From Gemmatimonadota bacterium (GTDB taxonomy: Bacteria; Latescibacterota; UBA2968): a stretch of 64,000 bases of DNA. Both the position numbers and the translations under genes were made by a program. The stretch covers positions 14,833 through 78,832 of the forward strand of contig JAPPAB010000099.1 in the NCBI GenBank assembly GCA_026705765.1, given 5' to 3'. The notes under the pieces were generated by a model. It was not told the origin of the DNA, ran no database searches, and was given only the letters and a program-made list of their open reading frames with translations. Of this stretch, positions 1-64,000 are shown one piece after another (within the stretch, counting starts at the first letter, position 1; each line of letters begins with the position of its first letter).

Positions 1-327
1 CAGTGACATAACAGTGATAGCATCGCAATATAATTCATTTTTTTTTGAAATCAAGTTAAACTCATAGAGGTGATGAATGTTTTTTACGCTATGAGTCATC
101 TTTGGGATCGTGATGAACCGGTGAATAGGATAAGAAATACGATGACTTGATATGTAAAAATATCAAAAATACCTTCCATACCGCTGAAAATTTGTGTAAC
201 ATCGAGAAGCAGTATAAACTACATTGGATTATGAAATTAATATTGATACACGCCGAGCGAGGCGGCCCGATTTTTCTATTGCAAAATAAATTGGGTGTGC
301 TCAGGCGCAACTTTTGATTAATGGCTA

Positions 328-2121
328 TTGAAAACGTTTATGTTCTCTTTCTCTCCCAACGATTTTCTCGCCTGTAATGGCACGCGCATTGGTGCTGAGC
401 ATCTGCATGGGCGCATGCAAGTCCTGCGCGATGAGATCGAACCCGTCCTGACGAAACAGCATCCAGACCTCACGGCTGTTATTTCTCCTGTTTACGCGAC
501 GACGAATTTTCGCTCCAATCCCAATCGGCCGCGGGATCACGCGTGTCTCTATTTTGTCGATCGCAAGCTGAAGAAGAGCGCGTTTCCCCGGTTGCCCCAA
601 CTGGGTATTTATTTGCATCACAATGCCCTCGCTATTGGCTTTTACTCTGGGTGGTGGACATTTGAGGCGATGCAAAAGGCGATTGCGGATCGCAAGAAGT
701 TTCGCGGTCTGGTGCCGCGCAAGGGGTATCGCTGTTTGGCAGGTGATATTATTGTGGCGTCACCGGGTCGTTCGGTGCCGTGGTCGCCATCCAGACTTGA
801 CGGGGTTGATCGCTCGCTGTTTGTCGGGTCGATTCTCACGCCGGATGAAGCTGCGGTGCCGACGCTTGTCGATGATATTGAGATGGTGCTGGAGGATCTC
901 TACGCGCTGTATGCGGTGTTTACAAGGGTGAGATACCAGACTTCTAAAAGCAGTGTCGTGTATCATGTGCCCGATCCCGCAGAAGTCGGTGTTGTGCGGG
1001 ATGCGCTTGTGCCTGTGGAGGCCGAGTTGTTGTGCGATCTTTACCGGTTTACGGTGCTGAAGAATTTCCAGGTTGAGGCGGGGATGTTGTTCAATCTCTA
1101 TTTGTGTTTGAAGACCAAACCTTTTCTCATTCTGGCGGGGATATCCGGGACGGGGAAGAGTACTGTGATTCGGCTTTTGGCCGAGGCGGTCAATGGTCTG
1201 GATGAGGGGCGGGCGAGAGGGTATCGCCTTATTCCCGTGCGTCCGGATTGGAACGATGTGCGCGATTTGCTCGGGTTTGAAAATTTGCTTACGGGGGTGT
1301 TTCGTCCAGGGGCGTTGCTTCAGGCGATGTGCGAGGCACAGGACGATCCGAATCGTCCATATTTTGTGTGTTTGGACGAGATGAATCTCGCCCGGGTGGA
1401 GCACTATTTTGCCGATTTTTTGAGTGTTATGGAGACGGCGAGGCGCTCGCCCGATGGGGCGTGGACGACAGATCCGATTGAATTGGCGCAGGGTGGGGAT
1501 GTGGTGTCAACGGATGAGATGGGAGATGTGCCTTCGCGTTTGCCCATTCCGCCCAATTTGTTTGTTGCAGGTACGGTTAATATGGATGAGACGACGTATG
1601 CGTTTAGTCCCAAGGTGCTGGACAGGGCAAATACGGTTGCTTTTGATCGCGTTGATCTGGGGTTGTCGGATTATGATCCCGAGGTGCAGATTGATTCGAC
1701 GGCTCTGCGCGCCCTCGGTTCAGCACTTATTGACCGTCCCTATCGGCAGTTGGAAGATGTTCGCCACCGCGATGAGGTTGTTGCGTGGAATGAGCCGTTG
1801 GAGGAGATTAACGCGGTGCTCGCGAAGGAGGATTTGCATTTTGGCTATCGCATTCGCGATGAGGTTCTCATCTATATGGCGTATGCGCTGGATTTGATTG
1901 AGGGGCTGCCTTCAAATGCGCCGGCGTTTACGCCCCGAGATGCTTTTGATTATCAGATTTTACAAAAAATTCTCCCACGCCTGTCCGGCGCAGGAGATGA
2001 ACTTGCCGGTCTGCTGGACGCGCTGATCGCTTTTTGCGATGCCACCTATCCCCGCTCAACACACAAACTCCAGCGCGTGAAACGCCGTCTTGAACTCACG
2101 GGGTTTGTCAGTTTTTGGTAG
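328..2121 (+). CDS. McrB-family AAA+ ATPase/GTPase domain protein with an uncharacterised ~250-aa N-terminal domain; no McrC-like partner adjacent
   Basis: Walker A LILAGISGTGKST. Walker B in VCLDEMNLARVEHYF, resembling McrB DEINRA. Downstream NxxD-like VNMDETT/DRANT. TTG start at 328 or ATG at 340. Upstream sequence is AT-rich and non-coding. Confidence 0.6.
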   Translation: MKTFMFSFSPNDFLACNGTRIGAEHLHGRMQVLRDEIEPVLTKQHPDLTAVISPVYATTNFRSNPNRPRDHACLYFVDRKLKKSAFPRLPQLGIYLHHNALAIGFYSGWWTFEAMQKAIADRKKFRGLVPRKGYRCLAGDIIVASPGRSVPWSPSRLDGVDRSLFVGSILTPDEAAVPTLVDDIEMVLEDLYALYAVFTRVRYQTSKSSVVYHVPDPAEVGVVRDALVPVEAELLCDLYRFTVLKNFQVEAGMLFNLYLCLKTKPFLILAGISGTGKSTVIRLLAEAVNGLDEGRARGYRLIPVRPDWNDVRDLLGFENLLTGVFRPGALLQAMCEAQDDPNRPYFVCLDEMNLARVEHYFADFLSVMETARRSPDGAWTTDPIELAQGGDVVSTDEMGDVPSRLPIPPNLFVAGTVNMDETTYAFSPKVLDRANTVAFDRVDLGLSDYDPEVQIDSTALRALGSALIDRPYRQLEDVRHRDEVVAWNEPLEEINAVLAKEDLHFGYRIRDEVLIYMAYALDLIEGLPSNAPAFTPRDAFDYQILQKILPRLSGAGDELAGLLDALIAFCDATYPRSTHKLQRVKRRLELTGFVSFW

Positions 2122-2124
2122 GTT

Positions 2125-2445
2125 CTATTGTATGACAGACCTCGGTGTTGCATTGAGGCGCGTTACGACGATGCGCTCTCGGTCGATCAATGTACCTACC
2201 TGGTCGCTCAATGTGTCGGTCCAATACGGGTCTTCATAGACGGCTTTGTAGAGTTGCTCTCTTTGTTCTTCGCTCTCAAATCGGCGAATCCACACGTAGA
2301 GGTCTTCTTCTTCTTCGCCGACAAAGCTGCCTATGACGACCATGCCTTTTGATATTTGAAATGGGATGATTTCACTTTCCATAAATGCAACCCATTCTTC
2401 GCGTTTTCCCGGTTGGGTGCGATATTGACGTAGTTCAAAGAACAT
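2125..2445 (-). CDS. NIPSNAP family protein
   Basis: 106 aa with the ELRQYRTQPGKREEWVAFMES dimeric alpha/beta-barrel signature typical of NIPSNAP. Confidence 0.55.
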   Translation of the reverse strand: MFFELRQYRTQPGKREEWVAFMESEIIPFQISKGMVVIGSFVGEEEEDLYVWIRRFESEEQREQLYKAVYEDPYWTDTLSDQVGTLIDRERIVVTRLNATPRSVIQ

Positions 2446-2489
2446 GTTTTTCTCCTTTGTGAGTGTTGTGAGGGGAATAATGAGACGAT

Positions 2490-2822
2490 TTATTCCAAAG
2501 TAAAAAAAGATGTGGTTTCGCTTTGCTCAAATCTCAAAATTGCATCGTGATGTGTGCGAAGAAGAGATAAAATTGTGTTCGTTGAACAATTGCCTAAGCG
2601 AAGCCAAATGACTTTGGGCGGATGACCATATAGAAAGCTTTTTTGGTGAAAGTCCGAGTCTTTGGAAACAATGACATAGCCGTTTTGGGCTGCATAATCC
2701 CAAATATCCGAGTCATCCGCTTCTTCCATGCCTATATCTCGGATGTGTGAAGAATTCGGATACAGGTCCTTCAAGTCTGTAACCAATCTGTAAGAGAGGT
2801 TTTGATCGAAGAGAAATCTCAT
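2490..2822 (-). CDS. DUF5615 family PIN-like protein, putative toxin of a DUF433/DUF5615 pair
   Basis: 110 aa with RFLFDQNLSYRLV...VSKDSDF. Overlaps the upstream DUF433 gene by 4 nt (ATGA). Confidence 0.55.
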   Translation of the reverse strand: MRFLFDQNLSYRLVTDLKDLYPNSSHIRDIGMEEADDSDIWDYAAQNGYVIVSKDSDFHQKSFLYGHPPKVIWLRLGNCSTNTILSLLRTHHDAILRFEQSETTSFFTLE

Positions 2823-3046
2823 GTCGAAGAAACAGACATAAGTCTGCGCTCTCGGTCTGCAGCAAATGCCAGGCAGGCGCGGATGTCTTCTCGTGTAAGT
2901 TCGGGAAAATCGCTCAATATTTCTTCAACAGACATGTCTGAGGCAAGATAGTCAAGTACGTCATAAACGGTGATCCGCATGCCGCGAATACACGGTTTTC
3001 CACTGCGTTTGCCCGGTTCAATGGTGATGATGTCTTGATAGTCCAT
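2819..3046 (-). CDS. DUF433 family protein, putative antitoxin
   Basis: 75 aa with IEPGKRSGKPCIRGMRITVYDVLDYL, characteristic of DUF433. Translationally coupled to the DUF5615 gene. Confidence 0.6.
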   Translation of the reverse strand: MDYQDIITIEPGKRSGKPCIRGMRITVYDVLDYLASDMSVEEILSDFPELTREDIRACLAFAADRERRLMSVSST

Positions 3047-3069
3047 TGTCTTCCTTTTTTTGAGACGAT

Positions 3070-4254
3070 TTAAATCTGTTCATACCACCGCACATTGCCC
3101 GTTGACATGCCGCTTGCGGCGATGTCCAATTTGCCGTTGCCGCTGAGATCTGCGATTGCCATTTGCCCCATGCCAATGCGGTTGTCAATTTGTTCAATGT
3201 GCCAGGTGTCTGTTTCTAAATTTTCTGGGCGATAGATGTTGAGGGCTGTGCCGGGTCCGTTGTATCCGGCGATGACTTCCAGTGCGTTGTCGCTGTCTAT
3301 GTCGCCACACCAGAGCGAATGTCCGCGGTTGAGTTTGTCGCTGATCAGATGCCGTTCCCAGGCGTCTGCTCGGATGTCGCCGGTGGCTTTGTACCAGACG
3401 AGTTCATTGCCGTGCCAGGGTTCGATAGAGAGTATTTCATTGATGCCATCGCCATCCATATCTACGGCAAAGGTTTCACTGCTTTCGCGGGGGCTTATGG
3501 TCCATCGGTTCCATTTTTCCTCGAATCCATCCCCTTTGGGCGGTTCAAACCAGATCAGGCCGTCACGCGTGCCGAGCAGTAAGTCCAGGCGGCCATCGCC
3601 ATCTACGTCGCATACGCTCAGGCCGTGGTTGAGTCTCAATTGCCCGTCGATTAACCGCTTTTCCCACGGTTCATTTACCGGGTCTTGTGGTATGCGGTAA
3701 CACCACAGTTCCCCCGGCGCATCAAAGTCGTTGATCTGGCTTCCCGGTCCTTGCAGTGTTGCGACAAATAGCAGGGGTTGATTGTTGACATCTACCATTG
3801 CAATGCGGTGTGAATAGGGTACCCAGTCGATGAAGTGCTGTGTCCAGATGTCGCTTTCTTCAGATGCTTGAAACCAGTGCAGATATTCCGGCGGTATCCG
3901 CTGTCTTCGTCCAAATCCGCTGCTCGCAATGACGTCTTTGCGACCGTTGCTCGTGATGTCGAATACCGATAGTGAGATGGTGCCGGGGTGCGCTTCTGAT
4001 ATGATTTGTTTTTCAAAATGGGGTCCTTCGTACAGGGCGATCATCGAGGTTCCCATAGAACCGGCTACGATGTCCAGGTATCCGTTGTTTGTGACATCGG
4101 CGACTGTCATGCCATAGGCGCTGCGGATGTTGTCGTCTATTTCGTGAATTATGAACATTTGTTTTCCTATTTTGACGGTTCTCCTTATCGGTCGTGGTTC
4201 AATATACCGCGTGTTCAGGGTAAAATCAAATGTAGATCGCCGAATTCGTGCCAC
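3070..4254 (-). CDS. FG-GAP repeat protein (VCBS/ASPIC-like)
   Basis: Repeated DxDGDGxxD calcium-binding FG-GAP motifs (DVDGDGRLDLL, VDMDGDGINEI, GDIDSDNALEV, ADLSGNGKLDI). The 5' end overlaps queA by 40 nt, so the true start is probably internal. Confidence 0.6.
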   Translation of the reverse strand: MARIRRSTFDFTLNTRYIEPRPIRRTVKIGKQMFIIHEIDDNIRSAYGMTVADVTNNGYLDIVAGSMGTSMIALYEGPHFEKQIISEAHPGTISLSVFDITSNGRKDVIASSGFGRRQRIPPEYLHWFQASEESDIWTQHFIDWVPYSHRIAMVDVNNQPLLFVATLQGPGSQINDFDAPGELWCYRIPQDPVNEPWEKRLIDGQLRLNHGLSVCDVDGDGRLDLLLGTRDGLIWFEPPKGDGFEEKWNRWTISPRESSETFAVDMDGDGINEILSIEPWHGNELVWYKATGDIRADAWERHLISDKLNRGHSLWCGDIDSDNALEVIAGYNGPGTALNIYRPENLETDTWHIEQIDNRIGMGQMAIADLSGNGKLDIAASGMSTGNVRWYEQI

Positions 4255-5324
4255 AAATAATTTTTGTTGAGTGCGGCTTCATAGGTCAGTTTGAGGTGAT
4301 CTAATCCCGCCAATGCCTGGAGCATGGATAGATGTGTGGCACTCGGTTCGTGCATTCCGGTGAGTAAGCTATCTACGGTCTGCATGGTGTGACCGGGTGA
4401 GATTATCAGGGATGTCCATCCTTCGCCCTGAGAGACTTGTCCGGTTTTGTCGGCGACGGTTTCGAGTGCGCGCACGACTGTTGTGCCAACGGCGATGATT
4501 CGTCCGCCGTTTTTTCGCGCGTTGTTGATTGTCCGCGCTGTTTCGGCTGGTACGCGGTAGTATTCCTCATAAGGCGGTTCATCGGCTTCCAGGCTCGCCA
4601 CGCCGGTGTGCAAGATCAGGGGGGCAATTTGTATGCCTTTTGCGACTAATTTTGTGATGATTTTGGGTGTGAATGCTCTGCCTGCTGATGGCATTTCAGC
4701 GCTGCCTACTTCTGTTGCATATACGGTTTGATAATAGTCGATAGGCCAGTCGTTTTGCACATAGCCATACCGGATGGGCATGCCGTATATGTCCAGGTAG
4801 GTGTCCAGGTCATAGGGCAGGTTCAGGGTTGCTACCCACAGGCGAACAGAAGCGTCGGGGTTGTGCCGCAGTTCGGGGCGATAGGGGGCGTGTAGTTGTG
4901 CTGATCCACTACCGGGTAATGTGAAGATTTCGCCTGCCTGTGCGTGGTAAAACGGTTGCGTTGCGATACCGTTGGGTTGACGTATTTCAACTGCCCACAT
5001 GTCGGCGGGCAGTTGCGTTGATAGATGCAGTCTGAGTTCTGTTCCATCGGGCCTAATGATGGGCAGAGATGCTTTGCGCGTGCCACTGGTGTTGATGACG
5101 ACGACGTCGCCCGCATGTAATACGTCGGGCAGGTCGCGAAATGCGATGTGTTCTATCGCATCATTTTTTTGCCAGGAGACCATCAACCGAACCTGGTCCC
5201 GGCTGAGTCCGCGCGCTTCGGGCGGTTCGCCCGCTTCCAGGTTGGATGGCAGGTCGAATATTAGAGAGTCCAGTTTTGAGTCCATCATTGTGATGGGGAG
5301 TACTGTGTTGGGTATTATGGACAT
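4215..5324 (-). CDS. queA: S-adenosylmethionine:tRNA ribosyltransferase-isomerase
   Basis: Matches E. coli QueA along its length: YQTVYA, ILHTGVASL (TLHVGAGTF), IIAVGTTVVRALE (VIAVGTTSVRSLE), LTGMHEPSATHLSMLQALAG, YEAALNKNYLWHEFGD. Confidence 0.8.
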   Translation of the reverse strand: MSIIPNTVLPITMMDSKLDSLIFDLPSNLEAGEPPEARGLSRDQVRLMVSWQKNDAIEHIAFRDLPDVLHAGDVVVINTSGTRKASLPIIRPDGTELRLHLSTQLPADMWAVEIRQPNGIATQPFYHAQAGEIFTLPGSGSAQLHAPYRPELRHNPDASVRLWVATLNLPYDLDTYLDIYGMPIRYGYVQNDWPIDYYQTVYATEVGSAEMPSAGRAFTPKIITKLVAKGIQIAPLILHTGVASLEADEPPYEEYYRVPAETARTINNARKNGGRIIAVGTTVVRALETVADKTGQVSQGEGWTSLIISPGHTMQTVDSLLTGMHEPSATHLSMLQALAGLDHLKLTYEAALNKNYLWHEFGDLHLILP

Positions 5325-5338
5325 GAGATGTCTCCTTT

Positions 5339-6040
5339 CTATTTTGCGAGGGTGGTGAGTAGTTCGCGTGCGGCATAGCGTCCACTGGGATAATTGCCGT
5401 TCAGGAGTTCGATGAATCCCGGTACACTCGTTTCCGGCAAGGGGCGGTCACTGATGTCTTCAAAGGGGAATGCTTCTCGGTGCATTTGCGTTCGCATGTC
5501 GCCGGGATCTACCCAGTAGATGCGCCAGTCGGGGCGTTCTGCTGCGAGTACGTTTGAGAGTTGTTCAAGCGCGGCTTTCGAAGAGCCGTATCCGCCCCAG
5601 CCGGGGTACGGCTCGCGAGCAGCGTCGCTGGTGATGTTGATTACGCGGGCGCCTGATTTTAAGGTGTGTTGGAGTGCCTGGAGCACACCCAGGGGCGCGA
5701 TTGTGTTGGCGCGATAGACGTCTGCCAATATATCGAGGGGGTAGTCGAGCAGTTCGGGCTGGGGACTCGGTCCCAATATGCCCGCGTTGTTGATTACGGC
5801 GTCGAGGTCCCCTATTTCTTTTGCTGCGTGCGCCAGTGCTTTCCGGTGTTGGGGGTCTGTTACGTCTCCGGCGATGGCGGTGACTTCGGTCCATTTGGCC
5901 AGTTCTTTGCGCGCGTGTTCGAGTGCGTCTGCGCCTCTTGCGTTGATGATCAGTCGCCAGTTTTGCTGTGCGAGTTCGCGCGCGAGAGCGAGACCCAGTC
6001 CGCGAGATGCGCCGGTGATGAGAGCTGTTTGTGTGGACAT
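5339..6040 (-). CDS. SDR family NAD(P)-dependent oxidoreductase
   Basis: N-terminal TGASRGLGLALAREL Rossmann motif; 233 aa. Confidence 0.75.
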   Translation of the reverse strand: MSTQTALITGASRGLGLALARELAQQNWRLIINARGADALEHARKELAKWTEVTAIAGDVTDPQHRKALAHAAKEIGDLDAVINNAGILGPSPQPELLDYPLDILADVYRANTIAPLGVLQALQHTLKSGARVINITSDAAREPYPGWGGYGSSKAALEQLSNVLAAERPDWRIYWVDPGDMRTQMHREAFPFEDISDRPLPETSVPGFIELLNGNYPSGRYAARELLTTLAK

Positions 6041-6168
6041 GTTGAATCCTCCTGTAAGGATGAGAAACTATCTGTTTGTTGTGGTCAAAATGTAGCATAA
6101 AAAAAAGCCCTCTGCATCGCACAGAGGGCGTGTTTGATACCCGTTCTTTAGGACAGGAGAGTGCCTGT

Positions 6169-7230
6169 CTATCTGAGCAGCGCACCACAATCCCAATCCT
6201 TATACGCTTTCATCGCATTCCGAACCGAGAATGCACGCTTCCATAAGATCGGGCAGAAGACGCACGATAGCACAGATAGACGATAATCGTATTCGAATTG
6301 GTCTCGGCTGTAATTTTCGATGCCACCAGCTATGAGCTTTCTATAATAGAAATTCATAAGGGGCGTTTCGAGTGCTTCTCGTTCGGATGTTCCGTGGATC
6401 AGCATGTAGGCGAGGTCGTAAGCACCAAGTCCTCGCTTGTAGGTTTCCCAATCGAAGAGAATGATCTGGTCCTTTGATGGATCCTTCGGGTAAAACAGGT
6501 TCCACAGATGCGCGTCGCCGTGTAGCATTGTGATATTTTTCCCGTTTGCGACACGCGCCAGGAATATATCGGGATATCCGTGAATCACGCGTTCCATTAT
6601 CTCGATGTGAGCGGAATCGAGGTCGTCGCCCAGTTCTCGTGCCAGTGGCTTCAGGGCTTCTTCAAAGCTGGCGCAGCTATCGCGTATGTCTTTTTCGGAT
6701 ATTGCCTGGGCCATGCGGAGTGGACCACCGGCCTGCATCATGAACGGCCACTCGTCCAGACGTGGATCATTCCACCATTGAATGTGATATTTGAGCAGTT
6801 CTTCAATTACGGCTTTGTGAAGTTGTTCGGTGGCCTCCTTTGGCCCATCTTTATGTGTCACCGACAGGTCTGGCATGAGATAGTGACAGTTTTTCTCATT
6901 GTGATCGAATCCACAGTCGAAAACGGGACAGACAGATGCGTCCGGCGTTTTGGGCGCGAGGTCATCGTAAAATGTCCATTCGACGACTCCGCCTCCGAAC
7001 CATCCCTTTCGATAGACCTTTAACACAATCGCATTTGGAATATCACCCACGTAGTCGTCGCTGAATGTCAGCGAGAGCCTGTCCCATTCCGCGCACGATG
7101 ATCCGAACGAGTCCGTTTTTTCTACGGATGTGACCGAACCCGATTTCAGGAATCCGTTACGACTAAATCGATCCGTTAGGAGCGCAGGCGTCAGTTGTTC
7201 GGCATGGGTGATGGGTTCCGATAATTTCAT
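6169..7230 (-). CDS. Aminoglycoside phosphotransferase (APH)-family kinase-like protein
   Basis: HGDAHLWNLFY Brenner motif and DWETYKRGLGAYDLAY. Confidence 0.6.
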   Translation of the reverse strand: MKLSEPITHAEQLTPALLTDRFSRNGFLKSGSVTSVEKTDSFGSSCAEWDRLSLTFSDDYVGDIPNAIVLKVYRKGWFGGGVVEWTFYDDLAPKTPDASVCPVFDCGFDHNEKNCHYLMPDLSVTHKDGPKEATEQLHKAVIEELLKYHIQWWNDPRLDEWPFMMQAGGPLRMAQAISEKDIRDSCASFEEALKPLARELGDDLDSAHIEIMERVIHGYPDIFLARVANGKNITMLHGDAHLWNLFYPKDPSKDQIILFDWETYKRGLGAYDLAYMLIHGTSEREALETPLMNFYYRKLIAGGIENYSRDQFEYDYRLSVLSCVFCPILWKRAFSVRNAMKAYKDWDCGALLR

Positions 7231-7392
7231 TAGCTCTTTTCTTGGGAATAAGGACGTATTGAAGGAAGAGAGATTATTTTGTATTCATTAAGGGATCATG
7301 CTATAATGCGTTCCTGAAGGCTGGGACAAAATCGTTGTTATAAAAAATAAAGCCAGAGTTTTGCGTGGCGTCAAGGATGAAAGGAGAAAATT

Positions 7393-9024
7393 ATGTCGGG
7401 TATAGATGTGGGTCAAATTGGATGGAAGGCTGAGAGTAAGACGGGTGTTGTGGCTGCAGGTGGTGCAGGTGCTGTGGCTGCGGGGATTGAGATTCTGGAT
7501 AGGGGTGGCAATGCGGCCGATGCAGCCGCTGCGACTATTTTTGCGCTGAATGTTACGGATCACGGTGCGTGTTCGATTGGCGGGGAGGTTCCGCTTCTTA
7601 TTTTTGATGCTGGGACTTCGGAGGTGAAGGCTTTGAGCGGACAGGGGCGGGCACCGCGTTCTCAGGAGGCGATTGACTGGTATATGGAGCATGGTATTCC
7701 GGGGGATGGCGATATGAAGATGGCACCCGTGCCTTCGGTTGTGGATTTGTGTATTACGACGCTTAAGCGATACGGTACGATGTCGTTTGAAGAAATTATC
7801 GCTCCTGTGCTCGCTTTGCTCGATGCGGGGGAGGATGACTGGCATCCCAATCTTGCGAGGACGTTGCGAAAACTCGTTGAGGAGGAGCATCTTACGTCGG
7901 GGAGTCGGGAGGAGAAGTTGCAAGCTGCCGCGGATCGCTTTTACGGGCGGAATAAGTATCGCAATGATATTGCGGAGGAGCTTGAGGCTTTTTATGTCGC
8001 AAAGGGGGGGTTTTTGCGTCGGGAAGATCTGGCGACGCATGTTACGACGATTGAAGATCCGGTTACGGTTTCTTATCGGGGATATACGGTTTGCAAGTGC
8101 GGGCCGTGGACGCAGGGTCCGTATTTGTGTCAGGCACTGCGCTTGCTCGAGAAGTTCGATGTCAAGGCTATGGGCCATCTTTCGGCTGATTATGTTCACG
8201 TTGTTACCGAGGCGATCAAGCTGGCGATGGCGGATCGCGATGCGTATTATGCCGATCCCGATTTTTCAGGTGTGCCTCTGGGGGGATTGCTCTCTGATGC
8301 TTACACGGATTTGCGCGTGCCGCTTATCGATATGCAAGCGGCTTCTCTGGAGGCGCGTCCGGGGGATCCTTATCTGATGCAGCCAGTTGTGGATGGTGGT
8401 GTGTTCCGTCCGGGTACGGGGGGGACGACGACTTGTGTGGTGGCGGACTGCTGGGGCAATGTTGTCGCGGCGACACCGAGTGCCAATGTTCACCGGCCTA
8501 CGATTGATGGGGGGAGTACGGGGGTTACTTATGGGAATCGCCTGCGGAGTCTCAATACGACGGCGGGTCATCCGAATTGTATCCAGCCGGGGAAGCGTCC
8601 GCGCATTACGCTGACGCCTACGCTGGTGTTGAAAGATGGGCGACCGATTCTGGGTATTAGTGTTGCGGGTGGCGATTTGCAGGATCAGACGACGTTGAAT
8701 TTGTTGCTGGATTTTGTGGAGTTTGGGATTATGCCGGAGGAGGCTGTTACTGCGCCCCGTTTTGCGACGGCGCATCACAACGATTCTTTTGATCCCAATC
8801 CCATCCGCGAGCAGACGTTCAAACAGGCCGGGTCGCTGACGCTGAATGATGCGATAGATCGGGATGTGCAGGATGATCTCGCCAGACGAGGACATCAGGT
8901 CGAGGCGAAAGCATCTAATATTGCGACGCCTGTTATGGTTTATGTGGATCGAGAAGAGGGCAGGTATTACGCGGCAGGCGATCCCAAAGCGGGGCGTCAC
9001 GCCGCGGGGGTGGAAGATGGGTGA
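7393..9024 (+). CDS. ggt: Gamma-glutamyltransferase
   Basis: GGT fold; putative Thr nucleophile in GGTTTCVVAD; 543 aa. Confidence 0.75.
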   Translation: MSGIDVGQIGWKAESKTGVVAAGGAGAVAAGIEILDRGGNAADAAAATIFALNVTDHGACSIGGEVPLLIFDAGTSEVKALSGQGRAPRSQEAIDWYMEHGIPGDGDMKMAPVPSVVDLCITTLKRYGTMSFEEIIAPVLALLDAGEDDWHPNLARTLRKLVEEEHLTSGSREEKLQAAADRFYGRNKYRNDIAEELEAFYVAKGGFLRREDLATHVTTIEDPVTVSYRGYTVCKCGPWTQGPYLCQALRLLEKFDVKAMGHLSADYVHVVTEAIKLAMADRDAYYADPDFSGVPLGGLLSDAYTDLRVPLIDMQAASLEARPGDPYLMQPVVDGGVFRPGTGGTTTCVVADCWGNVVAATPSANVHRPTIDGGSTGVTYGNRLRSLNTTAGHPNCIQPGKRPRITLTPTLVLKDGRPILGISVAGGDLQDQTTLNLLLDFVEFGIMPEEAVTAPRFATAHHNDSFDPNPIREQTFKQAGSLTLNDAIDRDVQDDLARRGHQVEAKASNIATPVMVYVDREEGRYYAAGDPKAGRHAAGVEDG

Positions 9025-9142
9025 TTGTTTTTTCAGGCGCAGAAGAGCGACGATAAGATGAAAAAATCAATTTTTCGATTTTATTCGTCAATTAGATGAT
9101 TTATATTTCAGGAGTTGCCAAAATAGTGGTAAATGGGTAGTT

Positions 9143-9829
9143 TTGGTGCGTTCAACTTTCTATTTTTTTATTGCGGGAAGAATTATAATGTTTCCCATCA
9201 ATACCATAGATGATTTGTTCCAAACTCTGGACGAAAATCCCAGGATACTGGAAGCTGTGCGTGCTCGCTTGCTCACGTCCGAACTCCTCGAATTGCCTCA
9301 GGTGTTTGCCGAGTTTGTCAAAACTACGGATAAACGGTTTGAAGCTATTGAAAAACGTCTGGATGGGCACGATACGCACTTAAGAAGGATAGACAACAGC
9401 CTTGGCGTGCTCAAAGGCGGCCATGCGAGAAGTGCCGCGCTTAGAGACACGGCTTTGATTGCCGATAGTATGGGATTCGATTTGGTGCGAACAATGTCTC
9501 AACGGGAAATCATTTCTTTGGCCCGGTCGCAAAATGCCCGGGGGATTCCCAAAAACGAATTGCAGAGTTTTGTCAGGGCTGACCTGATTATGGAAGTGGT
9601 GAATGGGTCAGAGGAAGTTTGTTATATCGCTGTCGAAATTTCCTTCACTGTGGATGAGCGGGACACGCACAGGGCGATTCGCAATGCCAAATTTTTGACG
9701 CAGTTCACGGGCAAGCCTGCTTATGCGGCAGTGGCTGGCATGGATAGGGATAACAGGATACAGAGCCGTATTGAAGCGGGAGATGTGTTCTGGCATCAAC
9801 TGGATTCCGAAGACTTGGAAGTGGATTGA
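9143..9829 (+). CDS. Hypothetical protein, possibly a PD-(D/E)xK nuclease-like fold (DUF3782-like) with an N-terminal coiled coil
   Basis: ADLIMEV...AVEISFT...RAIRNAKFL spacing resembles a D..E.K restriction-endonuclease-like core. No confident family match. The true start may be the internal MFPIN. Confidence 0.35.
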   Translation: MVRSTFYFFIAGRIIMFPINTIDDLFQTLDENPRILEAVRARLLTSELLELPQVFAEFVKTTDKRFEAIEKRLDGHDTHLRRIDNSLGVLKGGHARSAALRDTALIADSMGFDLVRTMSQREIISLARSQNARGIPKNELQSFVRADLIMEVVNGSEEVCYIAVEISFTVDERDTHRAIRNAKFLTQFTGKPAYAAVAGMDRDNRIQSRIEAGDVFWHQLDSEDLEVD

Positions 9830-9918
9830 TGGAACGCAAAGGGTCTGGTCTTTACGGAATAGATAGATATTGGGCAATTTGCCCGCTGTGGGAATAGCGG
9901 ATAGTGAAAGAATAACAT

Positions 9919-12810
9919 GTGAGTAAACATCCCGGAAAATCCTTCCCCATAACGCAGCATGTCACCGCGCTGATATGTTTTTTTTTGTCGGGTTTTGCCG
10001 GGCTGGTTTACGAAGTTGTCTGGATACGGCAGGCCGCGCTTTTGTTTGGGTCAACGACGTTTGCGGTGAGCGCGGTTTTGGCTGTTTTTTTTCTGGGTCT
10101 GGCCATTGGTGCGTATCTTTTCGGGCGCATTGGTCAACGGACTTCCCGACCGCTTATTCTTTTTGGATATGTCGAGATTGGTCTGGGTGTTCTGGCTCTG
10201 ATCAGTCCCTATGTTTTTGATTTTGCAGATTTTCTCTATGGCATCGCGTATAGACTGTTGAGCGATGCTCCTTTCCTGCGGTTTACTACCCGTCTTCTTC
10301 TGGTTGCGCTCGTCGTCCTGCCGCCTACTGTTCTGATGGGCGGTACGCTTCCTCTTTTTTGTCGTCAGTATTCGCGCGATAGCGGTAGAATTGCACGCGC
10401 TGTTGGTCTTCTTTACGGTGTCAATACGCTTGGGGCCGCATTGGGTTGTGCGGCTGCGGGTTTTGTTTTTTTGCCGGATCTGGGTCTGCGCGGTGCGATT
10501 TATATTGGTGTGGTGTGCAATATTTTGAGTGGTGTTGTTGTTCGCGCGCTGTCCATTGCCCGGGAGGATGTGTTTCCCGATTCGGGAGCGTCCCGTGGTG
10601 TGAGTGGCGGACTTCCGCGGAGCAGGGTTGTATTTGTTCTGTTTTTTGCGATTGGTTTTGTGGCTCTGGGCGCAGAGGTGCTGTGGGTGCGGTATCTGGG
10701 GCTTCTGATCAATAATACGGTTTATACTTATACGCTGACGCTGGGCGTTGTGCTGGTTGGGCTGGTTCTGGGGAGTGTTCTCGCTGCTCAGTTTTCGGAT
10801 AGGACGGATAGACGGGCGTATTATTTTGGCGCGTTTCAGGTTGCGACGGGTCTCATTGTGCTGGCTCTTTTGATGCTTTCGCCCGGGGCATGGCGAGGAT
10901 TGGGCAGTGATTTGTATATTTACTTTGCGGTGCTTTTGCCCCCTGCTGTGTTGAGTGGTGCGGCTTTTCCGCTTGCGATTCGGCTGGTGATTCGCAATGC
11001 GGCATATACGTCCGGGGTGGCTGGGAATCTGATTGCGGTGAATACGCTTGGGGGTATTCTCGGGTCTCTTTTGATTGGTTTTGTGGGGATTCCCTTTTTT
11101 GGTCTTGAGAAGAGTTTGTTTTTTATTACGGGTGCGAATCTCGCCATTGGCATTTCTGCGTGGTTTTTGCTGGATCAAAGATATCGCGTGTTCAAATATG
11201 CGGCTGCGCTGGTTGCTGTTCTGGTTTATCTGGGGATTCCGTATTTTTCGCAGACGCGGGTGCCTGCGGATTTTATCGGTGAGGGACGGGATCTGGTGGC
11301 GTTTCGAGAGGGTTATGGCGCGAATATGGCGGTTGTGCGGCGGGAGGATGATCTGGAGCTTGAGATCGATCGCTGGTGGCAGGGTGGGAGTAAGAAGAAT
11401 CATCAGATTATGGCGGCGCATGTGCCGATGCTTTTGCATCCGGATCCGAAACGGGTCGTTGTTGTGGGTGCTGGTACGGGGCAGACGGTTAGTCGTTTTT
11501 TGATGTATCCCATCGATTATCTGGCGTGTGTGGATATCGAGCCTGCGCTTTTTCCTTTTATTCGGGAATATTTTGAGACGGATTGGATGGGGGATTCGCG
11601 CGTGGAGATTATCGCTGAAGATGGGCGCAATTTTCTGCGTCATACTGCGGCGTCTTATGATATTATTTCGCTTGAGCTTGGCGAGGTGTCCCGTCCGGGT
11701 GTGGCGTTTTTTTATACGGTTGATTTCTATGCGCGTGCCCGAGAGCGCCTGAGGCCAGGTGGGTTTTTGGTGCAGTTTGTGCCGCTGCGCTTTCTGACGG
11801 AGGACCAGTTCCGCGGTGTTGTGCGCAGTTTTTTGACGGTTTTTCCGCAGAGTGTTTTGTGGTATAATACGTCTGAGCTTTTGCTTATTGGTGCGGTGGA
11901 TGATGTTTTTAATATTGCTGAGGGGAAATTGTTGGGTGTGGATGAGGCGGTGCAGGCGGATCTTCAATATAGCCACTGGGGCGGGGTGGCGTATTCTCTC
12001 AATCAGCCGCACGTTTTTTGGGGTGGTTATTTGATGGGGGCGGAGGGTCTGGCTTCTGCGACGGTTGAGGCAGATACGTATTGGGATGACCGACCGATTC
12101 TGGACTATGAGTCGGTTCAGAATGCGGAGAGCGATGAGCTTGCGTTTGCGGAGTTGCTGTATAAATATCGGGATTCTATTGATGTGTTGATGCCGGGTGA
12201 GGTGGATGCGCGTATTGCAGAGGTTCAAAATAAAAATTTGAGGGAGATCGCTGCGCGCGTTTTTGTTCGCGAGGCGTCGGATTTGATTCCCGCGCGAGAA
12301 CACAGACGTATTGCAACGCTTTGTGCCGAGGCGATTCGCCGGCTTCCCGAGTATGTGGATGCGCATCGCATGTTTGCGGATGCGATGATGCAACTGGGGC
12401 GTTTACAGGATGCGGAGAGACACTATGCGCGGGTTTTGGAACTCGATCCGACAGATGCACGCGCGCTGAATGGTCGCGCTGTGGCGTTTCACCGCGCGGG
12501 ACGGCTTGTGGAGGCGGTTCGTTCCTATGAGGATGCGATTCGCTACCATCCGGACAATGCGCTGTCGCAAAATGGTATTGCTATGGCGCTTCACAGGCTG
12601 GGGCGCTTTGATGAAGCGATTCAACACTACAAGGAGGCGATTCGCTTGCATCCGGATAGGCCCGATACGCATGCCGACCTGGGTACGGCGCTGGCACAGG
12701 CGGGGAGGTTGCGAGAGGCTGTTCCCTATTTGGAGAAGGCGCTCGCTCTTCGGCCGAATTTTACACGGGTGCAGCGGGTTCTTGAGCAGATACGCGAAGA
12801 ATTGAAGTGA
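9919..12810 (+). CDS. Fused MFS/spermidine synthase-like protein with C-terminal TPR repeats
   Basis: N-terminal polytopic membrane region, VVVVGAGTGQ SAM-MTase/spermine synthase motif, and 5-6 C-terminal TPR repeats. Confidence 0.7.
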   Translation: MSKHPGKSFPITQHVTALICFFLSGFAGLVYEVVWIRQAALLFGSTTFAVSAVLAVFFLGLAIGAYLFGRIGQRTSRPLILFGYVEIGLGVLALISPYVFDFADFLYGIAYRLLSDAPFLRFTTRLLLVALVVLPPTVLMGGTLPLFCRQYSRDSGRIARAVGLLYGVNTLGAALGCAAAGFVFLPDLGLRGAIYIGVVCNILSGVVVRALSIAREDVFPDSGASRGVSGGLPRSRVVFVLFFAIGFVALGAEVLWVRYLGLLINNTVYTYTLTLGVVLVGLVLGSVLAAQFSDRTDRRAYYFGAFQVATGLIVLALLMLSPGAWRGLGSDLYIYFAVLLPPAVLSGAAFPLAIRLVIRNAAYTSGVAGNLIAVNTLGGILGSLLIGFVGIPFFGLEKSLFFITGANLAIGISAWFLLDQRYRVFKYAAALVAVLVYLGIPYFSQTRVPADFIGEGRDLVAFREGYGANMAVVRREDDLELEIDRWWQGGSKKNHQIMAAHVPMLLHPDPKRVVVVGAGTGQTVSRFLMYPIDYLACVDIEPALFPFIREYFETDWMGDSRVEIIAEDGRNFLRHTAASYDIISLELGEVSRPGVAFFYTVDFYARARERLRPGGFLVQFVPLRFLTEDQFRGVVRSFLTVFPQSVLWYNTSELLLIGAVDDVFNIAEGKLLGVDEAVQADLQYSHWGGVAYSLNQPHVFWGGYLMGAEGLASATVEADTYWDDRPILDYESVQNAESDELAFAELLYKYRDSIDVLMPGEVDARIAEVQNKNLREIAARVFVREASDLIPAREHRRIATLCAEAIRRLPEYVDAHRMFADAMMQLGRLQDAERHYARVLELDPTDARALNGRAVAFHRAGRLVEAVRSYEDAIRYHPDNALSQNGIAMALHRLGRFDEAIQHYKEAIRLHPDRPDTHADLGTALAQAGRLREAVPYLEKALALRPNFTRVQRVLEQIREELK

Positions 12811-12832
12811 GGGCTAAAACAAGGAGGGTTCT

Positions 12833-13786
12833 ATGTCCAAATTTATCTGTTTTCTGTTCGTTGTTTTGGTGTTTCAGTCTGTTGATGCGCAGCAACCACA
12901 ACAGCCACAACAAAATCGACGTCAGCAACGCACAGTTACCGTGGAGCAAATTATGCAACAGGTACCCGAAGGTGTGACTTTTATTCCGGATATTGCGTAC
13001 CGCGAGGGCAACGAGGCATGGAAACTTGATCTCGCTATGCCCACAGAGCGCGGTGAGACGTCCCGTCCAGCCCTTGTGTTTATTCACGGAGGGGGATGGA
13101 GAGGTGGGGATAAACGCCGGGGAGGTTTTCTTCGTCCTACTATCAGCTATGCAGCAAAGGGCTATGTTTGTGTTACGGTGAACTATCGGATGCTCGATGA
13201 GGCACCTATTACGGCGTGTGTTGAGGATGTGAAGAATGCGGTGCGCTGGTTGCGCGCCCATGCCGAGGAGTACAATATTGATCCGGAACGGATTGGCGCG
13301 AGTGGAAATTCCGCGGGGGCGCATCTGGCTGTTATGCTGGGTGTTTGTCCGCCTTCAGCCGGTCTGGAAGGGGATGGTCCCTATCAGGAGTATTCCAGTA
13401 TGGTTCAGGCTGTTGTGGCGAGTGCTACGCCTACCGACTTTCTGTCTGCTATGAGTGACCGCCAGCGCAATCAGCAGCGAGCACGTCCGCCTCGCAAAAA
13501 CGAGCTTAGACTGGAGTCTGAAGAGGTTCGCGCTAAGACTTCTCCTGTGACTTATGCTTCGGCCAATGCACCGCCTATTTTGCTCGTTCACGCAATATCT
13601 GATCGCACGGTTGGCGTCTATCATTCGGACAAGTTGGTCAGGGCACTGCGAGAAGCCGGTGCCAAGAATGTCAGTTATATTCTTCTGGGCGATGAGAGTG
13701 GACACGGTGCTTTTCAGCGCAATATCGCGTTTACCGAGCCTGCCCGTGAAGCTTTTTTTAATCGCGTGTTAAAGCCGGGAAATTGA
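12833..13786 (+). CDS. Secreted alpha/beta-hydrolase carbohydrate esterase (BD-FAE-like)
   Basis: Signal peptide, HGGGW oxyanion motif, GNSAGAH nucleophile elbow. Confidence 0.7.
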   Translation: MSKFICFLFVVLVFQSVDAQQPQQPQQNRRQQRTVTVEQIMQQVPEGVTFIPDIAYREGNEAWKLDLAMPTERGETSRPALVFIHGGGWRGGDKRRGGFLRPTISYAAKGYVCVTVNYRMLDEAPITACVEDVKNAVRWLRAHAEEYNIDPERIGASGNSAGAHLAVMLGVCPPSAGLEGDGPYQEYSSMVQAVVASATPTDFLSAMSDRQRNQQRARPPRKNELRLESEEVRAKTSPVTYASANAPPILLVHAISDRTVGVYHSDKLVRALREAGAKNVSYILLGDESGHGAFQRNIAFTEPAREAFFNRVLKPGN

Positions 13787-13787
13787 G

Positions 13788-15104
13788 ATGAAGTCTTTGT
13801 CTGAACTTGAAGAGCGGATGGCTGAGGCGCAGCCGGGTGATGTGATTGGGCTGGCCGACGGCATGTATGATGGTGAGAGGTGCAGGCTCGCGGCAAGGGG
13901 GACCGCAGATCAGCCGATTGTTATTCGGGCGGAGGGTATGGGAAAGGCGGTTATAAAGGCGCCGTTGTTGCTGGTGGGAGATTATATCAGTCTTGTGGGG
14001 TTGCACTTTGTGGAAAAGGGGAGTGTGGAGATTCGGGGGCGGGGTTGTCGCATAAGTCGCTGTGTGATGACGGATGTGCAGGTTGGCAAGTGGATACGGG
14101 TGAGGGCAGAGAGTCGGGAAGTTGAGATTGATCGCTGCCGGTTTGAGAATAAGACCAATAATCTCGAGGAGACGCGCGGCTGCCAGTTGATGCAGATTTA
14201 CGTTCGCAATCAGGGCGAGAGGCACCTTGTTCACCACAATTATTTTGTCGATGTTCCGGATGGTAAGGAGAGCAATGGGTACGAGACGCTTCAGCTTATT
14301 ACGGAGGGGAATCCGTACGATCCAGAGCCGGGTGATTGTGAGACGGTTGTTGAGTACAATCTTTTTGTGCGTTGTAGTGGGGAGGCGGAGATTATTTCTG
14401 TGAAGTCCAATGGCAATATTCTCCGCAGGAATACGTTTCGCGATTGCCGGGGCGCGCTGGTGCTTCGGCATGGGGATGGCAATGTGGTGTCTGAGAATTT
14501 CTTTTTTGGCGAGGGCGAACGCCGGGCTGGCGGTGTGCGCTTGCAGGGGACGGATCAGGTTGTTGTGAATAATTTGTTCCATTCGCTCAATGCGTTTGGC
14601 GTGGGGATGATGGATGGGGCATCGGATGATCTCTATGTGCGGGTGGAGCGCGCGCTGATTGCGTTTAATACGTTTGTGGGGTGTAGTCCGGCGATGGATG
14701 TGGGGCTAAATCACAGCAGGTATCCCAATGGTACAGTGCCTAAAGATTGTGTGGTTGCGAATAATGCTTTTGTGAGATCCGATGGGACTGTGCGGCTGGT
14801 GCAGGACGATGAGCCAGTGAATTGGCGATGGGAGGGGAATGTGACAGATGGGGATTTGGGTATGCCCGATCGGGATGGGATAAAAACTGGGCGGGTCGAT
14901 GTGGATTATCTGCCCAATGGGGTTGTTGCACCGGGAGAGTCCAGTGGTTTGATTGGCAATGCCGAGGGGCATTATCCAGAGATAACGACGGATATTTTGG
15001 GGCATTCACGGGGCGAACAAAAGACGATTGGTTGCGTTGAGTTCCCGACGGGAACGGAGGACGGCGGTCCCTTAACTGCGGCAGATGTGGGACCAAGGTG
15101 GTAG
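13788..15104 (+). CDS. Right-handed parallel beta-helix polysaccharide lyase (PL6/chondroitinase-B-like)
   Basis: Repeated beta-helix rungs with NNxF/NNLFH motifs; start codon abuts the esterase stop. Confidence 0.5.
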   Translation: MKSLSELEERMAEAQPGDVIGLADGMYDGERCRLAARGTADQPIVIRAEGMGKAVIKAPLLLVGDYISLVGLHFVEKGSVEIRGRGCRISRCVMTDVQVGKWIRVRAESREVEIDRCRFENKTNNLEETRGCQLMQIYVRNQGERHLVHHNYFVDVPDGKESNGYETLQLITEGNPYDPEPGDCETVVEYNLFVRCSGEAEIISVKSNGNILRRNTFRDCRGALVLRHGDGNVVSENFFFGEGERRAGGVRLQGTDQVVVNNLFHSLNAFGVGMMDGASDDLYVRVERALIAFNTFVGCSPAMDVGLNHSRYPNGTVPKDCVVANNAFVRSDGTVRLVQDDEPVNWRWEGNVTDGDLGMPDRDGIKTGRVDVDYLPNGVVAPGESSGLIGNAEGHYPEITTDILGHSRGEQKTIGCVEFPTGTEDGGPLTAADVGPRW

Positions 15105-15106
15105 CA

Positions 15107-15439
15107 TCAATCAATAGAAACAACGAGGTTCAAGTTTTCTTTTCTTAGCGTGTCCTGCAAGGCAAGCTGCACCCAGAAGCTTTCTGGCTCGCCGAGTTGT
15201 CTGGCAATTTTGGCTGCCCTGCTGGGGCTTGGGATTCTTCTTTCTTTTTCTATATCACAAAGGCTTTGAGGGGAGATTCCCAAAAAATCAGCAAACGCTC
15301 GCTGGCTTTTTTCTTCTCCTGTTCGATAGCTGGCCAAGGCATTTCCAAATGTGAGACACCCAAAGTCTCTCTCCAGTTCAGAAGTTCCATATTGTTCTTT
15401 AGTAATCATGTTTATTGATCTCCTTAATTCCCAAATCAT
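15107..15439 (-). CDS. XRE-family helix-turn-helix transcriptional regulator
   Basis: HTH_3-like segment QRAFADFLGISPQSLCDIEKERRIPS. Sits at the edge of the low-GC islet, divergent from repeat copy A. Confidence 0.65.
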   Translation of the reverse strand: MIWELRRSINMITKEQYGTSELERDFGCLTFGNALASYRTGEEKSQRAFADFLGISPQSLCDIEKERRIPSPSRAAKIARQLGEPESFWVQLALQDTLRKENLNLVVSID

Positions 15440-15472
15440 ACGTCAAAATGACGTATGCAGCAAGTTCAACCT

Positions 15473-15527
15473 GCCTTGATATGTTTTGAAATGCGATTGA
15501 CAATATCGCGTTGTTGCTACATTTTTT
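15473..15527 (+). promoter_or_regulatory. Repeat copy A of a promoter/operator-like element (TTGACA 15497-15502, TACATT 15518-15523)
   Basis: gccttgatatgttttgaaatgcgATTGACAAtatcgcgttgttgcTACATT. Nearly identical to copy D and related to copies B and C. Confidence 0.5.
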
Positions 15528-15734
15528 ATCGGATAGTATGGATATAGTGAGAGATAGCGCAATACGATGATGCCCTGCATATCGCTTTGGCTTCGGTTGC
15601 AGAAGTCGATGTGTTGGTTAGCTGGAACTTCAAGCACATCGTACACTTTGACAAAATACGTCTATTCACCGCTGTGAACATTGAACTTGGCTATAAACCA
15701 TTACAGATATACTCTCCGCGTGAGGTGACTAATT

Positions 15735-15911
15735 ATGGAGACGAAAAAGACGTTTGATGCGGTTAAGATTGTGCGTCGGATTCGAGACGCGCACTATGAG
15801 CAACTCAAGGATAGAACGGTAAAAGAGCAATTGGCATTTTACCAAAGCAAGTCTCAGGCATTGCGTAACGACTTAAAAAAGAAATTGCAAGAGCATTATG
15901 ACGACGAATGA
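15735..15911 (+). CDS. Small hypothetical protein (58 aa), paralogue of the 62-aa ORF at 16943
   Basis: SD GAGGTGA 8 nt upstream of the ATG. Shares a VRxxRDxHxxQ core with the 62-aa protein. Below the 60-aa ORF-track cutoff. Confidence 0.5.
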   Translation: METKKTFDAVKIVRRIRDAHYEQLKDRTVKEQLAFYQSKSQALRNDLKKKLQEHYDDE

Positions 15912-16042
15912 TCCCATTGTTTCGGAAGTCCGAAAAGAGATGTGGCATAAATTTGGTCAAAAGGATTAGGCATAATTCAATATAGAAAAGGAGAGGAATC
16001 TCGATCTACTTTGATACCCATATTGTGGTGTGGTTATATGCT

Positions 16043-16090
16043 GGTCAAACCGAAATGCGGTTGACAAAATCGTGTCGTTACTACACTTTT
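16043..16090 (+). promoter_or_regulatory. Repeat copy B of the promoter/operator-like element (TTGACA 16061-16066, TACACT 16082-16087)
   Basis: gaaatgcgGTTGACAAaatcgtgtcgttacTACACTtttt upstream of the UPF0175 gene. Confidence 0.45.
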
Positions 16091-16132
16091 TCTTTCTAAG
16101 CGTAATTCAAATATGGATGAAACGGGGCGCGC

Positions 16133-16393
16133 ATGTTAAAAATTACATTTGAATGTCCAGATGATATTCTGCAGATCCTCAGTGAAACGCCTGAACAATT
16201 CGCCGAACAAGGCCGCATGCTCATCGCCGTCAAACTGTTTGAACTCGGACGTTTGTCATCGGGTCAGGCGGCTCGGTTTGCGGGCATGGAGCACGTTGTA
16301 TTTTTAGATGCCTTAAAATCCTACCAGGTATCTCCTCTCAATCTGACTCCAGAAGAATTGGCAAAGGATATTTCCAATGCTAGGAATCTGTAA
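16133..16393 (+). CDS. UPF0175 family protein (putative antitoxin)
   Basis: 86 aa with GRLSSGQAARFAGMEHVVFLDALKSY, matching the UPF0175 core. Classic partner of DUF3368/PIN-like proteins. Confidence 0.6.
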   Translation: MLKITFECPDDILQILSETPEQFAEQGRMLIAVKLFELGRLSSGQAARFAGMEHVVFLDALKSYQVSPLNLTPEELAKDISNARNL

Positions 16394-16467
16394 TGTCGAT
16401 GCGTTCCACAACCCTATTTCTACTGAATTGACCAACTGGCCTTGTTACATTGGATACGCCTCTTATT

Positions 16468-16956
16468 ATGAAACCAAAGGTATATATCGAAACCACCGTT
16501 ATTAGCTACTTGACAGCCCAACCTTCTCGCGATGTCGTAATTGCGGGACATCAACAGAGTACTCGAGATTGGTGGAAGAACGCAGCTGATCGGTTCGAAC
16601 TCGTAGCTTCACAACTGGTCCTTACCGAAGCCAGTGCTGGCGATCCGGAAGCTGCTCGTGCCCGCCTCGCAGCACTCAACTCACTGACGCTTCTCGACGC
16701 CACAGAGGAAGCCCTTGAATTAGCACAACAATTGGTCAACGCTGGCGTTGTGCCTGCAAAGGCAGCAGAAGACGCCGCTCATATTGCCATTGCAGTTGTC
16801 AACGGTATCGAATATTTGGTAACTTGGAATTATCGGCATATCGCCAATGCGACGATCCGATCACAAATCGAAACTGTATGTCGGAATGCGGGATTTGAAC
16901 CCGCGATCATCTGCACACCTGACGAACTCATGGAGCGTGATCATGACGACGAATGA
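16468..16956 (+). CDS. PIN-like (DUF3368/VapC-like) putative toxin
   Basis: N-terminal VYIETTVISYL, internal LTEASAGD, AAHIAIA, and C-terminal LVTWNYRHIAN resembling the VapC LxTRNxxDF motif. ATG at 16468 preferred over TTG at 16450. Confidence 0.5.
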   Translation: MKPKVYIETTVISYLTAQPSRDVVIAGHQQSTRDWWKNAADRFELVASQLVLTEASAGDPEAARARLAALNSLTLLDATEEALELAQQLVNAGVVPAKAAEDAAHIAIAVVNGIEYLVTWNYRHIANATIRSQIETVCRNAGFEPAIICTPDELMERDHDDE

Positions 16957-17131
16957 TCCCATTGTTTCGGAAGTCCGAGCAGTACGCGACAAACACGCTG
17001 CTCAATTCGGCTACGATCTCAAAGAGATATTCCGCGATATTAAGAAAAAACAAAAATCATCTGGTCGTAAATACGTGCAGTATCCTTCCCGTGCGGCTGT
17101 TGTAACAACTGTCACAACTTCAGACCAGTAG
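16943..17131 (+). CDS. Small hypothetical protein (62 aa), translationally coupled to the PIN-like gene
   Basis: ATGACGACGAATGA start/stop overlap with the upstream gene. Its first 12 codons are duplicated at 15899. Confidence 0.5.
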   Translation: MTTNDPIVSEVRAVRDKHAAQFGYDLKEIFRDIKKKQKSSGRKYVQYPSRAAVVTTVTTSDQ

Positions 17132-17147
17132 CTATAAAGGCAATATC

Positions 17148-17711
17148 ATGACAACGGTTTTTATTGGCGGTTCTCGTAGCATCACACGCTTGAACGACAC
17201 CATCAGGTCCACAGCGGATAACATCACGCGTCAGCATTTTGATATCGTTATCGGAGATGCAAATGGTGCTGATAAGGCTGTACAGAGCTATTTAGCAGAA
17301 AAAGCATATCGGAATGTTATCGTCTATTGTATGGATGATCACTGTCGGAACAACGTGGGAAGTTGGCCAGTAGAACAGATATATGCAGATAATCAGGTAA
17401 GGGACTTTGCATACTACACAACTAAGGATGCAAAGATGGCTCAAGTAGCGTCCTATGGCTTCATGATTTGGGATGGAAAGAGTAAGGGAACTTTGAACAA
17501 TATTCTCAACTTATTGCAGCTACAGAAGAATATCCTGGTTTATTTTTCGCCCGATAAGTCTTGTTATAAGCTCAAATCACTCAACGATCTTGATACACTC
17601 TTAGAAAAATGTAGCAGCGATATGATAGAAAAGTTCGAAAAGGAGTTCTCACTACTGGTCCCAGCGAGTTTAGAAGGTTCGAATTTTGAGATCGCATTTC
17701 CTGAAAGATAG
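17148..17711 (+). CDS. Stand-alone SLOG-domain protein (DprA/Smf- and LOG-like Rossmann fold)
   Basis: FIGGSRSI and VIGDANGADKAV resemble the DprA GSR...sGlA.GiD motif. MIWDGKSKGTLNNI resembles the LOG PGGxGTxxE motif. Local GC is low. Confidence 0.5.
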   Translation: MTTVFIGGSRSITRLNDTIRSTADNITRQHFDIVIGDANGADKAVQSYLAEKAYRNVIVYCMDDHCRNNVGSWPVEQIYADNQVRDFAYYTTKDAKMAQVASYGFMIWDGKSKGTLNNILNLLQLQKNILVYFSPDKSCYKLKSLNDLDTLLEKCSSDMIEKFEKEFSLLVPASLEGSNFEIAFPER

Positions 17712-17746
17712 GAACATGCCTTAATATGTTTTGAGATGTGGTTGAC

Positions 17747-17790
17747 AAAAGCGTACGTGTTAAACATTGACAAGTACGCTTTTTTGTTTT
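17747..17790 (+). terminator. Rho-independent terminator-like hairpin embedded in repeat copy C (TTGACA 17742-17747)
   Basis: AAAAGCGTAC-(17 nt loop containing TTGACAA)-GTACGCTTTT followed by TTGTTTTC. Lies 36 nt after the SLOG gene stop. Confidence 0.5.
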
Positions 17791-18112
17791 CTTTGACTTT
17801 CACAAGGTTATTGTGAAGTGGTCTATTTGCTTGGTTTTCCGATGAAGCAGTGCACAGCGCGTGAGTCCGTCTCGCAGCGGATGTTTTTATGGCATTTCAA
17901 CTGTGCAGGCCATTGTATAGCGCATTACCACAGAAACGATTTGCGCTGTGCCAGCCCCTCGGCGTTTGAGAGCGGCATTTTTTGCCTACTTTTTTTTGCT
18001 GTTGAAAAAAAGTAGGTCGCCGAAGGCATAAAAAGGAAAATATTTAAAAAGCTTTATACGTCGTTACACCACCACAAATGAATTATGCATATCCCTGAAA
18101 TAAGTATCCTCA

Positions 18113-18165
18113 AAAACCGAATTGCGGTTGACAATCTCGCGTTGTTGCTACATTGTTTATTTTTG
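18113..18165 (+). promoter_or_regulatory. Repeat copy D of the promoter/operator-like element (TTGACA 18127-18132, TACATT 18149-18154)
   Basis: gcgGTTGACAATctcgcgttgttgcTACATT. A 27-nt block is almost identical to copy A. Lies about 45 nt upstream of the enolase-superfamily start. Confidence 0.5.
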
Positions 18166-18197
18166 AGGAGTATTCCAATACGAGAAAAGGAAAATAT

Positions 18198-19406
18198 ATG
18201 AAAATTAAATCCGTCGAAGTCGTTCGCGTTGAACGGCCAGATACAAGCCAGGCCTCAACGGGGTCCGGTACGACGCTCGCTGCTTCAACAGGTGCAGCCC
18301 CGAGGACAAAGGGGTATCGAAAGGCGTGGCCCACGCAGATAGAGGTGGCAAATCCGATGTCCAGGTTCCCGCGGTTTAAGGCGCGTCGGCAGCTTTACGG
18401 TGCCAGACAGTGGCCCAGGTTCTCGGTTAAGGTGACCGCTGAAGATGGGACCTGGGGCCTCGGCACGTCGGCGGGACGCCCGGTTGCTATGGTGGTGGAA
18501 GATGCTTTCGCGCATATATTGGAAGGGGAGAGTTGCCTGGCTATTGAAAAGCTGTGGGATATGATGTTTCGCGTGTCCAAATCTTTTGGGACTGTGGGGA
18601 TTGCCTCGTTGGCGATTAGTGCTGTGGATCTGGCGCTGTGGGATCTGGCGGGGAAATTGCAGGGCAAGCCCGTTTATGAACTTCTGGGCGGTCCGGCGCG
18701 CGATCGTTTGTTTGTGTACGCGACGGGTGATGATGTGGATTGGTACAAGGAGTTGGGGTTTCGGGCGTTTAAGTTGCCCTGTCAATACGGTCCGGTTGAT
18801 GGGTTGTGGGGATTGGGAGAGAACGAGAGGCGAATAGCCGAGGTCCGCGAGTTGATCGGCGATGATTGCGATCTCATGCTGGATTGTTATATGGCTTTGG
18901 ATGTGGAATATACCGCGCGTTTGGCCAATCGCCTGCGTCCTTATAATCTGCGGTGGATGGAAGAGTGCCTGATTCCCGAGGATGTTGGGGGGCATATTGA
19001 ACTCAAGAAACGCCTGCCGTGGTTGACGCTTGCCAGTGGCGAGCATTTTTACACGCCGTATCCCTACCAGTTGATGATCGAAAATCGGTGTCTCGATATT
19101 CTCCAGCCCGATATTCAGTGGGTGGGGGGTTTGACTGCTTGTGTCAAAATTTGTAATATGGCTGCCGCTGCGGGGCTGGAGGTTTGTCTGCACGGCGGGG
19201 GACGCGATGCGTACGGTCAGCATTTGAGCTGGGCAATGCCCAATACCCCCTGGTGTGAGTATTTTATCGGTTCTGATCCGGGGGTACCACTTGAAGAAGT
19301 GGCGCAACCCGGCGCGTGCGTGCCGCACAATAGCTATCTGGCGTTTGCGCCGACAGGTCCGGGTTTTGATCTGGGGATTGAAGAGGATTGGTTGGTGCCG
19401 TTTTAA
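18198..19406 (+). CDS. Enolase-superfamily enzyme (mandelate racemase/muconate lactonizing enzyme family)
   Basis: MR/MLE N-terminal capping domain and TIM-barrel ligand region; start MKIKSVEV with SD GAAAAGGAAA. Confidence 0.65.
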
Positions 19407-19423
19407 TTTTAAAAGAGGAAAAA

Positions 19424-20257
19424 ATGGATAAGACAATTATTTCTGTGGCGGTTGTGGGGTCGGGTCCTACGAAGGATATGAATCCGGCTGTGCCTTATAC
19501 GCCAAAGGAGATTGCAGAAGCAGCTATTGAGTGCCATAAGGCGGGTGCGGCTATTACGCATATCCATGTGCGCGATCCCGAGACGGGTATTGTGTGTTCG
19601 CGGATTGAGCTTTTCAAAGAAGTGGTGGACCGGATTCGGCAAGCTTGTGATATTGCGATTAATTTGACGACGAGTGGGGGAAATATTAAAGGGGAAAATA
19701 TTATTGAGGAGCGGCTTGAGCCGGTTGCGCTGAAGCCCGAGATTTGCTCTCTGGATATCGGTTCGGTAAATTTTGGCACTCGGGTGTTTATGAATCCACC
19801 CGAATGGGGTGTTGCCGCGGCAAAGCGCATGCGCGAGCATCGCGTTAAGCCGGAGATTGAGGTTTTCGATGCCGGTCATATTCGCCAGGCGCGGTATATG
19901 ATTGCGGAGGGGTTGTTCGAAGATCCCCCGTTTGTCCAGTTGTGTATGGGCCCCGGATGGGGTATTGAAGCTACGCCTGAGAACATCGTTTTTATGAAAA
20001 ATCTCTTGCCGCCCGATGTGATCTGGTCCGCTCTGGGTGTGGGAAAAGCACAGTTGCCGATGATTACTATGGCTTTTCTCATGGGGGGGCATATACGGGT
20101 GGGTTTTGAAGATAATATTTATCTTCGGAGAGGTGTTTTGCTCAAGAGCAATGCACAGATGGTCGATCTCGCGGCGAGTCTTGTGGAGAAACTTCAGGGC
20201 GAGATTGCCACGCCAGATGATGCCCGGGAGATGCTGGGGCTTACGTATCCGGGGTGA
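19424..20257 (+). CDS. BKACE family (3-keto-5-aminohexanoate cleavage enzyme-like, DUF849)
   Basis: [45 protein letters not shown], typical of the BKACE TIM barrel. Confidence 0.65.
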
Positions 20258-20368
20258 GCAGGTTTCGCGGTGCGTTGCGTTTTTATCACTGCAATGGCGA
20301 TGGCACGCGCAGCGAGCGGATTTCTATGGCTATGGAAACGCGCGGTCCTCTGGTGGATGACCTGTGAA

Positions 20369-20998
20369 TTATTTGGGGAGGTCCGCGAGATGGGCAATAT
20401 CGTTGAGTGCCATGAAGGTGGGTTCGCCTCCGGGGTCGAGTTGAAGGTGATGAATGGAGGCCGTGTGGCACGCGAATTGGGGTTTGTGTTCGTCTTCGGG
20501 CGTGTATCCCATGATCGCTTGCAGGCAGGCGACAATGGGGCGAACGTGTGTGATGCACGCAATTTGCTGATCGGGCGCTTCGTCGACGAGTTGGCTCACG
20601 GTGTTGGCAACGCGGGTGTGCAGGTCGGCATAGGTTTCGCTGCCTGGAACGCGCGCCTCTTCGAGGGATTGTCCGCCCAAAAAGCCGGGATAATATTTTC
20701 GAACTTCTTCGCGGGTGAGTGTGGCGAGGTCGCCGCTTTCGAGTTCGCGCAGGTCATTTTCTACTTTGGGCGCGATATGGAGTATATCGCCTATCCATTC
20801 GGCTGTTTGATGGGCGCATTTTTGGGGGCTGGTGTAGAGGCCGCGAATGTCAAAGTCCCTTCTGAGGCGTTCGCCAGTGAGCAGGGCTTGTTGTTTGCCC
20901 CGGTGCGAGAGGGGCAGGTCGGCCCACCAGCCGTAGTGGTTTTCGCCATCGCGTTCTCTGGCCTGTCCAGGGCAGATTAGTATGAGGTCGGTTGGCAT
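20369..20998 (-). CDS. Histidine phosphatase (PGM-like) family protein with an atypical first catalytic motif
   Basis: LILICPGQ occupies the position of the canonical LxRHGE motif (RH replaced by CP). The rest of the fold is retained. Confidence 0.5.
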   Translation of the reverse strand: MPTDLILICPGQARERDGENHYGWWADLPLSHRGKQQALLTGERLRRDFDIRGLYTSPQKCAHQTAEWIGDILHIAPKVENDLRELESGDLATLTREEVRKYYPGFLGGQSLEEARVPGSETYADLHTRVANTVSQLVDEAPDQQIACITHVRPIVACLQAIMGYTPEDEHKPQFACHTASIHHLQLDPGGEPTFMALNDIAHLADLPK

Positions 20999-21026
20999 GT
21001 GTGTTCCTTATTTTTTGGGGGTATGT

Positions 21027-21581
21027 ATGAAGTCAATGGTTGCGGTGTTTTTTTTCACAATGGTCGCGTTTTCAGGTCGGGCAGATGCACAGTTGGATGT
21101 CAAGATCGGCGGGGGTGCGCTTCTCGATCCCACGCGCGGTGGCGGACATCTATCCATAGAGGTTCCCATTGGAGATCTGTATCCGACGTATTTGGCACCT
21201 TTTGTTGAGTTTTATCGGAAGGACGGTATTTCAGAAATTCCTGCGGGTGTTAGTCTGGTTTACAAAGCTCCTTTGTCCGATCAATACGGCACGGTGTTTT
21301 TTGGGGTTGCCGGCGGCGTGTTGCACGCTCGGGGTTTTCCCGTGATTGTCGATGTACTGATTGACGGAACGGTGCTTTACCTCGTAGATACAACGACCGG
21401 AGACTTTGTAAGAGAAACGTCAACCGAGGCGTTGATTGCCGTAGCAGGCGGCATGCGGTTTGATGTTTCCGAGGGCATAGGTGCATTTGTGCAGGGGCGC
21501 TGGTTTCGCGCTTTTGCGTCTGGTTCAACAAATAATTTTGGCATCCACGCAGGGCTGATGTTCTCTTTGGGTGAAAGATAG
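21027..21581 (+). CDS. Putative outer-membrane beta-barrel protein
   Basis: Signal peptide MKSMVAVFFFTMVAFSGRADA, alternating hydrophobic beta strands, C-terminal aromatic-rich end. Confidence 0.4.
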   Translation: MKSMVAVFFFTMVAFSGRADAQLDVKIGGGALLDPTRGGGHLSIEVPIGDLYPTYLAPFVEFYRKDGISEIPAGVSLVYKAPLSDQYGTVFFGVAGGVLHARGFPVIVDVLIDGTVLYLVDTTTGDFVRETSTEALIAVAGGMRFDVSEGIGAFVQGRWFRAFASGSTNNFGIHAGLMFSLGER

Positions 21582-21607
21582 TAGATGAATCCAAAGTTTA
21601 TATTCAG

Positions 21608-21634
21608 GCCGGGATTTATGTCCCGGCTTTTTTT
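21608..21634. terminator. Bidirectional rho-independent terminator
   Basis: GCCGGGA-tttatg-TCCCGGC followed by TTTTTTT, between convergent genes. Confidence 0.6.
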
Positions 21635-23129
21635 ATGTAGCCGATTGATGGCGCAGGAAATCGATCAATAATCGCACGCCAACGCCCGTGGCTCCGATGG
21701 GGGTGTCGGGTTTGGCGGAACTTGTCGATGCGGTGCCGGCGATGTCGAGGTGTGCCCAGGGAAAGTTCTGGACATAGGCTTCGAGGAATGCGGCGGCGGT
21801 GAGTGCGCCCGCGGGCCGACCGCCTGAGTTTTTGAGGTCGGCCACATTGCTTTTGATGCTGTTTCTGTGGTCATCCAGAATGGGAAGATGCCAGGCAATT
21901 TCACCGGTGCGATTGCCCGCTTCGTGGATTTGACCGATGAGGTCGTTGTCGTTGCCCATCAAGCCACTAACTTCGTTGCCAAGTGCGGTGACACATGCAC
22001 CGGTTAGCGTGGCCAGGTCGATGACTGCTTTTGGCTCATAGCGCGCGCTGTATGCGATGGCGTCGATGAGGGCGAGGCGGCCTTCGGCATCTGTGCTGTG
22101 GATTTCAACGGTTTTGGTGCCGAGGGGATGCAAGATGTCGCCGGGCCGATACGCGCGGCCATCGGGCATGTTTTCTGCGGCGGCAACCATGCCGATGACG
22201 CGGTGGGGCAGGTCGAGTTTTGCCACGGCTCGCATTGCGCCGATGACGGCTGCGGAGCCACTCATGTCAAATTTCATGTTCCACATGCCGTCGCCGCCTT
22301 TGAGGGATATGCCACCCGTGTCAAAGGTTATGCCTTTGCCAATGAAGATGATGGGCGCGGCATTGGGATCGGCACCCGGGTGTTCCAGGATGACAAAACG
22401 AGGCGGTCGGGCACTCCCCTGTCCCACGGCGCTGAGGGCGCCCATGCCCTCATTTGAGATGCGCTGTTCGTCAAATATTTCGCAGGAGAGGCCGGTTTCA
22501 CGGGCCATTTCCAAAGCCTGGTCGGCCAGTGCCGCCGGTGGCAAGTCGTTGCCGGGGGTGTTGCTCAGGTCGCGGGCGAAACACACGCTTTCGGCGATGA
22601 TTTGTCCGGTATTCGCGCCTTTTTCCACATCGGTTTGTTTGGTTGTGTCAAATTCGACGAGGGTAAATGTGTCGAGGTGTTTGGGATTGTCATTATTTGT
22701 TTTGTAATTGGTGAATTTGTAGTTGCCGAGAATGGCGCCTTCAACGGTGGCCTGTGCGGCGTCTGAGACATCGAGACCGCCTATGCCGCCGCCGTGGATG
22801 ATGGAGGCGAGGGTTTTTGCGCCGAGTTTGATGGCTTCTCTGGTCGCAGATGCAGATGCGAGGCGCACACGATTGGGGGTGAAGTCTTCTCGTTTGCCCA
22901 GGCCAACGAGAATGAGGCGCGCTATGCCTCGACGGGGATAGAGTACGGCGGTCTGGTTGCGTTTGCCGCTGAAGTCGCCGCCTGCGATGAGGTCGGAAAT
23001 AAGCCCGTCCAGTGCGCGATTGGCGGCACCTGTTGCGCCGCCCGGCTCTGTGACGCCTTCAAAGAGGTTGAGCACGATGGCGTCTGTCGTACTTTCGAGG
23101 ATGTTGCCGATGGTGGTGGAGATGTTCAT
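21633..23129 (-). CDS. pepA: Leucyl aminopeptidase (M17 family)
   Basis: NTDAEGRL signature within HSTDAEGRLALIDAIAY; 498 aa. Confidence 0.85.
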   Translation of the reverse strand: MNISTTIGNILESTTDAIVLNLFEGVTEPGGATGAANRALDGLISDLIAGGDFSGKRNQTAVLYPRRGIARLILVGLGKREDFTPNRVRLASASATREAIKLGAKTLASIIHGGGIGGLDVSDAAQATVEGAILGNYKFTNYKTNNDNPKHLDTFTLVEFDTTKQTDVEKGANTGQIIAESVCFARDLSNTPGNDLPPAALADQALEMARETGLSCEIFDEQRISNEGMGALSAVGQGSARPPRFVILEHPGADPNAAPIIFIGKGITFDTGGISLKGGDGMWNMKFDMSGSAAVIGAMRAVAKLDLPHRVIGMVAAAENMPDGRAYRPGDILHPLGTKTVEIHSTDAEGRLALIDAIAYSARYEPKAVIDLATLTGACVTALGNEVSGLMGNDNDLIGQIHEAGNRTGEIAWHLPILDDHRNSIKSNVADLKNSGGRPAGALTAAAFLEAYVQNFPWAHLDIAGTASTSSAKPDTPIGATGVGVRLLIDFLRHQSAT

Positions 23130-23142
23130 GTGAGCATTGGTC

Positions 23143-23760
23143 CTATATGAGAAATGGGTTGATGCGTTTTTCGCGGTCTATGGTTGTGTCTGGCCCATGT
23201 CCGGGGTGGAGTATTGTGTCGTCGGGGAGGGTGAGGATTTTGGTGTGGATGGCGTCCATGAGCGTTTGCAGGTCTGCGCCTTCGAGGTCGGTTCGGCCAA
23301 TAGAGCCGGCGAATACAGTGTCGCCGACAATGGCGTGGCCCGGCCATGTGAGGGCGATGTTGCCGGGCGCGTGACCCGGTACATGGAGGATGGTCAGGGT
23401 TTCGCAGCCAAAGACTATGGTGTCGCCTTCATCGATAAAGCGGTCGATTTTGGGCGGTGGATCGGTTTGAAGGCCCAGGGGTGCGACAATGTCTGTAAGT
23501 GCCTCGACCATGAATACATCGGCTTTGTGGATGGCGAATGGTGCGCCTGTTTTTTCTTTTAGAGATGCGACGCGTCCTATGTGGTCAAAATGTCCGTGTG
23601 TGGCAATTATTTCGACGATCTCGATGTCGTGATCTTCGATGAGTTGAAGTATGGTGTCGGTATCGTCTCCGGGATCTATGACAATGCCTTTGCGCGTTTT
23701 TTCGCAGGCGAGGATGTAACAATTGACTTCGAGCGGACCGACGATGGTGGATATAAAGAT
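23143..23760 (-). CDS. MBL-fold metallo-hydrolase (glyoxalase II-like)
   Basis: THGHFDHIG metal-binding motif. Probable GTG start at 23760 with SD AGGA; the longer ORF to 23907 is likely an artefact. Confidence 0.7.
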   Translation of the reverse strand: MFISTIVGPLEVNCYILACEKTRKGIVIDPGDDTDTILQLIEDHDIEIVEIIATHGHFDHIGRVASLKEKTGAPFAIHKADVFMVEALTDIVAPLGLQTDPPPKIDRFIDEGDTIVFGCETLTILHVPGHAPGNIALTWPGHAIVGDTVFAGSIGRTDLEGADLQTLMDAIHTKILTLPDDTILHPGHGPDTTIDREKRINPFLI

Positions 23761-24827
23761 CACGATGATTCCTGTGCGATTTTTACTTCTTCGCCCGTTT
23801 CCTGGCTGCGATAGATGCCGTCGAGGATTGCCATGACTTGCAGCGATTGCTCGGCGGGTACGGGTGATGGCTTGCCTTCGGCGACGGCCCGGGCAAATTC
23901 GACGCATTCCTGGGCGTGGGGTTCGAGCAGGTCGCGGGTATTTTGCAGGGTGCGGTTGTAGTGTTGTTGTATGTCGTTGTTGGTTTGATAGATTTCACAA
24001 CTGGGCCAGTGGCTGCCTCCTCTGGTGCCGTAGAGCCACATTTGCATGTCTTCGCCCTGCGTTTTGTGGTGGAGCAGCCAGCTGACTTCGAGCACGAGGG
24101 TTGCCCCATTTTCAAAGCGCACAAATGCCGCGGCGAAGTCTTCGACATCAAACTGCGCCGATGGGATGAGTCCCCAATTGCTGAAGGCACCTTTCTGGTG
24201 GGCGATTTCTGCACGGGCGACACCGGTGACGGATACGGGGTTGGGGTTGTTCATGAACCAGAGTGTGAGATCGAGGATGTGAACGCCGATGTCGATACAG
24301 GGGCCGCCACCGCTGTGTTGTTTTTGTATAAAGCCGGGTGTGTTTGGTGCCCCTGAGCGGCGGAGCATCCAGCTTCGCGCGTGGTATATGTCTCCGAGTA
24401 TGCCTGTGTCGAGTTCGGCTCGCATGGCTTTTGATTTGCCCGAGAAACGAAAATGCTGCGCTGTCATCAGGGTTTTGCCAGATTTGTCGCGTGCGGCAAT
24501 CATGTTTTTGATGAGTGCCGGGTTGGGGGCGAGTGGTTTTTCGCAGATGACGTGTTTGCCCGCTTCAAGCGCGGCAATGGCCAGTGGGGCGTGATAGTTG
24601 TTGGGGGTGCAGATGTCGATGATGTCGATATCGGGATTTTTGAACAGGTCTTCCGGATCTGTGGATAGGATGGATATGTTGTTATTTTTGCCCCAATGGT
24701 TCAGTACGTCTGCATTGATATCGCTGCCGGCTATCAGGTCGGCATGTTCGGAAGCGGCCCATCCAGGCATGTGGGTGCGCGCGATGCCGCCAACGCCGAT
24801 GATGCCGACTTTGAGTTTGTCTGCCAT
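23760..24827 (-). CDS. Gfo/Idh/MocA family oxidoreductase
   Basis: N-terminal GIIGVGGIARTH Rossmann motif. Start ATG at 24827 with SD AAGGAG. Confidence 0.75.
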   Translation of the reverse strand: MADKLKVGIIGVGGIARTHMPGWAASEHADLIAGSDINADVLNHWGKNNNISILSTDPEDLFKNPDIDIIDICTPNNYHAPLAIAALEAGKHVICEKPLAPNPALIKNMIAARDKSGKTLMTAQHFRFSGKSKAMRAELDTGILGDIYHARSWMLRRSGAPNTPGFIQKQHSGGGPCIDIGVHILDLTLWFMNNPNPVSVTGVARAEIAHQKGAFSNWGLIPSAQFDVEDFAAAFVRFENGATLVLEVSWLLHHKTQGEDMQMWLYGTRGGSHWPSCEIYQTNNDIQQHYNRTLQNTRDLLEPHAQECVEFARAVAEGKPSPVPAEQSLQVMAILDGIYRSQETGEEVKIAQESS

Positions 24828-25079
24828 GATGCTCCTTTCTGGTTTCAGTTGGAATCTCTTATTGAGGGCAAAAGATAATATCACAGCGCATTGAGGGAAA
24901 GTTTTTTTTAGGATAAAAATGACATTTACCCTTGACGCATATACAAATGTTCACTATATTTATAGCGAGTGGAAGATGGAATATAATATTCTGTAAAAAT
25001 TGAGTTTAGGAAAGTTTTTGTGATTATATACGACGATTTATGTCGGTATATTCACCTAACTTAGATAGGAGATGTTCCC

Positions 25080-25409
25080 ATGAGACGCATTGTTCCCATG
25101 TTGGGTATCGATTCAGGATCAAAGAAGTTACAACGGGCTACTTCCCGGTCCCGTTTTATCCCTCAGTTTCGTCGGGAAGTCTGCGAGGTGATTAATCGCG
25201 TTCGCGCCGCTTATGGTCCCGTTCCCATGAAGACTGTGGCCGATTACCCCGAGGTCAAGGCCGCAGAAGCGACGATTGAACAGGCCGCGCGATTGGTGTG
25301 TAGCGGGCTTGAAAATGTCAAAGTGTGGCGCGGTGCGCTGGTGGTCTATGAGTTGACCTGGATGTCTGCACTGAAAAAGGTGCGTCCGTCGGATAAGTCA
25401 GCTGCTTAA
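25080..25409 (+). CDS. Hypothetical protein
   Basis: 109-aa ORF followed by a strong terminator; no recognisable domain. Confidence 0.35.
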   Translation: MRRIVPMLGIDSGSKKLQRATSRSRFIPQFRREVCEVINRVRAAYGPVPMKTVADYPEVKAAEATIEQAARLVCSGLENVKVWRGALVVYELTWMSALKKVRPSDKSAA

Positions 25410-25430
25410 GTGTATTTTTTAACTCAAAAA

Positions 25431-25466
25431 GGCCGAGATTCTCTGTGGATCTCGGCTTTTTTTTTG
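25431..25466 (+). terminator. Rho-independent terminator
   Basis: GCCGAGAT-tctctgtgg-ATCTCGGC followed by nine T residues. Confidence 0.65.
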
Positions 25467-25549
25467 TCATTGACGGGATTGGACAATTTCAGGAACTTTT
25501 GGCGCCTTGTGATATATAACTATCAATTGCTACAACGGAGAAATGATGT

Positions 25550-26953
25550 ATGCAAAGATGGATTTGGATACTGATTGCGGGATTTATGGTTTTGCAGGTT
25601 GAGGCAAAAATCGATCCCGAATCTCAGGCGACGATCGCGCAAATGGAGAAGTTCAGCGAGGCTTTTGCCGCGGTGGCTTCCGAGGTCAATCCAGGTGTGG
25701 TCGCGGTGATTAAGAAAAGAGATGTGCTGGTTGGGGTGCGAAGATCAACGGGCGATCCGTTTTTCGATCGTTTTTTTGGCGGTGGTCTGCAGTATCGGAG
25801 AGAACAGCGGCAGCAGAGTTTGGGTTCGGGGGTTATTGTTTCTCGAGATGGCTATGTTTTGACCAATAATCACGTTATTGCAGAGGCCGATGCTATTGAA
25901 GTGGAACTCGGCGATGGCAGGACATTTGGCGCAACGCTGGTGGGTACAGATCCACAGAGCGATGTCGCGGTGTTGAAAATTGATGGGCGCGATTTGCCCG
26001 CGCTGAAGATGGGCGATTCGGATAAGTTGAAGGTCGGTGTCTGGGTGCTGGCGATCGGCAATCCGTACGGTTTGCGACATACGGTGACGTACGGTATTGT
26101 GAGCGCGATTGGACGGGGCAATTTAGATATTGTGGATTACGAAGATTTTATTCAGACAGATGCGGCGATTAACCCGGGTAATAGCGGTGGGGCAATGGTG
26201 AATTTGCGCGGGGAACTGGTGGGCCTGAATACGGCAATTTTGTCGCGCAGTGGGGGCAGTCAGGGCATTGGGTTGGCTGTGCCAATTAATATGGCGCGCA
26301 ATATTATGCAGCAGATTATAGAAGATGGAGAGGTAAAACGCGGGTATCTGGATGTGGTGGTTCAAGATTTGACGCCGGAGCTTTCCGAACCATTGGGATT
26401 GTCTGTGAATCGGGGTGCGTTGATTCAGGAGGTGGGGGAATTTGCCGAGCAGACGGGTTTGCAGCCGGGCGATGTGATTGTGGGGTTAAACGACCGGGAA
26501 ATTTCCAGTGCAGATGAGTTTTTGACGCGTATTGCGCGAACCCCTCCGGGCGCACAGGTGATCATTGAAGTGGTCCGAAGTGGGGTAAATAAAAAGTTGC
26601 GCGTAACGGTGGATGCGTTCGATCCTTTTCGCGGTCTGAAAGAGATCGAGCGACAACGCGTCCTGGGGCTGAATGTTCAGGAGATGACGCCCACAATTGC
26701 CCGTCAGTTTGGCTATAATGCACAATGGGGCATGCTTATTACCGATGTGAGAGGGGGAAGCGCGGCCGATGCGGCGGGTTTGCAGCGGGGAGATGTGATT
26801 CGCGAGATGAATCGCAAAGCCATGCGTTCGATGGAAGATTATGAAGATGTATTGGCGGAGTTGAAACCCGGTGACGAAGTCGGCATAATCATTCGCAGAG
26901 AGACCCGCCGGCAATATGCCAATTTTTACGCCGTGCTCAAGGTGCCGAAGTAG
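25550..26953 (+). CDS. htrA: Do/HtrA family serine endopeptidase with two PDZ domains
   Basis: Trypsin-like catalytic motifs including GNSGGAMVN; signal peptide; two PDZ-like C-terminal regions. Confidence 0.8.
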   Translation: MQRWIWILIAGFMVLQVEAKIDPESQATIAQMEKFSEAFAAVASEVNPGVVAVIKKRDVLVGVRRSTGDPFFDRFFGGGLQYRREQRQQSLGSGVIVSRDGYVLTNNHVIAEADAIEVELGDGRTFGATLVGTDPQSDVAVLKIDGRDLPALKMGDSDKLKVGVWVLAIGNPYGLRHTVTYGIVSAIGRGNLDIVDYEDFIQTDAAINPGNSGGAMVNLRGELVGLNTAILSRSGGSQGIGLAVPINMARNIMQQIIEDGEVKRGYLDVVVQDLTPELSEPLGLSVNRGALIQEVGEFAEQTGLQPGDVIVGLNDREISSADEFLTRIARTPPGAQVIIEVVRSGVNKKLRVTVDAFDPFRGLKEIERQRVLGLNVQEMTPTIARQFGYNAQWGMLITDVRGGSAADAAGLQRGDVIREMNRKAMRSMEDYEDVLAELKPGDEVGIIIRRETRRQYANFYAVLKVPK

Positions 26954-27074
26954 AAGTGAAATGCAACCACAGATGAACACCGATAAACACCGATAAACAG
27001 TAAGATACAAGAAGTGTGAAGTGATAGTACCCGTCATCGCGGCATGGTGTTGAGCCGCGATCCAGTGGTTTTAT

Positions 27075-28484
27075 TTAATCCACATCCTTCTCATACCGCT
27101 CGTCTTCTACTTTTGCCTGAAGGCGGTAGAGTTCGTCTTTGAGTTCGCGCACGATATCGGCGTATTCGGGGTCATCGTACACGCTGTTGAGTTCATAAGG
27201 GTCTTTTTCGAGGTCGAAGAGTTCCCATTCGGGTTCTTTGGTGTCTTCGATTGATCCTTTTTGTTTGAGGCCATCGGCGTAGTAATAGATGAGTTTGTAC
27301 TGGTGGGTTCGCACGCCGTAATGGGCGTAAACATGATGGTGCGTCAGGTGCATCCAGTAGCGATAATACATCGATGTTTGCCATCCTTCAGGTGTTTCGC
27401 CGTTGAGCAAGGGGCGAATGCTCGATCCCTGGAAGGTTTCGGGGATGTCAATGCCCGCGTAGTCGAGGAAGGTGGGGGCAAAGTCGGTGTTGAGAATCAT
27501 GTCGGTGTTGATACTGCCGGGTTTGATTTCTTTGGGATAGCGAATGATGAAGGGCATGCGCAGGGATTCTTCGTACATGAAGCGCTTGTCATACCAGCCG
27601 TGATCGCCCAGGAAAAAGCCCTGGTCAGATGTGTAAATGACGATGGTGTTGTCGGTGAGGCCTTCTGCGTCGAGATAGTCGAGCATGCGCCCGACGTTGT
27701 CGTCGATGGAGGCCACACAGCGCAGGTAGTCTTTGATGTAGCGCTGGTATTTCCATTTTTTATCTTCTTCTGGTGAGAGACCCTCGGGGGGTAGTCCCTT
27801 GAGGTCATTTTTGTTCATGTCTCGGTCAACGCGCATTTGGGCGGCTTCGGCAGCGCTGGCGCGGTTGCTGTAGTCGTCCCAGAAGGTTTCGGGTTCAGGT
27901 ATGTCTTCGTTTTCATACATGTGGGCGTGTTTTTCGTCGGGTTCCCAGGCGCGGTGGGGCGCTTTGTGGTGGTACATGAGCATGAAGGGACGATTTGTGT
28001 CCCGCGCTTTGAGCCAGTCGAGGCATAAGTCTGTGATGATGTCGGTGACATAGCCTTGATAAACTTTTTCTTCACCCATTTCTATCATTTCGGGGTTGTG
28101 GTATAATCCCTGCCCGGGCAGGACATTCCAGTAGTCAAAGCCGGTGGGGTCGTGGATGCCGCCGTGTCCAAGATGCCATTTGCCGATCATGGCGGTTTGA
28201 TATCCCGCCTGTTGGAATAATTTGGGAAATGTGAGTTGCCTGCCATCGAGATGGGTCGATAGGGTGGTTACGCCGTTGATGTGGTTGTATGTGCCGGTGA
28301 GGATTACGGCTCTGCTGGGGGCGCAGATTGAGTTGGTGCAAAAGCAGTTGTCAAAGCGCATGCCTTCATTTGCTATGCGGTCGAGGTTGGGGGTCTGGTT
28401 GATGCGGCTGTTGTAACAACTCATGGCATGCGATGCGTGATCGTCGGACATGATAAAGAGGATGTTGGGACGGTCTGTAGGCAA
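27075..28484 (-). CDS. Sulfatase (formylglycine-dependent)
   Basis: [11 protein letters not shown] CxPxR formylglycine motif; 469 aa. Confidence 0.8.
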
Positions 28485-28736
28485 GAGAGACTCCTTTTGA
28501 AGTGTGAAGTTAGAAGTGTGAAGTAGGGAACGGTGTGCAACTGGTAGCGGTCAAAGTTCTGTGAATCCGATTTGTAGGGGCGACCCCCTGTGGTCGCCCG
28601 CCGCATAAAATATGACATTGCATGTGGGATATCAAGTGGGACGAATGGCGGGCACAGGCGTTTATTCTTTGTGGGGGGTGCAATGAGTGGTATTATATAT
28701 GGATGTTGCGATGTGAACTATGAAGGAGTGAAGTAA

Positions 28737-31700
28737 ATGGGCGGTCAAAGATTTTTGTTTTTTAGATGGATACTCGTTGGGCTGTTTTGCCTCAATGCCG
28801 AGGTTTTTGCAGGCGAGGCCAGGCATGTGTGGACGTCCTTTCGGCAAGAAGATGGACTGGCGCACAATGTGGTGACGGCTGTGTTGCAGACACCCGATGG
28901 GGCGATGTGGTTTGCCACGCTGGGTGGGGTGTCGCGCTATGACGGGCGTTTATGGAAGAAGTACGGGGTTGAAGATGGGCTGCCGGGAAATGCTATTCAG
29001 GATCTGGTTGCCGCACCCGATGGGGCATTGTGGGCTGCTGTGGGACGGGGTTTTGGTCGTGAAGCACGACAGGGACTGGCTTATTTTTTTGGCGAGGAAT
29101 GGAGGGGGATTGATCTGCCAGAAGAATTGAGGGGGCGAGGGGGCTTGCGCCAGATTTTGGGGCTGGATGGTGGTCGCTCCTGTCTGGTGACCGATGCAGG
29201 TCACTTGTTGCGCTTTGATGGCGCAGATCTTTATTTGGTGATGTTAGATGGTCAGCCGCTTCAAGGTGTTCAGAGCTTGATGGCCGATGCAAATGGGAAA
29301 GTGTGGGTCGCTTATGGGGGGCGAGGGGGCAATGTTTTGTTTGGCCCGGGAATGGGACGGGGGGGACGCGGTGAACCGGGTGGCAGAGGCAGGCGCGGTG
29401 GTTTTAGAGGGGCAGACGGTCCCGAAGGTGGCAGAGGGCGAGGTGATTTTAGAGGGGCAGACGGTCCCGAAGGTGGCAGAGGGCGAGTTGAACTGGGTGG
29501 TCGGGGCAGGCGTGGTGATTTGAGGGATATGGACGGTCCTGATGGTCGTGGAGGGCGAGGTGGAAGACCTGACGAGTTTGAGCAGGGTATGGGGTTATTG
29601 GATGTGGATACGGGGGAATGGACGACGATAGCAGATATGGATAGTTTGAGCAATGTATCTGTGTGGGCGATGGCGCAAAGTGCCGATGGCGCGCTCTGGT
29701 TTGGTACCGATGAGAACGGGCTTAAGCGGTATTATTCGGGACAATGGGAAACATTTACAACTGAGGACGGGTTGCCTTCTAATCGGGTGCAGGTGATTCG
29801 CTTTGCACAGGATGGAACGGTGTGGATTGGTACGCCGGCTGGCGCAGCTTTTCGAGATGCGGGCGGACAATGGCGAATTTTTACAGAGCGCGAGGGATTG
29901 CCCAATAGCTATGTGGTCGATATCTGTATTGCTGCGGATGGGGCAATTTGGGTGGGTACGCGTGGGGGGGTTGCGCGTTTGGGGCTTTCGGGGTGGTTGC
30001 ACCACAGGAACTGGCCAGGGATGAATGATCGCGGTGCTTCGATTTTCGCTCTCGGTGAAGATGGTCAGCTCTGGGTTGGCAATGATGCGATTTACAAATT
30101 TGAGCGGGATTCCTGGCATGTGGCACATGGGTTAGAAGATGTGCGCGGGCGTTTGATCGATTTGTTTGTCGATGGAAAAGGACACCTCTGGACTGTAACG
30201 CCGTTTCAATTGTTGCGTTATGATGGCGAGGTATGGGAGGTGATAAGGCCCGATCGTCGAATGGGATTGGGATTTCGAGCCGTGTGCCCTGCACAAGATG
30301 GCGGCGTGTGGGCAATTACGCGCTCAGGTGTTCAGCGATTCGATGGGCAGGTATGGACGGCTCTGTTTTCCTCACAGGGTCTGGCGCAGATAGAGAGCAA
30401 TCCCGAAAGGTCCAGCATTTCGATTTGCGAGGCGAGCGATGGCAGTTTGTGGCTGGGGCAGGTGGATGGCGTGATGCATCTGATGGATGGGGAGCAGCGG
30501 AAATACACTGCTGCTGATGGGATACCAGGTGGGCCGATTACTGTGGTTGCCGAAGATATTGGTGGACAGATATGGATTAGTTCACTGCTTGAAGGGGTAG
30601 CGCATTTTAATGGGCAGCGATGGCGACGGGTTCCGGGCGCAGATCAGGCGCAGTTTAATGGGGTGAATCGGATATTTCCCGCCAATGATGGCAAGGTGTG
30701 GTTGGCTTCGCCGATTGATGGCGCGATTCACACCGATGGGTTTGCCTGGGTGCGCTATACGGTTCAAGAGGGGTTGCCGAGTACACAGGTTTGGGATGTG
30801 GCACAAGATGCCGAGGGTTTGTTGTGGTTTGCGACGTCTGATGGGTTGGGGTGTTATGATCCCGATGGCGATGCGCCCGAGACACTTCTTTTGGCTCCGC
30901 CAGTTCAAATTGCGCCGTATCAAAATGCGTTGTTTGAATTTGCAGGGCAGGATGTGTGGAAGCAGACGCCAGATGGGTCATTGCAATATTCATGGCGGCT
31001 CGACGAGGGGGCGTGGTCCTCTTTTTCGCGCAATAACCGGGTTTTGTTGGAGGACATTGATGCTGGCGGTCACAAATTTGAAGTGCGCGCTATGGATCTG
31101 GCTTTTAATGTGGATAAGACCCCCGCTGTGCAGGTGTTTGAGGTGTTGGCGCCTGTGTGGCAACGGCCCTGGTTTGTGGGATTGAGTGGCGTTTCGTTGC
31201 TCATCGTGCTGGTTACGACGGGATATGCGTTTCAAAAGCACAAGCGCTGGCGCATAGCACAGACGCAGTTGATCGATGAGTTGGAGACGGAACTTCAGGA
31301 AGCCCACGATATGCAGATGGGGCTGTTGCCCCGAGATCCCGTGCGCGAGAGAGGGTTTGAGGTGGTGGGCAGGTGTTTGCCAGCCAATCATGTCGGCGGT
31401 GATTATTTCACGTATTTCTGGTTGGACGACGATCGGAAAATACTGGGGTTTGGAGCCGCAGATGTGTCGGGTAAGGCGATGCAGGGTGCTGTGCGGGCTA
31501 TGCAATTGAGCGGGATGTTGCACTATGAGGTTCGCGCGGCACAGACGCCGATAGATGTGTTGCGGAATTTGAATCTCGTTTTGCAAGAGCAATTTGATGC
31601 GGCGAGTTTTGTGACGTGCTGTTTGGGGACGCTGGATTTAGAGACGGGAGAGATTGTTCTGGCCAATTCCGGGCATCCCTATCCCTATCGGGTGTCTGTG

Positions 31701-32021
31701 GGCGGTGATTTGCAGATGATAGAGTTGATGTCTGTGCCTCTGGGTATGACGTTGCCGCCCGAGGTGGATACCGAGCCTAAAGAAACGCGTGCGTTTTTGG
31801 ATTTTGGCGATATGCTGGTGCTCTACAGCGATGGGGTGACGGATATGCAAAATGCCGCGGGAGAGTTTTACGAGGAGGCGCGGTTGGAGGCTTTGCTAAA
31901 AGAACACGCGGGCGCGAGTGCCGATGTTTTGATCGATACGGTGATTGATGATCTGGTTCGGTTTCGCGCGTCGGCGGCACAGACAGATGATGTGACGCTT
32001 CTGGTTATTAAGAGGCGGTAG
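28737..32021 (+). CDS. Two-component-regulator beta-propeller (Y_Y_Y-type) protein fused to a PP2C/SpoIIE-family phosphatase, with an RG-rich low-complexity insertion
   Basis: Repeated propeller blades with conserved W/G positions, a transmembrane segment, and a C-terminal PP2C core (GDYFTYFWLDD, LYSDGVTD). An RG-rich tandem repeat lies in the propeller region. Confidence 0.65.
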   Translation: MGGQRFLFFRWILVGLFCLNAEVFAGEARHVWTSFRQEDGLAHNVVTAVLQTPDGAMWFATLGGVSRYDGRLWKKYGVEDGLPGNAIQDLVAAPDGALWAAVGRGFGREARQGLAYFFGEEWRGIDLPEELRGRGGLRQILGLDGGRSCLVTDAGHLLRFDGADLYLVMLDGQPLQGVQSLMADANGKVWVAYGGRGGNVLFGPGMGRGGRGEPGGRGRRGGFRGADGPEGGRGRGDFRGADGPEGGRGRVELGGRGRRGDLRDMDGPDGRGGRGGRPDEFEQGMGLLDVDTGEWTTIADMDSLSNVSVWAMAQSADGALWFGTDENGLKRYYSGQWETFTTEDGLPSNRVQVIRFAQDGTVWIGTPAGAAFRDAGGQWRIFTEREGLPNSYVVDICIAADGAIWVGTRGGVARLGLSGWLHHRNWPGMNDRGASIFALGEDGQLWVGNDAIYKFERDSWHVAHGLEDVRGRLIDLFVDGKGHLWTVTPFQLLRYDGEVWEVIRPDRRMGLGFRAVCPAQDGGVWAITRSGVQRFDGQVWTALFSSQGLAQIESNPERSSISICEASDGSLWLGQVDGVMHLMDGEQRKYTAADGIPGGPITVVAEDIGGQIWISSLLEGVAHFNGQRWRRVPGADQAQFNGVNRIFPANDGKVWLASPIDGAIHTDGFAWVRYTVQEGLPSTQVWDVAQDAEGLLWFATSDGLGCYDPDGDAPETLLLAPPVQIAPYQNALFEFAGQDVWKQTPDGSLQYSWRLDEGAWSSFSRNNRVLLEDIDAGGHKFEVRAMDLAFNVDKTPAVQVFEVLAPVWQRPWFVGLSGVSLLIVLVTTGYAFQKHKRWRIAQTQLIDELETELQEAHDMQMGLLPRDPVRERGFEVVGRCLPANHVGGDYFTYFWLDDDRKILGFGAADVSGKAMQGAVRAMQLSGMLHYEVRAAQTPIDVLRNLNLVLQEQFDAASFVTCCLGTLDLETGEIVLANSGHPYPYRVSVGGDLQMIELMSVPLGMTLPPEVDTEPKETRAFLDFGDMLVLYSDGVTDMQNAAGEFYEEARLEALLKEHAGASADVLIDTVIDDLVRFRASAAQTDDVTLLVIKRR
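29403..29491 (+). repeat. Intragenic tandem repeat (about 45 bp x2, 43/45 identical) encoding FRGADGPEGGRGRGD
   Basis: tttagaggggcagacggtcccgaaggtggcagagggcgag occurs twice in tandem, within a broader Gly-Arg-rich segment. Confidence 0.8.
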
Positions 32022-32027
32022 AGAGAA

Positions 32028-33929
32028 GTGAAAAAGGAGATCGATATGCGGATTTTTGTCGCGGTATGTGTTTTGATGATGCTTCAGAGCAGTGCTGTAA
32101 TGGCTCAGAATGAGGCTTCGTTTGGTGTGATGGTGGAGCCAAAGACGGCGCGCGTTGGAGAGGCTGTTGCGGTGTGGATTGATGTGGATCTTTCCGATGA
32201 TTGGCATATTTATTCGGCGACCACACCGCCGGGTGGTCCCTATCCCACAGAGATTGCGCTGTCGGGCGCGGGATTTCGGCAGGTGGGGGCGGTGGTTCAG
32301 CCTGAGCCTATTGTGGAGTACGATCCTAATTTTGAGATGAATGTGGAATATTATCATCCCAAAGTGCGGTTTGGGGTGCGGGCTGAGGTGGGTGAGGGGA
32401 TGCCGGGTGAGCGGGTGCTGTCGGGTGAAGTGATCTATATGCTTTGCAATGCGACGCAGTGTTTGCCGCCAAATACATACGCATTTGAGATTCCCGTGGT
32501 GGTGGAGGCGGGACCTGCGCGGGCGGAGTTTGTGTTTTCTGCTGATGCGACACCCCCAGTGTCGTTGGATGGTACGGGTAGCGTGGCCGATGTTGAGCGC
32601 GCGATTACAGAGGGTTTGAGTGCGTTTTTGTACCTGTCTTTGTGGATGGGTTTTCTGGCTTTGCTCACGCCGTGTGTGTTTCCGATGATTCCCATTACGG
32701 TGTCGTTTTTTACCAAGCAGGAAACGCAGAGCCGGAGGGAGTCTGTTACCAAGTCGCTGGCTTATTGCGGGGGTATTATTTTTACGTTTACCGGGTTGGG
32801 TATGGTGTTGGCGGCGACCCTGGGCGCTTCTGGTGCGGCTCTGTTTGCGGCAAATCCCTGGGTCAATTTGTTGATTACTGCGATTTTTGTGGCTTTTGCG
32901 CTGGCGTTGTTTGGGCTGTTTGAGATTCGATTGCCTTATGGTTTGCTCAATAAGTTGAACCAGGTTCAGGGGGGCAGTTATGGCGCAATTCTAATTATGG
33001 GATTCACGTTTTCGCTCACATCGTTTACGTGTACTGCGCCTTTTGTGGGGACGCTGCTGGTGCTGACGGCTCAGGGAACGTGGGCGTGGCCCATTTTGGG
33101 CATGCTGGTATTTTCGGCTGCTTTTGCCTCTCCGTTTTTCTTTTTGGCACTTTTTCCGCAGTCGCTTGCTGCTCTGCCCCAAAGCGGTGGCTGGTTAAAT
33201 TCCGTGAAGGTTGTGATGGGGTTTTTGGAATTGGCCGCTGCGTTGAAATTTTTGAGCAATGTCGATCTGGTGTGGCAGTGGGGTATTATTTCGCGCGAGG
33301 TCTTTATTGCGGGGTGGATCGCGATCTTTTTGTTGTGTGGTTTTTATTTGTTGGGCAAGATCCGCTTGCCGCACGATTCTGTGCTCGATACAGTTGGTCC
33401 GCTGCGTTTGCTGGCGAGTAGTGGATGTTTGGCTTTTGGGCTGTATTTGATGACGGGTCTTTTTGGCGCACCTCTGGGCGAATGGGACGCATTTTTCCCG
33501 CCTTATGGAAGTTATGGGGAGATTGCCAAGATAAGGAGCGGTGAACCGGAACTGACCTGGCGCGATGATTATGAAGCGGGTTTGGCAGAAGCAAAGGCGA
33601 CGGGTAAACCGGTATTTATCGATTTTACGGGCTATGCGTGTACGAATTGCCGCTGGATGGAGGCGAATATTTTTCCCGAAAAGGAGGTGCATGCGTTGTT
33701 AAAGCAGTTTGTACGGGTTCAGTTGTACACAGATGGGCGGGGAGAAAAATACAAGCGCAATCGCGATTTGCAGGAGGCTAATTTTGGTACGGTTGCTCTG
33801 CCTTTGTACGCGATTATGACACCCGGGGGAAAAGAGATTACACATTTTCCGGGGATGACGCGCGATGTGGATGTTTTTGTGCGCTTTTTGAAACAGGGGC
33901 TTGATCCGACAGTGGCGAGTGTGGAGTAA
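32028..33929 (+). CDS. dsbD: Protein-disulfide reductase DsbD family (membrane transporter with C-terminal thioredoxin-like domain)
   Basis: Polytopic core with LTPCVFPMIP and FTCTAPF Cys motifs, and a C-terminal CTNC thioredoxin motif. Confidence 0.7.
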   Translation: MKKEIDMRIFVAVCVLMMLQSSAVMAQNEASFGVMVEPKTARVGEAVAVWIDVDLSDDWHIYSATTPPGGPYPTEIALSGAGFRQVGAVVQPEPIVEYDPNFEMNVEYYHPKVRFGVRAEVGEGMPGERVLSGEVIYMLCNATQCLPPNTYAFEIPVVVEAGPARAEFVFSADATPPVSLDGTGSVADVERAITEGLSAFLYLSLWMGFLALLTPCVFPMIPITVSFFTKQETQSRRESVTKSLAYCGGIIFTFTGLGMVLAATLGASGAALFAANPWVNLLITAIFVAFALALFGLFEIRLPYGLLNKLNQVQGGSYGAILIMGFTFSLTSFTCTAPFVGTLLVLTAQGTWAWPILGMLVFSAAFASPFFFLALFPQSLAALPQSGGWLNSVKVVMGFLELAAALKFLSNVDLVWQWGIISREVFIAGWIAIFLLCGFYLLGKIRLPHDSVLDTVGPLRLLASSGCLAFGLYLMTGLFGAPLGEWDAFFPPYGSYGEIAKIRSGEPELTWRDDYEAGLAEAKATGKPVFIDFTGYACTNCRWMEANIFPEKEVHALLKQFVRVQLYTDGRGEKYKRNRDLQEANFGTVALPLYAIMTPGGKEITHFPGMTRDVDVFVRFLKQGLDPTVASVE

Positions 33930-35231
33930 TTACCGTGCCAGGCCGATAAATGCGCCCAGGACGAGGGCAACGACGCCGAGCAGGGATAGGAGAAGGGCGC
34001 CGATGGCGATGTGAAGCATTTTGGGTTCAAGTTGGTCGAGATAGGCTTCGAGTGTTTCGATGCCCGAGCGCATAGCGCGTTCGATGGGGTCGGGGAGGTG
34101 CTCGACGAAGGGTATTTTTCGCCGAGAGAGTTCGTCGATGTATTGAATATTTTTGATGTTGTGACGGGCGTTGAAGGTGTGTTCGACGAATTTGCGAGTT
34201 GCAAAGCGCTGTACCGGATCGCGAATTTCGGACAGGTGAAGGGTTTGTGGGTCGATGGTGCTGGATAGTTTGAAGCAGTGTGTGGTTTTGTCGGGGTCGT
34301 CTGGATCGGGTTCGATTTCGCCTTTGACAATGCGTCCCAATATGGTGAGGTCGTGATAGTTGAGGTAGTGATAGCGCCCGCCTTTTTCGCGGCCCAACAG
34401 GCTTTCAATGCGCTGGCGCAAGATGTCGGGGTCGTCTTTGCTCTGGCGGAGATGTTCGGAAATTTTGGCGTTGAAGCATCGCGCATAAAATTTTAGAAAG
34501 TCCCGGACTATGGGCGAGGTATAACTGCCTTTGGCGTTGATGAGACGACGCACAAAGCCGAGGTAACGGGGATTTGTGTATAGCCGCGCAGCGATGTCGA
34601 ATGAACCTCTGGTGAGTGCTGTCGATTCGCGCATCTGTGACTTGATGGCGGTGTCGATTTGCACGCTCATCTGGATCAGTGCGGTGTCTTCGTCGTCTTC
34701 GCGCACGATGGACCGGGTTGGGTCTTCGGGTTCGTCGCGGGCGAGAAAGGGCGTGGTTTCGCCCGAGGCAAAGCTGCCAAGCCCGCCTTCTATACCCTGT
34801 CTGATCATGATTCGAGAAGCGGCTTCTTCTATTTCCGCTTCTGTTTTTTTTAAGAGCTCTTCGGGGAGTTCTGCGTCCTGTTCGGGTACGAGGGCAGAGA
34901 TGTTGTCTGCAAAGATTTGAACTTGAGATTTGTTGTCGAATACGTTGAGATAGGGTTGTTGCATGACTTCGGGCAACAGATGCTGTGTGAGGGTGTTGCC
35001 CCGCTGTCCTTTGAAGGCGGTGTAGAGTGCTTCGTGCAGTGAGGTGAAGGGAACCACGCGCGTTGCGACGAGTGCGCGATCTGTGCCGTAGGTGAAGACG
35101 TAGAGATTTTCCCAATAGCACTTGCGGTAGTATGGCCGGCCGGTTTTGGAGGAGAAGGCGAAGCGGTATTTTGGATCGACAATGCGTTCCATCGGTTCCT
35201 CCTGTTGGAAATGGATGGTTTCAGGGTACAA
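33930..35231 (-). CDS. Hypothetical protein with a C-terminal transmembrane anchor
   Basis: 433 aa with no recognisable domain; C-terminal IAIGALLLSLLGVVALVLGAFIGL. Its stop codon abuts the dsbD stop. Confidence 0.4.
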   Translation of the reverse strand: MYPETIHFQQEEPMERIVDPKYRFAFSSKTGRPYYRKCYWENLYVFTYGTDRALVATRVVPFTSLHEALYTAFKGQRGNTLTQHLLPEVMQQPYLNVFDNKSQVQIFADNISALVPEQDAELPEELLKKTEAEIEEAASRIMIRQGIEGGLGSFASGETTPFLARDEPEDPTRSIVREDDEDTALIQMSVQIDTAIKSQMRESTALTRGSFDIAARLYTNPRYLGFVRRLINAKGSYTSPIVRDFLKFYARCFNAKISEHLRQSKDDPDILRQRIESLLGREKGGRYHYLNYHDLTILGRIVKGEIEPDPDDPDKTTHCFKLSSTIDPQTLHLSEIRDPVQRFATRKFVEHTFNARHNIKNIQYIDELSRRKIPFVEHLPDPIERAMRSGIETLEAYLDQLEPKMLHIAIGALLLSLLGVVALVLGAFIGLAR

Positions 35232-35256
35232 TAATACGTTATTTTGGAAGGGAAAG

Positions 35257-37326
35257 ATGAACTATTTTCGGAGCAATCGGTTTCTCAATACGTTGCCCGA
35301 TTGGGAAACGGGTGAGCCGATAGAAGGTGCGCTGGAAAATTATTTACCGCGTGTGCGCGCACTGTTACATCGCATGGATAATCCCCAGGCGCGGTTTAGC
35401 TCTGTTATTGTTGGGGGGACAAATGGCAAGGGTACGGTGAGTTATTTGCTGGCTGAGTTGTTGCGGGCAGCGGGTTTTCGCGTGGGGCTTTATACGTCGC
35501 CGCATTTGCACACGGTGCGCGAGCGGATATGCGTTGATGGCGAGGTGCTCGCGCGCGATGTGTGGGCTGAGGGCGTCGCACATTTTTACGAGAAAAGCCG
35601 CGATTTTGAGCGCGAAGGCTGGGGTGCGTTTAGCAAGTTTGAGGCGCTCACGGTTTTGGCGGCGCATCATTTTGCGCGGGCAAATGTGGATTGGGCTGTT
35701 TTTGAGGTGGGGCTGGGTGGGCAATTTGACGCGACCAATGCGTGGGATTCGAAGGTTGCTGTGTTGACGGCGATTCATCTGGATCACACGGATGTGTTGG
35801 GCAATACGCTGCGCGAGATTGCAGCGGATAAGGTACATATTGCGCGTTCGGGAAGGCCGCTGTTTACGGGGTCAGGACAGGTGCCTGAGGTTTTGAAGTT
35901 ATTGGAAAGAGAATGCGCGCTTCGGGGTGCGGCATTGCATGTGGTCGATGAGAAAATGGACGATATGGCGGATCGACCAGTTACTTTTCGGGAGAATGCC
36001 GCGCTGTCGGTTGGTGTGGCGCGTCATGTTGTAGATGGGTGCGGGATGGTGTTGGCAGATGAATGGGTGCGGGATGTGGTTTTGAATCGGGCTCTGCCCG
36101 GGCGCTTTGAGGTGGTTCGGAAGACGTTGATTTTAGATGGGGCCCACAATCCGGATGCGGTTCGCGCATTGGTCCGCGATTTGCAAGTTCTATCGGATAA
36201 GTGGCGATTTGTGGTGGGTGTTAATAAGGGGCACGATGCACGGGGTATTTTGCAGGCTCTTTCGCCTCTGGCCGCCGAGGTTGTTTTGACGCAGTCGGCG
36301 CATCCGAAGGCCATTTCTGTGGCGCGTTTGAGCGCGCTGGTTCCAGAGGGGCTGTGTGTGCGGTGTGAGACAGGGGGTTTGAGTTTTTTGACGGAGGTTT
36401 CCCAACAGCCTACGTGTGTCCTGGGGTCGCTGTATCTGGTGGCGTTGGCCCGCGAGGTGCTGGATTTGCCCGGGGAGGCGGACAGTTTTGGCGAGGATGT
36501 GATTTTAGAGAGTTTGCGGTGTTTTGAGATCGCGTGTCGGCAGTTGGACGTGGGGTATGAGGCGGTGTCGGCAGATGGCAATGTGATTCGGGTGGAGAGA
36601 GAGAGAAAGCCGCTGTATTTTTTGCGAAATAAACATCCGTTTAACGATTATGTTTCTGGAAGATTGGCGGAGGATAAGGGGTATCAATACGAGGTGTTTG
36701 ATCGGGCGAATATTACAGTGCCCAAAACGATGACGGTGTTCAATCCTCTATCTGATCGGCGGTTTGATCGGTATAAGACGCATGCTTCTGTCTCAGATAT
36801 TGTAAGTGATGTGGTGCAACACATGTCTTTTCCGGTTGTGGTGAAACGCAATCGCGGATCTATGGCACAGGGCGTGTATCTGGAGGCGAATGCAGAGGGT
36901 TTGCATTCGCGCTTGCAAGACTTGTGTGTGGAAAGCAGCCGATTGGACAATGTGTTGTTGATCCAGGCTTATGTCGAGGGACCTGAGTATCGCATTGTGG
37001 GCAGCGAGGATGAGTTGTTGCTCGCATATGAAAAACAAAATGACTCAGATATTGAAGGAGAGGATATCAATCCCCTGCATCGGGTGGGGGGCAGGGCGGT
37101 TGCGGTCGTGGATGAGGGGTTATTGGAGGAGTTTCGAGTATTGACACGGGCGTTGAATCGGGTGTTGAATTTGGGATTTTACGCAATTGATTTGATCGCG
37201 AGTTCCGATGGGTTTTTTGTTTTGGAAGTGAATCCCAATCCCATATGTCACTTTTATAATGCGGATAATGGACGCGGCGATTTTGTGCAAATTTATCGGT
37301 ATCTGATACGAAAATATTTGCTGTAG
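35257..37326 (+). CDS. Mur-ligase (FolC/CapB-like) domain fused to a C-terminal ATP-grasp (RimK-like) domain
   Basis: GGTNGKGT P-loop and DGAHN Mur-ligase motif in the N-terminal ~450 aa. ATP-grasp features (FPVVVKRNRGSMAQGVYL, IQAYVEGPEYRIVG) in the C-terminal ~230 aa. ATG at 35257 with SD GGAAGGGAAAG. Confidence 0.6.
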   Translation: MNYFRSNRFLNTLPDWETGEPIEGALENYLPRVRALLHRMDNPQARFSSVIVGGTNGKGTVSYLLAELLRAAGFRVGLYTSPHLHTVRERICVDGEVLARDVWAEGVAHFYEKSRDFEREGWGAFSKFEALTVLAAHHFARANVDWAVFEVGLGGQFDATNAWDSKVAVLTAIHLDHTDVLGNTLREIAADKVHIARSGRPLFTGSGQVPEVLKLLERECALRGAALHVVDEKMDDMADRPVTFRENAALSVGVARHVVDGCGMVLADEWVRDVVLNRALPGRFEVVRKTLILDGAHNPDAVRALVRDLQVLSDKWRFVVGVNKGHDARGILQALSPLAAEVVLTQSAHPKAISVARLSALVPEGLCVRCETGGLSFLTEVSQQPTCVLGSLYLVALAREVLDLPGEADSFGEDVILESLRCFEIACRQLDVGYEAVSADGNVIRVERERKPLYFLRNKHPFNDYVSGRLAEDKGYQYEVFDRANITVPKTMTVFNPLSDRRFDRYKTHASVSDIVSDVVQHMSFPVVVKRNRGSMAQGVYLEANAEGLHSRLQDLCVESSRLDNVLLIQAYVEGPEYRIVGSEDELLLAYEKQNDSDIEGEDINPLHRVGGRAVAVVDEGLLEEFRVLTRALNRVLNLGFYAIDLIASSDGFFVLEVNPNPICHFYNADNGRGDFVQIYRYLIRKYLL

Positions 37327-37359
37327 GGGCGGGTTTTAAACCCGCCCCTACAGGCGATT

Positions 37360-40300
37360 TTATATCTCTACTGGAACTATTTTTTGCGTTTTCGGCTGAT
37401 ATACCATGCCTGTAAGTAATTTTTCGAGTGTGTTGGTGACGCGGAAGACAACGCGATTTTTGCCCTGTTTGAGGTGGACTGTTTTTCCAGTCCAGCAATA
37501 GGGCGCCCAGGCGCGTACGCCCAGAGACTGTCCGTTGATTGTTATTTCGACGATGTCGGAGAGGGTTTTCACGGTGCGTTCGAGGTCTATTTTGAAATGC
37601 GCGGTTTTGGGCAGGGTTTTGAAATCGATGTCCCGGGTATATGACACGGTGCCAGCATAGAAGGGCAGTCCCTGCGCTTTGAGGTCAAAAATAGGACCGC
37701 TATCTTGAAGGGGTGTTAGTTTGGGATATACGCTGCGCCAGGATTTGACCTGAAAACGTCCAAAGAGATACAGGGCATCGACGAGGCCATCGCCCGGGTT
37801 GTTGGCTTCCACGCGGATGGCGATCACATTTTTGCCCTTGTTTATGCGCTGTCCCACGGAACACGTCGCGTTGGCGTGATCGAATCGGAAGGTGGGACGA
37901 AATGCATTGCTCGGCAATTTGGAACCGTTGATGTAGATCTGATGCTCTCCCTGAATAGCACTTCGATCCATGACCAGGGAGAGTTTGCTGGGGACGATGT
38001 CTGCGATAAAGGTTGTTCGGTACCAAAAAATCGTTTTTTCTGCTGAATCGTCAAGAGGTTGTGGGCGCGTTTCGGACCATCTGCTATCGCTATAAGTCGG
38101 TTGATGCCAGTTCTGGCGCAGGCCTGTGTTAGACGGGTCGATTTTTGTTTTGAATTTGTCCAGGCGCAGTGCGTTATCTTCTTCTGGGTCAACTTTCCAG
38201 TGGCCTGTTAAATTGAGTTTGAGCGTTTCTACCGGAAGCTCTTCTTTTTTTGTTTTTGCAGGGCCTGTTACGATCATGTGTGATTGCAGCCGATCAAAGG
38301 AGAGGTCGATGCGGCTCATTTCTCCGGTGGATTTGACCACAAGGGGTGTGCGGTTGCCCGTTTCCAAATCCCATTTTTCTATTTTTCTACTGGTGGGAGG
38401 TATATAAATTTGCGTTGTAATGGGTGAATTTCCCCGATTGGCAAAAAAGAATATGTGGTGCTTTTCATCTGTGCGGTGGTGATATTGTATCGCGTCGGCG
38501 TTTTTTCCGTCGGACATGATGCGTACTCGCCGGGGCAGAATTTCGTCGAGCAGGCGTTCCAGCATGAATGTCGCCTGATTTTTTTCTACCGTACCCCCCG
38601 TACGGATAAACATGAAGTTGTCTCGACTCAGCAGGTGGACGCCCGATTCGTGGCCGGTGTAATCGCGAATCATTCGCCCCGGTTCCATGTCGGTTAACCG
38701 CGAAAATCCCTCGACGATTGATGCGCCTTCTTGAATATCCTCAATGGGCAATAATCCCAGGGCGATGACGAGGCCGCCTGCATTGATAAATGCGCGTAGC
38801 TTATCAAAAGCTTCGCGTTCCAGATTGGTGATGGGGGGAAGGACCAGGACCGTGTAGCGCGTTTTGCCGATCTGCAATTGGCGGTTGATGATTTCCGCCT
38901 GGGCGAGGAGGGCCGGGTCAAGGCTTTGAAATGGCCGTTGCATCTGATACAGGGCGCGGGCAATACAAGCCCAGTCGGCAACGAGGTTATTGGTCAGTGT
39001 TTCTTCATCGGGATCATAGCCGACATAAGACCAGTTGTGAAACGGGTGTGCGAGGTGTGCCCACAAGCTGGTGACAGGGTCGAGGAGTGCAATATCGGCT
39101 ACTTGCTGACCCCGGCACAAGAGATGGGCAAGTCGCCCCGCGTAGTCAGACAGCAGGTGAAAGTGTTTCCAGTAGGGATTTTGATGAAATAGAGATGTGG
39201 CGTGTTTGCGCAATCCGTCGAGTGTGTAGTAGAGGGCGTGGGGCGCAAAGAAGTTGGTGCCGTGGGTGCCGAGGGTATCGAGCTGTGCTTTCATATCTTG
39301 CAGCGTGGTTGCCCAGCCCGTGTTTTGAAAACAGGTATTGATTATGCGCGAAGTGTTTGTCTGGGCGGCGAGTGCCGTTGCAAATTCAGGGCTGTGGCGA
39401 TATGATATGACGTTTTCTCTGGTGCTTTCAACGTCGAGACTGCCGCCTGTACCAGGTATGGGTATGGAAGTGCGATGAGCATTGCGAAGCGGGGTTATAT
39501 CGCTCGCGTAATTGAGGTCGTGCTCTTTGCACCAGTCGGCACTGCGCGCGCTGTCGTGCCGCTGTTGCAGTTCGCTCAGGGTTTGAAAATAGTCGTAGCG
39601 AATGCGACCCGTGTTGGGACCAAAGTAGGTTATGAGGGCAGGCAAGCAGGACAGGAGATTGTAGCCGTTGCGCGTTTGGAAGTAGTCGGGCAATACGGAT
39701 GACCAGGGCAGGCGATCTTTGGGGAAATGCGTTTCCGAGGTTAAAATGCCCTTTAAGGTTTTGCCCTGATAAGCGGAAAATTGTTCGATGTAGGGCTGTT
39801 GAATGGTCTGATGCAGGGTGCGGACAGACTCTGGATTGAATCGATCGAGGTGTGAGCCGGGACAATCGCTATTTGCCGAGGGTTCTTGTAAAAAAACGAG
39901 CACGCGCCAGCGTCCGGCAGGTGCTTTCCAGTACAGGCGGCGGGTGGGGTTAAAAGATACGTAATTGTAGGGATGGTGGGCGGACACAGCACTGTTGTTG
40001 CGCAATGCGTGGTGTTGATGATTGACGCCTAGATAAGCGCTGATATCTTGTTTGTCTTCCCACAAACAGCGGTCTCTTCGCAAGGGAACAGCGAATGCTT
40101 GCAACACGGGTGCCCAGGGTAGCGTAAGGTCAACTTGTTGGCCGCCCTGTACAACGGTTTCGCGAAAGGTGAGTTGTTGTGCGACGAATTGGGGGTGGTT
40201 TAAGGTGATCTGGGTTGATCCAATACCACCTGGATAGCGGTATTCGTCGTGGATCCAGACATGGAGGCCATTTTCTTCTGCGGTTTCGAGTGCCAATTTT

Positions 40301-40527
40301 ACGCGCTCGAACCAGATGTGCGACAAATAGGGCGTTTTTAGCCCGGGACCTGTTGATAGGCAAAATCCACCCAGCCCTTTTTCGCTCATTTCGCGGATTT
40401 GGCGGACGAGTTCGTTTTCTTCTATGATGCCGTTCCATATCCAAAATGGAACGAGGCGATCAGCAGCAGGGGGATTGATGAAGTTTTTGAGGTCCATAAG
40501 TTCAGGGGATTTAGCTTGTGTCAGCAC
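37360..40527 (-). CDS. Large glycoside hydrolase-like protein (family uncertain)
   Basis: 1055 aa. N-terminal PFWIWNG...GLGGFCLSTGPGL region typical of a family of big bacterial GHs, with probable galactose-binding-like beta-sandwich C-terminal domains. Confidence 0.45.
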   Translation of the reverse strand: MLTQAKSPELMDLKNFINPPAADRLVPFWIWNGIIEENELVRQIREMSEKGLGGFCLSTGPGLKTPYLSHIWFERVKLALETAEENGLHVWIHDEYRYPGGIGSTQITLNHPQFVAQQLTFRETVVQGGQQVDLTLPWAPVLQAFAVPLRRDRCLWEDKQDISAYLGVNHQHHALRNNSAVSAHHPYNYVSFNPTRRLYWKAPAGRWRVLVFLQEPSANSDCPGSHLDRFNPESVRTLHQTIQQPYIEQFSAYQGKTLKGILTSETHFPKDRLPWSSVLPDYFQTRNGYNLLSCLPALITYFGPNTGRIRYDYFQTLSELQQRHDSARSADWCKEHDLNYASDITPLRNAHRTSIPIPGTGGSLDVESTRENVISYRHSPEFATALAAQTNTSRIINTCFQNTGWATTLQDMKAQLDTLGTHGTNFFAPHALYYTLDGLRKHATSLFHQNPYWKHFHLLSDYAGRLAHLLCRGQQVADIALLDPVTSLWAHLAHPFHNWSYVGYDPDEETLTNNLVADWACIARALYQMQRPFQSLDPALLAQAEIINRQLQIGKTRYTVLVLPPITNLEREAFDKLRAFINAGGLVIALGLLPIEDIQEGASIVEGFSRLTDMEPGRMIRDYTGHESGVHLLSRDNFMFIRTGGTVEKNQATFMLERLLDEILPRRVRIMSDGKNADAIQYHHRTDEKHHIFFFANRGNSPITTQIYIPPTSRKIEKWDLETGNRTPLVVKSTGEMSRIDLSFDRLQSHMIVTGPAKTKKEELPVETLKLNLTGHWKVDPEEDNALRLDKFKTKIDPSNTGLRQNWHQPTYSDSRWSETRPQPLDDSAEKTIFWYRTTFIADIVPSKLSLVMDRSAIQGEHQIYINGSKLPSNAFRPTFRFDHANATCSVGQRINKGKNVIAIRVEANNPGDGLVDALYLFGRFQVKSWRSVYPKLTPLQDSGPIFDLKAQGLPFYAGTVSYTRDIDFKTLPKTAHFKIDLERTVKTLSDIVEITINGQSLGVRAWAPYCWTGKTVHLKQGKNRVVFRVTNTLEKLLTGMVYQPKTQKIVPVEI

Positions 40528-40744
40528 AGGCCTGACATATATATGTAACTACCCGGCCGTGCGGGCGAATACGGGTGAGTTTTATCTCGCCTTCCCGCTG
40601 TTTGCACTGCGCGCAGGGTCGGTCTAATTTGGGGGCGTTTAGGCCCGCGCAGGTATCACAGCGATAAAGGACGCGCTTGATGCCGTTTTCGATATGCGTT
40701 TGTGCTTTTGTTGCTGGAACTTTGCCACATTGTTCGCAAATCAA
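40511..40744 (-). CDS. Small double zinc-ribbon protein
   Basis: Four CxxC pairs in 77 aa (CEQC, CDTC, CAQC, CQAC). Overlaps the GH start by 17 nt. Confidence 0.4.
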   Translation of the reverse strand: MICEQCGKVPATKAQTHIENGIKRVLYRCDTCAGLNAPKLDRPCAQCKQREGEIKLTRIRPHGRVVTYICQACADTS

Positions 40745-40935
40745 TGGCGTGACCTCGCGTTTTGAGATGCCCGCATTCCGTTTGTTTATAACCCCGAAAA
40801 ATTTAATGCCTGAATAGAAAAAGTCAAGTTATTTTAATAAAATGTTGTTTTATTATAAGTTTATAGAATGATATATAAGCTGTTAAAATACGCACTTGTC
40901 AACAGTAAGCCTTATCATTATACTACCGAGGTGTT

Positions 40936-41547
40936 ATGAACGAGCAAATTTACGGTCTTGTACTGGCCGCGGGTATGGCGCGGCGCATGGGGTCAACTAA
41001 GCAGTTGTTGCCCTTTGGTGACCGAACGGTTCTTCAAACGGTGGTCGATACGCTAAATGGTGCTGATCTGACTGGCGTTGTGGTGGTTTTGGGGCACGAT
41101 GCAGATGCTGTGCGCGAGAGTTTGCGCGGTCGGCCCGTGCTGTGTTGCGTGAATGATGCGTACCGCGAGGGGATGTTTTCCAGTGTGCTTTGCGGTCTTC
41201 GCCATTTGCCCGGGGATGCAGATGCGGTGCTGATCGCTCTCGGGGATCAGCCTCAGATTGAGTTGCGCGTTGTTCAGGCTGTGGTGCAGGCATACCGCGA
41301 GGGGGAGAGGGGTATTGTGATTCCCGTTTCGGGTGGAAAGCGCGGGCATCCGGTGTTGATCAATTTGTCGCGTTACCGGGGCGAGATTCTAAGGCTTTCT
41401 GGGGATGAGGGTCTCAAGCCGGTTATGCGCGGGCATCCGCAAGATACGCTGGAGGTGCCGGTGGGTGATGAGGGTATTTTGCGGGATCTGGATACGCCAG
41501 AAGATTATCGGGCGGAGATGGAGAGGCGAGGGATAAATGGAGAATAG
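40936..41547 (+). CDS. MobA-like NTP-transferase (molybdenum cofactor cytidylyl/guanylyltransferase-like)
   Basis: GLVLAAGMARRMGSTKQLLPF nucleotide-binding N-terminus. Confidence 0.6.
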   Translation: MNEQIYGLVLAAGMARRMGSTKQLLPFGDRTVLQTVVDTLNGADLTGVVVVLGHDADAVRESLRGRPVLCCVNDAYREGMFSSVLCGLRHLPGDADAVLIALGDQPQIELRVVQAVVQAYREGERGIVIPVSGGKRGHPVLINLSRYRGEILRLSGDEGLKPVMRGHPQDTLEVPVGDEGILRDLDTPEDYRAEMERRGINGE

Positions 41548-41550
41548 AAG

Positions 41551-42600
41551 ATGTTGAAAAAAGATGTTGAGATTGCATTGAAGAAGGGGCAGGTGATTCC
41601 CGCACATCCGCTGGCGCTGACCGCAGCGCGGAAGCTGGATGCCCGGCGTCAGCAGGCGTTGTCGCGCTATTATATTGCTGCTGGTGCGGGGGGATTGGCC
41701 GTGGGGGTGCATACGACGCAGTTTGAAATCCGCGATCCGAAATGGGATTTGTATCGGCCGGTTCTGGAACTGGCTGGGGATGTGATGGATGCCGAGGCAC
41801 CGGCTGATTTTATCCGCGTGGCTGGCATTGTGGGCAATACGCGACAGGCGGTGGCAGAGGCAGAGGTCGCGCGCGATTGCGGCTATGAGGTCGGGTTGGT
41901 GAGTTTGCGTGCTTTTGCCAATGCAGATGTCGATGCGATGGTTGCACATTGCCGCGCTGTGGCCGATGTGATTCCGGTGATGGGGTTTTATCTGCAGCCG
42001 GCTGTGGGGGGATGTGTGTTGCCGTTTGATTTTTGGCGGCGTTTTGCAGAGATTGAGTCTGTGGTGGGTATTAAGATTGCGCCTTTTAATCGGTATCAGA
42101 CGCTGGATGTGATTCGCGGGGTTGTGGCGGCGGGGCGGGTGGCGGATATTGCGCTTTATACGGGTAATGACGATAATATTGTGATGGATTTGCTGACGTC
42201 GCATCGGTTTTGGTGCGATGATGCGTGTGTGGATGTGCGTATTGTAGGTGGGCTTTTGGGGCATTGGGCGGTGTGGACAAAGAAGGCGGTGGAGATATTG
42301 AGGACGTGTCGCGAAGTTGCGCAATCGGATGCTGTGCCAGGGGAGATGCTGACGCGGGCGATTGAGGTGACGGATTGCAATGCGGCGTTTTTTGATGTGG
42401 CCCATGATTTTCACGGGTGTATTGCCGGCGTTCACGAGGTGTTGCGAAGGCAGGGGCTTTTGGAGGGTGTGTGGTGTTTGAATCCCGAGGAGGGTCTGTC
42501 GCCGGGACAAGCAGAGGAGATCGACCGCGTGTATGATGCTTATCCGCATTTGAATGACGACGATTTTGTGGCGGCGCATTTGGATGCGTGGTTGGGGTGA
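41551..42600 (+). CDS. Dihydrodipicolinate synthase-like TIM-barrel protein (DUF993-like)
   Basis: Length and N-terminal region resemble the DapA-family-related DUF993; catalytic Lys not verified. Confidence 0.4.
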   Translation: MLKKDVEIALKKGQVIPAHPLALTAARKLDARRQQALSRYYIAAGAGGLAVGVHTTQFEIRDPKWDLYRPVLELAGDVMDAEAPADFIRVAGIVGNTRQAVAEAEVARDCGYEVGLVSLRAFANADVDAMVAHCRAVADVIPVMGFYLQPAVGGCVLPFDFWRRFAEIESVVGIKIAPFNRYQTLDVIRGVVAAGRVADIALYTGNDDNIVMDLLTSHRFWCDDACVDVRIVGGLLGHWAVWTKKAVEILRTCREVAQSDAVPGEMLTRAIEVTDCNAAFFDVAHDFHGCIAGVHEVLRRQGLLEGVWCLNPEEGLSPGQAEEIDRVYDAYPHLNDDDFVAAHLDAWLG

Positions 42601-42708
42601 GGCGAGGGATGAATTTTGTTGACTTGCAGGGGGTCGCTGTGCATGATGAGTGGTCTGAGATGAAATTGAAGTTCGAGAATGGCAATTTTTAATTGAAGGA
42701 GGTTTGTC

Positions 42709-44118
42709 GTGAAGATGCATATTGGTGGTCAATGGGTGGATAAGGCTGAGAAGATCGATGTGATCAATCCATTTGATAATTCGGTGGTGGATACGGTGCC
42801 AAAAGGCGATGCAGCAGATGCGGAGGTGGCGATTGCGACGGCTGTGCGCGGTGCCAGAGCGATGGCGGCTTTGACGGCTTATGAGCGGTATGAGATTTTG
42901 CATCGGGCTGTGAATTTGATGCGGGAACGGGTCGAGGATTTAGGGCGTACGATTACGCTGGAAGAGGGCAAGGTTCTGGCGGAGGGTATCGGCGAGGCCG
43001 GGCGTGCGATTGAGACGATGACGCTGTCTGCAGAGGAAGCCAAGCGGTTGTACGGCGAGACCATTCCGCTGGATGGCGGTTCGGGCGTGCGCGATCAGTT
43101 TGGTTTTACGCTGCGCGTGCCGTGTGGGGTGGTGCTGGCGATTACGCCGTTTAATTTTCCCCTGAATCTGGTGTGTCACAAGGTGGGTCCTGCACTCGCT
43201 GCGGGCAATGCGGTGATTGTGAAGCCGGCGACAGATACGCCGCTTTCGGCGCTGAAGCTGGTGGAGATTCTGGTGGAGGCCGGTGTGCCTGCCGAGGCAG
43301 TGCAGTGTATTACGGGTCCGGGGAATGAATTGGGCCAGGCACTGTGTTCTGATGGCCGTGTGCGCAAGATCAGTTTTACGGGTAGCCGCGATGTGGGTGA
43401 GGAGATTTGCAATATGGCGGGGTTGAAGAAGGTGACGATGGAACTCGGGTCCAACGCGCCTTTGATCGTGATGCCGGATGCGGATCTGGATCAGGTGGCT
43501 GCTGCGACCGCGACGACGGGTTTTGCCAATGCCGGGCAGGTGTGCATTTCAGCGCAGCGGGTGATTGTCAATGACGCGGTTTACGGCGATTTTATCGATG
43601 CGTTGACGCCAAAGGTCGAGGCGCTGGCGACGGGCAATCCCGTTGATGATGGCGTGATGATGGGTCCGATGGTACGGGAACGCGATGCCGTGCGCGTGCA
43701 GGCGTGGATTCAGGATGCGGTGGGTGCTGGCGCGCGTCTGGTGACGGGCGGCGAGCGCGATGGTGCGATTTATCAGCCGACGATTCTGGCCGATGTGGAT
43801 CCGAGTATGAAAATTTCGTGCGATGAGTTGTTTGGTCCCGCGGTGGGTATTACGCGGTTTGACGATATCGACGCTGCGATTGCGATGGCCAATGATACGA
43901 ATTACGGTTTGAGTGCGGCACTATTTACAGAGAATATCCACTGGGCGATGCGGTTTGCACGAGAGGTCCATTCGGGTAATATCCACGTCAATTGGGGCAC
44001 GCAGTGGCGCGCGGATTTGATGCCTTACGGCGGGCTGAAGGATAGCGGGATGGGCAAGGAGGGTCCAAAGTACGCGGTGGAGGAGATGACGGAGACGAAG
44101 ATGGTGGTGTTTCATTAA
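42709..44118 (+). CDS. NAD(P)-dependent aldehyde dehydrogenase
   Basis: MELGSNAP (ELGGK-like) motif and catalytic Cys in GQVCISAQR. Confidence 0.8.
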   Translation: MKMHIGGQWVDKAEKIDVINPFDNSVVDTVPKGDAADAEVAIATAVRGARAMAALTAYERYEILHRAVNLMRERVEDLGRTITLEEGKVLAEGIGEAGRAIETMTLSAEEAKRLYGETIPLDGGSGVRDQFGFTLRVPCGVVLAITPFNFPLNLVCHKVGPALAAGNAVIVKPATDTPLSALKLVEILVEAGVPAEAVQCITGPGNELGQALCSDGRVRKISFTGSRDVGEEICNMAGLKKVTMELGSNAPLIVMPDADLDQVAAATATTGFANAGQVCISAQRVIVNDAVYGDFIDALTPKVEALATGNPVDDGVMMGPMVRERDAVRVQAWIQDAVGAGARLVTGGERDGAIYQPTILADVDPSMKISCDELFGPAVGITRFDDIDAAIAMANDTNYGLSAALFTENIHWAMRFAREVHSGNIHVNWGTQWRADLMPYGGLKDSGMGKEGPKYAVEEMTETKMVVFH

Positions 44119-44141
44119 AGTTGTTTGTAAGATGCGAAAAA

Positions 44142-44173
44142 ACGGCTCCTTTATTGAGGAGCCGTTTTTTTTT
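44142..44173. terminator. Bidirectional rho-independent terminator
   Basis: ACGGCTCCT-ttattg-AGGAGCCGT flanked by an A-run and a T-run, between convergent genes. Confidence 0.65.
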
Positions 44174-45713
44174 ACCAGTTTTCGACGGGTCCAGCATAAG
44201 GCGCGTGTTCGAATCGACAGGGCGATTCGACGAGGCGCGGGTCGCTTTGTTCGCGCAGGGTTTGCATGAGTGCGGTAGAGAGTTCTTTGCGAGTGGGGGC
44301 GTATTCGGGGTCGTCGGCGATGTTGTTCATGTAGTGCGGGTCCACGCGCAGGTCGTAGAGTTCTTCACGCGGACGTTTGCCAAAGCCGATTTCGAATAGT
44401 TCCTGTACGTCTTCTTCTGCGCGGTGGAGGATCATATAGGATTTTGTGGGGCTGGCGTCCATGTCGGGATAGGCGATGAAGGTTTTCCCTGCCAGGTCTT
44501 CGGCAGAAGGGGCTTCTGCATGGAGGTCATCGAGTCCCTGGGGATCGCCCATGGGCCAGCGGTCGGGTGCAAAGTTGTGGATGTAGAGAAAGTCGGCCGT
44601 GCGGATGGCGCGTTGCGGGTAGGGTAGCTGGCCTTCTCTTGCAGTGCCAACGTGCCGTTCTCGGCCGGTGATGACAAAGGTGCGGTCGGGATCAACGAGG
44701 CCGCTCTGGTCGCTTTTGAGTACGGGGAGCAGGCTTTTGCCGGTCATGGTATTGGGGATGTCTGCGCCCGCGGCTTCGAGGAATGTGGGGGCGAGGTCCA
44801 TGAGATTAACAAAGTCTTCAACGGTGCGTCCCGCGGGGATGTTGTTGGGCCAGCGCGCGGCGAGGGTGACTTCGCAGCCGATGTCGTAGAGGTTGCATTT
44901 GCCGCGGGGAAAGCCCGGTATGCCGTGGTCGCCGCTGACGACGATGAGGGTGTTGTCGAGTTCGCCGATTTCTTCGAGGCGCTGGATCAAGACGCCGAGG
45001 CCCGCGTCAACGGCCTGACATTCGCCCAAGTAGTCGGCTACGTCTTCTCGGATGTCGTGTACATCGGGCAGGAAGCCGGGTAAGCGGCCTTTGAGGTCGT
45101 CGGGTTCCAGATCCCATAAGGCTTTGCCGGAGCCGCGTTCCCAGGAGCGGTGGGTGTTGGTGGGTCCCCACCAGTAGCAGAAGGGTGTGTTTTGGGGACG
45201 GGCGTGGAGGAATGCGTTGAAGTTGTCGCGGGTTTCGTTTAGCAGGGCTTGTTTGGCGCCTTCAACGCCCAGTTCGTCAGCGTTTTTGGTTACCCAGTGG
45301 GAGAATCTGCGGTAGTTGTTGCCGGCGGTTTCATAGCATGTTCGCTCTGCGCCATAAGGGGCGTTGACGGCTTTTCCGGGGGACCAGACTTTGTAGGTGT
45401 AGCCGATGTGGTATCCGGCTTTTTCGAGTTCGAGGGGGTAGGTGGGGATGCTTTCGTCCCATATCGCGCCTTGTAAGATGGCACCGAGGCCGGTTTGCCA
45501 GAAGTATTGTCCAGAGAGGATAGAGCTTCGGCAGGGGGTGCAACTCGGTGCTGGTACAAAGGCGTTGGTGAATAGTGCGCCTTCGCGGGCTATGCGGTCA
45601 AAGTTGGGGGTGTCGATGAGGTGGTTGAGTGAGTCGGGGCCTTCTATGCGCTGATATGCGCTGGCGTAACGCCCCCAGTCGTCGGCAAAAGCAAAGAGGA
45701 TGTTGGGTTGCAT
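44172..45713 (-). CDS. Sulfatase (formylglycine-dependent)
   Basis: PSCTPCRSS CxPxR motif; 513 aa. Confidence 0.8.
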   Translation of the reverse strand: MQPNILFAFADDWGRYASAYQRIEGPDSLNHLIDTPNFDRIAREGALFTNAFVPAPSCTPCRSSILSGQYFWQTGLGAILQGAIWDESIPTYPLELEKAGYHIGYTYKVWSPGKAVNAPYGAERTCYETAGNNYRRFSHWVTKNADELGVEGAKQALLNETRDNFNAFLHARPQNTPFCYWWGPTNTHRSWERGSGKALWDLEPDDLKGRLPGFLPDVHDIREDVADYLGECQAVDAGLGVLIQRLEEIGELDNTLIVVSGDHGIPGFPRGKCNLYDIGCEVTLAARWPNNIPAGRTVEDFVNLMDLAPTFLEAAGADIPNTMTGKSLLPVLKSDQSGLVDPDRTFVITGRERHVGTAREGQLPYPQRAIRTADFLYIHNFAPDRWPMGDPQGLDDLHAEAPSAEDLAGKTFIAYPDMDASPTKSYMILHRAEEDVQELFEIGFGKRPREELYDLRVDPHYMNNIADDPEYAPTRKELSTALMQTLREQSDPRLVESPCRFEHAPYAGPVENW

Positions 45714-45746
45714 GGGTTCTCCATTTTTGGTGTGGATGTTGAAAGC

Positions 45747-47093
45747 CTATTTCGGTGTGGTGTATTCCGCCGCGCTTTCGCCCGCGATGAGGCCATACGC
45801 GAGGCCCATGCACAAACCGCCCGTGTAGCCGCGGGTGTAGATGCCGCCACAGTCGGCGCCGGCTGCGTAGAGGCCCGGGATGGGCTGGTCGTTTTTGTCT
45901 ATGACTTGTGCCTGGGCATTGACTTTGGCACCGCCGTAGGTGAAGGTGATGCCGGGGCGTGTGCGGATGGCGTAATAGGGCGGTGTGTTGAGGGGGATGA
46001 GGCCGCCGGTTTTTGGTATTGAGAGGGTTTGGCCGTTGCCGGTGGCGCAGGCGGTTGCGTATTCGGCCATTGTTTTTTTGAAGGTGTGAGCGGGGATGTG
46101 CCAGCGGTTGGTCAGTGCGCGGGTGAGTTCTTCAAGGGATGGTGTTTTGATGACTTCGCCGCCTGCTTCGCGGATGTTTTTAACGCGGTCGTTGTCTGGC
46201 GTGGGCCATTGGGAGAGCGCGTTCTGGTTGTCGCGGATGTGCTGGTCAAAGATGAGGATGGCAGTGGCCCGGGGTTGCTGGACGAGGGTGTGGCAGGTGA
46301 CTTCGTCGCCGAGATATTCGTCGTCGAATCGCTCGCCTTTGAGGTTGATTAAGATGGCGTATTCGCTGAAGTCGGGTTTGACTGTGAGGAAGTTGTGGAG
46401 GCCGACTCGTGCGGGTGGTGCGGGCAGGAGATGGCCGTAGAAACGGTTGAGGGGGCCTGTGGGTTGCGCGCCTGCTTCGAGTGCGCTTTGAAATCCTCCG
46501 CCGGTGTTTTGGGGTACGCCTCGGACGATCATGTGATCGGATTCTGTGCCGAAGTACTGCGCGCGCAATTCGGGGCTGGCCTGGTATCCGCCGGTTGATA
46601 GGATGACGGAGCGGGCTGTTATTTCTGTATGTGTGGTTTTGACGCCTGTGATGGGTTTGCCGTTGCCGCCGACGAGGCCGGTCAGGCCGGTGTGTGTGAG
46701 GATGGTGCCGCCCATGTGTTGGAACTGGTAGCCGAGGATTTCCATTGCGGTGCGGGCGTCGGGTGTGAATTGGTAGATGGTGCGTTGAAATTTGTACGGT
46801 TTGTCTTCGCGCGCTTGTAGGGATACGCCCTGTTTGCGGAGCCATTCGATGCCTGTGTAGAAGCGGTCGATCAAGGCGGAGCCAAGTGCTGTGTCGCCGT
46901 TGGGCTGCACTTTGAGCCATTCGTCGATGTTTTTTGCACACCAGATGGTGCCGCCCGATGCGGCTGCAGATCCGCCGATTGTTTCGGCTTTTTCGATGAG
47001 GGCTACGGATGCGCCTTTTTCCCGGGCACGCAACGCCGCACACAATCCGCCTATGCCCGCGCCCGCTACTATGACGTCGTAATGGTTGGACAT
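45747..47093 (-). CDS. FAD-dependent oxidoreductase (FAD_binding_2 / flavoprotein dehydrogenase family)
   Basis: DVIVAGAGIGGLCAA dinucleotide-binding motif; 448 aa. Confidence 0.7.
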   Translation of the reverse strand: MSNHYDVIVAGAGIGGLCAALRAREKGASVALIEKAETIGGSAAASGGTIWCAKNIDEWLKVQPNGDTALGSALIDRFYTGIEWLRKQGVSLQAREDKPYKFQRTIYQFTPDARTAMEILGYQFQHMGGTILTHTGLTGLVGGNGKPITGVKTTHTEITARSVILSTGGYQASPELRAQYFGTESDHMIVRGVPQNTGGGFQSALEAGAQPTGPLNRFYGHLLPAPPARVGLHNFLTVKPDFSEYAILINLKGERFDDEYLGDEVTCHTLVQQPRATAILIFDQHIRDNQNALSQWPTPDNDRVKNIREAGGEVIKTPSLEELTRALTNRWHIPAHTFKKTMAEYATACATGNGQTLSIPKTGGLIPLNTPPYYAIRTRPGITFTYGGAKVNAQAQVIDKNDQPIPGLYAAGADCGGIYTRGYTGGLCMGLAYGLIAGESAAEYTTPK

Positions 47094-47283
47094 TCTGTTT
47101 CTCCTGTGAATATCGGGATGCCATCCTAATACAGTTTATTCCCGCTGTCAAGGCAAAGAAAAAAGAGGTGAAATTATCTCACCTCCTTGAGTGCAGAAAT
47201 CAAGCGGAAATAATACCCTATATGTCCACAGCAATTTTAAAAAATGGGCTTACGCCATCCCGACGTAAGCCCTTGTGTTTTTA

Positions 47284-47373
47284 TGGTGCCGAAGGTGGGA
47301 CTCGAACCCACACGGCCTTGCGGCCACTGGATTTTGAGTCCAGCGCGTCTACCAATTCCACCACTTCGGCACC
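47284..47373 (-). tRNA. tRNA-Leu (anticodon CAA)
   Basis: Manual fold of the reverse complement: 7-bp acceptor stem, anticodon stem CTGGA/TCCAG with loop CTCAAAA, long variable arm, TTCGAGT T-loop, CCA end; 90 nt. Confidence 0.8.
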
Positions 47374-47416
47374 TGAAGTCCTGTGGTCAAGAATATCCCA
47401 AACACGGGATTGTGTG

Positions 47417-47980
47417 TCAAGGGTTTTTGAAGTGATCTGTTTCGGCGCGTGGCGGTCCGATGATTTCGTTGTAGATGATGGCTTTGCGGATGGTGTTGGG
47501 TTCAAAATCGAGTTTTATGCGTCGTTTTTTGCGTTTGGGACGCAGGAGTCGTTGGGTTTCTGATGCGCGTGTAAATGAGGTTTTGCCTTCGATGTAAGAC
47601 GATTCATCAGAGACCGGACGTTTGCCCTCTACTTCCTGGAATTCCGGTCCGGTATCCGCTTCGGAGACGGGACGCTTGCCGTGTATTTCTTGAAATTCTG
47701 GTCCTGTGTCCGCTTCGGAGACCGGGCGTTTGCCGTGTACCTCCTGGAATTCCGAAGGGGTTTTGGGTTCGGGTTCAGGTTCGGGAGATCCGAAGAGTAC
47801 TTCCCATTCAGAGAGGTCAAATTCCTCTTCAAAGGGGTCGTCGGCACCTGCGTCGCGGGACGTTTGCCTGCGCCGGAGTTTGGTTTCGTCGGGTTCTCTG
47901 GCGCCTCGCAGTTTTTTTATGAGCGAGGATAAAAGGCTAACGACGATAAAGATTATCGGTATGAGGAGTTCCAGGTCCAT
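47417..47980 (-). CDS. Membrane-anchored hypothetical protein with three tandem ~19-aa repeats (PEFQEVHGKRPVSEADTG)
   Basis: N-terminal transmembrane helix; three ~57-bp tandem nucleotide repeats at about 47605-47760. Confidence 0.45.
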   Translation of the reverse strand: MDLELLIPIIFIVVSLLSSLIKKLRGAREPDETKLRRRQTSRDAGADDPFEEEFDLSEWEVLFGSPEPEPEPKTPSEFQEVHGKRPVSEADTGPEFQEIHGKRPVSEADTGPEFQEVEGKRPVSDESSYIEGKTSFTRASETQRLLRPKRKKRRIKLDFEPNTIRKAIIYNEIIGPPRAETDHFKNP

Positions 47981-48075
47981 GATGTCGAGCCGCTATAAGG
48001 TTATGGTGTGTGTAAGAGGTGAGACGTAAGACGTAAGAGGACCGCCCGCCCCTCTCACGTCTCACGTTTTACGTC

Positions 48076-49062
48076 TTACCTGCCTTCATTATCGTCTTCT
48101 TCTTCGGTTTCACCGGCGATGCCTTCGCGCATTTGCGTGTCGGCTTCGATGTTGCGCATGCGGTAGTAGTCCATGATGCCCATGTTGCCACTGCGGAAGG
48201 CGTCGGACATTGCAAGCGGGACTTCGGCTTCGGCTTCGACGACGCGGGCGCGCATTTCTTCAACACGGGCTGCCATTTCTTGTTCGAGTGCAACGGCCAT
48301 TGCTCTGCGTTCTTCGGCGCGCGCCTGTGCGATGTTTTTGTCGGCTTCGGCCTGGTCTGTCTGGAGTTTTGCGCCGATGTTGTCGCCCACATCCACGTCG
48401 GCGATGTCGATGGAGAGGATTTCGTAGGCGGTGCCCGAGTCGAGGCCCTTGTCGAGTACGGTTTTGGAGATCATGTCGGGGTTTTCGAGTACGTCTTTGT
48501 GGGTTTCCGAAGAGCCGATGGTGGTGACGATGCCTTCGCCTACGCGGGCCATGATGGTTTCTTCACCTGCACCGCCGACGAGGCGTTCTATGTTGGCGCG
48601 AACCGTGACGCGAGAGGTGGCTTTGACCTGTATGCCGTCTTTGGCTACGGCGGTGACCATGGGGGTGGAGATGACTTTGGGGTTGACGCTGACCTGTACG
48701 GCTTCGAGTACGTCGCGTCCGGCAAGGTCGATGGCGGCGGCGCGTTCGCCGGTGAGGCCAATGCCGGCTTTGTCTGCGGCGATGAGTGCGTTGACGACGT
48801 TTTCGACATGTCCGCCGGCGAGGTAGTGGGCTTCGAGAAATGCAGTGGGGATGTCGAGGCCCGCTTTGGTTGCGTTGATTTGCGAGCCGAGGATGATGCG
48901 CGGGGGCACGCGACGCAAGCGCATGCCGATGAGTTCGATGATGCCGATGCGCACGCGCGCAGCCAGGGCAGAGATCCAGAGGCCCACGGGGATGAAGTAT
49001 AAGAAGAGGGAGAGTGCCAGAATACCTGCAGCAACTATAAGAAGGGGAATAATCGCTTCCAT
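48076..49062 (-). CDS. floA: Flotillin-like protein FloA (UPF0365/SPFH family)
   Basis: Near-collinear similarity to Bacillus FloA/YqfA: [76 protein letters not shown]. Confidence 0.85.
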
Positions 49063-49089
49063 GAAAAGCTCCTTAAAAAATGGTCGGTC

Positions 49090-50424
49090 TTATGTGTCTT
49101 CTATTTTTCGCACAATGACGCGACTGCCTTCGACTTCGATGATTGTGACGGGTGTGTCTTTGGTTAAGTATTCGCCTTCGGTCGATACGCTGATGCGACG
49201 ACCATCAAATACGCCAGTGCCTCCGGGGCGCAGGTCTGTGAATGCGGTGCCCGATACGCCTAAGAGGTCGCTGTAGGGGGCCGCGACATATCCTTCGGAA
49301 GATTTTTCTTCGATGTCGAGTACGAGGCGGTTCCACATTCTGGAGTTCGGGAGGGATCGCAGGATGAGTATGGCCAGGACACCGGTGAGGATCACAGAGA
49401 GGAGCAAGGGGGTGAGTGCGGCGCTGATGTCGTCCCAGGTCCAGAGGTCAAAGCGGCCCATGAGGCTTAAGAACAGGCTGGTTAAGACCAGGATTGCGCC
49501 GGGAATGGCGAGCAGGCCAAAGCCGACGACAAAGAACAGGTCGAGGAGGATGAGCGCGATGCCGAGAAAGAAGATGAGTATTTCAGACCAGCCAGCGAGG
49601 TTGACGAGGAGGTGGCTGCCGAAGAACAGGCCCAGGCAGATTAAGCCGATGGTGCCGCCGATGCCCCAGCCCGGGCTTTGGATTTCGAATATCAGGCCCA
49701 GAAATCCCAGGGTCATGAGCAGCGAGGCCAGGTAGGGGTTGGTGAGATAGCGCACGACTTGTTCGGCCCAGTTGGTCGATTGGTGGATGACGCTGGCTTG
49801 CACGAGGTCGTAGTGTTTGAGTACGGCGATGAGTTTTTCCGATTCGTTTTTTTCGGAGATTTTGTGGTCGGCGATGCCCTGTTCAACAGCTTCTTTAGTG
49901 GTGAGGGTGAGTAGCTTGCCTTTGGGTGCCAGGCCCTCGATATCGACGTCTTCATCGACCATGGCTTCGGCCAGTTTGGAGGAGCGCCCGGTTTTTTCGG
50001 CTGTGGCTTTCATTTCGTTGCGGAAATACGAGATGATTTTTTCACTGGCTTTGTTGCCCTGCATATCGACGGCTGTGGCCGCGCCAATGGTGCCGCCTTC
50101 GACCATGATGATGTGGTCGGCAGACAGAGAGATGAGGGCGCCTGCAGATATGGCGCGGGGGTTGATGAAGGCGATGGTTTTGATTTCGCTGTAGAGGATG
50201 GCGTCCCGGATGGTGAGCGCGGCATCGAGGGCACCGCCAGGGGTGTCGATTTCAAAGATGACGGCTTTGACGCCCGCGTCTTCTGCGTCGCTCATGACGC
50301 GCGTGACAAAAGCGGCAACGCCGCCCTCAATGGTGCCGTTGATTTTGGCGACGTGTACTTCTTCTGCCCGGGCGGGCAAACCGAGTCCGAGAAGGAGTAC
50401 GAGGAGTGTGAGTACGGGTTTCAT
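49090..50424 (-). CDS. nfeD: NfeD family membrane protease (FloA partner)
   Basis: Signal peptide, ClpP-like domain (IDTPGG), membrane segments and a C-terminal OB-fold. Start ATG at 50424 with SD GGAGG. Confidence 0.7.
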   Translation of the reverse strand: MKPVLTLLVLLLGLGLPARAEEVHVAKINGTIEGGVAAFVTRVMSDAEDAGVKAVIFEIDTPGGALDAALTIRDAILYSEIKTIAFINPRAISAGALISLSADHIIMVEGGTIGAATAVDMQGNKASEKIISYFRNEMKATAEKTGRSSKLAEAMVDEDVDIEGLAPKGKLLTLTTKEAVEQGIADHKISEKNESEKLIAVLKHYDLVQASVIHQSTNWAEQVVRYLTNPYLASLLMTLGFLGLIFEIQSPGWGIGGTIGLICLGLFFGSHLLVNLAGWSEILIFFLGIALILLDLFFVVGFGLLAIPGAILVLTSLFLSLMGRFDLWTWDDISAALTPLLLSVILTGVLAILILRSLPNSRMWNRLVLDIEEKSSEGYVAAPYSDLLGVSGTAFTDLRPGGTGVFDGRRISVSTEGEYLTKDTPVTIIEVEGSRVIVRKIEDT

Positions 50425-50578
50425 GAATAAGTTCCTCCACAATATATTCTCATATACCGTATATTGAGGTCGTTGTCAATGGTTTTGAGGTTTGATGCGC
50501 GAGGCGAGGGATGGGTTGCAGATGGAAGGCTATTGCTTGACACTATAAGCGTTTTCCTGTATTTTTCTCGCCCTGATA

Positions 50579-52216
50579 TTATGTGGCGGCATAGCTCAGC
50601 TGGTAGAGCAGTGGAATCATAATCCATGGGTCGGGGGTTCGAGTCCCTCTGCCGCTACCAAACGTATCGTCTCGCAGAACTTCTGACCTGTCCGGTTCAT
50701 GACAGGAACGAAATAAAGCGAGTTGAATCTCATCAGGGGTATAAATCAGTTGGTTGATGTGTAGCCTTAACAGGTCTTTCTGTTCCTCTGGTGTGGCTTC
50801 ATTATATAATTCTTCAAAGGTCATAAGTTTTTGCTTCATTTGAGCAACACTTATGGCCTTTTGTTTTGCCTCTGCCAGAGTTGCCTCGTTCTCCATCATC
50901 TCCTGTTCTATTTGGCTTTTTTGTTCTTCGAGGGCAATAATTTTCTGACTGATGGTTTTAAGGCCGACCTGCTGACCAGCGATGCTTTCCACCAGGACAT
51001 CCAGCTTCTTCTCAATATCTTTGAGGTTCCTGCGATGATTTTCCTGTGCTTGCCTTAAGGTTTTCATACGCTCCGATTGGCTTGTCGTAGCTTCTGCGAT
51101 AAGCTCTTGAACACGTTTTTGATCATCACTGAGTTGAATTAACCGATCAGCGACTACTTGTTCAAGGGCCGGTGCAGACACCGGCTTCATTTTGCATTCT
51201 TCGTTTCCACGATGGATTTTACAGGTGCAATGGTAGTAGAAATAGGGCTTTTTTTGGTGGTTTCGAGCCTGCGAAGGGGTCATGTGAGACTGGCACCAGC
51301 CACATTTAATCAGACCTTGAAGTAAGAAGGGGTGAAGGTTTTGTTTCCTCCCTCTTGTCCCAGAGACTCGGTTCGTTTCTATAACGGCTTGCACTTTATT
51401 CCACAATTCCATCGGGACAAGAGGATCATGCTGGCCTTCATATACCTTACCTTTGTGAGTAATTTTTCCAATATAAAATTCATTTTGGAGCATACGCATA
51501 ATCTGTGTCTTATTGAATTTTTTGCCAGAATAGACCTTATCCCTTCTCGACACATACGATTTTGTACGATAGCCTTTTTCATTTATGATTCGGGCTACGG
51601 CACGAAAACTTTGCTCTTTGACGTACGTCTGAAAAATTAAGATCACCAGTTCTCGTTCTGCTTCATTGGGCTTTAGAACGCCCTTGTTGTCCGGATCAAT
51701 GTCGTATCCAAGGAGGTGCTGTCCGCCATTACGTAGGCCCTTCTCAGCACGCCACTGCATTTTTTCTTTCGTGCGCTCACTGGTACGTTCTCTTTCTAAT
51801 TCAGCCGTTGCGAGAGAAATTGAGAGAGCAAACCGACCCATAGCGGTTGAGGTATCCCAATTCTCATTGATTGAAATGAATATGGTTTCGTTTTCTTCTA
51901 AAAATTCGTGGAATTGATAAAAGTCGATGATAGACCGGCTGACGCGATCAATTTTTGTGCATAACACCGCGTCAATCTTACCCTGCTCAATGTCTCGAAC
52001 CATTCGCTTGTATCCAGGGCGGTCTAAATTCTTACCCGATTTGCCTTCCTCACGATAGATTGCCACCGCTTTCCATTCTTCTTCTGGCGATGTGGAATCC
52101 TTGATTTCGACGTACTTCTGAAGCAGATCAATTTGGGTGTCCAAACTGCCATTTTTCACTTCGGCTTGCAGGTCGGTTGAGACCCGTGCATAAAGGCCAC
52201 ATTTTACCATATCCAT
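50579..52216 (-). CDS. Large serine recombinase (resolvase/invertase catalytic domain, recombinase domain, zinc ribbon)
   Basis: N-terminal YARVSTDLQ catalytic Ser motif, recombinase domain, Cys-rich zinc ribbon (CGWCQ...CTC), coiled coil. The last ~26 codons run antisense through the tRNA-Met gene with no in-frame stop. Confidence 0.8.
   Translation of the reverse strand: MDMVKCGLYARVSTDLQAEVKNGSLDTQIDLLQKYVEIKDSTSPEEEWKAVAIYREEGKSGKNLDRPGYKRMVRDIEQGKIDAVLCTKIDRVSRSIIDFYQFHEFLEENETIFISINENWDTSTAMGRFALSISLATAELERERTSERTKEKMQWRAEKGLRNGGQHLLGYDIDPDNKGVLKPNEAERELVILIFQTYVKEQSFRAVARIINEKGYRTKSYVSRRDKVYSGKKFNKTQIMRMLQNEFYIGKITHKGKVYEGQHDPLVPMELWNKVQAVIETNRVSGTRGRKQNLHPFLLQGLIKCGWCQSHMTPSQARNHQKKPYFYYHCTCKIHRGNEECKMKPVSAPALEQVVADRLIQLSDDQKRVQELIAEATTSQSERMKTLRQAQENHRRNLKDIEKKLDVLVESIAGQQVGLKTISQKIIALEEQKSQIEQEMMENEATLAEAKQKAISVAQMKQKLMTFEELYNEATPEEQKDLLRLHINQLIYTPDEIQLALFRSCHEPDRSEVLRDDTFGSGRGTRTPDPWIMIPLLYQLSYAAT
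50585..50660 (+). tRNA. tRNA-Met (anticodon CAT; elongator Met or tRNA-Ile2 type, probably not initiator)
   Basis: Manual fold: acceptor GGCGGCA, D-arm GCTC/GAGC, anticodon stem GTGGA/TCCAT with loop ATCATAA, T-arm GGGGG-TTCGAGT-CCCTC, CCA. G1-C72 pairing and absence of a 3xGC anticodon stem argue against initiator. Confidence 0.8.
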
Positions 52217-52314
52217 CCCCTTTGCTCTGTATTGTTTTATTTGGGAATTATATATAAATATATCTCCCGTCTATTTATTACAAATATACTTAAAAACAAT
52301 GCTTTATGCAACAT

Positions 52315-52524
52315 TTAATCACTGCCTTCACTTCCAGAAATACTGTTCAGAGTTGGTTTTTCCAACCTCCTCATATAAATGGTTTGACAGAGTTCTTTCA
52401 AGTGATCCATCCGTTCTTCGGGGGATAATTGGGCATAGGGGTTTTGGAGATTTGGAGCACCTTCTTCTATGACCGTAACAGGGATATTGTCCCAGTCGAT
52501 TTTTTGTCGTTTTGCCATAATCAC
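52315..52524 (-). CDS. Small hypothetical protein
   Basis: 69-aa ORF in an AT-rich region. Confidence 0.3.
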   Translation of the reverse strand: MIMAKRQKIDWDNIPVTVIEEGAPNLQNPYAQLSPEERMDHLKELCQTIYMRRLEKPTLNSISGSEGSD

Positions 52525-52594
52525 ACCTTTCTTTTTCTCAGGTGTGGTTTTTCCTACTCCCTGATATTGTTTTTAATGATTTGTTTTTGGAGTT

Positions 52595-52759
52595 TTATTT
52601 GTGCTGCACATCTTGTTTCAGAGCGTCTATTTTAATGGACTGCTCTTTCACAATATTGATTAACTCACCTTTCTGAATACGCAGTGTAATTGACCCCCAA
52701 AAAGAGGTGTCGAGTTCTTTCAGAAGTTGCGAAATTTCTTTGATTACCTGTGTTTTCAT
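52595..52759 (-). CDS. DUF2292 (YezD-like) small protein
   Basis: 54 aa MKTQVIKEISQLLKELDTSFWGSITLRIQKGELINIVKEQSIKID, with SD GGAG 7 nt upstream. The WGSITLxIQxGxLxxI core resembles YezD. Not in the ORF track (under 60 aa). Confidence 0.45.
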   Translation of the reverse strand: MKTQVIKEISQLLKELDTSFWGSITLRIQKGELINIVKEQSIKIDALKQDVQHK

Positions 52760-53633
52760 TTGTTGATCTCCTTCAGCGGCGTTGGCATTCAGCTTTGCCC
52801 ATTCGTCATCAAAGCCGCCTGATCTTGTCCAAATACGCCTTCACTTGGCCTCGAAAGATGCCGTGCTGGTGGCCCGGAAATAACTTGTCTGTCAACGCAT
52901 TTGCCGCCCGTTGAGATACACCCGCCTTTTTCTTATCGACTCCCAAAAGCCTTCTGATCTTGTCCTCATTGTAATCTGTCCAATTATCAAACCGATCCAG
53001 TGCCCAGCGATATGTTCAATTTTCACCATGCCCAAATAACCTCATTTGATAACAAGCCTGCCTGTCCAGTGCCCGACCACGCCGCCTGGTGGTCCTCTCT
53101 TTTTCCCTCTCAATCTCAATCACTTGGTTCAATGCCTGAGCAGATTTTGCCAAGCTCGCCGCATCAATTCGATAAGGCATTGTCGCCCATTGGATCACAA
53201 GTTTCTGTAAAGTCATTTTTGCCCTCACAGGTTGGGGGGTTTTTGGTTGCCGTTGTCCTTTGGTTTTTGCGCTATATTTTTCGACGCTCCGCGCCGGTCA
53301 GTTTGACTCTCGGTTTCCATAAGCTCGAGTACGCCGCCATCCCGAAATCTGTCTCCCTTCACCAACAGGTGCTATAGGTGTGCGAGGATCTTCATCATGT
53401 GCATCTTCCTCCTCGTACTCTGTACCTCCGCAGTGACTGCGGAGAGGGTTTTTGAAGTCAAGATTTTCCCAGGGACTCACACAGTGCGTTTTATATTGAC
53501 GCCTACAATCTTCTATTCAGTACTTCTTATATTATGTCCACCTCTAGAGCGGGTATCCTACCAGACGTAGAGGTGGTAAGTTTCAACCAGATGGTCGCAC
53601 GGAAGCCTACCACCTCTAGAGCGGGTATAGGTG

Positions 53634-54161
53634 TTAGAGGGGCGGAAAGGGTTTAAATTGTTTGTATTCCTGATGGCGGATCGCATCTGCTGCATAGATC
53701 GCTTCATTCCGCTCAAGCAACTTCGCTCGCTCTTCAGCCCTCAAGGCTTTGGCAGCGGCAAAGTCATCCATCCACTGGTGTCTGCGCAGGTAGTGTACAG
53801 ACGATACATTACCGGTACTAAAGAAGCCTTTTCCCTTTCCTTTTCGCCTTATGCGACCAATAAGCCCTAGGTCTAAGAGTTTTTTGGTTGCCTTCTCGAC
53901 GGTTGTCTTGCTCTTGGCACCTATGTCCTGAGCGATTGTTACATTGCTTACCCAGGTGAAAGCCCCATTTCCATATCCCATAGACATACTGCAATAGGTC
54001 TTGAGGACGCCATAGACACATTTTGCACTGTAGGGCACTTCATTGACGGGACGGCACATCAGCCACTTGGGTGTCATAAAAAACTCTTCATCGGACACAT
54101 TCAGGGCCTTGTCGTCCTTTTCTATCTCCTCCTGATAATACTTCATGACATCACTAAACAT
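53634..54161 (-). CDS. Hypothetical protein with probable winged-helix DNA-binding region
   Basis: Central helix-turn-wing segment (VTIAQDIGAKSKTTVEKATKKLLDLGLIGRIRRKG); basic region follows. Confidence 0.4.
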   Translation of the reverse strand: MFSDVMKYYQEEIEKDDKALNVSDEEFFMTPKWLMCRPVNEVPYSAKCVYGVLKTYCSMSMGYGNGAFTWVSNVTIAQDIGAKSKTTVEKATKKLLDLGLIGRIRRKGKGKGFFSTGNVSSVHYLRRHQWMDDFAAAKALRAEERAKLLERNEAIYAADAIRHQEYKQFKPFPPL

Positions 54162-54546
54162 CTCTCTTTCCCTCTTGTTGTACCCCCGACCGGGTACGGA
54201 GACAGATTAAAAAAACATTTTTATTTGCTAATTTCATTTTCGTTCGTATCTTAACATTGAATACTCAATGGGGGTTCTTTGGGTGTTCTTTGCAAGCTAT
54301 TCTCTGTGCCGTCGGCTCCCTACAAGCCTGACGGCACTTTTTTTACCTCTCGTCGGATGATAAAAAACATAGGTCGTTGCAACTCAAATTTCAACCCCAA
54401 AAATAATTTGTCGCAAATTTCCCACTTTTTCTGATAGAAAAACTTTTTTCTTGTCTGCTGTGGAAAGTTCTGCGTATATTTACGTATATACACAATAGGA
54501 ATTTTCTAAGTATCGGTCAAGTCAAACACGAGAGAGGAAGCCAAGT

Positions 54547-55590
54547 ATGGACAACGCATTGACCACCAGGCCGCACAGCGCGGTCGATAAAACGTCCCAG
54601 ACACTTCAACCGGGATCCATCGCCCACAACACAAAGCGGATGTATTGCCACGCTACCACGCACTTTTTGAATTGGTGCGAGAAGATCGACCAGGCCGCAC
54701 AAACCAGCGGCGACCTCGACGGGGTACTTATGCAAGCCGCCGTGCGCTTTCACGGCAAACATGTCACGCCCGAAGAAATCAATCAATATCTGACACATCT
54801 GCACCTCAATGGCAAAAGCCCTGCATCCATCGCTAGCGTCCTGACAGCGATCAAATTCATGGCCCGACACACAGGCACGTCCATTGACTTTTTGCCAGCA
54901 GACACAACGCTGAAGGGCATCAAGCGCAATGCCGAGGCGCAAGCGCGAGGTCGCGGCCAAGCCACTGGTATCAAAGTCGATGACGCTATAACGATGGCGA
55001 CCATCGCAGACAGTCCCGCGCATACCTCACCGACCGACAGCAAAGAGACACCAGAGAAGGCATGGATCCGCCGAGCGCGTGATGCCGCTATCATTCTCAC
55101 AATGAGCAATGGACTTTTGAGGATTTCAGAGGTTGGCGCGATCCTATGCGAGCATATCAGTACTCGAGAAAACGGATCGGGCAGTCTTCTAATCCCGCGC
55201 TTAAAGACTGACCAAGAAGCCGAAGGGCGAGAAGTCTATCTGCAAAAGCGGACAATCAAAGCAATCGAAAAATACCAGCGGCTCTCTGGCGTGAGTGACG
55301 GCCCACTGTTCAGGCGCATCTATCAAAACAGCAAAATGGGCAAAGACGCGCTCGGTATCACTGCGATACGGGATATGATCAAAGACGTGGCCGAAAAAGC
55401 GCAAATAGATGTTACCGGAATTTCAGGCCACAGCTTCAGGGTGGGAACAGCGCAAACACTCGTGGAGAAAAAAGCGACAATGCTACAACTCCAGACGGCT
55501 GGCAGGTGGAAAGATACGCGAATGCCAGCCAGATATACCGAGAAAGAGGAATTGGCAAAAGGTGTGATTGCCACAATCCTAGGGGAATAG
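54547..55590 (+). CDS. Tyrosine-type site-specific recombinase/integrase
   Basis: GHSFRVGTAQ (HxxR) and C-terminal RMPARYTE catalytic Tyr region; N-terminal core-binding domain. Confidence 0.8.
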   Translation: MDNALTTRPHSAVDKTSQTLQPGSIAHNTKRMYCHATTHFLNWCEKIDQAAQTSGDLDGVLMQAAVRFHGKHVTPEEINQYLTHLHLNGKSPASIASVLTAIKFMARHTGTSIDFLPADTTLKGIKRNAEAQARGRGQATGIKVDDAITMATIADSPAHTSPTDSKETPEKAWIRRARDAAIILTMSNGLLRISEVGAILCEHISTRENGSGSLLIPRLKTDQEAEGREVYLQKRTIKAIEKYQRLSGVSDGPLFRRIYQNSKMGKDALGITAIRDMIKDVAEKAQIDVTGISGHSFRVGTAQTLVEKKATMLQLQTAGRWKDTRMPARYTEKEELAKGVIATILGE

Positions 55591-55662
55591 AAAAGGGACC
55601 AAACAATTTGAATTGTTCAAACGTATCAACCTCAAAATTCAGAGTGAGCGCACAAAAAAGTC

Positions 55663-55699
55663 TGGCGAGCCATTCGATTAAAATGGCTCGCCAGACTCA
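55663..55699. repeat. Perfect 15-bp inverted repeat (stem-loop)
   Basis: GTCTGGCGAGCCATT-cgattaa-AATGGCTCGCCAGAC, preceded by an A-run. Confidence 0.7.
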
Positions 55700-55973
55700 G
55701 CACGACACAATTTTGTATTGACTTCATGCTGGCAAATGTACAGTGTTTACAAGAGCAAGTTTTGGCTTCAACTGTTCAGCATTCGCAATAACACTTTCGA
55801 CTCCAGAACTGATATTGCATGTCTCTTTGATGTTGCTGTTCTATACGCTAGAATTTCCAGAATAGATCGTGCTGGTCTAATTCATTGTCCAGCAATTCAT
55901 TTTGTAATCGCACAGGCTCAGGCAACCGACACAGCGATTCGATAAGCAGAAACAAACTTTTAGCTCAATGAGT

Positions 55974-56633
55974 TTATATTTCAAATCCTCCTCTTTTATC
56001 AATGCGAGAAATAACACCTTTAAATTCAAAAATTATTTTAATCTTCTCCAATATCATTAACATAAATATCATTCGTAAAGATTCTTTAGGAAACACCGCC
56101 TCAATTTCTTCTATCAATTTTCGTTTACCATCGTCTCTGTGGTATTCGTACGCATTTAACCATGCCATCAAAACTTCCTCACTGTTGACCATCAATTCTC
56201 CATAAGTAATTCTCAACGATTTCCGAAAATGTTTATTAGAAAACACATCTTTGACAGATCGGAAGTATTGAGTCATCAATGGGTGTCTCATATTACAACT
56301 AAGCAAATCTACCATCTTATTAAAATAAAAAGGCTCTGGATACCTCCTACTCCCCTGAAGTATAAATGGTCTCAACCTATGTAAGATTCCTGAACGACGT
56401 AAAATATCAATATTTGATTTCTCCACCAATTCAACACTATCATCATCAAAATCTATCTTCACGCTCCCACTAACTTTCAAACCTCCACATCTCTGAATCA
56501 AATTAAAAAATTCATCTACTTCATTACAGAACCCTAATAGCGTTTCCCATGCCTCACCAGGAATATTTCCTCTAATTGTTTTTCCAGAGGACTCACCTTT
56601 TATGGTAATACTGTACGATTTATCCATTATCAA
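55974..56633 (-). CDS. Hypothetical protein, very AT-rich cargo gene
   Basis: 219 aa with no recognisable domain; about 30-35% GC versus about 58% for the host. Confidence 0.45.
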   Translation of the reverse strand: MIMDKSYSITIKGESSGKTIRGNIPGEAWETLLGFCNEVDEFFNLIQRCGGLKVSGSVKIDFDDDSVELVEKSNIDILRRSGILHRLRPFILQGSRRYPEPFYFNKMVDLLSCNMRHPLMTQYFRSVKDVFSNKHFRKSLRITYGELMVNSEEVLMAWLNAYEYHRDDGKRKLIEEIEAVFPKESLRMIFMLMILEKIKIIFEFKGVISRIDKRGGFEI

Positions 56634-56828
56634 TACCCAATTTCTCTTTCGCTTCTTCTGACTTAACAGGCGTCACTACCACCTTTGCCAATTCCTCAGC
56701 CGTATAAGGAAATTGAGGCCACCCTACCTCCTCATTTCCCTGCTCTTTACACTACTAATCACCTATACTATAAACCAAAATCAATCACCCCAAAATCACC
56801 GGCACTATTGAATATAAGTCCCATTTGT

Positions 56829-57323
56829 TTAGCTATCGCCTCCGGTATATTTCTTCGCTCGTTTACCTGTCTGTTTTATGTCAATAAAGAACGATGTTGC
56901 AAGGAATCCAGTGATAAAAGAGAATAGCCAGAGAATGAAATAAAACACATTGCCATTGTCTCGATAACGCTTCAAATCTTCCGTTTCTTTGTCAAATTCC
57001 GCTTTCTTTCTTTCGATTTCCTCTTGCTCTTTCTTTCTCGCCTCTATTTTTAGTTTGGGCACGTCATATTTTCGCATAAATGTATATGCGACCTCTTTTT
57101 CCTCAGTACCCCTCTTAAACCATCGGTATTCACCAGCCAGAATTTGATATGGCTCTCTGCCGCTATGTGGTTCTCTAATAATCGCCTTTGCCATAATGCG
57201 AAGATTGAGATTAGGCGAGTCTATGTATTCCCTCATATCCTCTCGGATAGACTCATTGATTTGTTCTCGTGTCATCACATCCACTTTCTGAAGGAAATTA
57301 CTGGAAAGCCCATTACTCAGCAA
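56829..57323 (-). CDS. Hypothetical coiled-coil protein with C-terminal transmembrane segment, AT-rich cargo gene
   Basis: KEQEEIERKKAEFDKETEDLKRY coiled coil and FYFILWLFSFITGFLATSFFI transmembrane helix; the start may be the internal Met (MTREQ). Confidence 0.4.
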   Translation of the reverse strand: MLSNGLSSNFLQKVDVMTREQINESIREDMREYIDSPNLNLRIMAKAIIREPHSGREPYQILAGEYRWFKRGTEEKEVAYTFMRKYDVPKLKIEARKKEQEEIERKKAEFDKETEDLKRYRDNGNVFYFILWLFSFITGFLATSFFIDIKQTGKRAKKYTGGDS

Positions 57324-57426
57324 ACACTTGATTATATATAGTTGAAGTTATGGTTGGTTGTCAATAAAGTCTTTGATAGCGAGGCTGGCAAAGTCAGATC
57401 GTATTGTTGAGACAGATACCCGATAA

Positions 57427-57639
57427 AGCGGAGCGCAAGGCCCGCTCTTTCGGCGGATGTGGAGTAATGGCCGCCTGGGGGATAATGCTATCATAGTCAA
57501 CGCTGTGCGCGATATAATCAAATCCTGCGCCCGCGACGCCGGGGTTGACGGCTATATCTTCGGGCACTCGCTCCGGGTTGGATCCGCTCAAGGCCTAGCC
57601 GAAAAAGGCGCAATAGCCCGCCTCAAATATGGTCACTAA
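57427..57639 (+). pseudogene. Truncated tyrosine-integrase remnant (internal HxxR region only)
   Basis: DNAIIVNAVRDIIKSCARDAGVDGYIFGHSLRVGSAQGLAEKGA aligns with KDALGITAIRDMIKDVAEKAQIDVTGISGHSFRVGTAQTLVEKKA of the intact integrase at 54547. The N-terminal domains and catalytic Tyr are missing. Confidence 0.65.
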
Positions 57640-57692
57640 ATGCCCCCTTTTCGGTAACACCTAAACTTTCAGGCTCACGATCTGGAGAAAAC

Positions 57693-57983
57693 ATGTCAAA
57701 ATCTAAACGTCCGGTCGGGCGGCCAAAGACAACCGACCTTGTAACGTTCTCCATAAAGATACCTCGCAAGCTACAAGCCCAACTCGACAAGGCCGCTGGT
57801 AACTCGCTCGATAGCCGAAATATGATCATCAGGCGAGTACTCGAGCAATACTTCAATGGCGAATTGTCCAGGGCTGATTTGACGCCGCTTGATTATGGAC
57901 ACAGTATCAACTTTGATGCACCGGCGGTACGGCGAGAAGTGCCGCACCAGCACCCACAGGAGAAATTGTCTTACAGCGAATAG
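57693..57983 (+). CDS. Ribbon-helix-helix (CopG/Arc-like) DNA-binding protein with N-terminal AT-hook-like RPVGRPK
   Basis: TFSIKIPRKLQAQLDKAAG...SRNMIIRRVLEQYF fits the RHH beta-strand plus two helices. Confidence 0.5.
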   Translation: MSKSKRPVGRPKTTDLVTFSIKIPRKLQAQLDKAAGNSLDSRNMIIRRVLEQYFNGELSRADLTPLDYGHSINFDAPAVRREVPHQHPQEKLSYSE

Positions 57984-58186
57984 ACCCGCCCGCGCCCGCG
58001 CTCGAATACAAAAAAACAGCCCGTTGGTCTTAACCGATCGACGGGCTATTTGTTTGTGCGAATCTTCAGCTTTTCAGGCACAAACATAATGGAGAGCAGG
58101 AAAAAAGCCCCAGTGAGTGCCGACACACTCACCAGGGCAAAACAATGCACACCTTGACAGGTGCATCACCACGAAAGGAGATCTCG

Positions 58187-58639
58187 ATGGAGAACGCAAC
58201 AGAAAAACCGACCGACAAACAACGCGCTTTGCTCAACAAGCTGATGTTGTCAAGCACGTTCACCGCGGAAGAAGCACACCGTACTGCCATTTGGATGAAT
58301 AGCCCGCGAGCTACGAGGGACAAAGCCACCGAGATAATCGACAATGCAATGGCGAGAATCAAAAAGCGTGACGGCGACAAAAAAGCCAGTGCCGACCGCA
58401 AGGCCGAGTATCACGCCAATAAAGCCAATGGCGAAGGCGAATATCCCCCCAAACGGTACAGCCAGGACCATCCCCCGCCCAACGGGAAATCGACCGCAGA
58501 CACCCCACCAGAAACAACGCCAGATCCCCCACCAGTTCGCAAAGCCGAAAATGAGGGCAAAATCTACGTCATTAACGGCATCGAATACACCAATCCCAAT
58601 GAGGCTGCCGCCGCTGCATCCAAAGCCATCTTCGGGTAA
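58187..58639 (+). CDS. Hypothetical protein (Pro/Thr-rich linker)
   Basis: ORF starting MENATEKPTDKQRALL, with a charged N-terminal region and a low-complexity middle. Confidence 0.4.
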   Translation: MENATEKPTDKQRALLNKLMLSSTFTAEEAHRTAIWMNSPRATRDKATEIIDNAMARIKKRDGDKKASADRKAEYHANKANGEGEYPPKRYSQDHPPPNGKSTADTPPETTPDPPPVRKAENEGKIYVINGIEYTNPNEAAAAASKAIFG

Positions 58640-58663
58640 CACAACCAATAGGAGACCCCCTCG

Positions 58664-59362
58664 ATGTATAAGATCAATGGCGTGTACGAAATTGAGCAAC
58701 CCGTTTATAAAATCCAGAAGACTGGAGCCGAGAGTTTGCCAGATGATGAGCTTCTTGCCCTCGTTCTCCGAATGCCCCAACGCAATGGTAGCGACGTGCT
58801 GGCGAAGTGCCGCGCTTTTCTCAAAAAGAACCCCATCGACAAACTCGCAGACTTTCAGCTTGAACATCCGCCCGGGCAAATCATCGACCGCAGACTCGAA
58901 GGGAATGATCTGACCAAATCCCAACAAATCACCCTGCAAGCCGTACTCGAGTTTTCCCGTCGTGTGCTTAATCAGGGCATGGGGATAGATAAGCCGGTCA
59001 CGTCGCCCGCGGAAGTCTTGCCAGAGCTTCGCCACATCCGCGACCTCAAGCAAGAGCATTTTGTCACGATCTTTCTGAATGCCAGGAACCAGGTCATAAA
59101 GACCGAGACAATCAGCATCGGATCCCTCAACGCGAGTCTTGTGCATCCGAGAGAAGTGTTTGCGCCAGCCGTTGGGATAAGCGCGGCCAGTGTGATACTC
59201 GGACACAACCACCCCTCTGGCGATGTAACGCCCTCTCGTGAGGACATCGAGCTTACGCGCCGGATGGTTCAGGCTGGCGAGATAATGGGGATCGAGGTGG
59301 TCGATCACCTCATCATCGGATCCGAGCGGTTCATCAGCATGAAGGAAGCGAATGTTTTCTAA
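58664..59362 (+). CDS. radC: RadC-like JAB/JAMM domain protein
   Basis: LGHNHPSGDVTPSREDIELT JAMM motif (HxHxxxxxxxxxxS..D) in the C-terminal half. Confidence 0.8.
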   Translation: MYKINGVYEIEQPVYKIQKTGAESLPDDELLALVLRMPQRNGSDVLAKCRAFLKKNPIDKLADFQLEHPPGQIIDRRLEGNDLTKSQQITLQAVLEFSRRVLNQGMGIDKPVTSPAEVLPELRHIRDLKQEHFVTIFLNARNQVIKTETISIGSLNASLVHPREVFAPAVGISAASVILGHNHPSGDVTPSREDIELTRRMVQAGEIMGIEVVDHLIIGSERFISMKEANVF

Positions 59363-59422
59363 TCCACCTGGGCGGCCCGCGCGGTCGCCCAATCACCCCC
59401 AACAGAAAGGACGTGCAAAACA

Positions 59423-59608
59423 ATGTGGGTAGAAAGCCGCCAGCGGCTGATTGCTCTTGAGAGCAGAGACATCAAGCTGGAATGCCGCGAGATCGTCTTC
59501 GACAATGGCCGCAACATCGAGGTCGTGCGCTATCCATCACCACAAGCCGCCGCCGTCCGGTATAACGCCATAGTCCAACGCCTCACAGAAAGCGGCCTGA
59601 TCATCTAA
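59423..59608 (+). CDS. Small hypothetical protein, paralogue of 60394..60600
   Basis: MWVESRQRLIALESRDIKLECREIVFDNGRNIEVVRYPS versus MWLQNGRRLLALEGRDISLTGRDIVFEGNTRNTEVVRYPS. Confidence 0.5.
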   Translation: MWVESRQRLIALESRDIKLECREIVFDNGRNIEVVRYPSPQAAAVRYNAIVQRLTESGLII

Positions 59609-59642
59609 CTCCCCAACGCAAGCGTAGAAAGGAACCCCACCA

Positions 59643-59879
59643 ATGCCAGAATATGAGGCCGCGCCGCCAGAGATCGCCGAGGCGATTGAGATAGCTACGC
59701 CCGTAGAAACCACCACCAACCACACACCGGAAAAGTTCGTTGTCCGTCTGAAGTTCTTCGGATTGGTCACGCTCAAGCCCGAGGATTTTGTGAAACGGCT
59801 TGAGGAATTGTGTCAGGAGTTCACCGAGTCCAAAGAGGAATACAGCTTCAGTTGGGATACAGACTTTGCCGCGGAATAA
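59643..59879 (+). CDS. Small hypothetical protein, paralogue of 60214..60390
   Basis: FVVRLKFFGLVTLKPEDFVKRLEELCQEFT versus LTVKLKLSGQVARRQAFVKHLDRLCQTFT. Confidence 0.45.
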   Translation: MPEYEAAPPEIAEAIEIATPVETTTNHTPEKFVVRLKFFGLVTLKPEDFVKRLEELCQEFTESKEEYSFSWDTDFAAE

Positions 59880-59933
59880 CCCCAATCATCTGGGCGACTT
59901 CGAGAGTTGCCCACATCCAACAGGAGAACCACA

Positions 59934-60203
59934 ATGTCACAGCCAGAGATCACGTTTAGGCATGGGCTATGCTCGGCCTCGATCTACGAGAATGAATACA
60001 CACGCGGAGAGGAAAAATTCACTGTCCGCACTGTCACGTTTCAGCGCAGTTACCTGGACAAAGACGGCAACTGGCAGACCACCAACAGCTTGAAGGTGAA
60101 CGATATACCGAAGGCCATCCTCGTTTTGCAAAAATCGTACGAATTTCTCACATCGAACAGCATGGCCGATGTGGGCGCCGATGCTGAATTTGATGGCGAA
60201 TAG
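59934..60203 (+). CDS. Small hypothetical protein
   Basis: MSQPEITFRHGLCSASIYENEYTRGEEKFTVRTVTFQRSYLDKDGNWQTT, about 90 aa. Confidence 0.4.
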   Translation: MSQPEITFRHGLCSASIYENEYTRGEEKFTVRTVTFQRSYLDKDGNWQTTNSLKVNDIPKAILVLQKSYEFLTSNSMADVGADAEFDGE

Positions 60204-60213
60204 GGAGACATCA

Positions 60214-60390
60214 ATGGCAAAAGAAAAGGTAACACCTGCCGCGCCTGACGGCCTCACAGTGAAGCTGAAACTCTCGGGACAGGTCGCCAGGCGCCAGGCG
60301 TTTGTCAAGCACCTCGATAGGCTCTGCCAGACGTTCACAAATGGCCGTGTGGTCTGCTCAATGACTCACGCGCCCAACGAAAGGAACTAA
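60214..60390 (+). CDS. Small hypothetical protein (paralogue of 59643..59879)
   Basis: Begins MAKEKVTPAAPDGLTVKLKLSGQ within the ORF listed from 60169. Confidence 0.4.
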   Translation: MAKEKVTPAAPDGLTVKLKLSGQVARRQAFVKHLDRLCQTFTNGRVVCSMTHAPNERN

Positions 60391-60393
60391 ACA

Positions 60394-60600
60394 ATGTGGC
60401 TTCAGAATGGCCGCCGGTTACTGGCACTTGAGGGGCGCGACATCTCCCTGACAGGACGGGATATTGTCTTTGAAGGTAATACCCGCAACACGGAGGTCGT
60501 GCGATACCCTTCATCCAAAGCCGCCAGTGAGCAATTCAGCACGATCATAAAGGCTATTGGAGAGGATCGAATCATCATTCAGGACTTCGAGGACGAGTAA
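60394..60600 (+). CDS. Small hypothetical protein (paralogue of 59423..59608)
   Basis: Paralogous similarity (aligned under 59423..59608). Confidence 0.5.
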   Translation: MWLQNGRRLLALEGRDISLTGRDIVFEGNTRNTEVVRYPSSKAASEQFSTIIKAIGEDRIIIQDFEDE

Positions 60601-60657
60601 CCACCAGGGCGGCCCCAGTGGTCGCCCATAACCCCCAACCATTGAAAGGAATATCCA

Positions 60658-61404
60658 ATGGAAGCAATCAGCGCAGAAACCGCTCTACTGCCAGAGGTCG
60701 ATGTTGAGGCTATCGTTGGCGAGTGCTATGTACCGTTCCCCCAGGACGTGATAAAGATTCGCCAGGATGCAGGAACCGGCAACAAGCCGCTCTCGTATGT
60801 CGGGCATCCCGAATATACCCGCCGTCTGGATCGAATGTTTCCCTTCGCCTGGGACTTCCGTACCGAAGTGGTCGGCCTTACCGATACCACTGTGGGCGTG
60901 AAAGGGTCGCTGAGCATAACGCTCGAAGATGGTCGAGTAATCACCAGAGAGAACTACGGGCACGGCAACATAAATCGTGGGTTTCCCCTGGGCGATGCAA
61001 TGAAAACCGCCTGTGTCGATGCGCTCAAAAAGTGCTGTTCGATGTTCGGTATTGGTCTGCATCTCTACGACGGAGACGACGACAACGCCAGCCGCGCCAG
61101 CAACGGACGGCATCACAACGGGCACAACGACGACCCGCTTTCTGACCCCGGCCATGACTGGATAGACGACCCTAACCCGCCACCGCGCGAGCAGGGGCCA
61201 GAACGTTATGAGGTAGGGCCTGGAGAAGCGGCCACCTCAAAGCAGATCGTCGCCTTGCAGAACATCGCCAAGTCCTCAAAGACGGATGGCGACCTTGCCG
61301 ACGAGATTAACCGCAAGTTGAAGACTCCCCCCAAAGATGGCGAGGTGCGTATCACCAAAAAGGAAGCATCAGACCTCATAAGCCGCGCATTTGGGGAGAA
61401 ATAG
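60658..61404 (+). CDS. Rad52/Sak-type single-strand annealing protein
   Basis: GHPEYTRRLDRMF, VGVKGSLSITLEDG and ALKKCCSMFGIGLHLY (GIGxxLY-type) motifs typical of Rad52-family phage SSAPs; acidic/Asn-rich C-terminal tail. Confidence 0.65.
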   Translation: MEAISAETALLPEVDVEAIVGECYVPFPQDVIKIRQDAGTGNKPLSYVGHPEYTRRLDRMFPFAWDFRTEVVGLTDTTVGVKGSLSITLEDGRVITRENYGHGNINRGFPLGDAMKTACVDALKKCCSMFGIGLHLYDGDDDNASRASNGRHHNGHNDDPLSDPGHDWIDDPNPPPREQGPERYEVGPGEAATSKQIVALQNIAKSSKTDGDLADEINRKLKTPPKDGEVRITKKEASDLISRAFGEK

Positions 61405-61554
61405 AGGATTGGATGCGTCTGGGAGCGATTATTTGAAAAGTGCCTGGGGGAGACACTTGTTAATCGCTCTCAGAACGCTTAACATGAAGTGTTTCGTAGC
61501 TTTTGCGTACATCTCGACCTTCAGGCGCGGAGCAAGGCCCACTGTGGAGGGGAT

Positions 61555-62007
61555 ATGAAAAAACACTGGGGAGTTATTGCAATTTTTGTGCTGGTGATTG
61601 CATTGGGAATGATAGGCGAGTCCAAAAGGTTCCTGGGCGACAATGCGCCTGTTGAAGTTTCGCAGGTGACGACGGGCGAGAAGATGCTGGAAAAATTACT
61701 CGTGGATGCGTACGAGAAACACGCCGCCCTGCCTGTCTTTAAGACGCTTTACGAAGGTTCGGATGCAAAGGTGAAATTTCATTCGTATCGGAACAGAATT
61801 GTTGAAAGACTCAGAGAACCCAACAGGCTGGTTCACGGGGATCCGCCCTTCAATCAGGGCGCGAAATATGCCTATTGGTTCATCGAGATTAACGGACGTA
61901 AGCACACTGTCAGTTTGTCTTTGCGTGGCGTGAGCGCCCATTATCGAAAGCAAGGCATCACCCCCATCATCGACTTCTCTTTGAGGCAAGGTCACGATAC
62001 CTTTTAA
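61555..62007 (+). CDS. Hypothetical membrane-anchored protein
   Basis: N-terminal transmembrane helix WGVIAIFVLVIALGMI; no recognisable domain. Confidence 0.4.
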   Translation: MKKHWGVIAIFVLVIALGMIGESKRFLGDNAPVEVSQVTTGEKMLEKLLVDAYEKHAALPVFKTLYEGSDAKVKFHSYRNRIVERLREPNRLVHGDPPFNQGAKYAYWFIEINGRKHTVSLSLRGVSAHYRKQGITPIIDFSLRQGHDTF

Positions 62008-62078
62008 TTTGGTGTTACTCCGAACACGACCCCAACGATCGGGGAGAATATGTCAACAATCAAAAGAAGGAATACCGC

Positions 62079-63980
62079 ATGCGTATAGGTGCAGTAGTAA
62101 CAATGCTATTGGTAGGGATCGTCACCCAGTCGTGCAGGATTGAGATGCCGTCGCTGGTCGAGTTAATGATACGGGACTTCAAGCCGGGAACGGGAGTTCG
62201 GTTTCCGTCAATCTATGACCTCGGCAAAAGCAGGGCCGTTGCTCTACAAAGTGGCTTCAAGGACACACTGATCATTGCCGATGATCCAACTACAGGTCAC
62301 GGCAAAGCGATGAAAGACATATTCATAAACACTGGCGTATCCGATAGAAATATCTTGTTTGTAGAGCGCTTCGGCTACGTGGATCTGATTGGGAATGTAG
62401 GTCTGAGAGAGCTCATTTCAAATGAACAGGAGAATCTGCGGAATGCAACAAGGGTGGTGCATATACCACGACGTACGCCGCTTGATACGTCTGAAGACCC
62501 GGCCAGATTAAGAAGCACTGATAACATCCTGTTTATCTTATCCGCTGGCAATACATATTCTGTAGATTCAACATACATCACCGATCAAAGAGAAGCTGAT
62601 CGTGACCTCTACAACAAAAATCATCAGCACTGGAGGGACGGAAATTACGAATTCTTGTTGGAAGTGCGAAACACCAACAAAGTCCTCTGGGCTACCAGCG
62701 CTCACATAACCAGAACGCATGATATTGAACCGAACAGGAATGTCGTCTCATGTGGAGACATCAAAGAGAATTGCTTCACAATAATACCAGGACAATACAC
62801 CTCTGACGCCTCTGCCCGTCTCTCCGCTATGGCATTCTACCTCTCACAACTTTATCCGACTGAGGAAGAAGTACGGGAGACACTGGAAGTCTGCGCGGTC
62901 GATATAGGCGAACCCGGCATTGACCGAGAATACGGAAGGGGACTCGCCAACCTCTTATGCCCTCGCATCCTGGAAAAAGAGCTAAGTATCGTTTCACAGT
63001 ACCTGCAAAAAGAAGGGGAGACGTTCACGCCAAAAGGAGGGGTACTGACAGGCACTTGGGAGGCGAAGGGTAGCGCACTAAAGGTGTATATGCCGCTCGC
63101 ACTCGAAGAAACGCTTCAGCCGCAATACAGCGGCACTGTGAACGGCAAGATCACCTTCAAAGCCGACAGCGATAGCGTCACGGCTAACTTCCGAGCAGAG
63201 GCAGACATAGAGGCGACGTTTCTGATGTCGATAACGGCAACGGCAAAGGATACCCTGAAGGGTGCAGGTACTTACAGCACCTCCCCGGCAACAGTGCTTA
63301 CCCTCAAGACAGGGGAGAACACCTCTCGATCATATACCTACACGGCAACAGAAGACTCACTCCATCTTGTTCACTCACTTACGCTGAACGAAATGCTGGC
63401 ACTTTTGTCTGGACCGATAGGAGACCTTGCAGATACAGTCACCAAAGACCTGTTTGCCAGCAATCCCATTCAGATCAAAATGAGTTTTGCAAAGAGGCCA
63501 GAGCCAAAGGCGCCGAGTATGCCCCAGAATGTGCGACAGGCAGGTGTGACCGCAACGACAATCACTCTGCAATGGGATCCGCCAGCGGATGATGTGCCCG
63601 TATTCGCATACCACATCGTCCGCTATACGGACAACTCCTGCACAGACATTGCTGAGTCCAAAGGCAGCGCAGAGCAGCGCGTCCTTTTCACTGACCTTGT
63701 TGCAGACACGGAGTATTACTTCAGCGTCCAGGGAGCCAACCTTAGCGGCTGGAGTCCACAGAGTAGCTGTATAACAGTGAGAACGCAAAAGACGCTTCTC
63801 CCTGCTGATTTCAACAGTGATGGTATTGTCAATATCCCTGATTTCCTGCTCTTTGTTGATGTGTTTGGCACACGAGAAGGGGATCAAAACTTCGATGCCC
63901 GTATGGATCTCGACGGCAACGGCATTGTCGGCATAGAAGACTTTCTCATCTTCACCGCCGCCTTTGGTCAGACTGCATAA
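62079..63980 (+). CDS. Secreted/lipoprotein-like protein with a C-terminal fibronectin-III domain, two dockerin-like calcium-binding repeats, and an N-terminal region with weak subtilase-like motifs
   Basis: FN3 (TATTITLQWDPP...YYFSVQGANLSGWSP). Dockerin-like DFNSDGIVNIPDFLLF and DLDGNGIVGIEDFLIF. N-terminal SAGN and GHG segments are only vaguely S8-like. Confidence 0.5.
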   Translation: MRIGAVVTMLLVGIVTQSCRIEMPSLVELMIRDFKPGTGVRFPSIYDLGKSRAVALQSGFKDTLIIADDPTTGHGKAMKDIFINTGVSDRNILFVERFGYVDLIGNVGLRELISNEQENLRNATRVVHIPRRTPLDTSEDPARLRSTDNILFILSAGNTYSVDSTYITDQREADRDLYNKNHQHWRDGNYEFLLEVRNTNKVLWATSAHITRTHDIEPNRNVVSCGDIKENCFTIIPGQYTSDASARLSAMAFYLSQLYPTEEEVRETLEVCAVDIGEPGIDREYGRGLANLLCPRILEKELSIVSQYLQKEGETFTPKGGVLTGTWEAKGSALKVYMPLALEETLQPQYSGTVNGKITFKADSDSVTANFRAEADIEATFLMSITATAKDTLKGAGTYSTSPATVLTLKTGENTSRSYTYTATEDSLHLVHSLTLNEMLALLSGPIGDLADTVTKDLFASNPIQIKMSFAKRPEPKAPSMPQNVRQAGVTATTITLQWDPPADDVPVFAYHIVRYTDNSCTDIAESKGSAEQRVLFTDLVADTEYYFSVQGANLSGWSPQSSCITVRTQKTLLPADFNSDGIVNIPDFLLFVDVFGTREGDQNFDARMDLDGNGIVGIEDFLIFTAAFGQTA

Positions 63981-64000
63981 ACCCGTACTCGAGAACACAA

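Follow-up and report, generated by a model that had tools for sequence, protein, structure and literature searches.

The DNA analysed here, a 64-kb stretch (hereafter, the window), encodes a genuine, intact McrB-type motor gene that is probably not a true orphan. In our assessment, its product is rather probably the GTPase or motor subunit of a genetically split, vertically inherited nuclease complex of the McrBC type (Type IV restriction-like). McrBC is the standard example of Type IV restriction, and its two genes are regarded as operon partners. Because censuses and defence-finder software depend on the genes being neighbours, a split pair is either counted as two orphans or overlooked. We infer that the two proteins pair physically and functionally, that GTP is used, and that a McrC-like gene is also present in the window's own genome. 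For such a complex, we lean slightly towards defence from within the core genome rather than a domesticated housekeeping function.

Structure and integrity of the McrB-like gene

An unbroken open reading frame (ORF) spans positions 328–2121 of the window (+ strand; Table 1). ATG 340, and not TTG 328, is the likely true start, because the N-termini of orthologues align at this methionine (MFxFSPNDF). An identical product of 593 aa is encoded on seven public contigs. Frames of 592–594 aa are intact in all ten orthologues that were translated in full (the window gene among them) and also in 23 aligned family members, and comparison of the window gene with eight orthologues gave dN/dS values of 0.08–0.14 in both domains. 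A decaying, non-functional relic of a McrBC operon might be suspected from the loss of the adjacent McrC and from the variable TA/IS cassettes beside the gene, but this reading is effectively refuted by the intact frames, a dN/dS of ~0.1, and the invariant motifs, which together also rule out a pseudogene.

By its motifs, the protein is assigned to the McrB family of AAA+ GTPases (COG1401) and, because its signature reads N-M-D-E (residues 414–417), to the NxD branch of that family. The signature of this branch is shortened to NxD, usually with E or D next, and none of its members has been characterised biochemically according to Bell et al. 2024 (PMC11090510). The original prediction of a McrB-family AAA+ gene at 328–2121 is borne out by the intact motifs and by database comparisons: E. 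coli McrB is the top PDB match by sequence, and McrB is the top AAA+ fold match of a full-length AF2 model of moderate quality (pLDDT 71.8, pTM 0.38) that served solely to rank AAA+ folds. Pfam AAA_5 spans residues 267–379, and PADLOC model PDC-M26A matches the AAA+ part at 1.7e-49. No other PDC-M26 components were found in the 64-kb window, and PADLOC models match neither the McrC-like proteins described below nor a canonical neighbouring McrC. The motor part alone is matched by thousands of database proteins at ~40–46% identity, many of which are named McrB or DUF3578-containing. The motifs GISGTGKS, LDEMN, TVNMDETT, KVLDRA, HFGYRIRD, LQKILPR, and GFVSFW are invariant over 23 family members, and the signature, which in the McrB family (N-x(x)-D) comes after the sensor-1 strand, is succeeded by a segment with an arginine (KVLDR429A). 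The lid is retained, with helices predicted at residues 453–587; its motifs HFGYRIRD and LQKILPR, as well as the C-terminal GFVSFW, are common to named McrB proteins.

Table 1 Features of the McrB-like gene (positions in the window)
Feature	Position	Strand	Details
McrB-like gene	340..2121	+	593 aa + stop; likely start at ATG 340 (TTG 328 is the mechanical ORF start)
N-terminal domain, YktB/DUF1054-like alpha/beta fold	340..942	+	residues 1–~201
Linker, poorly conserved, low confidence	943..1005	+	residues ~202–222; pLDDT <50 at 203–223; variable alignment columns
Predicted McrB-type AAA+ GTPase module, including C-terminal helical lid	1006..2118	+	residues ~223–593
Walker A, GISGTGKS	1138..1161	+	residues 267–274; invariant in 23 sequences
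Walker B, LDEMN	1372..1386	+	residues 345–349; invariant in 23 sequences
McrB signature region, TVNMDETT...KVLDRA	1573..1629	+	residues 412–430; signature N414-M-D416-E

A YktB/DUF1054-like domain precedes the motor

The N-terminal domain, which had been described as unrecognisable in the original prediction, can be assigned to a known fold. An AF2 model of this domain, based on an alignment of 18 N-terminal segments, is confident (pLDDT 82.9, pTM 0.83) and shares the fold of the YktB structures 2a8e and 3mqz across the whole domain. Weak Pfam matches to DUF1054/DUF2461 were obtained for 4 of 18 orthologues (best E=0.0022, below the Pfam gathering thresholds), and a Pfam search of the window protein's own N-terminal domain gave no match. 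In a comparison of the N-terminal-domain profile with the PDB, YktB was aligned in register at E=0.26. Two other identities were considered. The standard McrB DNA-binding domain (DUF3578/ADAM, MrcB_N) was rejected using hhalign against the ADAM domains of the nearest McrB relatives (probability 0.09), and the domain is not of the YTH or EVE kind either. The domain is neither a standard McrB reader nor a new fold. Its invariant residues include D8, F9, C12, N13, R63-P-R-D-H67, C69, P83-R-x-P-Q-L-G89, H93, W106, and W148.

Proteins of the YktB type (YktB/DUF1054: UPF0637; PF06335; 2a8e, 3mqz; compared here together with DUF2461) are stand-alone and ~200 aa long, whereas here the domain is fused to a McrB motor. 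This architecture is scarce in databases: full-length matches to the McrB-like protein comprise just 28 clusters, and a search of 1.84 billion representative proteins with the N-terminal-domain profile gave ten matches, three of which (P0126, P0127, and P0128) are outside the family. P0126 is a non-McrB protein with a related N-terminal-type domain. P0127 carries a distantly related DUF1054-like domain directly before a McrB motor of the E. coli type (NxxD), and its gene adjoins a PF10117 McrC gene inside a Type I R-M island. P0128 has the same domain order, and its stop codon is overlapped by the start of an unannotated gene of 461 aa; next to this locus is a gene for an N6-adenine methyltransferase, for which Pfam gave a weak match of the MmeI type. 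Because P0127 and P0128 show the pairing outside the family, the YktB/DUF1054-like module is a rare but recurrent partner of McrB motors. In both proteins a further domain precedes the module, which may therefore serve as an adaptor and not as the main reader.

The literature that mentions DUF1054 or YktB gives no function for them, and no literature was found on PDC-M26, on McrB with DUF2461, or on McrB in Latescibacter. If the split-complex explanation is true, it would provide the first functional context for the YktB/DUF1054 fold, as a McrB-associated and presumably ligand- or nucleic-acid-sensing module.

Distribution and inheritance of the McrB-like family

A scan of one genome per species with an alignment of N-terminal domains identified 26 loci of the McrB-like family; because it depended on two exact peptide patterns, members that have diverged further may have escaped it. 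All but one of these loci (25/26) are labelled Candidatus Latescibacterota or Latescibacteria, and the remaining one is labelled Gemmatimonas. Many are located on complete chromosomes of 4.7–8.1 Mb. Each genome contains one copy, with N-terminal-domain identities of 41–94%. Almost all members thus belong to Candidatus Latescibacterota, and the family is vertically inherited.

A McrC-like nuclease is encoded at a separate locus in related genomes

The window's own genome was examined over the 64-kb window and 10 kb upstream, and no McrC gene (DUF2357/PF10117 + PD-(D/E)xK) was found in this range using a profile built from the neighbours of P0030 and P0031. These two proteins are the nearest non-family AAA+ relatives, and their genes, located in restriction-modification or Dnd islands, are each followed immediately by a DUF2357+PDDEXK_7 gene. 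The combination of a standard McrB N-terminal domain and a McrC gene just upstream, which had been raised as the case against the original prediction, is not what we found, given the negative hhalign result and the McrC-free 10 kb upstream. In canonical operons, McrC neighbours McrB, usually on its immediate downstream side. Among the family loci, McrC is adjacent to the McrB-like gene in 0/32 and is located within 10 kb in L033 and L034 only (absent in 30/32). As a control, we examined 28 generic DUF2357 loci for which 4.5 kb or more of sequence was available upstream, and 22 of them had a McrB ORF directly upstream.

In L033, a McrC-like gene (553 aa; DUF2357 3.8e-15, PDDEXK_7 2e-24) lies 6.9 kb downstream of the McrB-like gene, and in L034 the corresponding distance is ~3.4 kb and the McrC-like copy is truncated; metabolic genes on the opposite strand are located between the two genes in both loci. 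A search with the L033 McrC-like protein revealed a tight family, comprising 29 clusters at 43–73% identity besides the query cluster, followed by an abrupt drop to 27%. The nuclease motif RPD...FDAKYRRE (PD...DAK) is invariant in this family, and dN/dS of the gene is 0.17–0.27.

The McrC-like locus is syntenic between genomes, with genes for a HAD-family hydrolase, an M3 peptidase, and a MscS-type channel upstream and phosphomannose isomerase (PMI) downstream. No McrB was found beside the McrC-like gene in L046, L047, and L049; in L047, the McrC-like gene is next to CBASS, HigB, and Mrr_cat genes. Following the McrC-like gene, an 87-aa ORF is present in all five loci with downstream sequence (64–88% identity between loci; dN/dS 0.07–0.18), and its product has no Pfam, PDB, or PADLOC match.

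Probable pairing of the McrB-like and McrC-like families

The two families occur in the same genomes. Each of the six checkable Latescibacterota chromosomes with a McrB-like gene also holds one orthologous McrC-like gene. P0136 (McrC-like) and P0002 (McrB-like) are encoded on one record, ctg150447c (4,699,647 bp), ~715 kb apart around the circle. P0214 (McrC-like) was assigned to the 6,181,206-bp chromosome OZ253501, from the window's sub-lineage, at ~2.04 Mb from the McrB-like gene, and the McrC-like proteins P0236, P0242, P0257, and P0129 were assigned to OX638317, OZ251458, OY282377, and OZ252228, respectively. Two of the six co-carrying chromosomes represent the window's own sub-lineage (90–92% N-terminal-domain identity). 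Pairwise identities of the two families are highly correlated (r=0.995; six genomes), reflecting vertical inheritance of both genes; this is expected for any two such genes and is no proof of interaction.

Outgroup relationships point in the same direction for both families. P0030, encoded in operon L040, is the top non-family match of the McrB-like protein, and the McrC of L040 aligns to the L033 McrC-like protein with 139.6 bits, compared to 107 bits for the best non-family match among those listed in the family search. On these scores, the closest outside relatives of both families are apparently the two subunits of one canonical operon, L040. The McrC-like protein also keeps the DUF2357 domain, which in characterised systems reaches into the ring of McrB subunits and triggers hydrolysis of GTP (PMC11090510).

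Alternatively, the McrB-like protein could be a solitary NTPase, a switch or remodeller that depends on nucleotides and is guided by its DUF1054-like domain, with a functionally unrelated McrC-like family. The scarcity of McrC within 10 kb and the immediate neighbours, which vary between sub-lineages, agree with this idea, as does PcdA of Staphylococcus aureus, a McrB-family protein that acts without McrC and has been recruited to select the plane of cell division (PMC10602043). We nevertheless consider a solitary function quite improbable, given that the same genomes conserve an orphan McrC-like protein that has kept its McrB-binding DUF2357 domain and has no other McrB beside it, that one shared operon is the closest outgroup of both families, and that the two genes are close together in L033 and L034. 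The McrC-like protein might instead work with a different McrB paralogue encoded elsewhere in these genomes. A further argument against a split McrBC is that defence systems nearly always encode their subunits in one operon. The absence of a McrC partner claimed in the original prediction thus stands for adjacent genes, the window, and 10 kb upstream, but does not extend to whole chromosomes, given the unlinked McrC-like gene in six relatives; the same six chromosomes favour the distal partner that had been offered as an alternative, with the pairing itself presumed.

A model for a split McrBC-type complex

By analogy with the McrBC systems of E. coli and Thermococcus gammatolerans, the C-terminal AAA+ module of the proposed complex would bind GTP and form a ring, into which the separately encoded McrC-like protein (DUF2357 N-domain + PD-(D/E)xK) would plug. 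The McrC-like protein would then stimulate GTP hydrolysis and supply the cleavage activity, and the YktB/DUF1054-like domain would take the target-sensing position.

Compared to canonical McrBC (E. coli K-12 and T. gammatolerans; Type IV, modification-dependent), the Latescibacterota proteins have in common the AAA+ module with Walker A/B, signature, and lid, an N-terminal accessory domain before the motor, and, in related genomes, a McrC-like protein with DUF2357 and PD-(D/E)xK domains. They differ in gene organisation, signature, domain composition, and inheritance: there is no operon, and the genes are 6.9 kb to ~2 Mb apart; the signature is NxD instead of NxxD; the N-terminal domain is YktB/DUF1054-like rather than ADAM/DUF3578, YTH, or EVE; the McrC-like gene is followed by an additional conserved gene, which encodes 87 aa; and both genes show vertical core-genome inheritance, whereas canonical systems are island-borne and patchy.

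The closest sequence relatives of both subunits are the methyltransferase-associated McrBC systems of the NxD branch (PMC11090510; e.g., the P0030 operon, L040), which have in common the NMDE(T/S)T signature and the C-terminal GF(T/V)SFW tail. Two-component genes are frequent in operons of this branch (PMC11090510), and in our family an RR-GGDEF gene lies upstream in some sub-lineages. Unlike these systems, the family studied here has no adjacent methyltransferase or McrC, has another N-terminal domain, and has unlinked subunits. CoCoNuT systems, in which the McrB GTPase is fused to a long coiled coil and HEPN or other nucleases are arranged in tandem, were also considered and rejected, as the N-terminal domain is compact and alpha/beta with no coiled coil, and no HEPN or nuclease gene is adjacent.

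If both subunits are conserved, kept under purifying selection, and vertically inherited at distances of up to ~2 Mb, defence-type complexes can outlast the dissolution of their operon. The split McrBC, if true, would be a natural case for asking whether such a complex serves immunity or has been domesticated, and would add a tractable member to the NxD branch.

Genomic surroundings and the question of domestication

The McrB-like gene is surrounded by housekeeping genes that vary by sub-lineage. A response-regulator diguanylate cyclase (RR-GGDEF) gene is directly upstream on the same strand in seven loci; in two loci, the McrB-like gene overlaps at its start with a DUF2231 gene immediately upstream, and in a third, a DUF2231 gene lies a few genes upstream. 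From this arrangement, the McrB-like gene appears to be co-transcribed with the RR-GGDEF or DUF2231 gene in some sub-lineages, which weighs against a split McrBC. No adjacent partner conserved over all sub-lineages was found; NIPSNAP, CMD (carboxymuconolactone decarboxylase-like), RR-GGDEF, and DUF2231 are each restricted to sub-lineages. Variable cassettes beside the McrB-like gene contain DUF5615/DUF433 or DUF3368/UPF0175 pairs, a GNAT acetyltransferase, or TnpB.

These surroundings bear on the possibility that McrB, with or without McrC, was co-opted from restriction to a core process, for example signalling or the maintenance of chromosomes or nucleic acids, and PcdA is a precedent for such a change (PMC10602043). 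This would agree with single-copy, vertical inheritance in distantly related Latescibacterota, some with as little as 41% N-terminal-domain identity, syntenic housekeeping surroundings of both loci, strong purifying selection on both genes, the RR-GGDEF gene in seven loci, and the unlinked gene arrangement, which is atypical of mobile defence modules. We regard it as unlikely, however, since all catalytic motifs and the lid are kept, unlike in PcdA, a nuclease with an intact active-site motif is conserved, and no non-defence partner is conserved over all sub-lineages. In addition, both loci border variable TA, IS, and defence cassettes, which are more typical of immune loci.

A more specific form of this idea, which likewise seems doubtful to us, is that a complete McrBC-type machine (an NxD GTPase with a YktB/DUF1054-like sensor, a PD-(D/E)xK McrC-like nuclease, and the 87-aa protein) became fixed in the Latescibacterota core genome, that its operon dissolved, and that it now has a housekeeping or self-directed nucleic-acid function instead of mobile anti-phage defence. 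PcdA and the Latescibacterota protein are both lineage-restricted, vertically inherited McrB homologues without an adjacent McrC. PcdA has tandem EVE domains and a degraded Walker A and has lost the Walker B glutamate and the C-terminal helical bundle (PMC10602043), whereas the Latescibacterota protein keeps the Walker motifs and lid, its N-terminal domain is not EVE, and a McrC-like nuclease persists in related genomes. A housekeeping function, if true, would represent a second route of McrB domestication that is mechanistically unlike that of PcdA.

At the window locus, a census of the 52 genes in the window revealed no defence island. The contig L001 contains the identical gene and 10 kb of upstream sequence, in which the McrB-like gene is directly preceded by a non-coding gap of ~840 bp (one match, far sub-threshold, in an Rfam search). 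Beyond the gap, the opposite strand carries three paralogous genes for small membrane proteins, followed by a CMD-family gene and a DegT-family gene. The downstream neighbours are as originally described: a NIPSNAP gene at 2125–2445 (-) and an opposite-strand TA pair, DUF5615 (PIN-like)/DUF433, at 2490–3046 (-). The gene order in the window's lineage is CMD-family gene, two to three small membrane paralogues, gap, McrB-like gene, variable slot, NIPSNAP, FG-GAP-repeat gene, QueA, and a short-chain dehydrogenase (SDR) gene.

Small ORF and other genes beside the McrC-like gene

Directly 3' of every McrC-like gene (the DUF2357 and PD-(D/E)xK nuclease gene that is the putative unlinked partner of the McrB-like gene), we found a conserved 87-aa ORF, which was present at all five loci with available 3' sequence (L046, L047, L049, L050, and L033; see the table) and absent near all other loci examined. 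This ORF is more strongly conserved than the McrC-like gene itself, with a dN/dS of ~0.1, and its product had no match in searches of Pfam, PDB, and PADLOC. We consider the 87-aa protein a candidate third component alongside the McrB-like and McrC-like proteins.

On the 6.18-Mb chromosome, a defence and toxin–antitoxin (TA) island (L047, positions 13059–21039) lies 1.5–9 kb 3' of the McrC-like gene. It encodes AAA_14/DUF4143, Uma2, HTH and M78 peptidase, HigB toxin, and Mrr_cat proteins, together with a CBASS-like trio (SMODS, bacterial HORMA, and AAA). The corresponding region of L046 contains DUF2283, HerA-like (DUF87 plus HAS-barrel), and UPF0150 genes. On the 8.08-Mb chromosome (L033), two identical copies of an insertion sequence (IS) DDE transposase gene bracket the region containing the McrB-like gene, one of them positioned between the McrB-like and McrC-like genes.

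Coordinates of features near the McrB-like and McrC-like genes
Feature	Locus	Position	Strand	Remark
87-aa ORF	L046	11693-11956		
87-aa ORF	L047	11742-12005		
87-aa ORF	L049	9044-9304		
87-aa ORF	L050	532-792		
87-aa ORF	L033	20375-20635		
DDE transposase (IS) gene	L033	7605-8930; 15900-17225		
REC-GGDEF gene	L008	6981-7892	as McrB-like gene	
REC-GGDEF gene	L011	7088-7999	as McrB-like gene	
REC-GGDEF gene	L033	9031-9984	as McrB-like gene	
DUF2231 membrane-protein gene	L012	4539-4994		equivalent position in L037
Three tandem paralogous genes	L001	7977-9159		just upstream of window start
DUF5615 (PIN-like)/DUF433 TA pair	window	2490-3046	(-)	

Sequences upstream of the McrB-like gene

In sub-lineages other than the window's, the McrB-like gene is directly preceded, in the same orientation, by a gene for a response-regulator diguanylate cyclase (REC-GGDEF); this is so at the three tabulated loci and at L031, L032, L035, and L036. 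The two genes are separated by gaps of 1 nt to ~140 nt or overlap slightly, and this same-strand arrangement suggests possible co-transcription of the McrB-like gene with a c-di-GMP signalling gene. At most of these loci, one or two copies of a 390–470-aa gene without an assigned family precede the REC-GGDEF gene. In the most divergent family members (L012 and L037), it is a DUF2231 membrane-protein gene that overlaps the McrB-like start by 4 nt.

Throughout the window lineage, two or three copies of small paralogous genes are retained upstream of the McrB-like gene, adjoined by a CMD-family gene. Their hydrophobic products (~108–116 aa in L001, the contig with an identical McrB-like gene) matched no Pfam family. 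Closer to the McrB-like gene, a non-coding block (window 26–88; …CAATATAATTCATTTTTTTTTGAAATCAAGTTAAACTCATAGAGGTGATGAATG…) shows almost no variation across 10/10 window-lineage loci, and its spacing to the ATG differs among them, from ~90 to ~290 nt. A sigma-70-like site within the block (minus strand, 54→27) is directed at the small membrane-protein genes; the block may act as a regulatory element or as a promoter, either shared or divergent. In the McrB-like leader (window ~100–320), a ~200-bp segment is an indel among loci: the window and L023 carry it, L024 has part of it, and it is missing in L013, L015, L016, L019, and L021.

Variable slot and gene content of the window

The content of the slot that separates the McrB-like gene from NIPSNAP varies between the window and the equivalent positions in L013–L027. 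It is occupied by a DUF5615/DUF433 TA pair in the window; in other genomes it is either empty or filled by a DUF3368/UPF0175 pair, which in some cases is accompanied by a GNAT acetyltransferase gene. A TnpB gene (OrfB_IS605/Cas12f-like TNB) adjoins the McrB-like locus in L014 and L025. The 52 genes surveyed in the window are chiefly metabolic and housekeeping (sulfatases, FloA/NfeD, M17 peptidase, GGT, and QueA), and they include a single resolvase and a single UPF0175 protein, suggesting that a further small element, mobile or TA, lies farther into the window.

YktB/DUF1054-like domain outside McrB proteins

A metagenomic protein of 403 aa (P0126), which contains no AAA+ domain, carries a YktB/DUF1054-like domain (residues 6–207) related to the N-terminal domain of the McrB-like protein. 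This domain is fused to an unannotated C-terminal part of ~200 aa.

Follow-up and report, generated by a model that had tools for sequence, protein, structure and literature searches.

The low-GC islet at positions 15105–18165 of the window, i.e. the whole 64,000-nt stretch of DNA analysed here, is probably a mosaic of small, partly decayed toxin–antitoxin cassettes rather than one system. Its last gene encodes a SLOG-fold protein and comes from a widespread two-gene module, in which it stands second and is translationally coupled to the gene of a ComF-like phosphoribosyltransferase (PRTase) that has been deleted here. By likeness to ShosTA and RqlHI/PsyrTA and from patterns of decay, the PRTase is probably a toxin and the SLOG protein its antidote, in which case the window would hold an orphan antidote within a recombination hot spot of toxin–antitoxin cassettes. 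The lead to follow is the PRTase–SLOG pair, whose roles are assigned by analogy, rather than the present locus.

As originally predicted, the islet lies between two metabolic genes of the same orientation, encoding a Chondroitinase_B-type beta-helix lyase (13788–15104, + strand; Pfam, 1.1e-48) and an MR_MLE enolase-superfamily dehydratase (18199–19406, + strand, with its ATG at 18199; Pfam, 4.5e-43). Its GC content is 43.4%, compared with 51.8% for the whole window, 54.1% for the lyase gene and 55.7% for the enolase-family gene; the low GC had been recognised correctly, but the figure of 45–48% given for it was slightly too high. The islet is also, as supposed, foreign-looking variable DNA packed with conflict-type (toxin–antitoxin) genes. 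It currently contains an XRE-family HTH gene, a dead copy of a PIN′-58aa-62aa cassette, a UPF0175 gene without its cognate toxin, an intact PIN gene with an overlapping 62-aa gene and a 187-aa SLOG gene.

The SLOG gene (17148–17711, + strand), identified from fold, partner linkage and dN/dS, encodes a true full-length SLOG protein, as had been proposed; its reading as a decayed dprA or LOG fragment was considered and rejected. A search with the protein returned 5062 proteins, and among the 120 matches listed none carries a precomputed Pfam domain. The partner was assessed at 78 testable loci drawn from many phyla: 64 encode a full-length, 196-aa ComF-like PRTase directly upstream of the SLOG gene, with a 4-nt overlap in 59 loci, while the other testable loci have a PRTase fragment (seven), an in-frame fusion (one, L070) or no PRTase (six). 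Linkage to UPF0175, PIN or 62-aa genes, as envisaged in the original prediction, was not recovered in the 76 non-sister loci, and the PRTase is the only recurring neighbour. Public annotations name this partner ‘ComF family’ or ‘amidophosphoribosyltransferase’. The pair occurs on 73–100 plasmid records, among which conjugative plasmids are in the majority and IncFII Klebsiella plasmids are represented. In Agrobacterium, the SLOG domain is joined to an antitoxin HTH of the dnstrm_HI1420 type (TIGR02684, 1e-23) and the protein carries the name ‘addiction module antidote protein’; plasmids of A. vitis have an intact SLOG-HTH gene next to a ComF gene that IS869 has split or that is otherwise broken. 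All loci were collected using the SLOG protein as query, meaning that PRTase genes without a SLOG neighbour would escape, and ascertainment therefore accounts for part of the asymmetry by which the antidote survives and the toxin decays. The idea that the SLOG protein belongs to a conflict module stands insofar as its family is tied to an addiction-type module, but the conserved partner in that module is the PRTase, which is absent here.

What the window retains of the PRTase is its 3′ end (AAAGGCAATATCATGA; 17135–17151, + strand), recognised by aligning the junction with that of L009, where the gene is full length, and those of L002 and L012, which keep 21-aa remnants. This stretch now serves as the ribosome-binding region and start overlap of the SLOG gene, and a search of the window for further PRTase remnants found none. 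Across seven sister loci (labelled Latescibacteria or Latescibacterota where an organism is given), the PRTase is full length in L009 and L010 and a 21–22-aa remnant in L002, L012 and L013; it is shortest, at about five codons, in the window, L011 and L001. The SLOG ORF is intact in all sisters with a dN/dS of 0.15–0.5, with or without the PRTase, and in the window, too, it is under purifying selection though the PRTase has been lost. Such selection in several PRTase-less genomes suggests that the orphan SLOG gene has a role by itself, for which the toxin–antitoxin model does not account.

In an intact pair, the PRTase would use PRPP to generate a harmful phosphoribosylated product or would drain a nucleotide pool. 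The SLOG protein would counter it by binding or removing the product, by binding the PRTase itself or, in variants with a C-terminal antitoxin HTH, by repressing the operon. The SLOG gene of the window may then survive as an orphan antidote, harmless and perhaps guarding against re-acquisition of the toxin.

A close parallel for these roles is ShosTA, a type IV toxin–antitoxin and anti-phage system in which toxicity resides in the PRTase domain of ShosT and the antidote is the DprA-like ShosA (PMC11961720, PMC12961424). In both cases, the gene of a PRTase-domain protein (in ShosTA, the toxin) adjoins that of a SLOG/DprA-fold protein (the antidote), and the PRTase partner matches the PADLOC model of ShosT, at 1e-5 to 8.5e-8. 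However, ShosT is a 424-aa protein with an N-terminal pyrophosphatase domain, and ShosA, crystallised as a truncation spanning residues 1–313 (PMC11961720, PMC12961424), combines a SAM domain with a nine-stranded DprA Rossmann domain and ends in a disordered tail, whereas the PRTase and SLOG proteins of the present family are single-domain proteins of 196 and 187 aa. The ShosA HMM misses the 187-aa protein of the window (L003 scores 0.028), and the window has no PRTase whatever.

A second parallel is RqlHI/PsyrTA, where PRTase-dependent toxicity is neutralised by a SLOG-type protein encoded 3′ in a two-gene operon; the toxicity of RqlH needs its PRTase domain, yet this domain alone is non-toxic, and the neutralising RqlI is DprA/MoCo-carrier-like (PMC4670107). 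The PRTase partner aligns to positions 538–686 of the 689-position PsyrT model (PADLOC, 3e-21), and a C-terminal HTH is common to RqlI and the plasmid-borne SLOG-HTH variants. In contrast to the family described here, which lacks a helicase, RqlH/PsyrT, at 690 aa, is a RecQ-like helicase in which the PRTase occupies only the C-terminus, and RqlI is 400 aa long; the 187-aa protein has no PsyrA match. The arrangement seen in the 64 loci also resembles that of a YpsA-family branch which a computational note (PMC6459960, citing Burroughs et al. 2015) describes as strongly paired with a PRTase gene, and the GxD signature (G40-A41-D42) is invariant in the SLOG family. The 187-aa protein, however, gives no match to the Pfam YpsA (DUF1273) and DUF2493 models at E ≤ 0.1.

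Alternatively, the PRTase and SLOG proteins may form a two-enzyme nucleotide-modification or DNA-handling unit instead of a toxin and its antidote, an explanation that we regard as unlikely. The PRTase could make a phosphoribosylated base that a LOG-like SLOG enzyme trims, or both could handle single-stranded DNA in the manner of ComFC and DprA; the orphan in the window would then bind or process nucleotides by itself, in line with the purifying selection on SLOG genes that lack a PRTase. The chemistries are complementary, with PRTases making N-glycosidic bonds and LOG-clade SLOG enzymes cutting them (PMC9503650, section 3.4.4), and the tight translational coupling and the in-frame fusion in L070 are as compatible with consecutive enzymes of a single pathway as with a toxin–antitoxin pair. 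Where LOG has its catalytic glutamate (PGGxGTxxE), however, the SLOG family, going by the motif, appears to have GTLNN. PRTase-fold ComFC does interact with SLOG-fold DprA in transformation (PMC9005727), and NCBI calls the partner a ‘ComF family protein’. Yet the partner has no cysteine in its first 60 residues and so lacks the four-Cys zinc finger of ComFC, it scores 36 bits against the NCBIfam comF cut-off of 233, the SLOG protein is devoid of the extra domains of DprA, and the pair is plasmid-borne and variable, outside any competence regulon. Further points against an enzyme pair are its variable mobile settings, which include conjugative plasmids and sites beside restriction–modification, SIR2 and TIR genes and feature no conserved metabolic neighbour, the fusion of SLOG to a type II antitoxin HTH, and the repeated loss or disruption of the PRTase gene with retention of SLOG.

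Very unlikely is the view put forward in the original prediction, namely that UPF0175, PIN, 62aa and SLOG form one undescribed abortive-infection or nucleotide-signalling system under XRE control, with SLOG as ligand sensor and PIN as effector. The four genes are indeed co-directional, separated by gaps of 74, −14 and 16 nt. With a single promoter-like motif ahead of them, at 16056, and a single terminator-like hairpin behind, at ~17750, they probably share one transcript that spans this interval. The 62aa–SLOG junction, moreover, is common to the window and L011. But the single-system reading fails because the pieces come and go independently in the seven sister loci, each being present or absent irrespective of the others. 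The full gene order is confined to this genome (L090, L091 and L092 are the same sequence). At the same site, L009 has UPF0175-PRTase-SLOG, L002 has UPF0175-62aa...SLOG without PIN, L011 has a complete PIN′-58aa-62aa-SLOG and L001 has HTH_37, 58aa and SLOG. PIN and 62aa stand alone elsewhere, SLOG is partnered by the PRTase in most loci, and none of 76 non-sister loci has a PIN, 62-aa or UPF0175 homologue adjoining SLOG. Nor does the islet encode a TIR, SIR2 or cyclase, leaving a Thoeris-like signalling role for SLOG without its signal-generating enzyme. Taken together, these comparative data already largely refute the single-system reading.

According to the preferred mosaic reading, the site directly upstream of the enolase-family operon of this probably Latescibacterota genome would be a recombination hot spot at which small, self-contained toxin–antitoxin-type cassettes are gained, shuffled and eroded, each led by a copy of one 31-nt promoter-like element. 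In line with this, the contents of the seven sister loci vary between or beside the same flanking genes. One such cassette is formed by a gene for a 162-aa VapC-like PIN toxin (16468–16956, + strand; the mechanical ORF starts at TTG 16450) and the 62-aa gene (16943–17131, + strand), which, as predicted, overlaps the end of PIN by 14 nt through ATGACGACGAATGA. An overlapping 64-aa gene follows a PIN homologue in Electrothrix (L093) and a gammaproteobacterium (L094–L097), at 56–63% identity, and PIN and 62aa are an autonomous pair that stands alone in these organisms. The 62-aa gene is therefore the cognate small partner of PIN and probably its antitoxin; in L002, the PIN gene (16437–16926) is precisely absent and the 62-aa gene is kept at 95% identity. 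The pair has probably inserted at the former position of the PRTase gene. As in VapBC-type type II pairs, the PIN gene has a small overlapping partner, and toxin copies decay (PIN′ truncated, L002 PIN deleted) while small genes stay; unlike in such pairs, the partner is located 3′ of the toxin, not 5′, and has no recognisable DNA-binding domain. The PIN assignment itself is weak at the sequence level, with a below-threshold Pfam PIN_3 match (E = 0.044) and a poor structure model (pLDDT 64.6).

The 86-aa UPF0175-family antitoxin-type gene (16133–16393, + strand; Pfam, 3.9e-25; PADLOC PDC-S70, 4e-8) is directly 5′ of the PIN-like gene, as would be expected of a UPF0175–DUF3368 pair. The islet, however, offers it no DUF3368-type partner: PIN matches no Pfam PIN-type model beyond the marginal PIN_3 hit and has its own 62-aa partner, and the gene downstream of UPF0175 is a different one in each of the window, L002 and L009.

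The hot spot is bordered on its left, on the minus strand, by the expected XRE-family HTH gene (15107–15439; Pfam HTH_3, 1.1e-9), 110 aa from its first ATG and 100 aa (15107–15409) in the public gene call. It matches PADLOC HTH_VI (1.6e-7) and, below the cut-off, NCBIfam HigA (9e-5), and might encode either a HigA-like antitoxin left without its toxin or a regulator acting locally. L012 has it at the same position with 98% identity, and L002 retains a 32-aa remnant.

Next to it is the dead cassette. Translation and alignment to the C-terminus of PIN identify the PIN′ pseudogene (15551–15757, + strand) as a second PIN paralogue that has lost its N-terminal ~95 codons and keeps the ~68 codons of its C-terminus; the full-length version (153 aa, L011:4191–4652) is 95% identical across the fragment. 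The intact 58-aa gene that follows (15735–15911, + strand) is 94.8% identical to L011:4633–4806, located there after the intact PIN′, and is the small partner of this cassette and probably its antitoxin. Both small ORFs of the original prediction are present, and their products of 58 and 62 aa, there called paralogues, are only 27% identical. Of another 62-aa gene, a stub of 23 codons is left (15898–15969, + strand; MTTNDPIVSEVR...), which begins within a 39-nt repeat (15895–15933 = 16940–16978, 97% identity), and at the 58aa/62aa junction of L011 a complete 62-aa gene follows the 58-aa gene. PIN′ and this stub had been overlooked earlier, as had the PRTase tail fused to the SLOG start.

The reiterated promoters of the original prediction correspond to a real repeated motif with putative promoter activity: TGCGRTTGACAANNTCGYGTYGTTRCTACA occurs at 15492, 16056 and 18123, with zero copies expected by chance, and in a diverged form at ~17737. 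The first copy (15492–15522, + strand; 31 nt, TTGACA ... TACAT) heads the decayed PIN′ cassette. The second (16056–16086, + strand) is 47 nt 5′ of the UPF0175 start and has a counterpart in L002 (2640–2670), also before UPF0175. The third (18123–18153, + strand), 45 nt 5′ of the enolase-family gene start, is the resident copy, with equivalents before this gene in L002, L009, L011 and L012; in L013, at whose locus no enolase-family gene was detected, a copy follows SLOG at the corresponding distance. Always on the + strand, the motif leads each cassette in the window, L002, L011, L012 and L013, and in L009 the motif search gave only the copy ahead of the enolase-family gene. Going by consensus, the motif may act as a promoter, even though its TTGACA–TACAT spacing of 15 nt is short for sigma-70. 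The diverged fourth copy and a hairpin share 17713–17795 (+ strand), where 17713–17753 matches 15468–15508 at 83%; the hairpin (17747–17783) overlaps the region of this copy, is followed by a T-run and is likely the terminator of the composite operon.

That these genes are the cargo of an integrated mobile element, whether prophage, ICE or integron-like array, of which the islet would be what is left, is barely credible: its low GC, the ~41-nt direct repeats at 15468 and 17713 that enclose most of it and the IS605 and IS3 transposases at the same site in L002 would fit, but neither the islet nor the 5 kb around it in the sister loci contains an integrase, recombinase or phage gene, the closest tRNA gene is ~30 kb off, the SLOG protein and PIN are essentially missing from phage collections, and the enclosing repeats are copies of the resident, putative promoter region of the enolase-family gene rather than att sites.

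Finally, a conserved non-coding element (17851–18040, + strand) is 90% identical to L002:4685–4872 and L012:4683–4872. It has no match in Rfam, ends in an A/T-rich hairpin and gives an RNA fold z-score of −2.9; in L002 and L012, it is located 5′ of the PRTase remnant instead.

The low-GC islet at 15105–18165 consists of toxin–antitoxin cassettes and an orphan SLOG gene, probably encoding an antidote, rather than of one new system. The observation behind the original prediction is confirmed, and its interpretation, i.e. that a UPF0175–PIN–small protein–SLOG operon with an XRE regulator forms a single undescribed conflict module, is partly supported. The block is indeed poor in GC relative to the whole window (51.8%) and its two flanking genes (54–56%), but its value is 43.4% and not the 45–48% first given. 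It is bounded on the left by a Chondroitinase_B-type β-helix lyase gene (13788–15104, plus strand) and on the right by an MR_MLE enolase-superfamily dehydratase gene (18199–19406, plus strand). ORF and domain searches recovered every ORF that had been listed: an XRE/HTH_3 gene on the minus strand (15107–15439), a 58-aa ORF (15735–15911), UPF0175 (16133–16393), a PIN-like ORF (16468–16956), a 62-aa ORF overlapping the stop of the latter (16943–17131) and the 187-aa SLOG ORF (17148–17711). Three relics had been overlooked, namely ~68 codons from the C-terminal end of a divergent second PIN gene (PIN′) immediately 5′ of the 58-aa gene (15551–15757), a 23-codon stub of a second 62-aa gene (15898–15969) whose start falls within a 39-nt repeat of sequence from the PIN/62-aa junction, and ~17 nt from the 3′ end of a foreign phosphoribosyltransferase (PRTase) gene, joined to the start of the 187-aa gene. 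Across 11000–22000 of the window, GC skew is +0.2 to +0.5 on the coding strand of the flanking genes and about zero in the islet, so that skew as well as GC content marks the islet as foreign.

Rather than an operon inherited as a unit, the islet is a hot spot of variable content, as illustrated by sister loci that were reached via homologues of the 187-aa protein and belong to Latescibacteria/Latescibacterota where the record names the organism. Their flanking genes share 88–93% DNA identity with those of the window, and the lyase gene, the enolase-family gene or the two together recur in five of the loci. The distance from the SLOG gene to the enolase-family gene is 117–179 nt in L001, L002, L009 and L012 and 487 nt in the window; tblastn revealed the same SLOG–enolase layout in L011. 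Upstream of SLOG, L009 carries DUF433 (minus strand), UPF0175 and a 196-aa gene; L002 has IS605 and IS3 transposases, UPF0175 with the 62-aa gene immediately behind it, and a dioxygenase; L011 has full-length PIN′ followed by the 58-aa and 62-aa genes; L001 has an HTH_37 gene and an unrelated 58-aa gene, both on the minus strand; and L012 shares the XRE gene of the window, followed by other DNA. According to DNA alignments, the PIN gene (16437–16926) is precisely missing in L002, and the PIN+62-aa segment of the window (16411–17132) stands where L009 has its 196-aa gene. No sequences other than those identical to the window (L090–L092) showed the order UPF0175–PIN–62aa–SLOG, which argues against a single system, and the supposed pairing of UPF0175 with PIN does not hold either, as UPF0175 precedes the PRTase gene in L009 and the 62-aa gene in L002. 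The PIN′ fragment, 58-aa gene and stub of the window are a decayed copy of the PIN′–58aa–62aa arrangement that is intact in L011. With both small genes present in this one older arrangement, a tandem duplication of the 58- and 62-aa genes in this genome was rejected. At L002:76–2583, the hot spot is occupied by an IS605 OrfB/TnpB-type gene (with a Cas12f-like TNB domain) and an IS3-family transposase gene, beside which lies a 32-aa XRE remnant. Labels for the organism disagree and are uncertain, with the sister loci filed under Latescibacterota and an identical PIN protein under Gemmatimonadetes in one NCBI record.

That the islet is conflict-type DNA is borne out by its toxin–antitoxin cassettes. 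The PIN-like protein has 3168 homologues of 70–100% identity across phyla, named ‘type II toxin-antitoxin system VapC family toxin’ by NCBI; a search of phage collections gave no match, and sequence and profile searches of the family against the PDB returned only noise. In Electrothrix and a gammaproteobacterium, a PIN homologue (72–75% identity) is followed by an overlapping 64-aa gene whose product is 56–63% identical to the 62-aa protein of the window, and neither UPF0175 nor SLOG genes occur near this pair. PIN and the 62-aa gene thus form an autonomous cassette. Because the small partner persists where PIN has been truncated or deleted—the window has the 58-aa gene next to a truncated PIN′, and L002 has kept the 62-aa gene but lost PIN—we infer that the 58- and 62-aa proteins are antitoxins. 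In VapBC, the antitoxin is encoded upstream and has a DNA-binding domain (AbrB, RHH, PHD or HTH), whereas the partner described here lies downstream and is 62–64 aa long, with no domain detected by Pfam, NCBIfam or PADLOC models. Of a UPF0175–DUF3368 pair, the window contains the antitoxin half (PF03683, 3.9e-25 over the full length of the protein) but not the DUF3368-type toxin half: Pfam and the sister loci revealed no such PIN toxin directly downstream of UPF0175 and co-inherited with it, and the sole PIN-type Pfam match of the PIN gene at this position is a marginal one to PIN_3.

The 187-aa protein is, as predicted, a single-domain SLOG protein without a fused effector. Its three-layer Rossmannoid fold matches solved SLOG proteins, making it a real member of this superfamily, and it represents an unannotated, sequence-distinct family. 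Pfam and NCBIfam models, including DUF1273/YpsA, DUF2493, Lysine_decarbox/LOG and DNA_processg_A, gave no match at E ≤ 0.1; PADLOC models left the protein undetected; and neither a profile of 39 SLOG homologues nor sequence searches found anything beyond noise in the PDB. Our search returned 5062 proteins of this family. The catalytic Glu of LOG sits in the PGGxGTxxE motif, in place of which the family has an invariant GTLNN. A signalling-type module, as envisaged initially, finds no support, and no ORF of the islet has a TIR or SIR2 domain. In Thoeris-type systems a TIR protein (ThsB) produces the signal, and the SLOG domain shares a polypeptide or a gene neighbourhood with the SIR2 or TM effector, in contrast to the single-domain protein found here.

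Elsewhere, the SLOG gene has a regular partner. In L009 and in the comparison loci L003, L004 and L007, it is preceded by a ~196-aa gene with the PRPP-loop motif VLLFDDLYRSGATLNA, and VLLFDDLYRSGAT contains the PRPP-loop FDD of the ComF-like PRTase family; the two genes overlap by 4 nt in L009, L003 and L004 and are separated by a 19-nt gap in L007. A scan of one genome per species yielded 80 loci, 78 of them testable, from Latescibacterota, Planctomycetota, Acidobacteriota, Nitrospirota, Chloroflexota, Desulfobacterota, Proteobacteria and others. A full-length PRTase gene lies directly upstream of SLOG in 64/78 loci, and 59 of these genes overlap the SLOG start by 4 nt; the remaining testable loci hold a PRTase fragment (7/78), an in-frame fusion (1/78) or no PRTase (6/78), three of the last six being the window's own sisters. 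The neighbourhood search proposed for the SLOG gene does uncover a conserved linkage, to the PRTase and not to PIN or UPF0175. Because all of these loci were collected with the SLOG protein as query, the pattern that ‘toxin decays, antidote stays’ is partly an ascertainment effect. All-against-all clustering of neighbours identified no third conserved component near the pair; the second-largest cluster was rejected as a component, being made up of antisense shadow ORFs. The partner, whose family comprised 1704 proteins in our search, matches the PRTase part of PsyrT in PADLOC (3e-21) and ShosT down to 8.5e-8, remains sub-threshold for Pfam Pribosyltran and PRTase_3, and is publicly named ‘ComF family protein’ or ‘amidophosphoribosyltransferase’. 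The in-frame fusion (L070:4413–5543; 376 aa), in which CACATGACA replaces the usual ATGA overlap, comes from a single Acidobacteriota MAG and could be either a true Rosetta-stone fusion or an assembly indel.

The SLOG gene of the window is the orphan half of such a ComF-like PRTase+SLOG module, from which the PRTase has been lost. Although tblastn found no PRTase remnant in the window, the junction alignment places AAAGGCAA(T/G)ATCATGA ahead of SLOG in every sister locus, and in L009 this sequence is the end of the PRTase gene (...KARS*). The PRTase is full in L009 and L010, reduced to a C-terminal remnant of 21–22 aa in L002, L012 and L013, and to ~5 codons in the window, L011 and L001; these graded remnants point to more than one deletion event. 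With 82–84% identity to the SLOG protein of L009, where a full PRTase occupies the syntenic site, and with all 30 residues invariant in the family retained, the window protein is an orthologue of the SLOG proteins in intact pairs. The SLOG ORF is intact in all sister loci at a dN/dS of 0.15–0.5 with or without the PRTase; being under purifying selection even as an orphan, the gene may have a role of its own. The idea that PIN and the 62-aa protein are a split version of the 196-aa partner was rejected, given that the partner is a PRTase with VLLFDDLYRSGATLNA and tblastn detected no PRTase similarity in the islet.

Plasmid data speak for an addiction-type module. SLOG homologues were retrieved from 100 plasmid records, 55 of them conjugative, including Klebsiella (22), Mesorhizobium (18) and Agrobacterium (12), and the PRTase is present on 73 plasmid records, where it adjoins the SLOG gene. 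In two Klebsiella pneumoniae IncFII plasmids (L099, L100), the pair lies beside repA in one and beside a type II restriction-modification system in the other. Its annotation there goes no further than ‘ComF family protein’ or ‘amidophosphoribosyltransferase’ for the first gene and ‘hypothetical protein’ for the second. Klebsiella plasmid PRTases of the family include WP_016528968.1 and WP_032635041.1, with WP_016528967.1 and WP_032635040.1 as their SLOG partners. SIR2 and HNH genes neighbour the pair on a Sinorhizobium plasmid. The Agrobacterium SLOG protein carries a C-terminal dnstrm_HI1420 antitoxin HTH (TIGR02684, 1e-23) and is named ‘addiction module antidote protein’ in RefSeq. On Agrobacterium fabrum plasmid pAtl-11c (L098:3414–4861), the SLOG–HTH gene overlaps a ComF family gene by 4 nt, and on the Agrobacterium vitis plasmids NZ_CP081842.1 and NZ_CP056045.1 the ComF-like gene is split by the IS5-like IS869 or in two pieces, beside a SLOG–HTH gene annotated as intact. 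Phages essentially lack the pair: INPHARED contains no SLOG homologue and IMG/VR two loci. In L098, SLOG–HTH has VapC/DUF433 and XRE/ImmA pairs as neighbours.

Two known systems suggest how the pair might work. ShosT is a two-domain toxin composed of a pyrophosphatase and a PRTase (PMC11961720); its PRTase domain binds PRPP and is needed for killing, and the DprA-like ShosA neutralises ShosT without binding it, via DNA and RecA (PMC11961720, PMC12961424). In RqlHI (PsyrTA), the genotoxicity of RqlH requires its C-terminal PRTase domain, which alone is insufficient, and RqlI, with DprA/MoCo-carrier homology and an HTH, interacts with RqlH and counters it (PMC4670107). As both systems join a toxic PRTase domain to a SLOG-fold antidote, we infer by analogy that the 196-aa PRTase acts as a toxin, with the 187-aa SLOG protein as its antidote. 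Neither system is identical to the pair. Similarity of the 196-aa partner to the ShosT HMM is confined to the PRTase part, and the window has no PRTase; ShosA combines SAM with a DprA-type extended Rossmann domain, whereas the 187-aa protein lacks this architecture and does not match the ShosA HMM. Likewise, PsyrT/RqlH fuses a RecQ-like helicase to the PRTase, whereas the partner aligns to positions 538–686 of the 689-position PsyrT model and a domain search found no helicase in the islet. Since LOG-clade SLOG enzymes cleave the N-glycosidic bonds that PRTases make (PMC9503650), it would be an attractive possibility that SLOG enzymatically undoes what the PRTase has produced; with GTLNN in place of the catalytic LOG motif, however, binding or sensing seems at least as likely as hydrolysis. 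In the window, SLOG would be an orphan antidote, probably co-transcribed behind UPF0175–PIN–62aa from the promoter-like motif at 16056 to a hairpin and T-run at 17747–17795. Tentatively, and with more doubt than confidence, we propose that the PRTase–SLOG pair may be an unrecognised, very widespread addiction or abortive-infection module, found in more than 10 phyla and on conjugative plasmids including clinical IncFII plasmids of Klebsiella, in which SLOG would reverse or sense the phosphoribosylation product of the PRTase; the pair would then be a minimal, ancestor-like form of ShosTA and RqlHI, and the orphan SLOG gene would act by itself in anti-addiction, giving immunity to PRTase toxins that enter the cell.

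The locus itself matters little, being one of the familiar hot spots at which toxin–antitoxin genes accrete and decay, and it illustrates how co-directional, probably co-transcribed genes of a recent patchwork can mimic a new system. The lead worth pursuing lies outside the window: the compact ComF-like PRTase+SLOG pair (196 + 187 aa, 4-nt overlap), a clean definition of which is a useful by-product of the analysis. Though widespread and plasmid-borne, it has no entry as a system in PADLOC, the suggested negative control, or in Pfam and NCBIfam; the partner is known to them only as a generic PRTase/ComF, and the computational literature touches on the pair only in passing. It would be the simplest experimental model for the neutralisation of ShosT/RqlH-type PRTase toxins by SLOG proteins, and the natural deletion series (full PRTase, 21-aa remnant, 5 codons), with SLOG still under selection, raises the question of what an antidote does after toxin loss.

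The predicted reiteration of a promoter-like motif proved correct. The motif TGCGRTTGACAANNTCGYGTYGTTRCTACA (30–31 nt) occurs in three copies (15492, 16056 and 18123; none expected by chance), with a diverged fourth at ~17737, just 3′ of the 187-aa gene. In the sister loci it heads each cassette, always on the plus strand, and one copy always precedes the enolase-family gene by ~45–75 nt; in the window, most of the islet lies between two copies of a 41-nt repeat (15468 and 17713). On the simplest reading, cassettes may swap where homologous recombination joins copies of the promoter region that belongs to the resident enolase gene. With a TTGACA–TACAT spacing of 15 nt, which is tight for a canonical sigma-70 promoter, the motif escaped the promoter scan; the hairpin at 17747–17783 escaped the terminator scan because its loop is too short for the 3–8 nt limit. 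Two scans of JGI metagenome contigs gave no match to the 31-nt motif, suggesting that it is restricted to this lineage.

A 190-nt non-coding element at 17851–18040 shares 90% identity with L002:4685–4872 and L012:4683–4872, placed differently relative to the SLOG gene; it has a good fold (z −2.9), an A/T-rich hairpin at its end and no Rfam match. The sole Rfam match over the islet, to tmRNA (18.3 bits against a gathering score of 47) at 16887–16932 on the minus strand within the PIN coding region, is almost certainly due to chance. In Neisseria gonorrhoeae, a PRTase–SLOG pair with 51% identity in the SLOG part is found in NZ_CP119142.1 (47337–48300) and NZ_CP119140.1 (47259–48289), records of 2.17 Mb filed among plasmids; it lies in the chromosome with no annotated feature beneath it and may be a pseudogene or simply unannotated. 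Finally, L007:4502–7113 contains a 5′-truncated PRTase gene, SLOG, and then genes for a TPR protein and a CAP12/Pycsar-type TIR effector (PF10137, 2.5e-34; PADLOC PDC-S35, 3.7e-37)—the only SLOG–TIR neighbourhood seen—with a group II intron reverse transcriptase gene upstream.

What the first reader, a model, noticed from the sequence alone, without database searches (positions are those of the whole stretch)
15473..18165. Four copies of a promoter/operator-like element (TTGACAA-N15-TACA(T/C)T with conserved flanks) within 2.7 kb
Copies A (15473-15527), B (16043-16090), C (17722-17790) and D (18113-18165) share gccttRatatgttttgaRatgYgRTTGACAA and/or TCGCGTTGTTGCTACATT. A and D are nearly identical over 27 nt. 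Each lies upstream of a + strand gene or operon: the 58-aa gene, the UPF0175 operon and the enolase gene. Copy C is fused to a terminator hairpin. This level of conservation at non-coding sites suggests a shared operator, possibly for the adjacent XRE regulator, or a small mobile promoter cassette. One copy drives a core metabolic gene (enolase superfamily), which is unusual.
Basis: seen in the sequence. Interest (0 to 1): 0.6.

Follow-up and report, generated by a model that had tools for sequence, protein, structure and literature searches.

The report
Reused promoter module in toxin-antitoxin island
The four repeats are copies of one roughly 70-base promoter module that an uncultured Latescibacterota lineage reuses in front of unrelated toxin-antitoxin operons, and the copy at the edge of this inserted island now appears to drive a sugar-acid dehydratase operon that the island cut off from its upstream gene; this is a tidy example of promoter reuse, not a new kind of system.

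Summary
The repeats are real: three full copies (A, B, D) and one decayed copy (C) that now forms a terminator hairpin. No other copy occurs in the 64-kb window.

Across 185,579 species genomes, a strict 25-nt pattern hit only six Latescibacterota MAG chromosomes, at two chromosomal hotspots. The element ("E", about 70 nt) always points toward the downstream gene. It sits upstream of at least five unrelated type II toxin-antitoxin families and of a rhamnonate-dehydratase-like gene.

E has the same invariant TTGACA -35 as the window's two tRNA promoters. Among orthologous copies only the -35 to -10 stretch is constrained; the flanks drift at the synonymous rate. The long similarity between copies therefore reflects recent copying or gene conversion, not an operator.

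The array lies in a low-GC, zero-skew island. One outgroup lineage has the lyase and dehydratase genes 20 nt apart with no E.

The XRE gene looks like an orphan HigA-type antitoxin with its own palindromic operator, so the XRE-operator idea is not supported. E fails the tests for integron attC, MITE, inverton and Rfam RNA.

Best label: a new family of putative mobile promoters in an eroding TA/defence hotspot. Promoter activity is inferred, not shown.

The parts
15470..15554 (+). E copy A. TTGACA 15497-15502; TACATT 15518-15523 (N15) or CATTTT 15520-15525 (N17). This is the DUF433-cassette type of leader, whose gene has been deleted in the window.
   Evidence: nhmmer 57.9 bits. Orthologous to L003_1338 and L006_2691, where it precedes a DUF433 gene.
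16038..16118 (+). E copy B. TTGACA 16061-16066; TACACT 16082-16087 or CACTTT 16084-16089. It lies 72 nt upstream of the UPF0175 ATG at 16133.
   Evidence: nhmmer 66.7 bits; distance. The same E+UPF0175 unit occurs in L001, L002, L005 and L009.
17713..17792 (+). Copy C, a decayed E. The left arm and TTGACAAAAGCG are kept, followed by hairpin 17747-17783 and a T-run. It is read as an intrinsic terminator closing the B operon and insulating D.
   Evidence: D4, I7; 12.4 bits; MFE -13.2, z = -3.5. Conserved at the same place in L003 to L007.
18110..18186 (+). E copy D. TTGACA 18128-18133; TACATT 18149-18154 or CATTGT 18151-18156. It lies 70 nt upstream of the dehydratase ATG at 18198 and forms the right edge of the island.
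   Evidence: nhmmer 67.3 bits. Present upstream of the orthologous gene in L002 to L007 and absent in outgroups L013 to L016, L025 and L026.
15105..18178 (.). Inserted low-GC, zero-GC-skew island lying between the lyase stop codon and about 20 nt upstream of the dehydratase ATG.
   Evidence: GC 0.42-0.48 and skew about 0, against 0.52-0.55 and 0.2-0.4 in the flanks. The empty site in L013/L014 has a 20-nt spacer.
15107..15409 (-). XRE/HTH_3 gene (100 aa), probably an orphan HigA-type antitoxin and not the regulator of E.
   Evidence: Pfam HTH_3; gene call in L010. The homologue in L008 follows a weakly HigB-like ORF.
15435..15463 (-). XRE's own promoter-like site: TTGCTG-N17-TATGAT. Its spacer is the palindrome ATACGTCAAAATGACGTAT (15438-15456), a candidate XRE operator.
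   Evidence: Read from the sequence. The palindrome is unique in the window and is found only in the conspecific loci L010 and L011.
15587..16055 (+). Eroded cassette remnants downstream of A: the C-terminal fragment of a p162 paralogue (15587-15757), a 58-aa gene (15735-15911), a chimeric remnant joining the sm62 N-terminus to a Phd C-terminus (15898-15971), and the 5' fragment of a PIN gene (about 16001-16055) fused to E(B).
   Evidence: (D3).
16133..17711 (+). Operon downstream of B: UPF0175 antitoxin (16133-16393); its DUF3368/PIN toxin truncated after about 8 codons (16377-16505); p162 (16468-16956); a 62-aa gene (16943-17131); p187 (17148-17711).
   Evidence: Pfam; gene calls in L010; intact UPF0175+DUF3368 pair in L002 and L017. 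p162, sm62 and p187 have no family hits.
18198..20257 (+). L-rhamnonate-dehydratase-like enolase-superfamily gene (18198-19406) and BKACE gene (19424-20257). This is the host operon now placed behind E(D).
   Evidence: Pfam; names of homologues; gene calls.
13788..15104 (+). Chondroitinase-B-like polysaccharide lyase gene, the left flank of the island. It is the immediate upstream neighbour of the dehydratase gene in outgroup L013/L014.

Best explanation
**What E is.** E is a portable sigma-70-type promoter module of about 70 nt. It consists of:
- an A/T-rich upstream arm;
- an invariant -35 TTGACA;
- a -10 that is either CAYTKT at the organism's usual 17-nt spacing or TACAYT at 15 nt;
- about 30 nt of initial transcribed leader.

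**Where it occurs.** One clade of Latescibacterota, probably sponge-associated, has this module in front of many unrelated type II toxin-antitoxin operons. Those operons pile up, erode and get shuffled at two chromosomal hotspots.

**What each window copy does.**
- Copies A and B are taken to start transcription of TA remnants or operons.
- Copy C is a dead copy that has turned into the terminator of the B operon.
- Copy D, at the island's right edge, supplies the promoter for the rhamnonate-dehydratase-like/BKACE operon.
- That operon was probably once co-transcribed with the upstream polysaccharide lyase gene, before the island split them.

**Why the copies are alike.** They are recent copies or gene-conversion partners of one another. 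They also serve as short homology tracts at which cassettes are exchanged. Similarity is not explained by the whole 70 nt being a protein-binding site.

**Shown:** the repeats; the family's distribution; its orientation; the diversity of downstream genes; the island's composition; an empty site in one outgroup lineage; and the selection pattern.

**Inferred:** promoter activity; the transcription start sites; the ancestral lyase-dehydratase operon; and recombination as the copying mechanism.
For: **Promoter features**
- The -35 TTGACA is invariant in all copies.
- It is identical to the -35 of both tRNA promoters in the window: TTGACA-N17-TATTTT and TTGACA-N17-GATATT.
- N17 is the commonest TTGAC[AT]-xAxxxT spacing in the window.
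- With N17, the key -10 positions A2 and T6 are conserved in at least 90% of copies.
- All 19 full copies have the orientation of the downstream gene.
- TTGACA-to-start distances are 70-72 nt for three unrelated genes: UPF0175, the dehydratase and DUF2442.

**Reuse in front of unrelated genes**
- Downstream genes are UPF0175+DUF3368/PIN, Phd+PIN, DUF433+YgiT zinc finger, DUF2442/DhiA-like+DUF4160/DhiT, a weakly RelB-like antitoxin+PIN, and the dehydratase.
- UPF0175 homologues at 76-84% identity in other genomes have no E.
- Dehydratase orthologues at 72-89% identity have no E.
- E is therefore clade-specific, not inherited together with these genes.

**Selection pattern among seven orthologous E(D) copies**
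- The -35 to -10 stretch has 6 variable columns against 12.9 expected from 4-fold sites (P = 0.007).
- The arms have 4/8 and 19/42 variable columns, about the neutral 0.45.

**Recent copying or conversion**
- Paralogous copies in front of different genes are 93-95% identical over 63 nt.
- One pair is 100% identical over 42 nt between genomes.
- Orthologous E(D) copies average 85% and 4-fold sites 81.5%.

**Island and hotspot**
- The island has low GC and zero GC skew.
- Cassette content differs between genomes whose flanks are about 90% identical.
- Synteny breakpoints fall in E 23 of 95 times against 6.9 expected (the events are not independent).
- The empty site in L013/L014 has the lyase stop codon 20 nt from the dehydratase ATG.

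**Rarity**
- There are only 11 strict matches in 185,579 species genomes, all in six Latescibacterota MAGs at two hotspots.
- No match was found in JGI metagenomes, viral contigs, plasmids or phages.
Against: - No transcript data exist. The simple sigma-70 scan did not call any E copy.
- The -10 is weak under either reading: 3/6 at N17 and 4/6 at a suboptimal N15.
- A second candidate, TTRCTA-N17-TAtAAT about 20 nt downstream, is near-consensus in only one copy (L005_1919). The start site is therefore unresolved.
- The spacer TCGYGTYGTTRC is well kept across paralogues. Among orthologues its constraint is not significant (4/15 variable against 6.7 expected, P = 0.13), so an additional factor binding there cannot be excluded.
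- The ancestral lyase-dehydratase adjacency rests on one outgroup lineage (two contigs). Other outgroups have different neighbours.
- Most synteny breakpoints (72 of 95) lie outside E, often at microhomologies. E-E recombination is only one of several rearrangement routes.
- Whole genomes could not be scanned with the profile, so divergent copies elsewhere may have been missed.
Confidence: 0.68

Rival explanations
1. E is a shared operator, or regulon signature, for one transcription factor (the adjacent XRE protein or another). That factor would co-regulate the TA operons and the dehydratase operon, and the sequence would be kept by selection for factor binding.
For: Conservation extends beyond the two hexamers into the spacer (TCGnnTnGTT) in nearly all copies. 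An XRE gene lies divergently next to copy A in the window and in L003, and is present in L004.
Against: - E has no dyad or clear direct-repeat symmetry.
- XRE has its own palindrome-containing promoter, which is absent from E.
- XRE is absent from the E-bearing stretches held for L002, L006 and L007.
- It looks like an orphan HigA.
- Among orthologues the spacer is not significantly constrained and the arms are neutral.
- Paralogues are more alike than orthologues. That pattern indicates recency or conversion, not selection.
Confidence: 0.08
2. E is the recombination site of an integron-like cassette system. Cassettes would be captured and excised at E by a dedicated site-specific recombinase, and the promoter-like look would be secondary.
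For: - Same-orientation arrays of E+cassette units occur at two hotspots, with cassettes shared between hotspots and genomes in different orders.
- Some E copies look hybrid. In L002 and L006, E(D) has the left arm typical of other cassettes.
- Breakpoints are enriched in E.
- E forms the exact right edge of the island.
Against: - No tyrosine or serine recombinase lies in or next to the arrays within 6-10 kb.
- The window's recombinases are about 32-37 kb away in a tRNA-linked element, and the tyrosine one is not an integron integrase.
- E copies A and B form no significant hairpin on either strand (z = -0.65 to -1.4).
- E has no R''/R' (RYYYAAC...GTTRRRY) boxes.
- The left junction of homology varies from about -7 to -25 relative to TTGACA, rather than sitting at a fixed crossover point.
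- Most rearrangement junctions are outside E, at microhomologies inside genes.
- E variants travel with the downstream gene, as a promoter would.
Confidence: 0.08
3. The copies are inert relics. One TA promoter region was duplicated together with its cassettes, the genes behind it were later replaced or eroded, and the copies, apart from perhaps D, no longer do anything.
For: The window's array is heavily eroded. It contains truncated toxins, chimeric ORFs, and a copy A that now faces a pseudogene. The arms evolve neutrally.
Against: - The -35 is invariant in all 19 full copies, and the -35 to -10 core is under constraint.
- Intact TA pairs follow E in sister genomes.
- C shows what a truly dead copy looks like.
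Confidence: 0.1
4. E is a transcribed cis-acting RNA element (a leader or riboswitch-like structure, or a leader peptide) and not a promoter.
For: Conservation continues about 30 nt downstream of the candidate -10. A 14-codon ORF (MRLTKSRCCYTFCL) can be read in some copies.
Against: - No Rfam family matches at E<=1.
- Copies A and B show no significant fold.
- The downstream part evolves at the neutral rate among orthologues.
- The ATG of the mini-ORF is missing in the dehydratase-linked copies.
Confidence: 0.04

Closest known systems
Putative mobile promoters (PMPs; 'promoter propagation/reuse in prokaryotes', Matus-Garcia, Nijveen and van Passel 2012; PMC3488235, PMC3575422)
   Same: Highly similar 50-100-nt upstream regions lie in front of non-homologous genes within a genome and across related genomes. 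The family is small. No IS element or riboswitch accounts for it. The presumed effect is rewiring of transcription.
   Different: - Here the family is tied almost entirely to toxin-antitoxin cassettes packed into two hotspots, not scattered around the chromosome.
- One copy has been co-opted by a host metabolic operon split by the island.
- Within the window itself the pairs fall just short of the PMP cut-off of at least 50 nt at 80% identity or more. Sister genomes meet it.
Sedentary chromosomal integrons and CALIN arrays (attC-bounded cassettes, rich in TA modules)
   Same: Same-orientation arrays of small cassettes are separated by a conserved repeat of about 70 nt that sits just upstream of the next ORF. 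TA modules are abundant, and cassette content varies between close relatives.
   Different: - E lacks the attC hairpin and the R''/R' boxes.
- No IntI or other recombinase is adjacent.
- The repeat belongs to the downstream gene and looks like a promoter.
- Homology junctions are not at a fixed position.
Defence/TA islands at conserved chromosomal hotspots between core genes
   Same: A variable, low-GC set of TA and abortive-infection-type genes (AbiJ-like in L001, TnpB in L002) lies between conserved core genes and differs between close relatives.
   Different: To my knowledge, a shared promoter module heading the individual cassettes is not a described feature of such hotspots.
Outward-facing promoters donated by IS elements or MITEs
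   Same: Inserted DNA brings a promoter that drives the adjacent host gene.
   Different: E has no terminal inverted repeats, no target-site duplication and no transposase linked to it.

Membership tests
Putative mobile promoter (PMP) family | Two upstream regions of the same genome align over at least 50 nt at 80% identity or more | tested here: inconclusive
   Window pairs fall short: A-D 38 nt at 92%, A-B 40 nt at 85%, B-D 67 nt at 76%. Sister genomes meet the cut-off: the two L009 copies are 93% over 63 nt and the two L002 copies are 82% over 63 nt.
Putative mobile promoter (PMP) family | The downstream CDSs are not homologous | tested here: met
   UPF0175, DUF433, Phd, DUF2442, a weakly RelB-like antitoxin and an MR_MLE dehydratase.
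Putative mobile promoter (PMP) family | The upstream CDSs are not homologous | tested here: met
   Upstream of A is XRE, of B a PIN-gene fragment, and of D non-coding sequence following the C terminator. Homology begins only 7-25 nt before TTGACA.
Putative mobile promoter (PMP) family | Located within about 150 nt upstream of a translation start | tested here: met
   TTGACA lies 72 nt (B) and 70 nt (D) from the ATG. A now faces a pseudogene.
Sigma-70-type promoter | A -35 and a -10 hexamer at 16-18 nt spacing | tested here: inconclusive
   The -35 is perfect (TTGACA). At N17 the -10 is CAYTKT (A2 and T6 present, 3/6). At N15 it is TACAYT (4/6). The scan tool called none of the copies. The tRNA promoters of the same window use TTGACA-N17.
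Sigma-70-type promoter | A transcription start site mapped downstream of the -10 | not testable with these tools
   No transcript data are available.
Integron attC site / CALIN | An imperfect inverted repeat that folds as a single-strand hairpin (R''-L''/L'-R') | tested here: not met
   DNA folds of A and B on both strands give z = -0.65 to -1.4. No inverted repeat lies within E.
Integron attC site / CALIN | An integron integrase (IntI) with attI next to the array; IntI is optional for CALIN | tested here: not met
   No recombinase lies within 6-10 kb of the arrays. The window's tyrosine recombinase at 54.5 kb scores far below every NCBIfam cut-off and does not match the integron-integrase model.
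Operator of the adjacent XRE/HTH_3 regulator | A dyad-symmetric site shared by the copies, and co-occurrence with the regulator gene | tested here: not met
   E has no dyad. The only strong palindrome, 15438-15456, lies outside E and is unique in the window. XRE is missing from several E-bearing loci.
MITE / IS-derived repeat | Terminal inverted repeats and a target-site duplication | tested here: not met
   No terminal inverted repeats are shared by the copies. The left boundary of homology is variable.
Invertible promoter (inverton) | Flanking inverted repeats, both orientations observed, and an invertase nearby | tested here: not met
   All 19 full copies have the same orientation relative to the downstream gene. 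Only D has a 9-nt flanking inverted repeat. No invertase lies nearby.
Known RNA family (Rfam 15) | A covariance-model match | tested here: not met
   Only two tRNAs reach gathering score in the window. At 15000-18400 with E<=1 there is only a spurious 18-bit tmRNA fragment.

The most novel reading that the evidence does not exclude
E doubles as the crossover site of a recombinase-independent, or unknown-recombinase, cassette-exchange system. In this reading, promoter-headed TA or defence cassettes are moved between two dedicated chromosomal hotspots, and between strains, by recombination at E. The promoter would itself be the 'att' site, making this a functional analogue of an integron. Every captured cassette would arrive already expressed, and the last E would keep the downstream host operon expressed.
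Probability: 0.12. Interest if true: 0.7.

Novelty: new member of a known kind. Interest (0 to 1): 0.33.

Why it matters
**What it shows if the reading is right.** This would be a clear natural example of promoter reuse. One promoter module is copied in front of at least five unrelated toxin-antitoxin families. It also restores expression of a metabolic operon that an inserted island had split.

**Practical use.**
- It offers a candidate promoter for a phylum with no cultured members and no mapped promoters.
- It provides a sequence tag (the E profile) for finding variable TA/defence hotspots in these symbiont genomes.

**Limits.** It does not open a long-standing question. Its value is as a well-documented case and as a caution: long conserved non-coding repeats near a regulator gene need not be that regulator's operators.

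Tried and rejected
- **Wider searches for E.** A JGI metagenome scan and a viral contig scan with relaxed E patterns gave no match. BLAST of the E consensus against plasmids and phages gave no match. E is therefore not a known mobile promoter cassette. The source lineage is absent from those collections.
- **Rfam.** Nothing was found at gathering or E-value thresholds.
- **attC, hairpin or MITE reading.** Rejected by the folds and the repeat search.
- **Leader-peptide reading (14-codon ORF in E).** Rejected because its ATG is missing in the dehydratase-linked copies.
- **E belongs to the upstream cassette (a 3' 'polite' promoter).** Rejected because E variants co-vary with the downstream gene across genomes and hotspots.
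- **E travels with the UPF0175 cassette.** Rejected. UPF0175 homologues at 76-84% identity in other genomes have unrelated upstream regions.
- **Function of p162, sm62, sm58 and p187.** Pfam, NCBIfam, PADLOC and PDB sequence searches gave nothing meaningful.
- **Bacteroidota-type promoter (TTTG / TAnnTTTG).** I considered this from memory. I set it aside because the window's tRNA promoters are canonical TTGACA-N17.
- **Breakpoint enrichment in E.** It is real but inflated, because the pairwise comparisons are not independent and the conserved right flank starts at E(D). I treat it as descriptive only.

Full report
**1. Observation**

- The repeats are present as described. The 31-nt degenerate core GCGRTTGACAANNTCGYGTYGTTRCTACAYT occurs three times (15493, 16057, 18124), with none expected by chance.
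- The left-arm motif occurs at 15473 and 17718. TCGCGTTGTTGCTACATT is identical in A and D.
- Copy C shares the left arm and TTGACAA with A. It then diverges into a 17-bp-arm hairpin (17747-17783) followed by a T-run. That hairpin is the only strongly structured copy (z = -3.5).
- A profile HMM built from 14 copies finds only these four sites in the 64-kb window.
It is TTGACAA-N14-TACAYT.

**2. The element is longer and lineage-specific**

- One strict pattern scan covered one genome from each of 185,579 species. It returned 11 matches in nine loci, all in six Latescibacterota MAG chromosomes.
- Relaxed patterns found nothing in JGI metagenomes or viral contigs. BLAST of the consensus found nothing in plasmids or phages.
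- Aligning all copies (19 full plus 2 C-type) gives a module of about 70 nt.
- Its consensus is tgaAATgCGgTTGACAAnaTCGcgTnGTTgctACAyttTtTgTTTnTnagg..tAATTcAAaTA.
- Its left edge is variable, starting 7-25 nt before TTGACA.
- Every copy has the orientation of the gene that follows it.

**3. What follows the copies**

Downstream genes belong to unrelated families:
- UPF0175 with DUF3368/PIN;
- Phd with PIN;
- DUF433 with a YgiT zinc finger;
- DUF2442 (DhiA-like) with DUF4160 (DhiT);
- a weakly RelB-like antitoxin with PIN;
- an L-rhamnonate-dehydratase-like MR_MLE gene followed by BKACE.

The loci fall into two chromosomal hotspots:
- Hotspot 1 lies between a chondroitinase-B-like lyase gene and the dehydratase gene (window, L002 to L007).
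- Hotspot 2 lies between a TPR/membrane protein gene and a threonine-synthase-like (PALP) gene (L001, L008, L009).
- Other inhabitants include an AbiJ-like gene and a TnpB, but no site-specific recombinase.

**4. The window's array is an eroding island**

- The stretch 15.1-18.1 kb has GC 0.42-0.48 and about zero GC skew. The host flanks have GC 0.52-0.55 and skew 0.2-0.4.
- Flanks are about 90% identical between genomes, but the content between them differs in every genome.
- In the window, copy A (the DUF433-type leader) now abuts the C-terminal half of a p162 paralogue.
- The UPF0175 antitoxin's DUF3368 toxin is cut after about 8 codons.
- A Phd 3' end and a PIN 5' end are stranded between the 58-aa gene and copy B.
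- Copy B's apparent left arm is in fact PIN coding sequence joined at the microhomology AAACCGAAA.
- Synteny breakpoints are enriched in E (23/95 against 6.9 expected). Most lie elsewhere, and the test is inflated by non-independence.

**5. Why a metabolic gene has a copy**

- All seven genomes of the clade have E(D) about 70 nt upstream of the dehydratase ATG.
- In an outgroup lineage with an 87% identical dehydratase (two contigs), the lyase stop codon is 20 nt from the dehydratase ATG and there is no E.
- The last ~18 nt before the ATG, including the ribosome-binding site, resemble those of the window.
- Other outgroups (72-89% identity) have other neighbours and no E.
- The simplest reading is that the island landed in the short spacer of a lyase-dehydratase operon. 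E(D), at the island's right edge, now supplies transcription, and the C terminator just upstream insulates it.
- This is an inference from a single outgroup lineage.

**6. Promoter or operator?**

- The window's two tRNA genes are preceded by TTGACA-N17-TATTTT and TTGACA-N17-GATATT.
- N17 is the dominant TTGAC[AT]-xAxxxT spacing in the window.
- The generic scan did not call any copy, so the -10 is weak or differently placed.
- I compared seven orthologous E(D) copies with 4-fold degenerate sites of the adjacent gene, of which 44.6% are polymorphic.
  - The -35 to -10 block has 6/29 variable columns (P = 0.007).
  - The 8 nt upstream have 4/8 variable columns and the 42 nt downstream have 19/42, which is neutral.
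  - The spacer alone is not significantly constrained.
- Mean pairwise identity is 85% for E(D) and 81.5% for 4-fold sites.
- Copies in front of different genes reach 93-95% over 63 nt. One pair is 100% identical over 42 nt between genomes.
- So the long similarity between copies is due to recent copying or gene conversion, with selection acting only on the core promoter. That is the signature of a propagated promoter, not of a 70-nt operator.

**7. The XRE gene**

- It is a 100-aa HTH_3 protein.
- Its homologue in L008 follows a weakly HigB-like ORF, so it is probably an orphan HigA-type antitoxin.
- It has its own promoter-like site, TTGCTG-N17-TATGAT. The spacer of that site is the perfect palindrome ATACGTCAAAATGACGTAT (15438-15456).
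- That palindrome is unique in the window and absent from E.
- XRE is missing from several E-bearing loci.

**8. Other readings tested**

- attC/integron: no hairpin, no R boxes and no integrase.
- MITE: no terminal inverted repeats.
- Inverton: only one orientation is seen.
- RNA element: no Rfam hit, no fold, and neutral evolution of the transcribed part.
- Travelling with UPF0175: homologues elsewhere lack E.

**9. Comparison with what is known**

- The closest described category is the 'putative mobile promoter' of Matus-Garcia et al. 2012 (PMC3488235; criteria read).
- The family meets those criteria in sister genomes. It is borderline on alignment length within the window.
- The arrangement resembles an integron array in layout but fails its defining features.
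- I found no paper describing this element, nor TA promoter sharing in Latescibacterota.

**10. Verdict**

- This is a real, non-random, clade-specific promoter module reused across TA cassettes and co-opted by a host operon.
- It is a new member of a known kind.
- Promoter activity and the copying mechanism remain inferred.
- Interest is modest (0.33).
- The most novel reading left open is that E is itself the cassette-exchange site, at about 12% probability.

Noticed in passing
window 17843-18018 (+); L005 unflipped 4020-3832: A non-coding segment of about 175 nt with sharp borders is about 90% identical to a segment in L005. It is absent at the orthologous spot in L003 and L007. In L005 it lies about 75 nt downstream of an E copy. 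The two copies share no ORF. It ends in a strong hairpin, GCCTACTTTTTTTT...AAAAAAAGTAGG. RNA fold z is -2.2 on the + strand and -3.3 on the - strand, and there is no Rfam hit. It may be a small-RNA cassette or a MITE-like remnant.
   Followed up: partly
window 15435-15463 (-): The XRE gene has its own promoter-like site, TTGCTG-N17-TATGAT. Its spacer is the perfect palindrome ATACGTCAAAATGACGTAT (15438-15456). The palindrome is unique in the window and is present only in the conspecific loci L010 and L011.
   Followed up: partly
window 50579-57500: A tRNA-adjacent low-GC stretch carries two recombinase genes. One is a large serine recombinase (50579-52216, -) next to the tRNA at 50585-50657. 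The other is a tyrosine recombinase (54547-55590, +) that is not an integron integrase. This is probably a separate integrative element, about 32 kb from the E array.
   Followed up: partly
L018 5001-7164; L022 to L024: In more distant genomes, UPF0175/Phd/PIN cassettes (76-80% aa identity) sit between a rotamase gene and another MR_MLE (383 aa) gene, without E. This is a second case of TA cassettes lodged directly upstream of an enolase-superfamily gene.
   Followed up: no
window 18108-18116 and 18160-18168: Copy D is bracketed by a 9-nt inverted repeat, CCTCAAAAA / TTTTTGAGG (DNA fold z about -3). Only a weaker ATCCTCA/TGAGGAT version appears in some orthologues. Its significance is unknown.
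   Followed up: no
window 16468-17711: p162 (PIN-like by context), the 62-aa gene and p187 have no Pfam, NCBIfam or PADLOC match and no meaningful PDB sequence match. They nevertheless recur as cassette genes in several genomes.
   Followed up: partly
whole window: The host genome has an unusually strong positive GC skew (0.2-0.45) across about 45 kb of + strand genes. The skew flips near 51 kb. This makes foreign inserts such as the TA island easy to see.
   Followed up: no
L002 (reoriented copy used) 3102-4226; L005 (reoriented) 1-537: An IS605-family TnpB (OrfB_IS605 with a Cas12f1-like TNB domain) sits in hotspot 1 of two sister genomes, upstream of the E cassettes.
   Followed up: no
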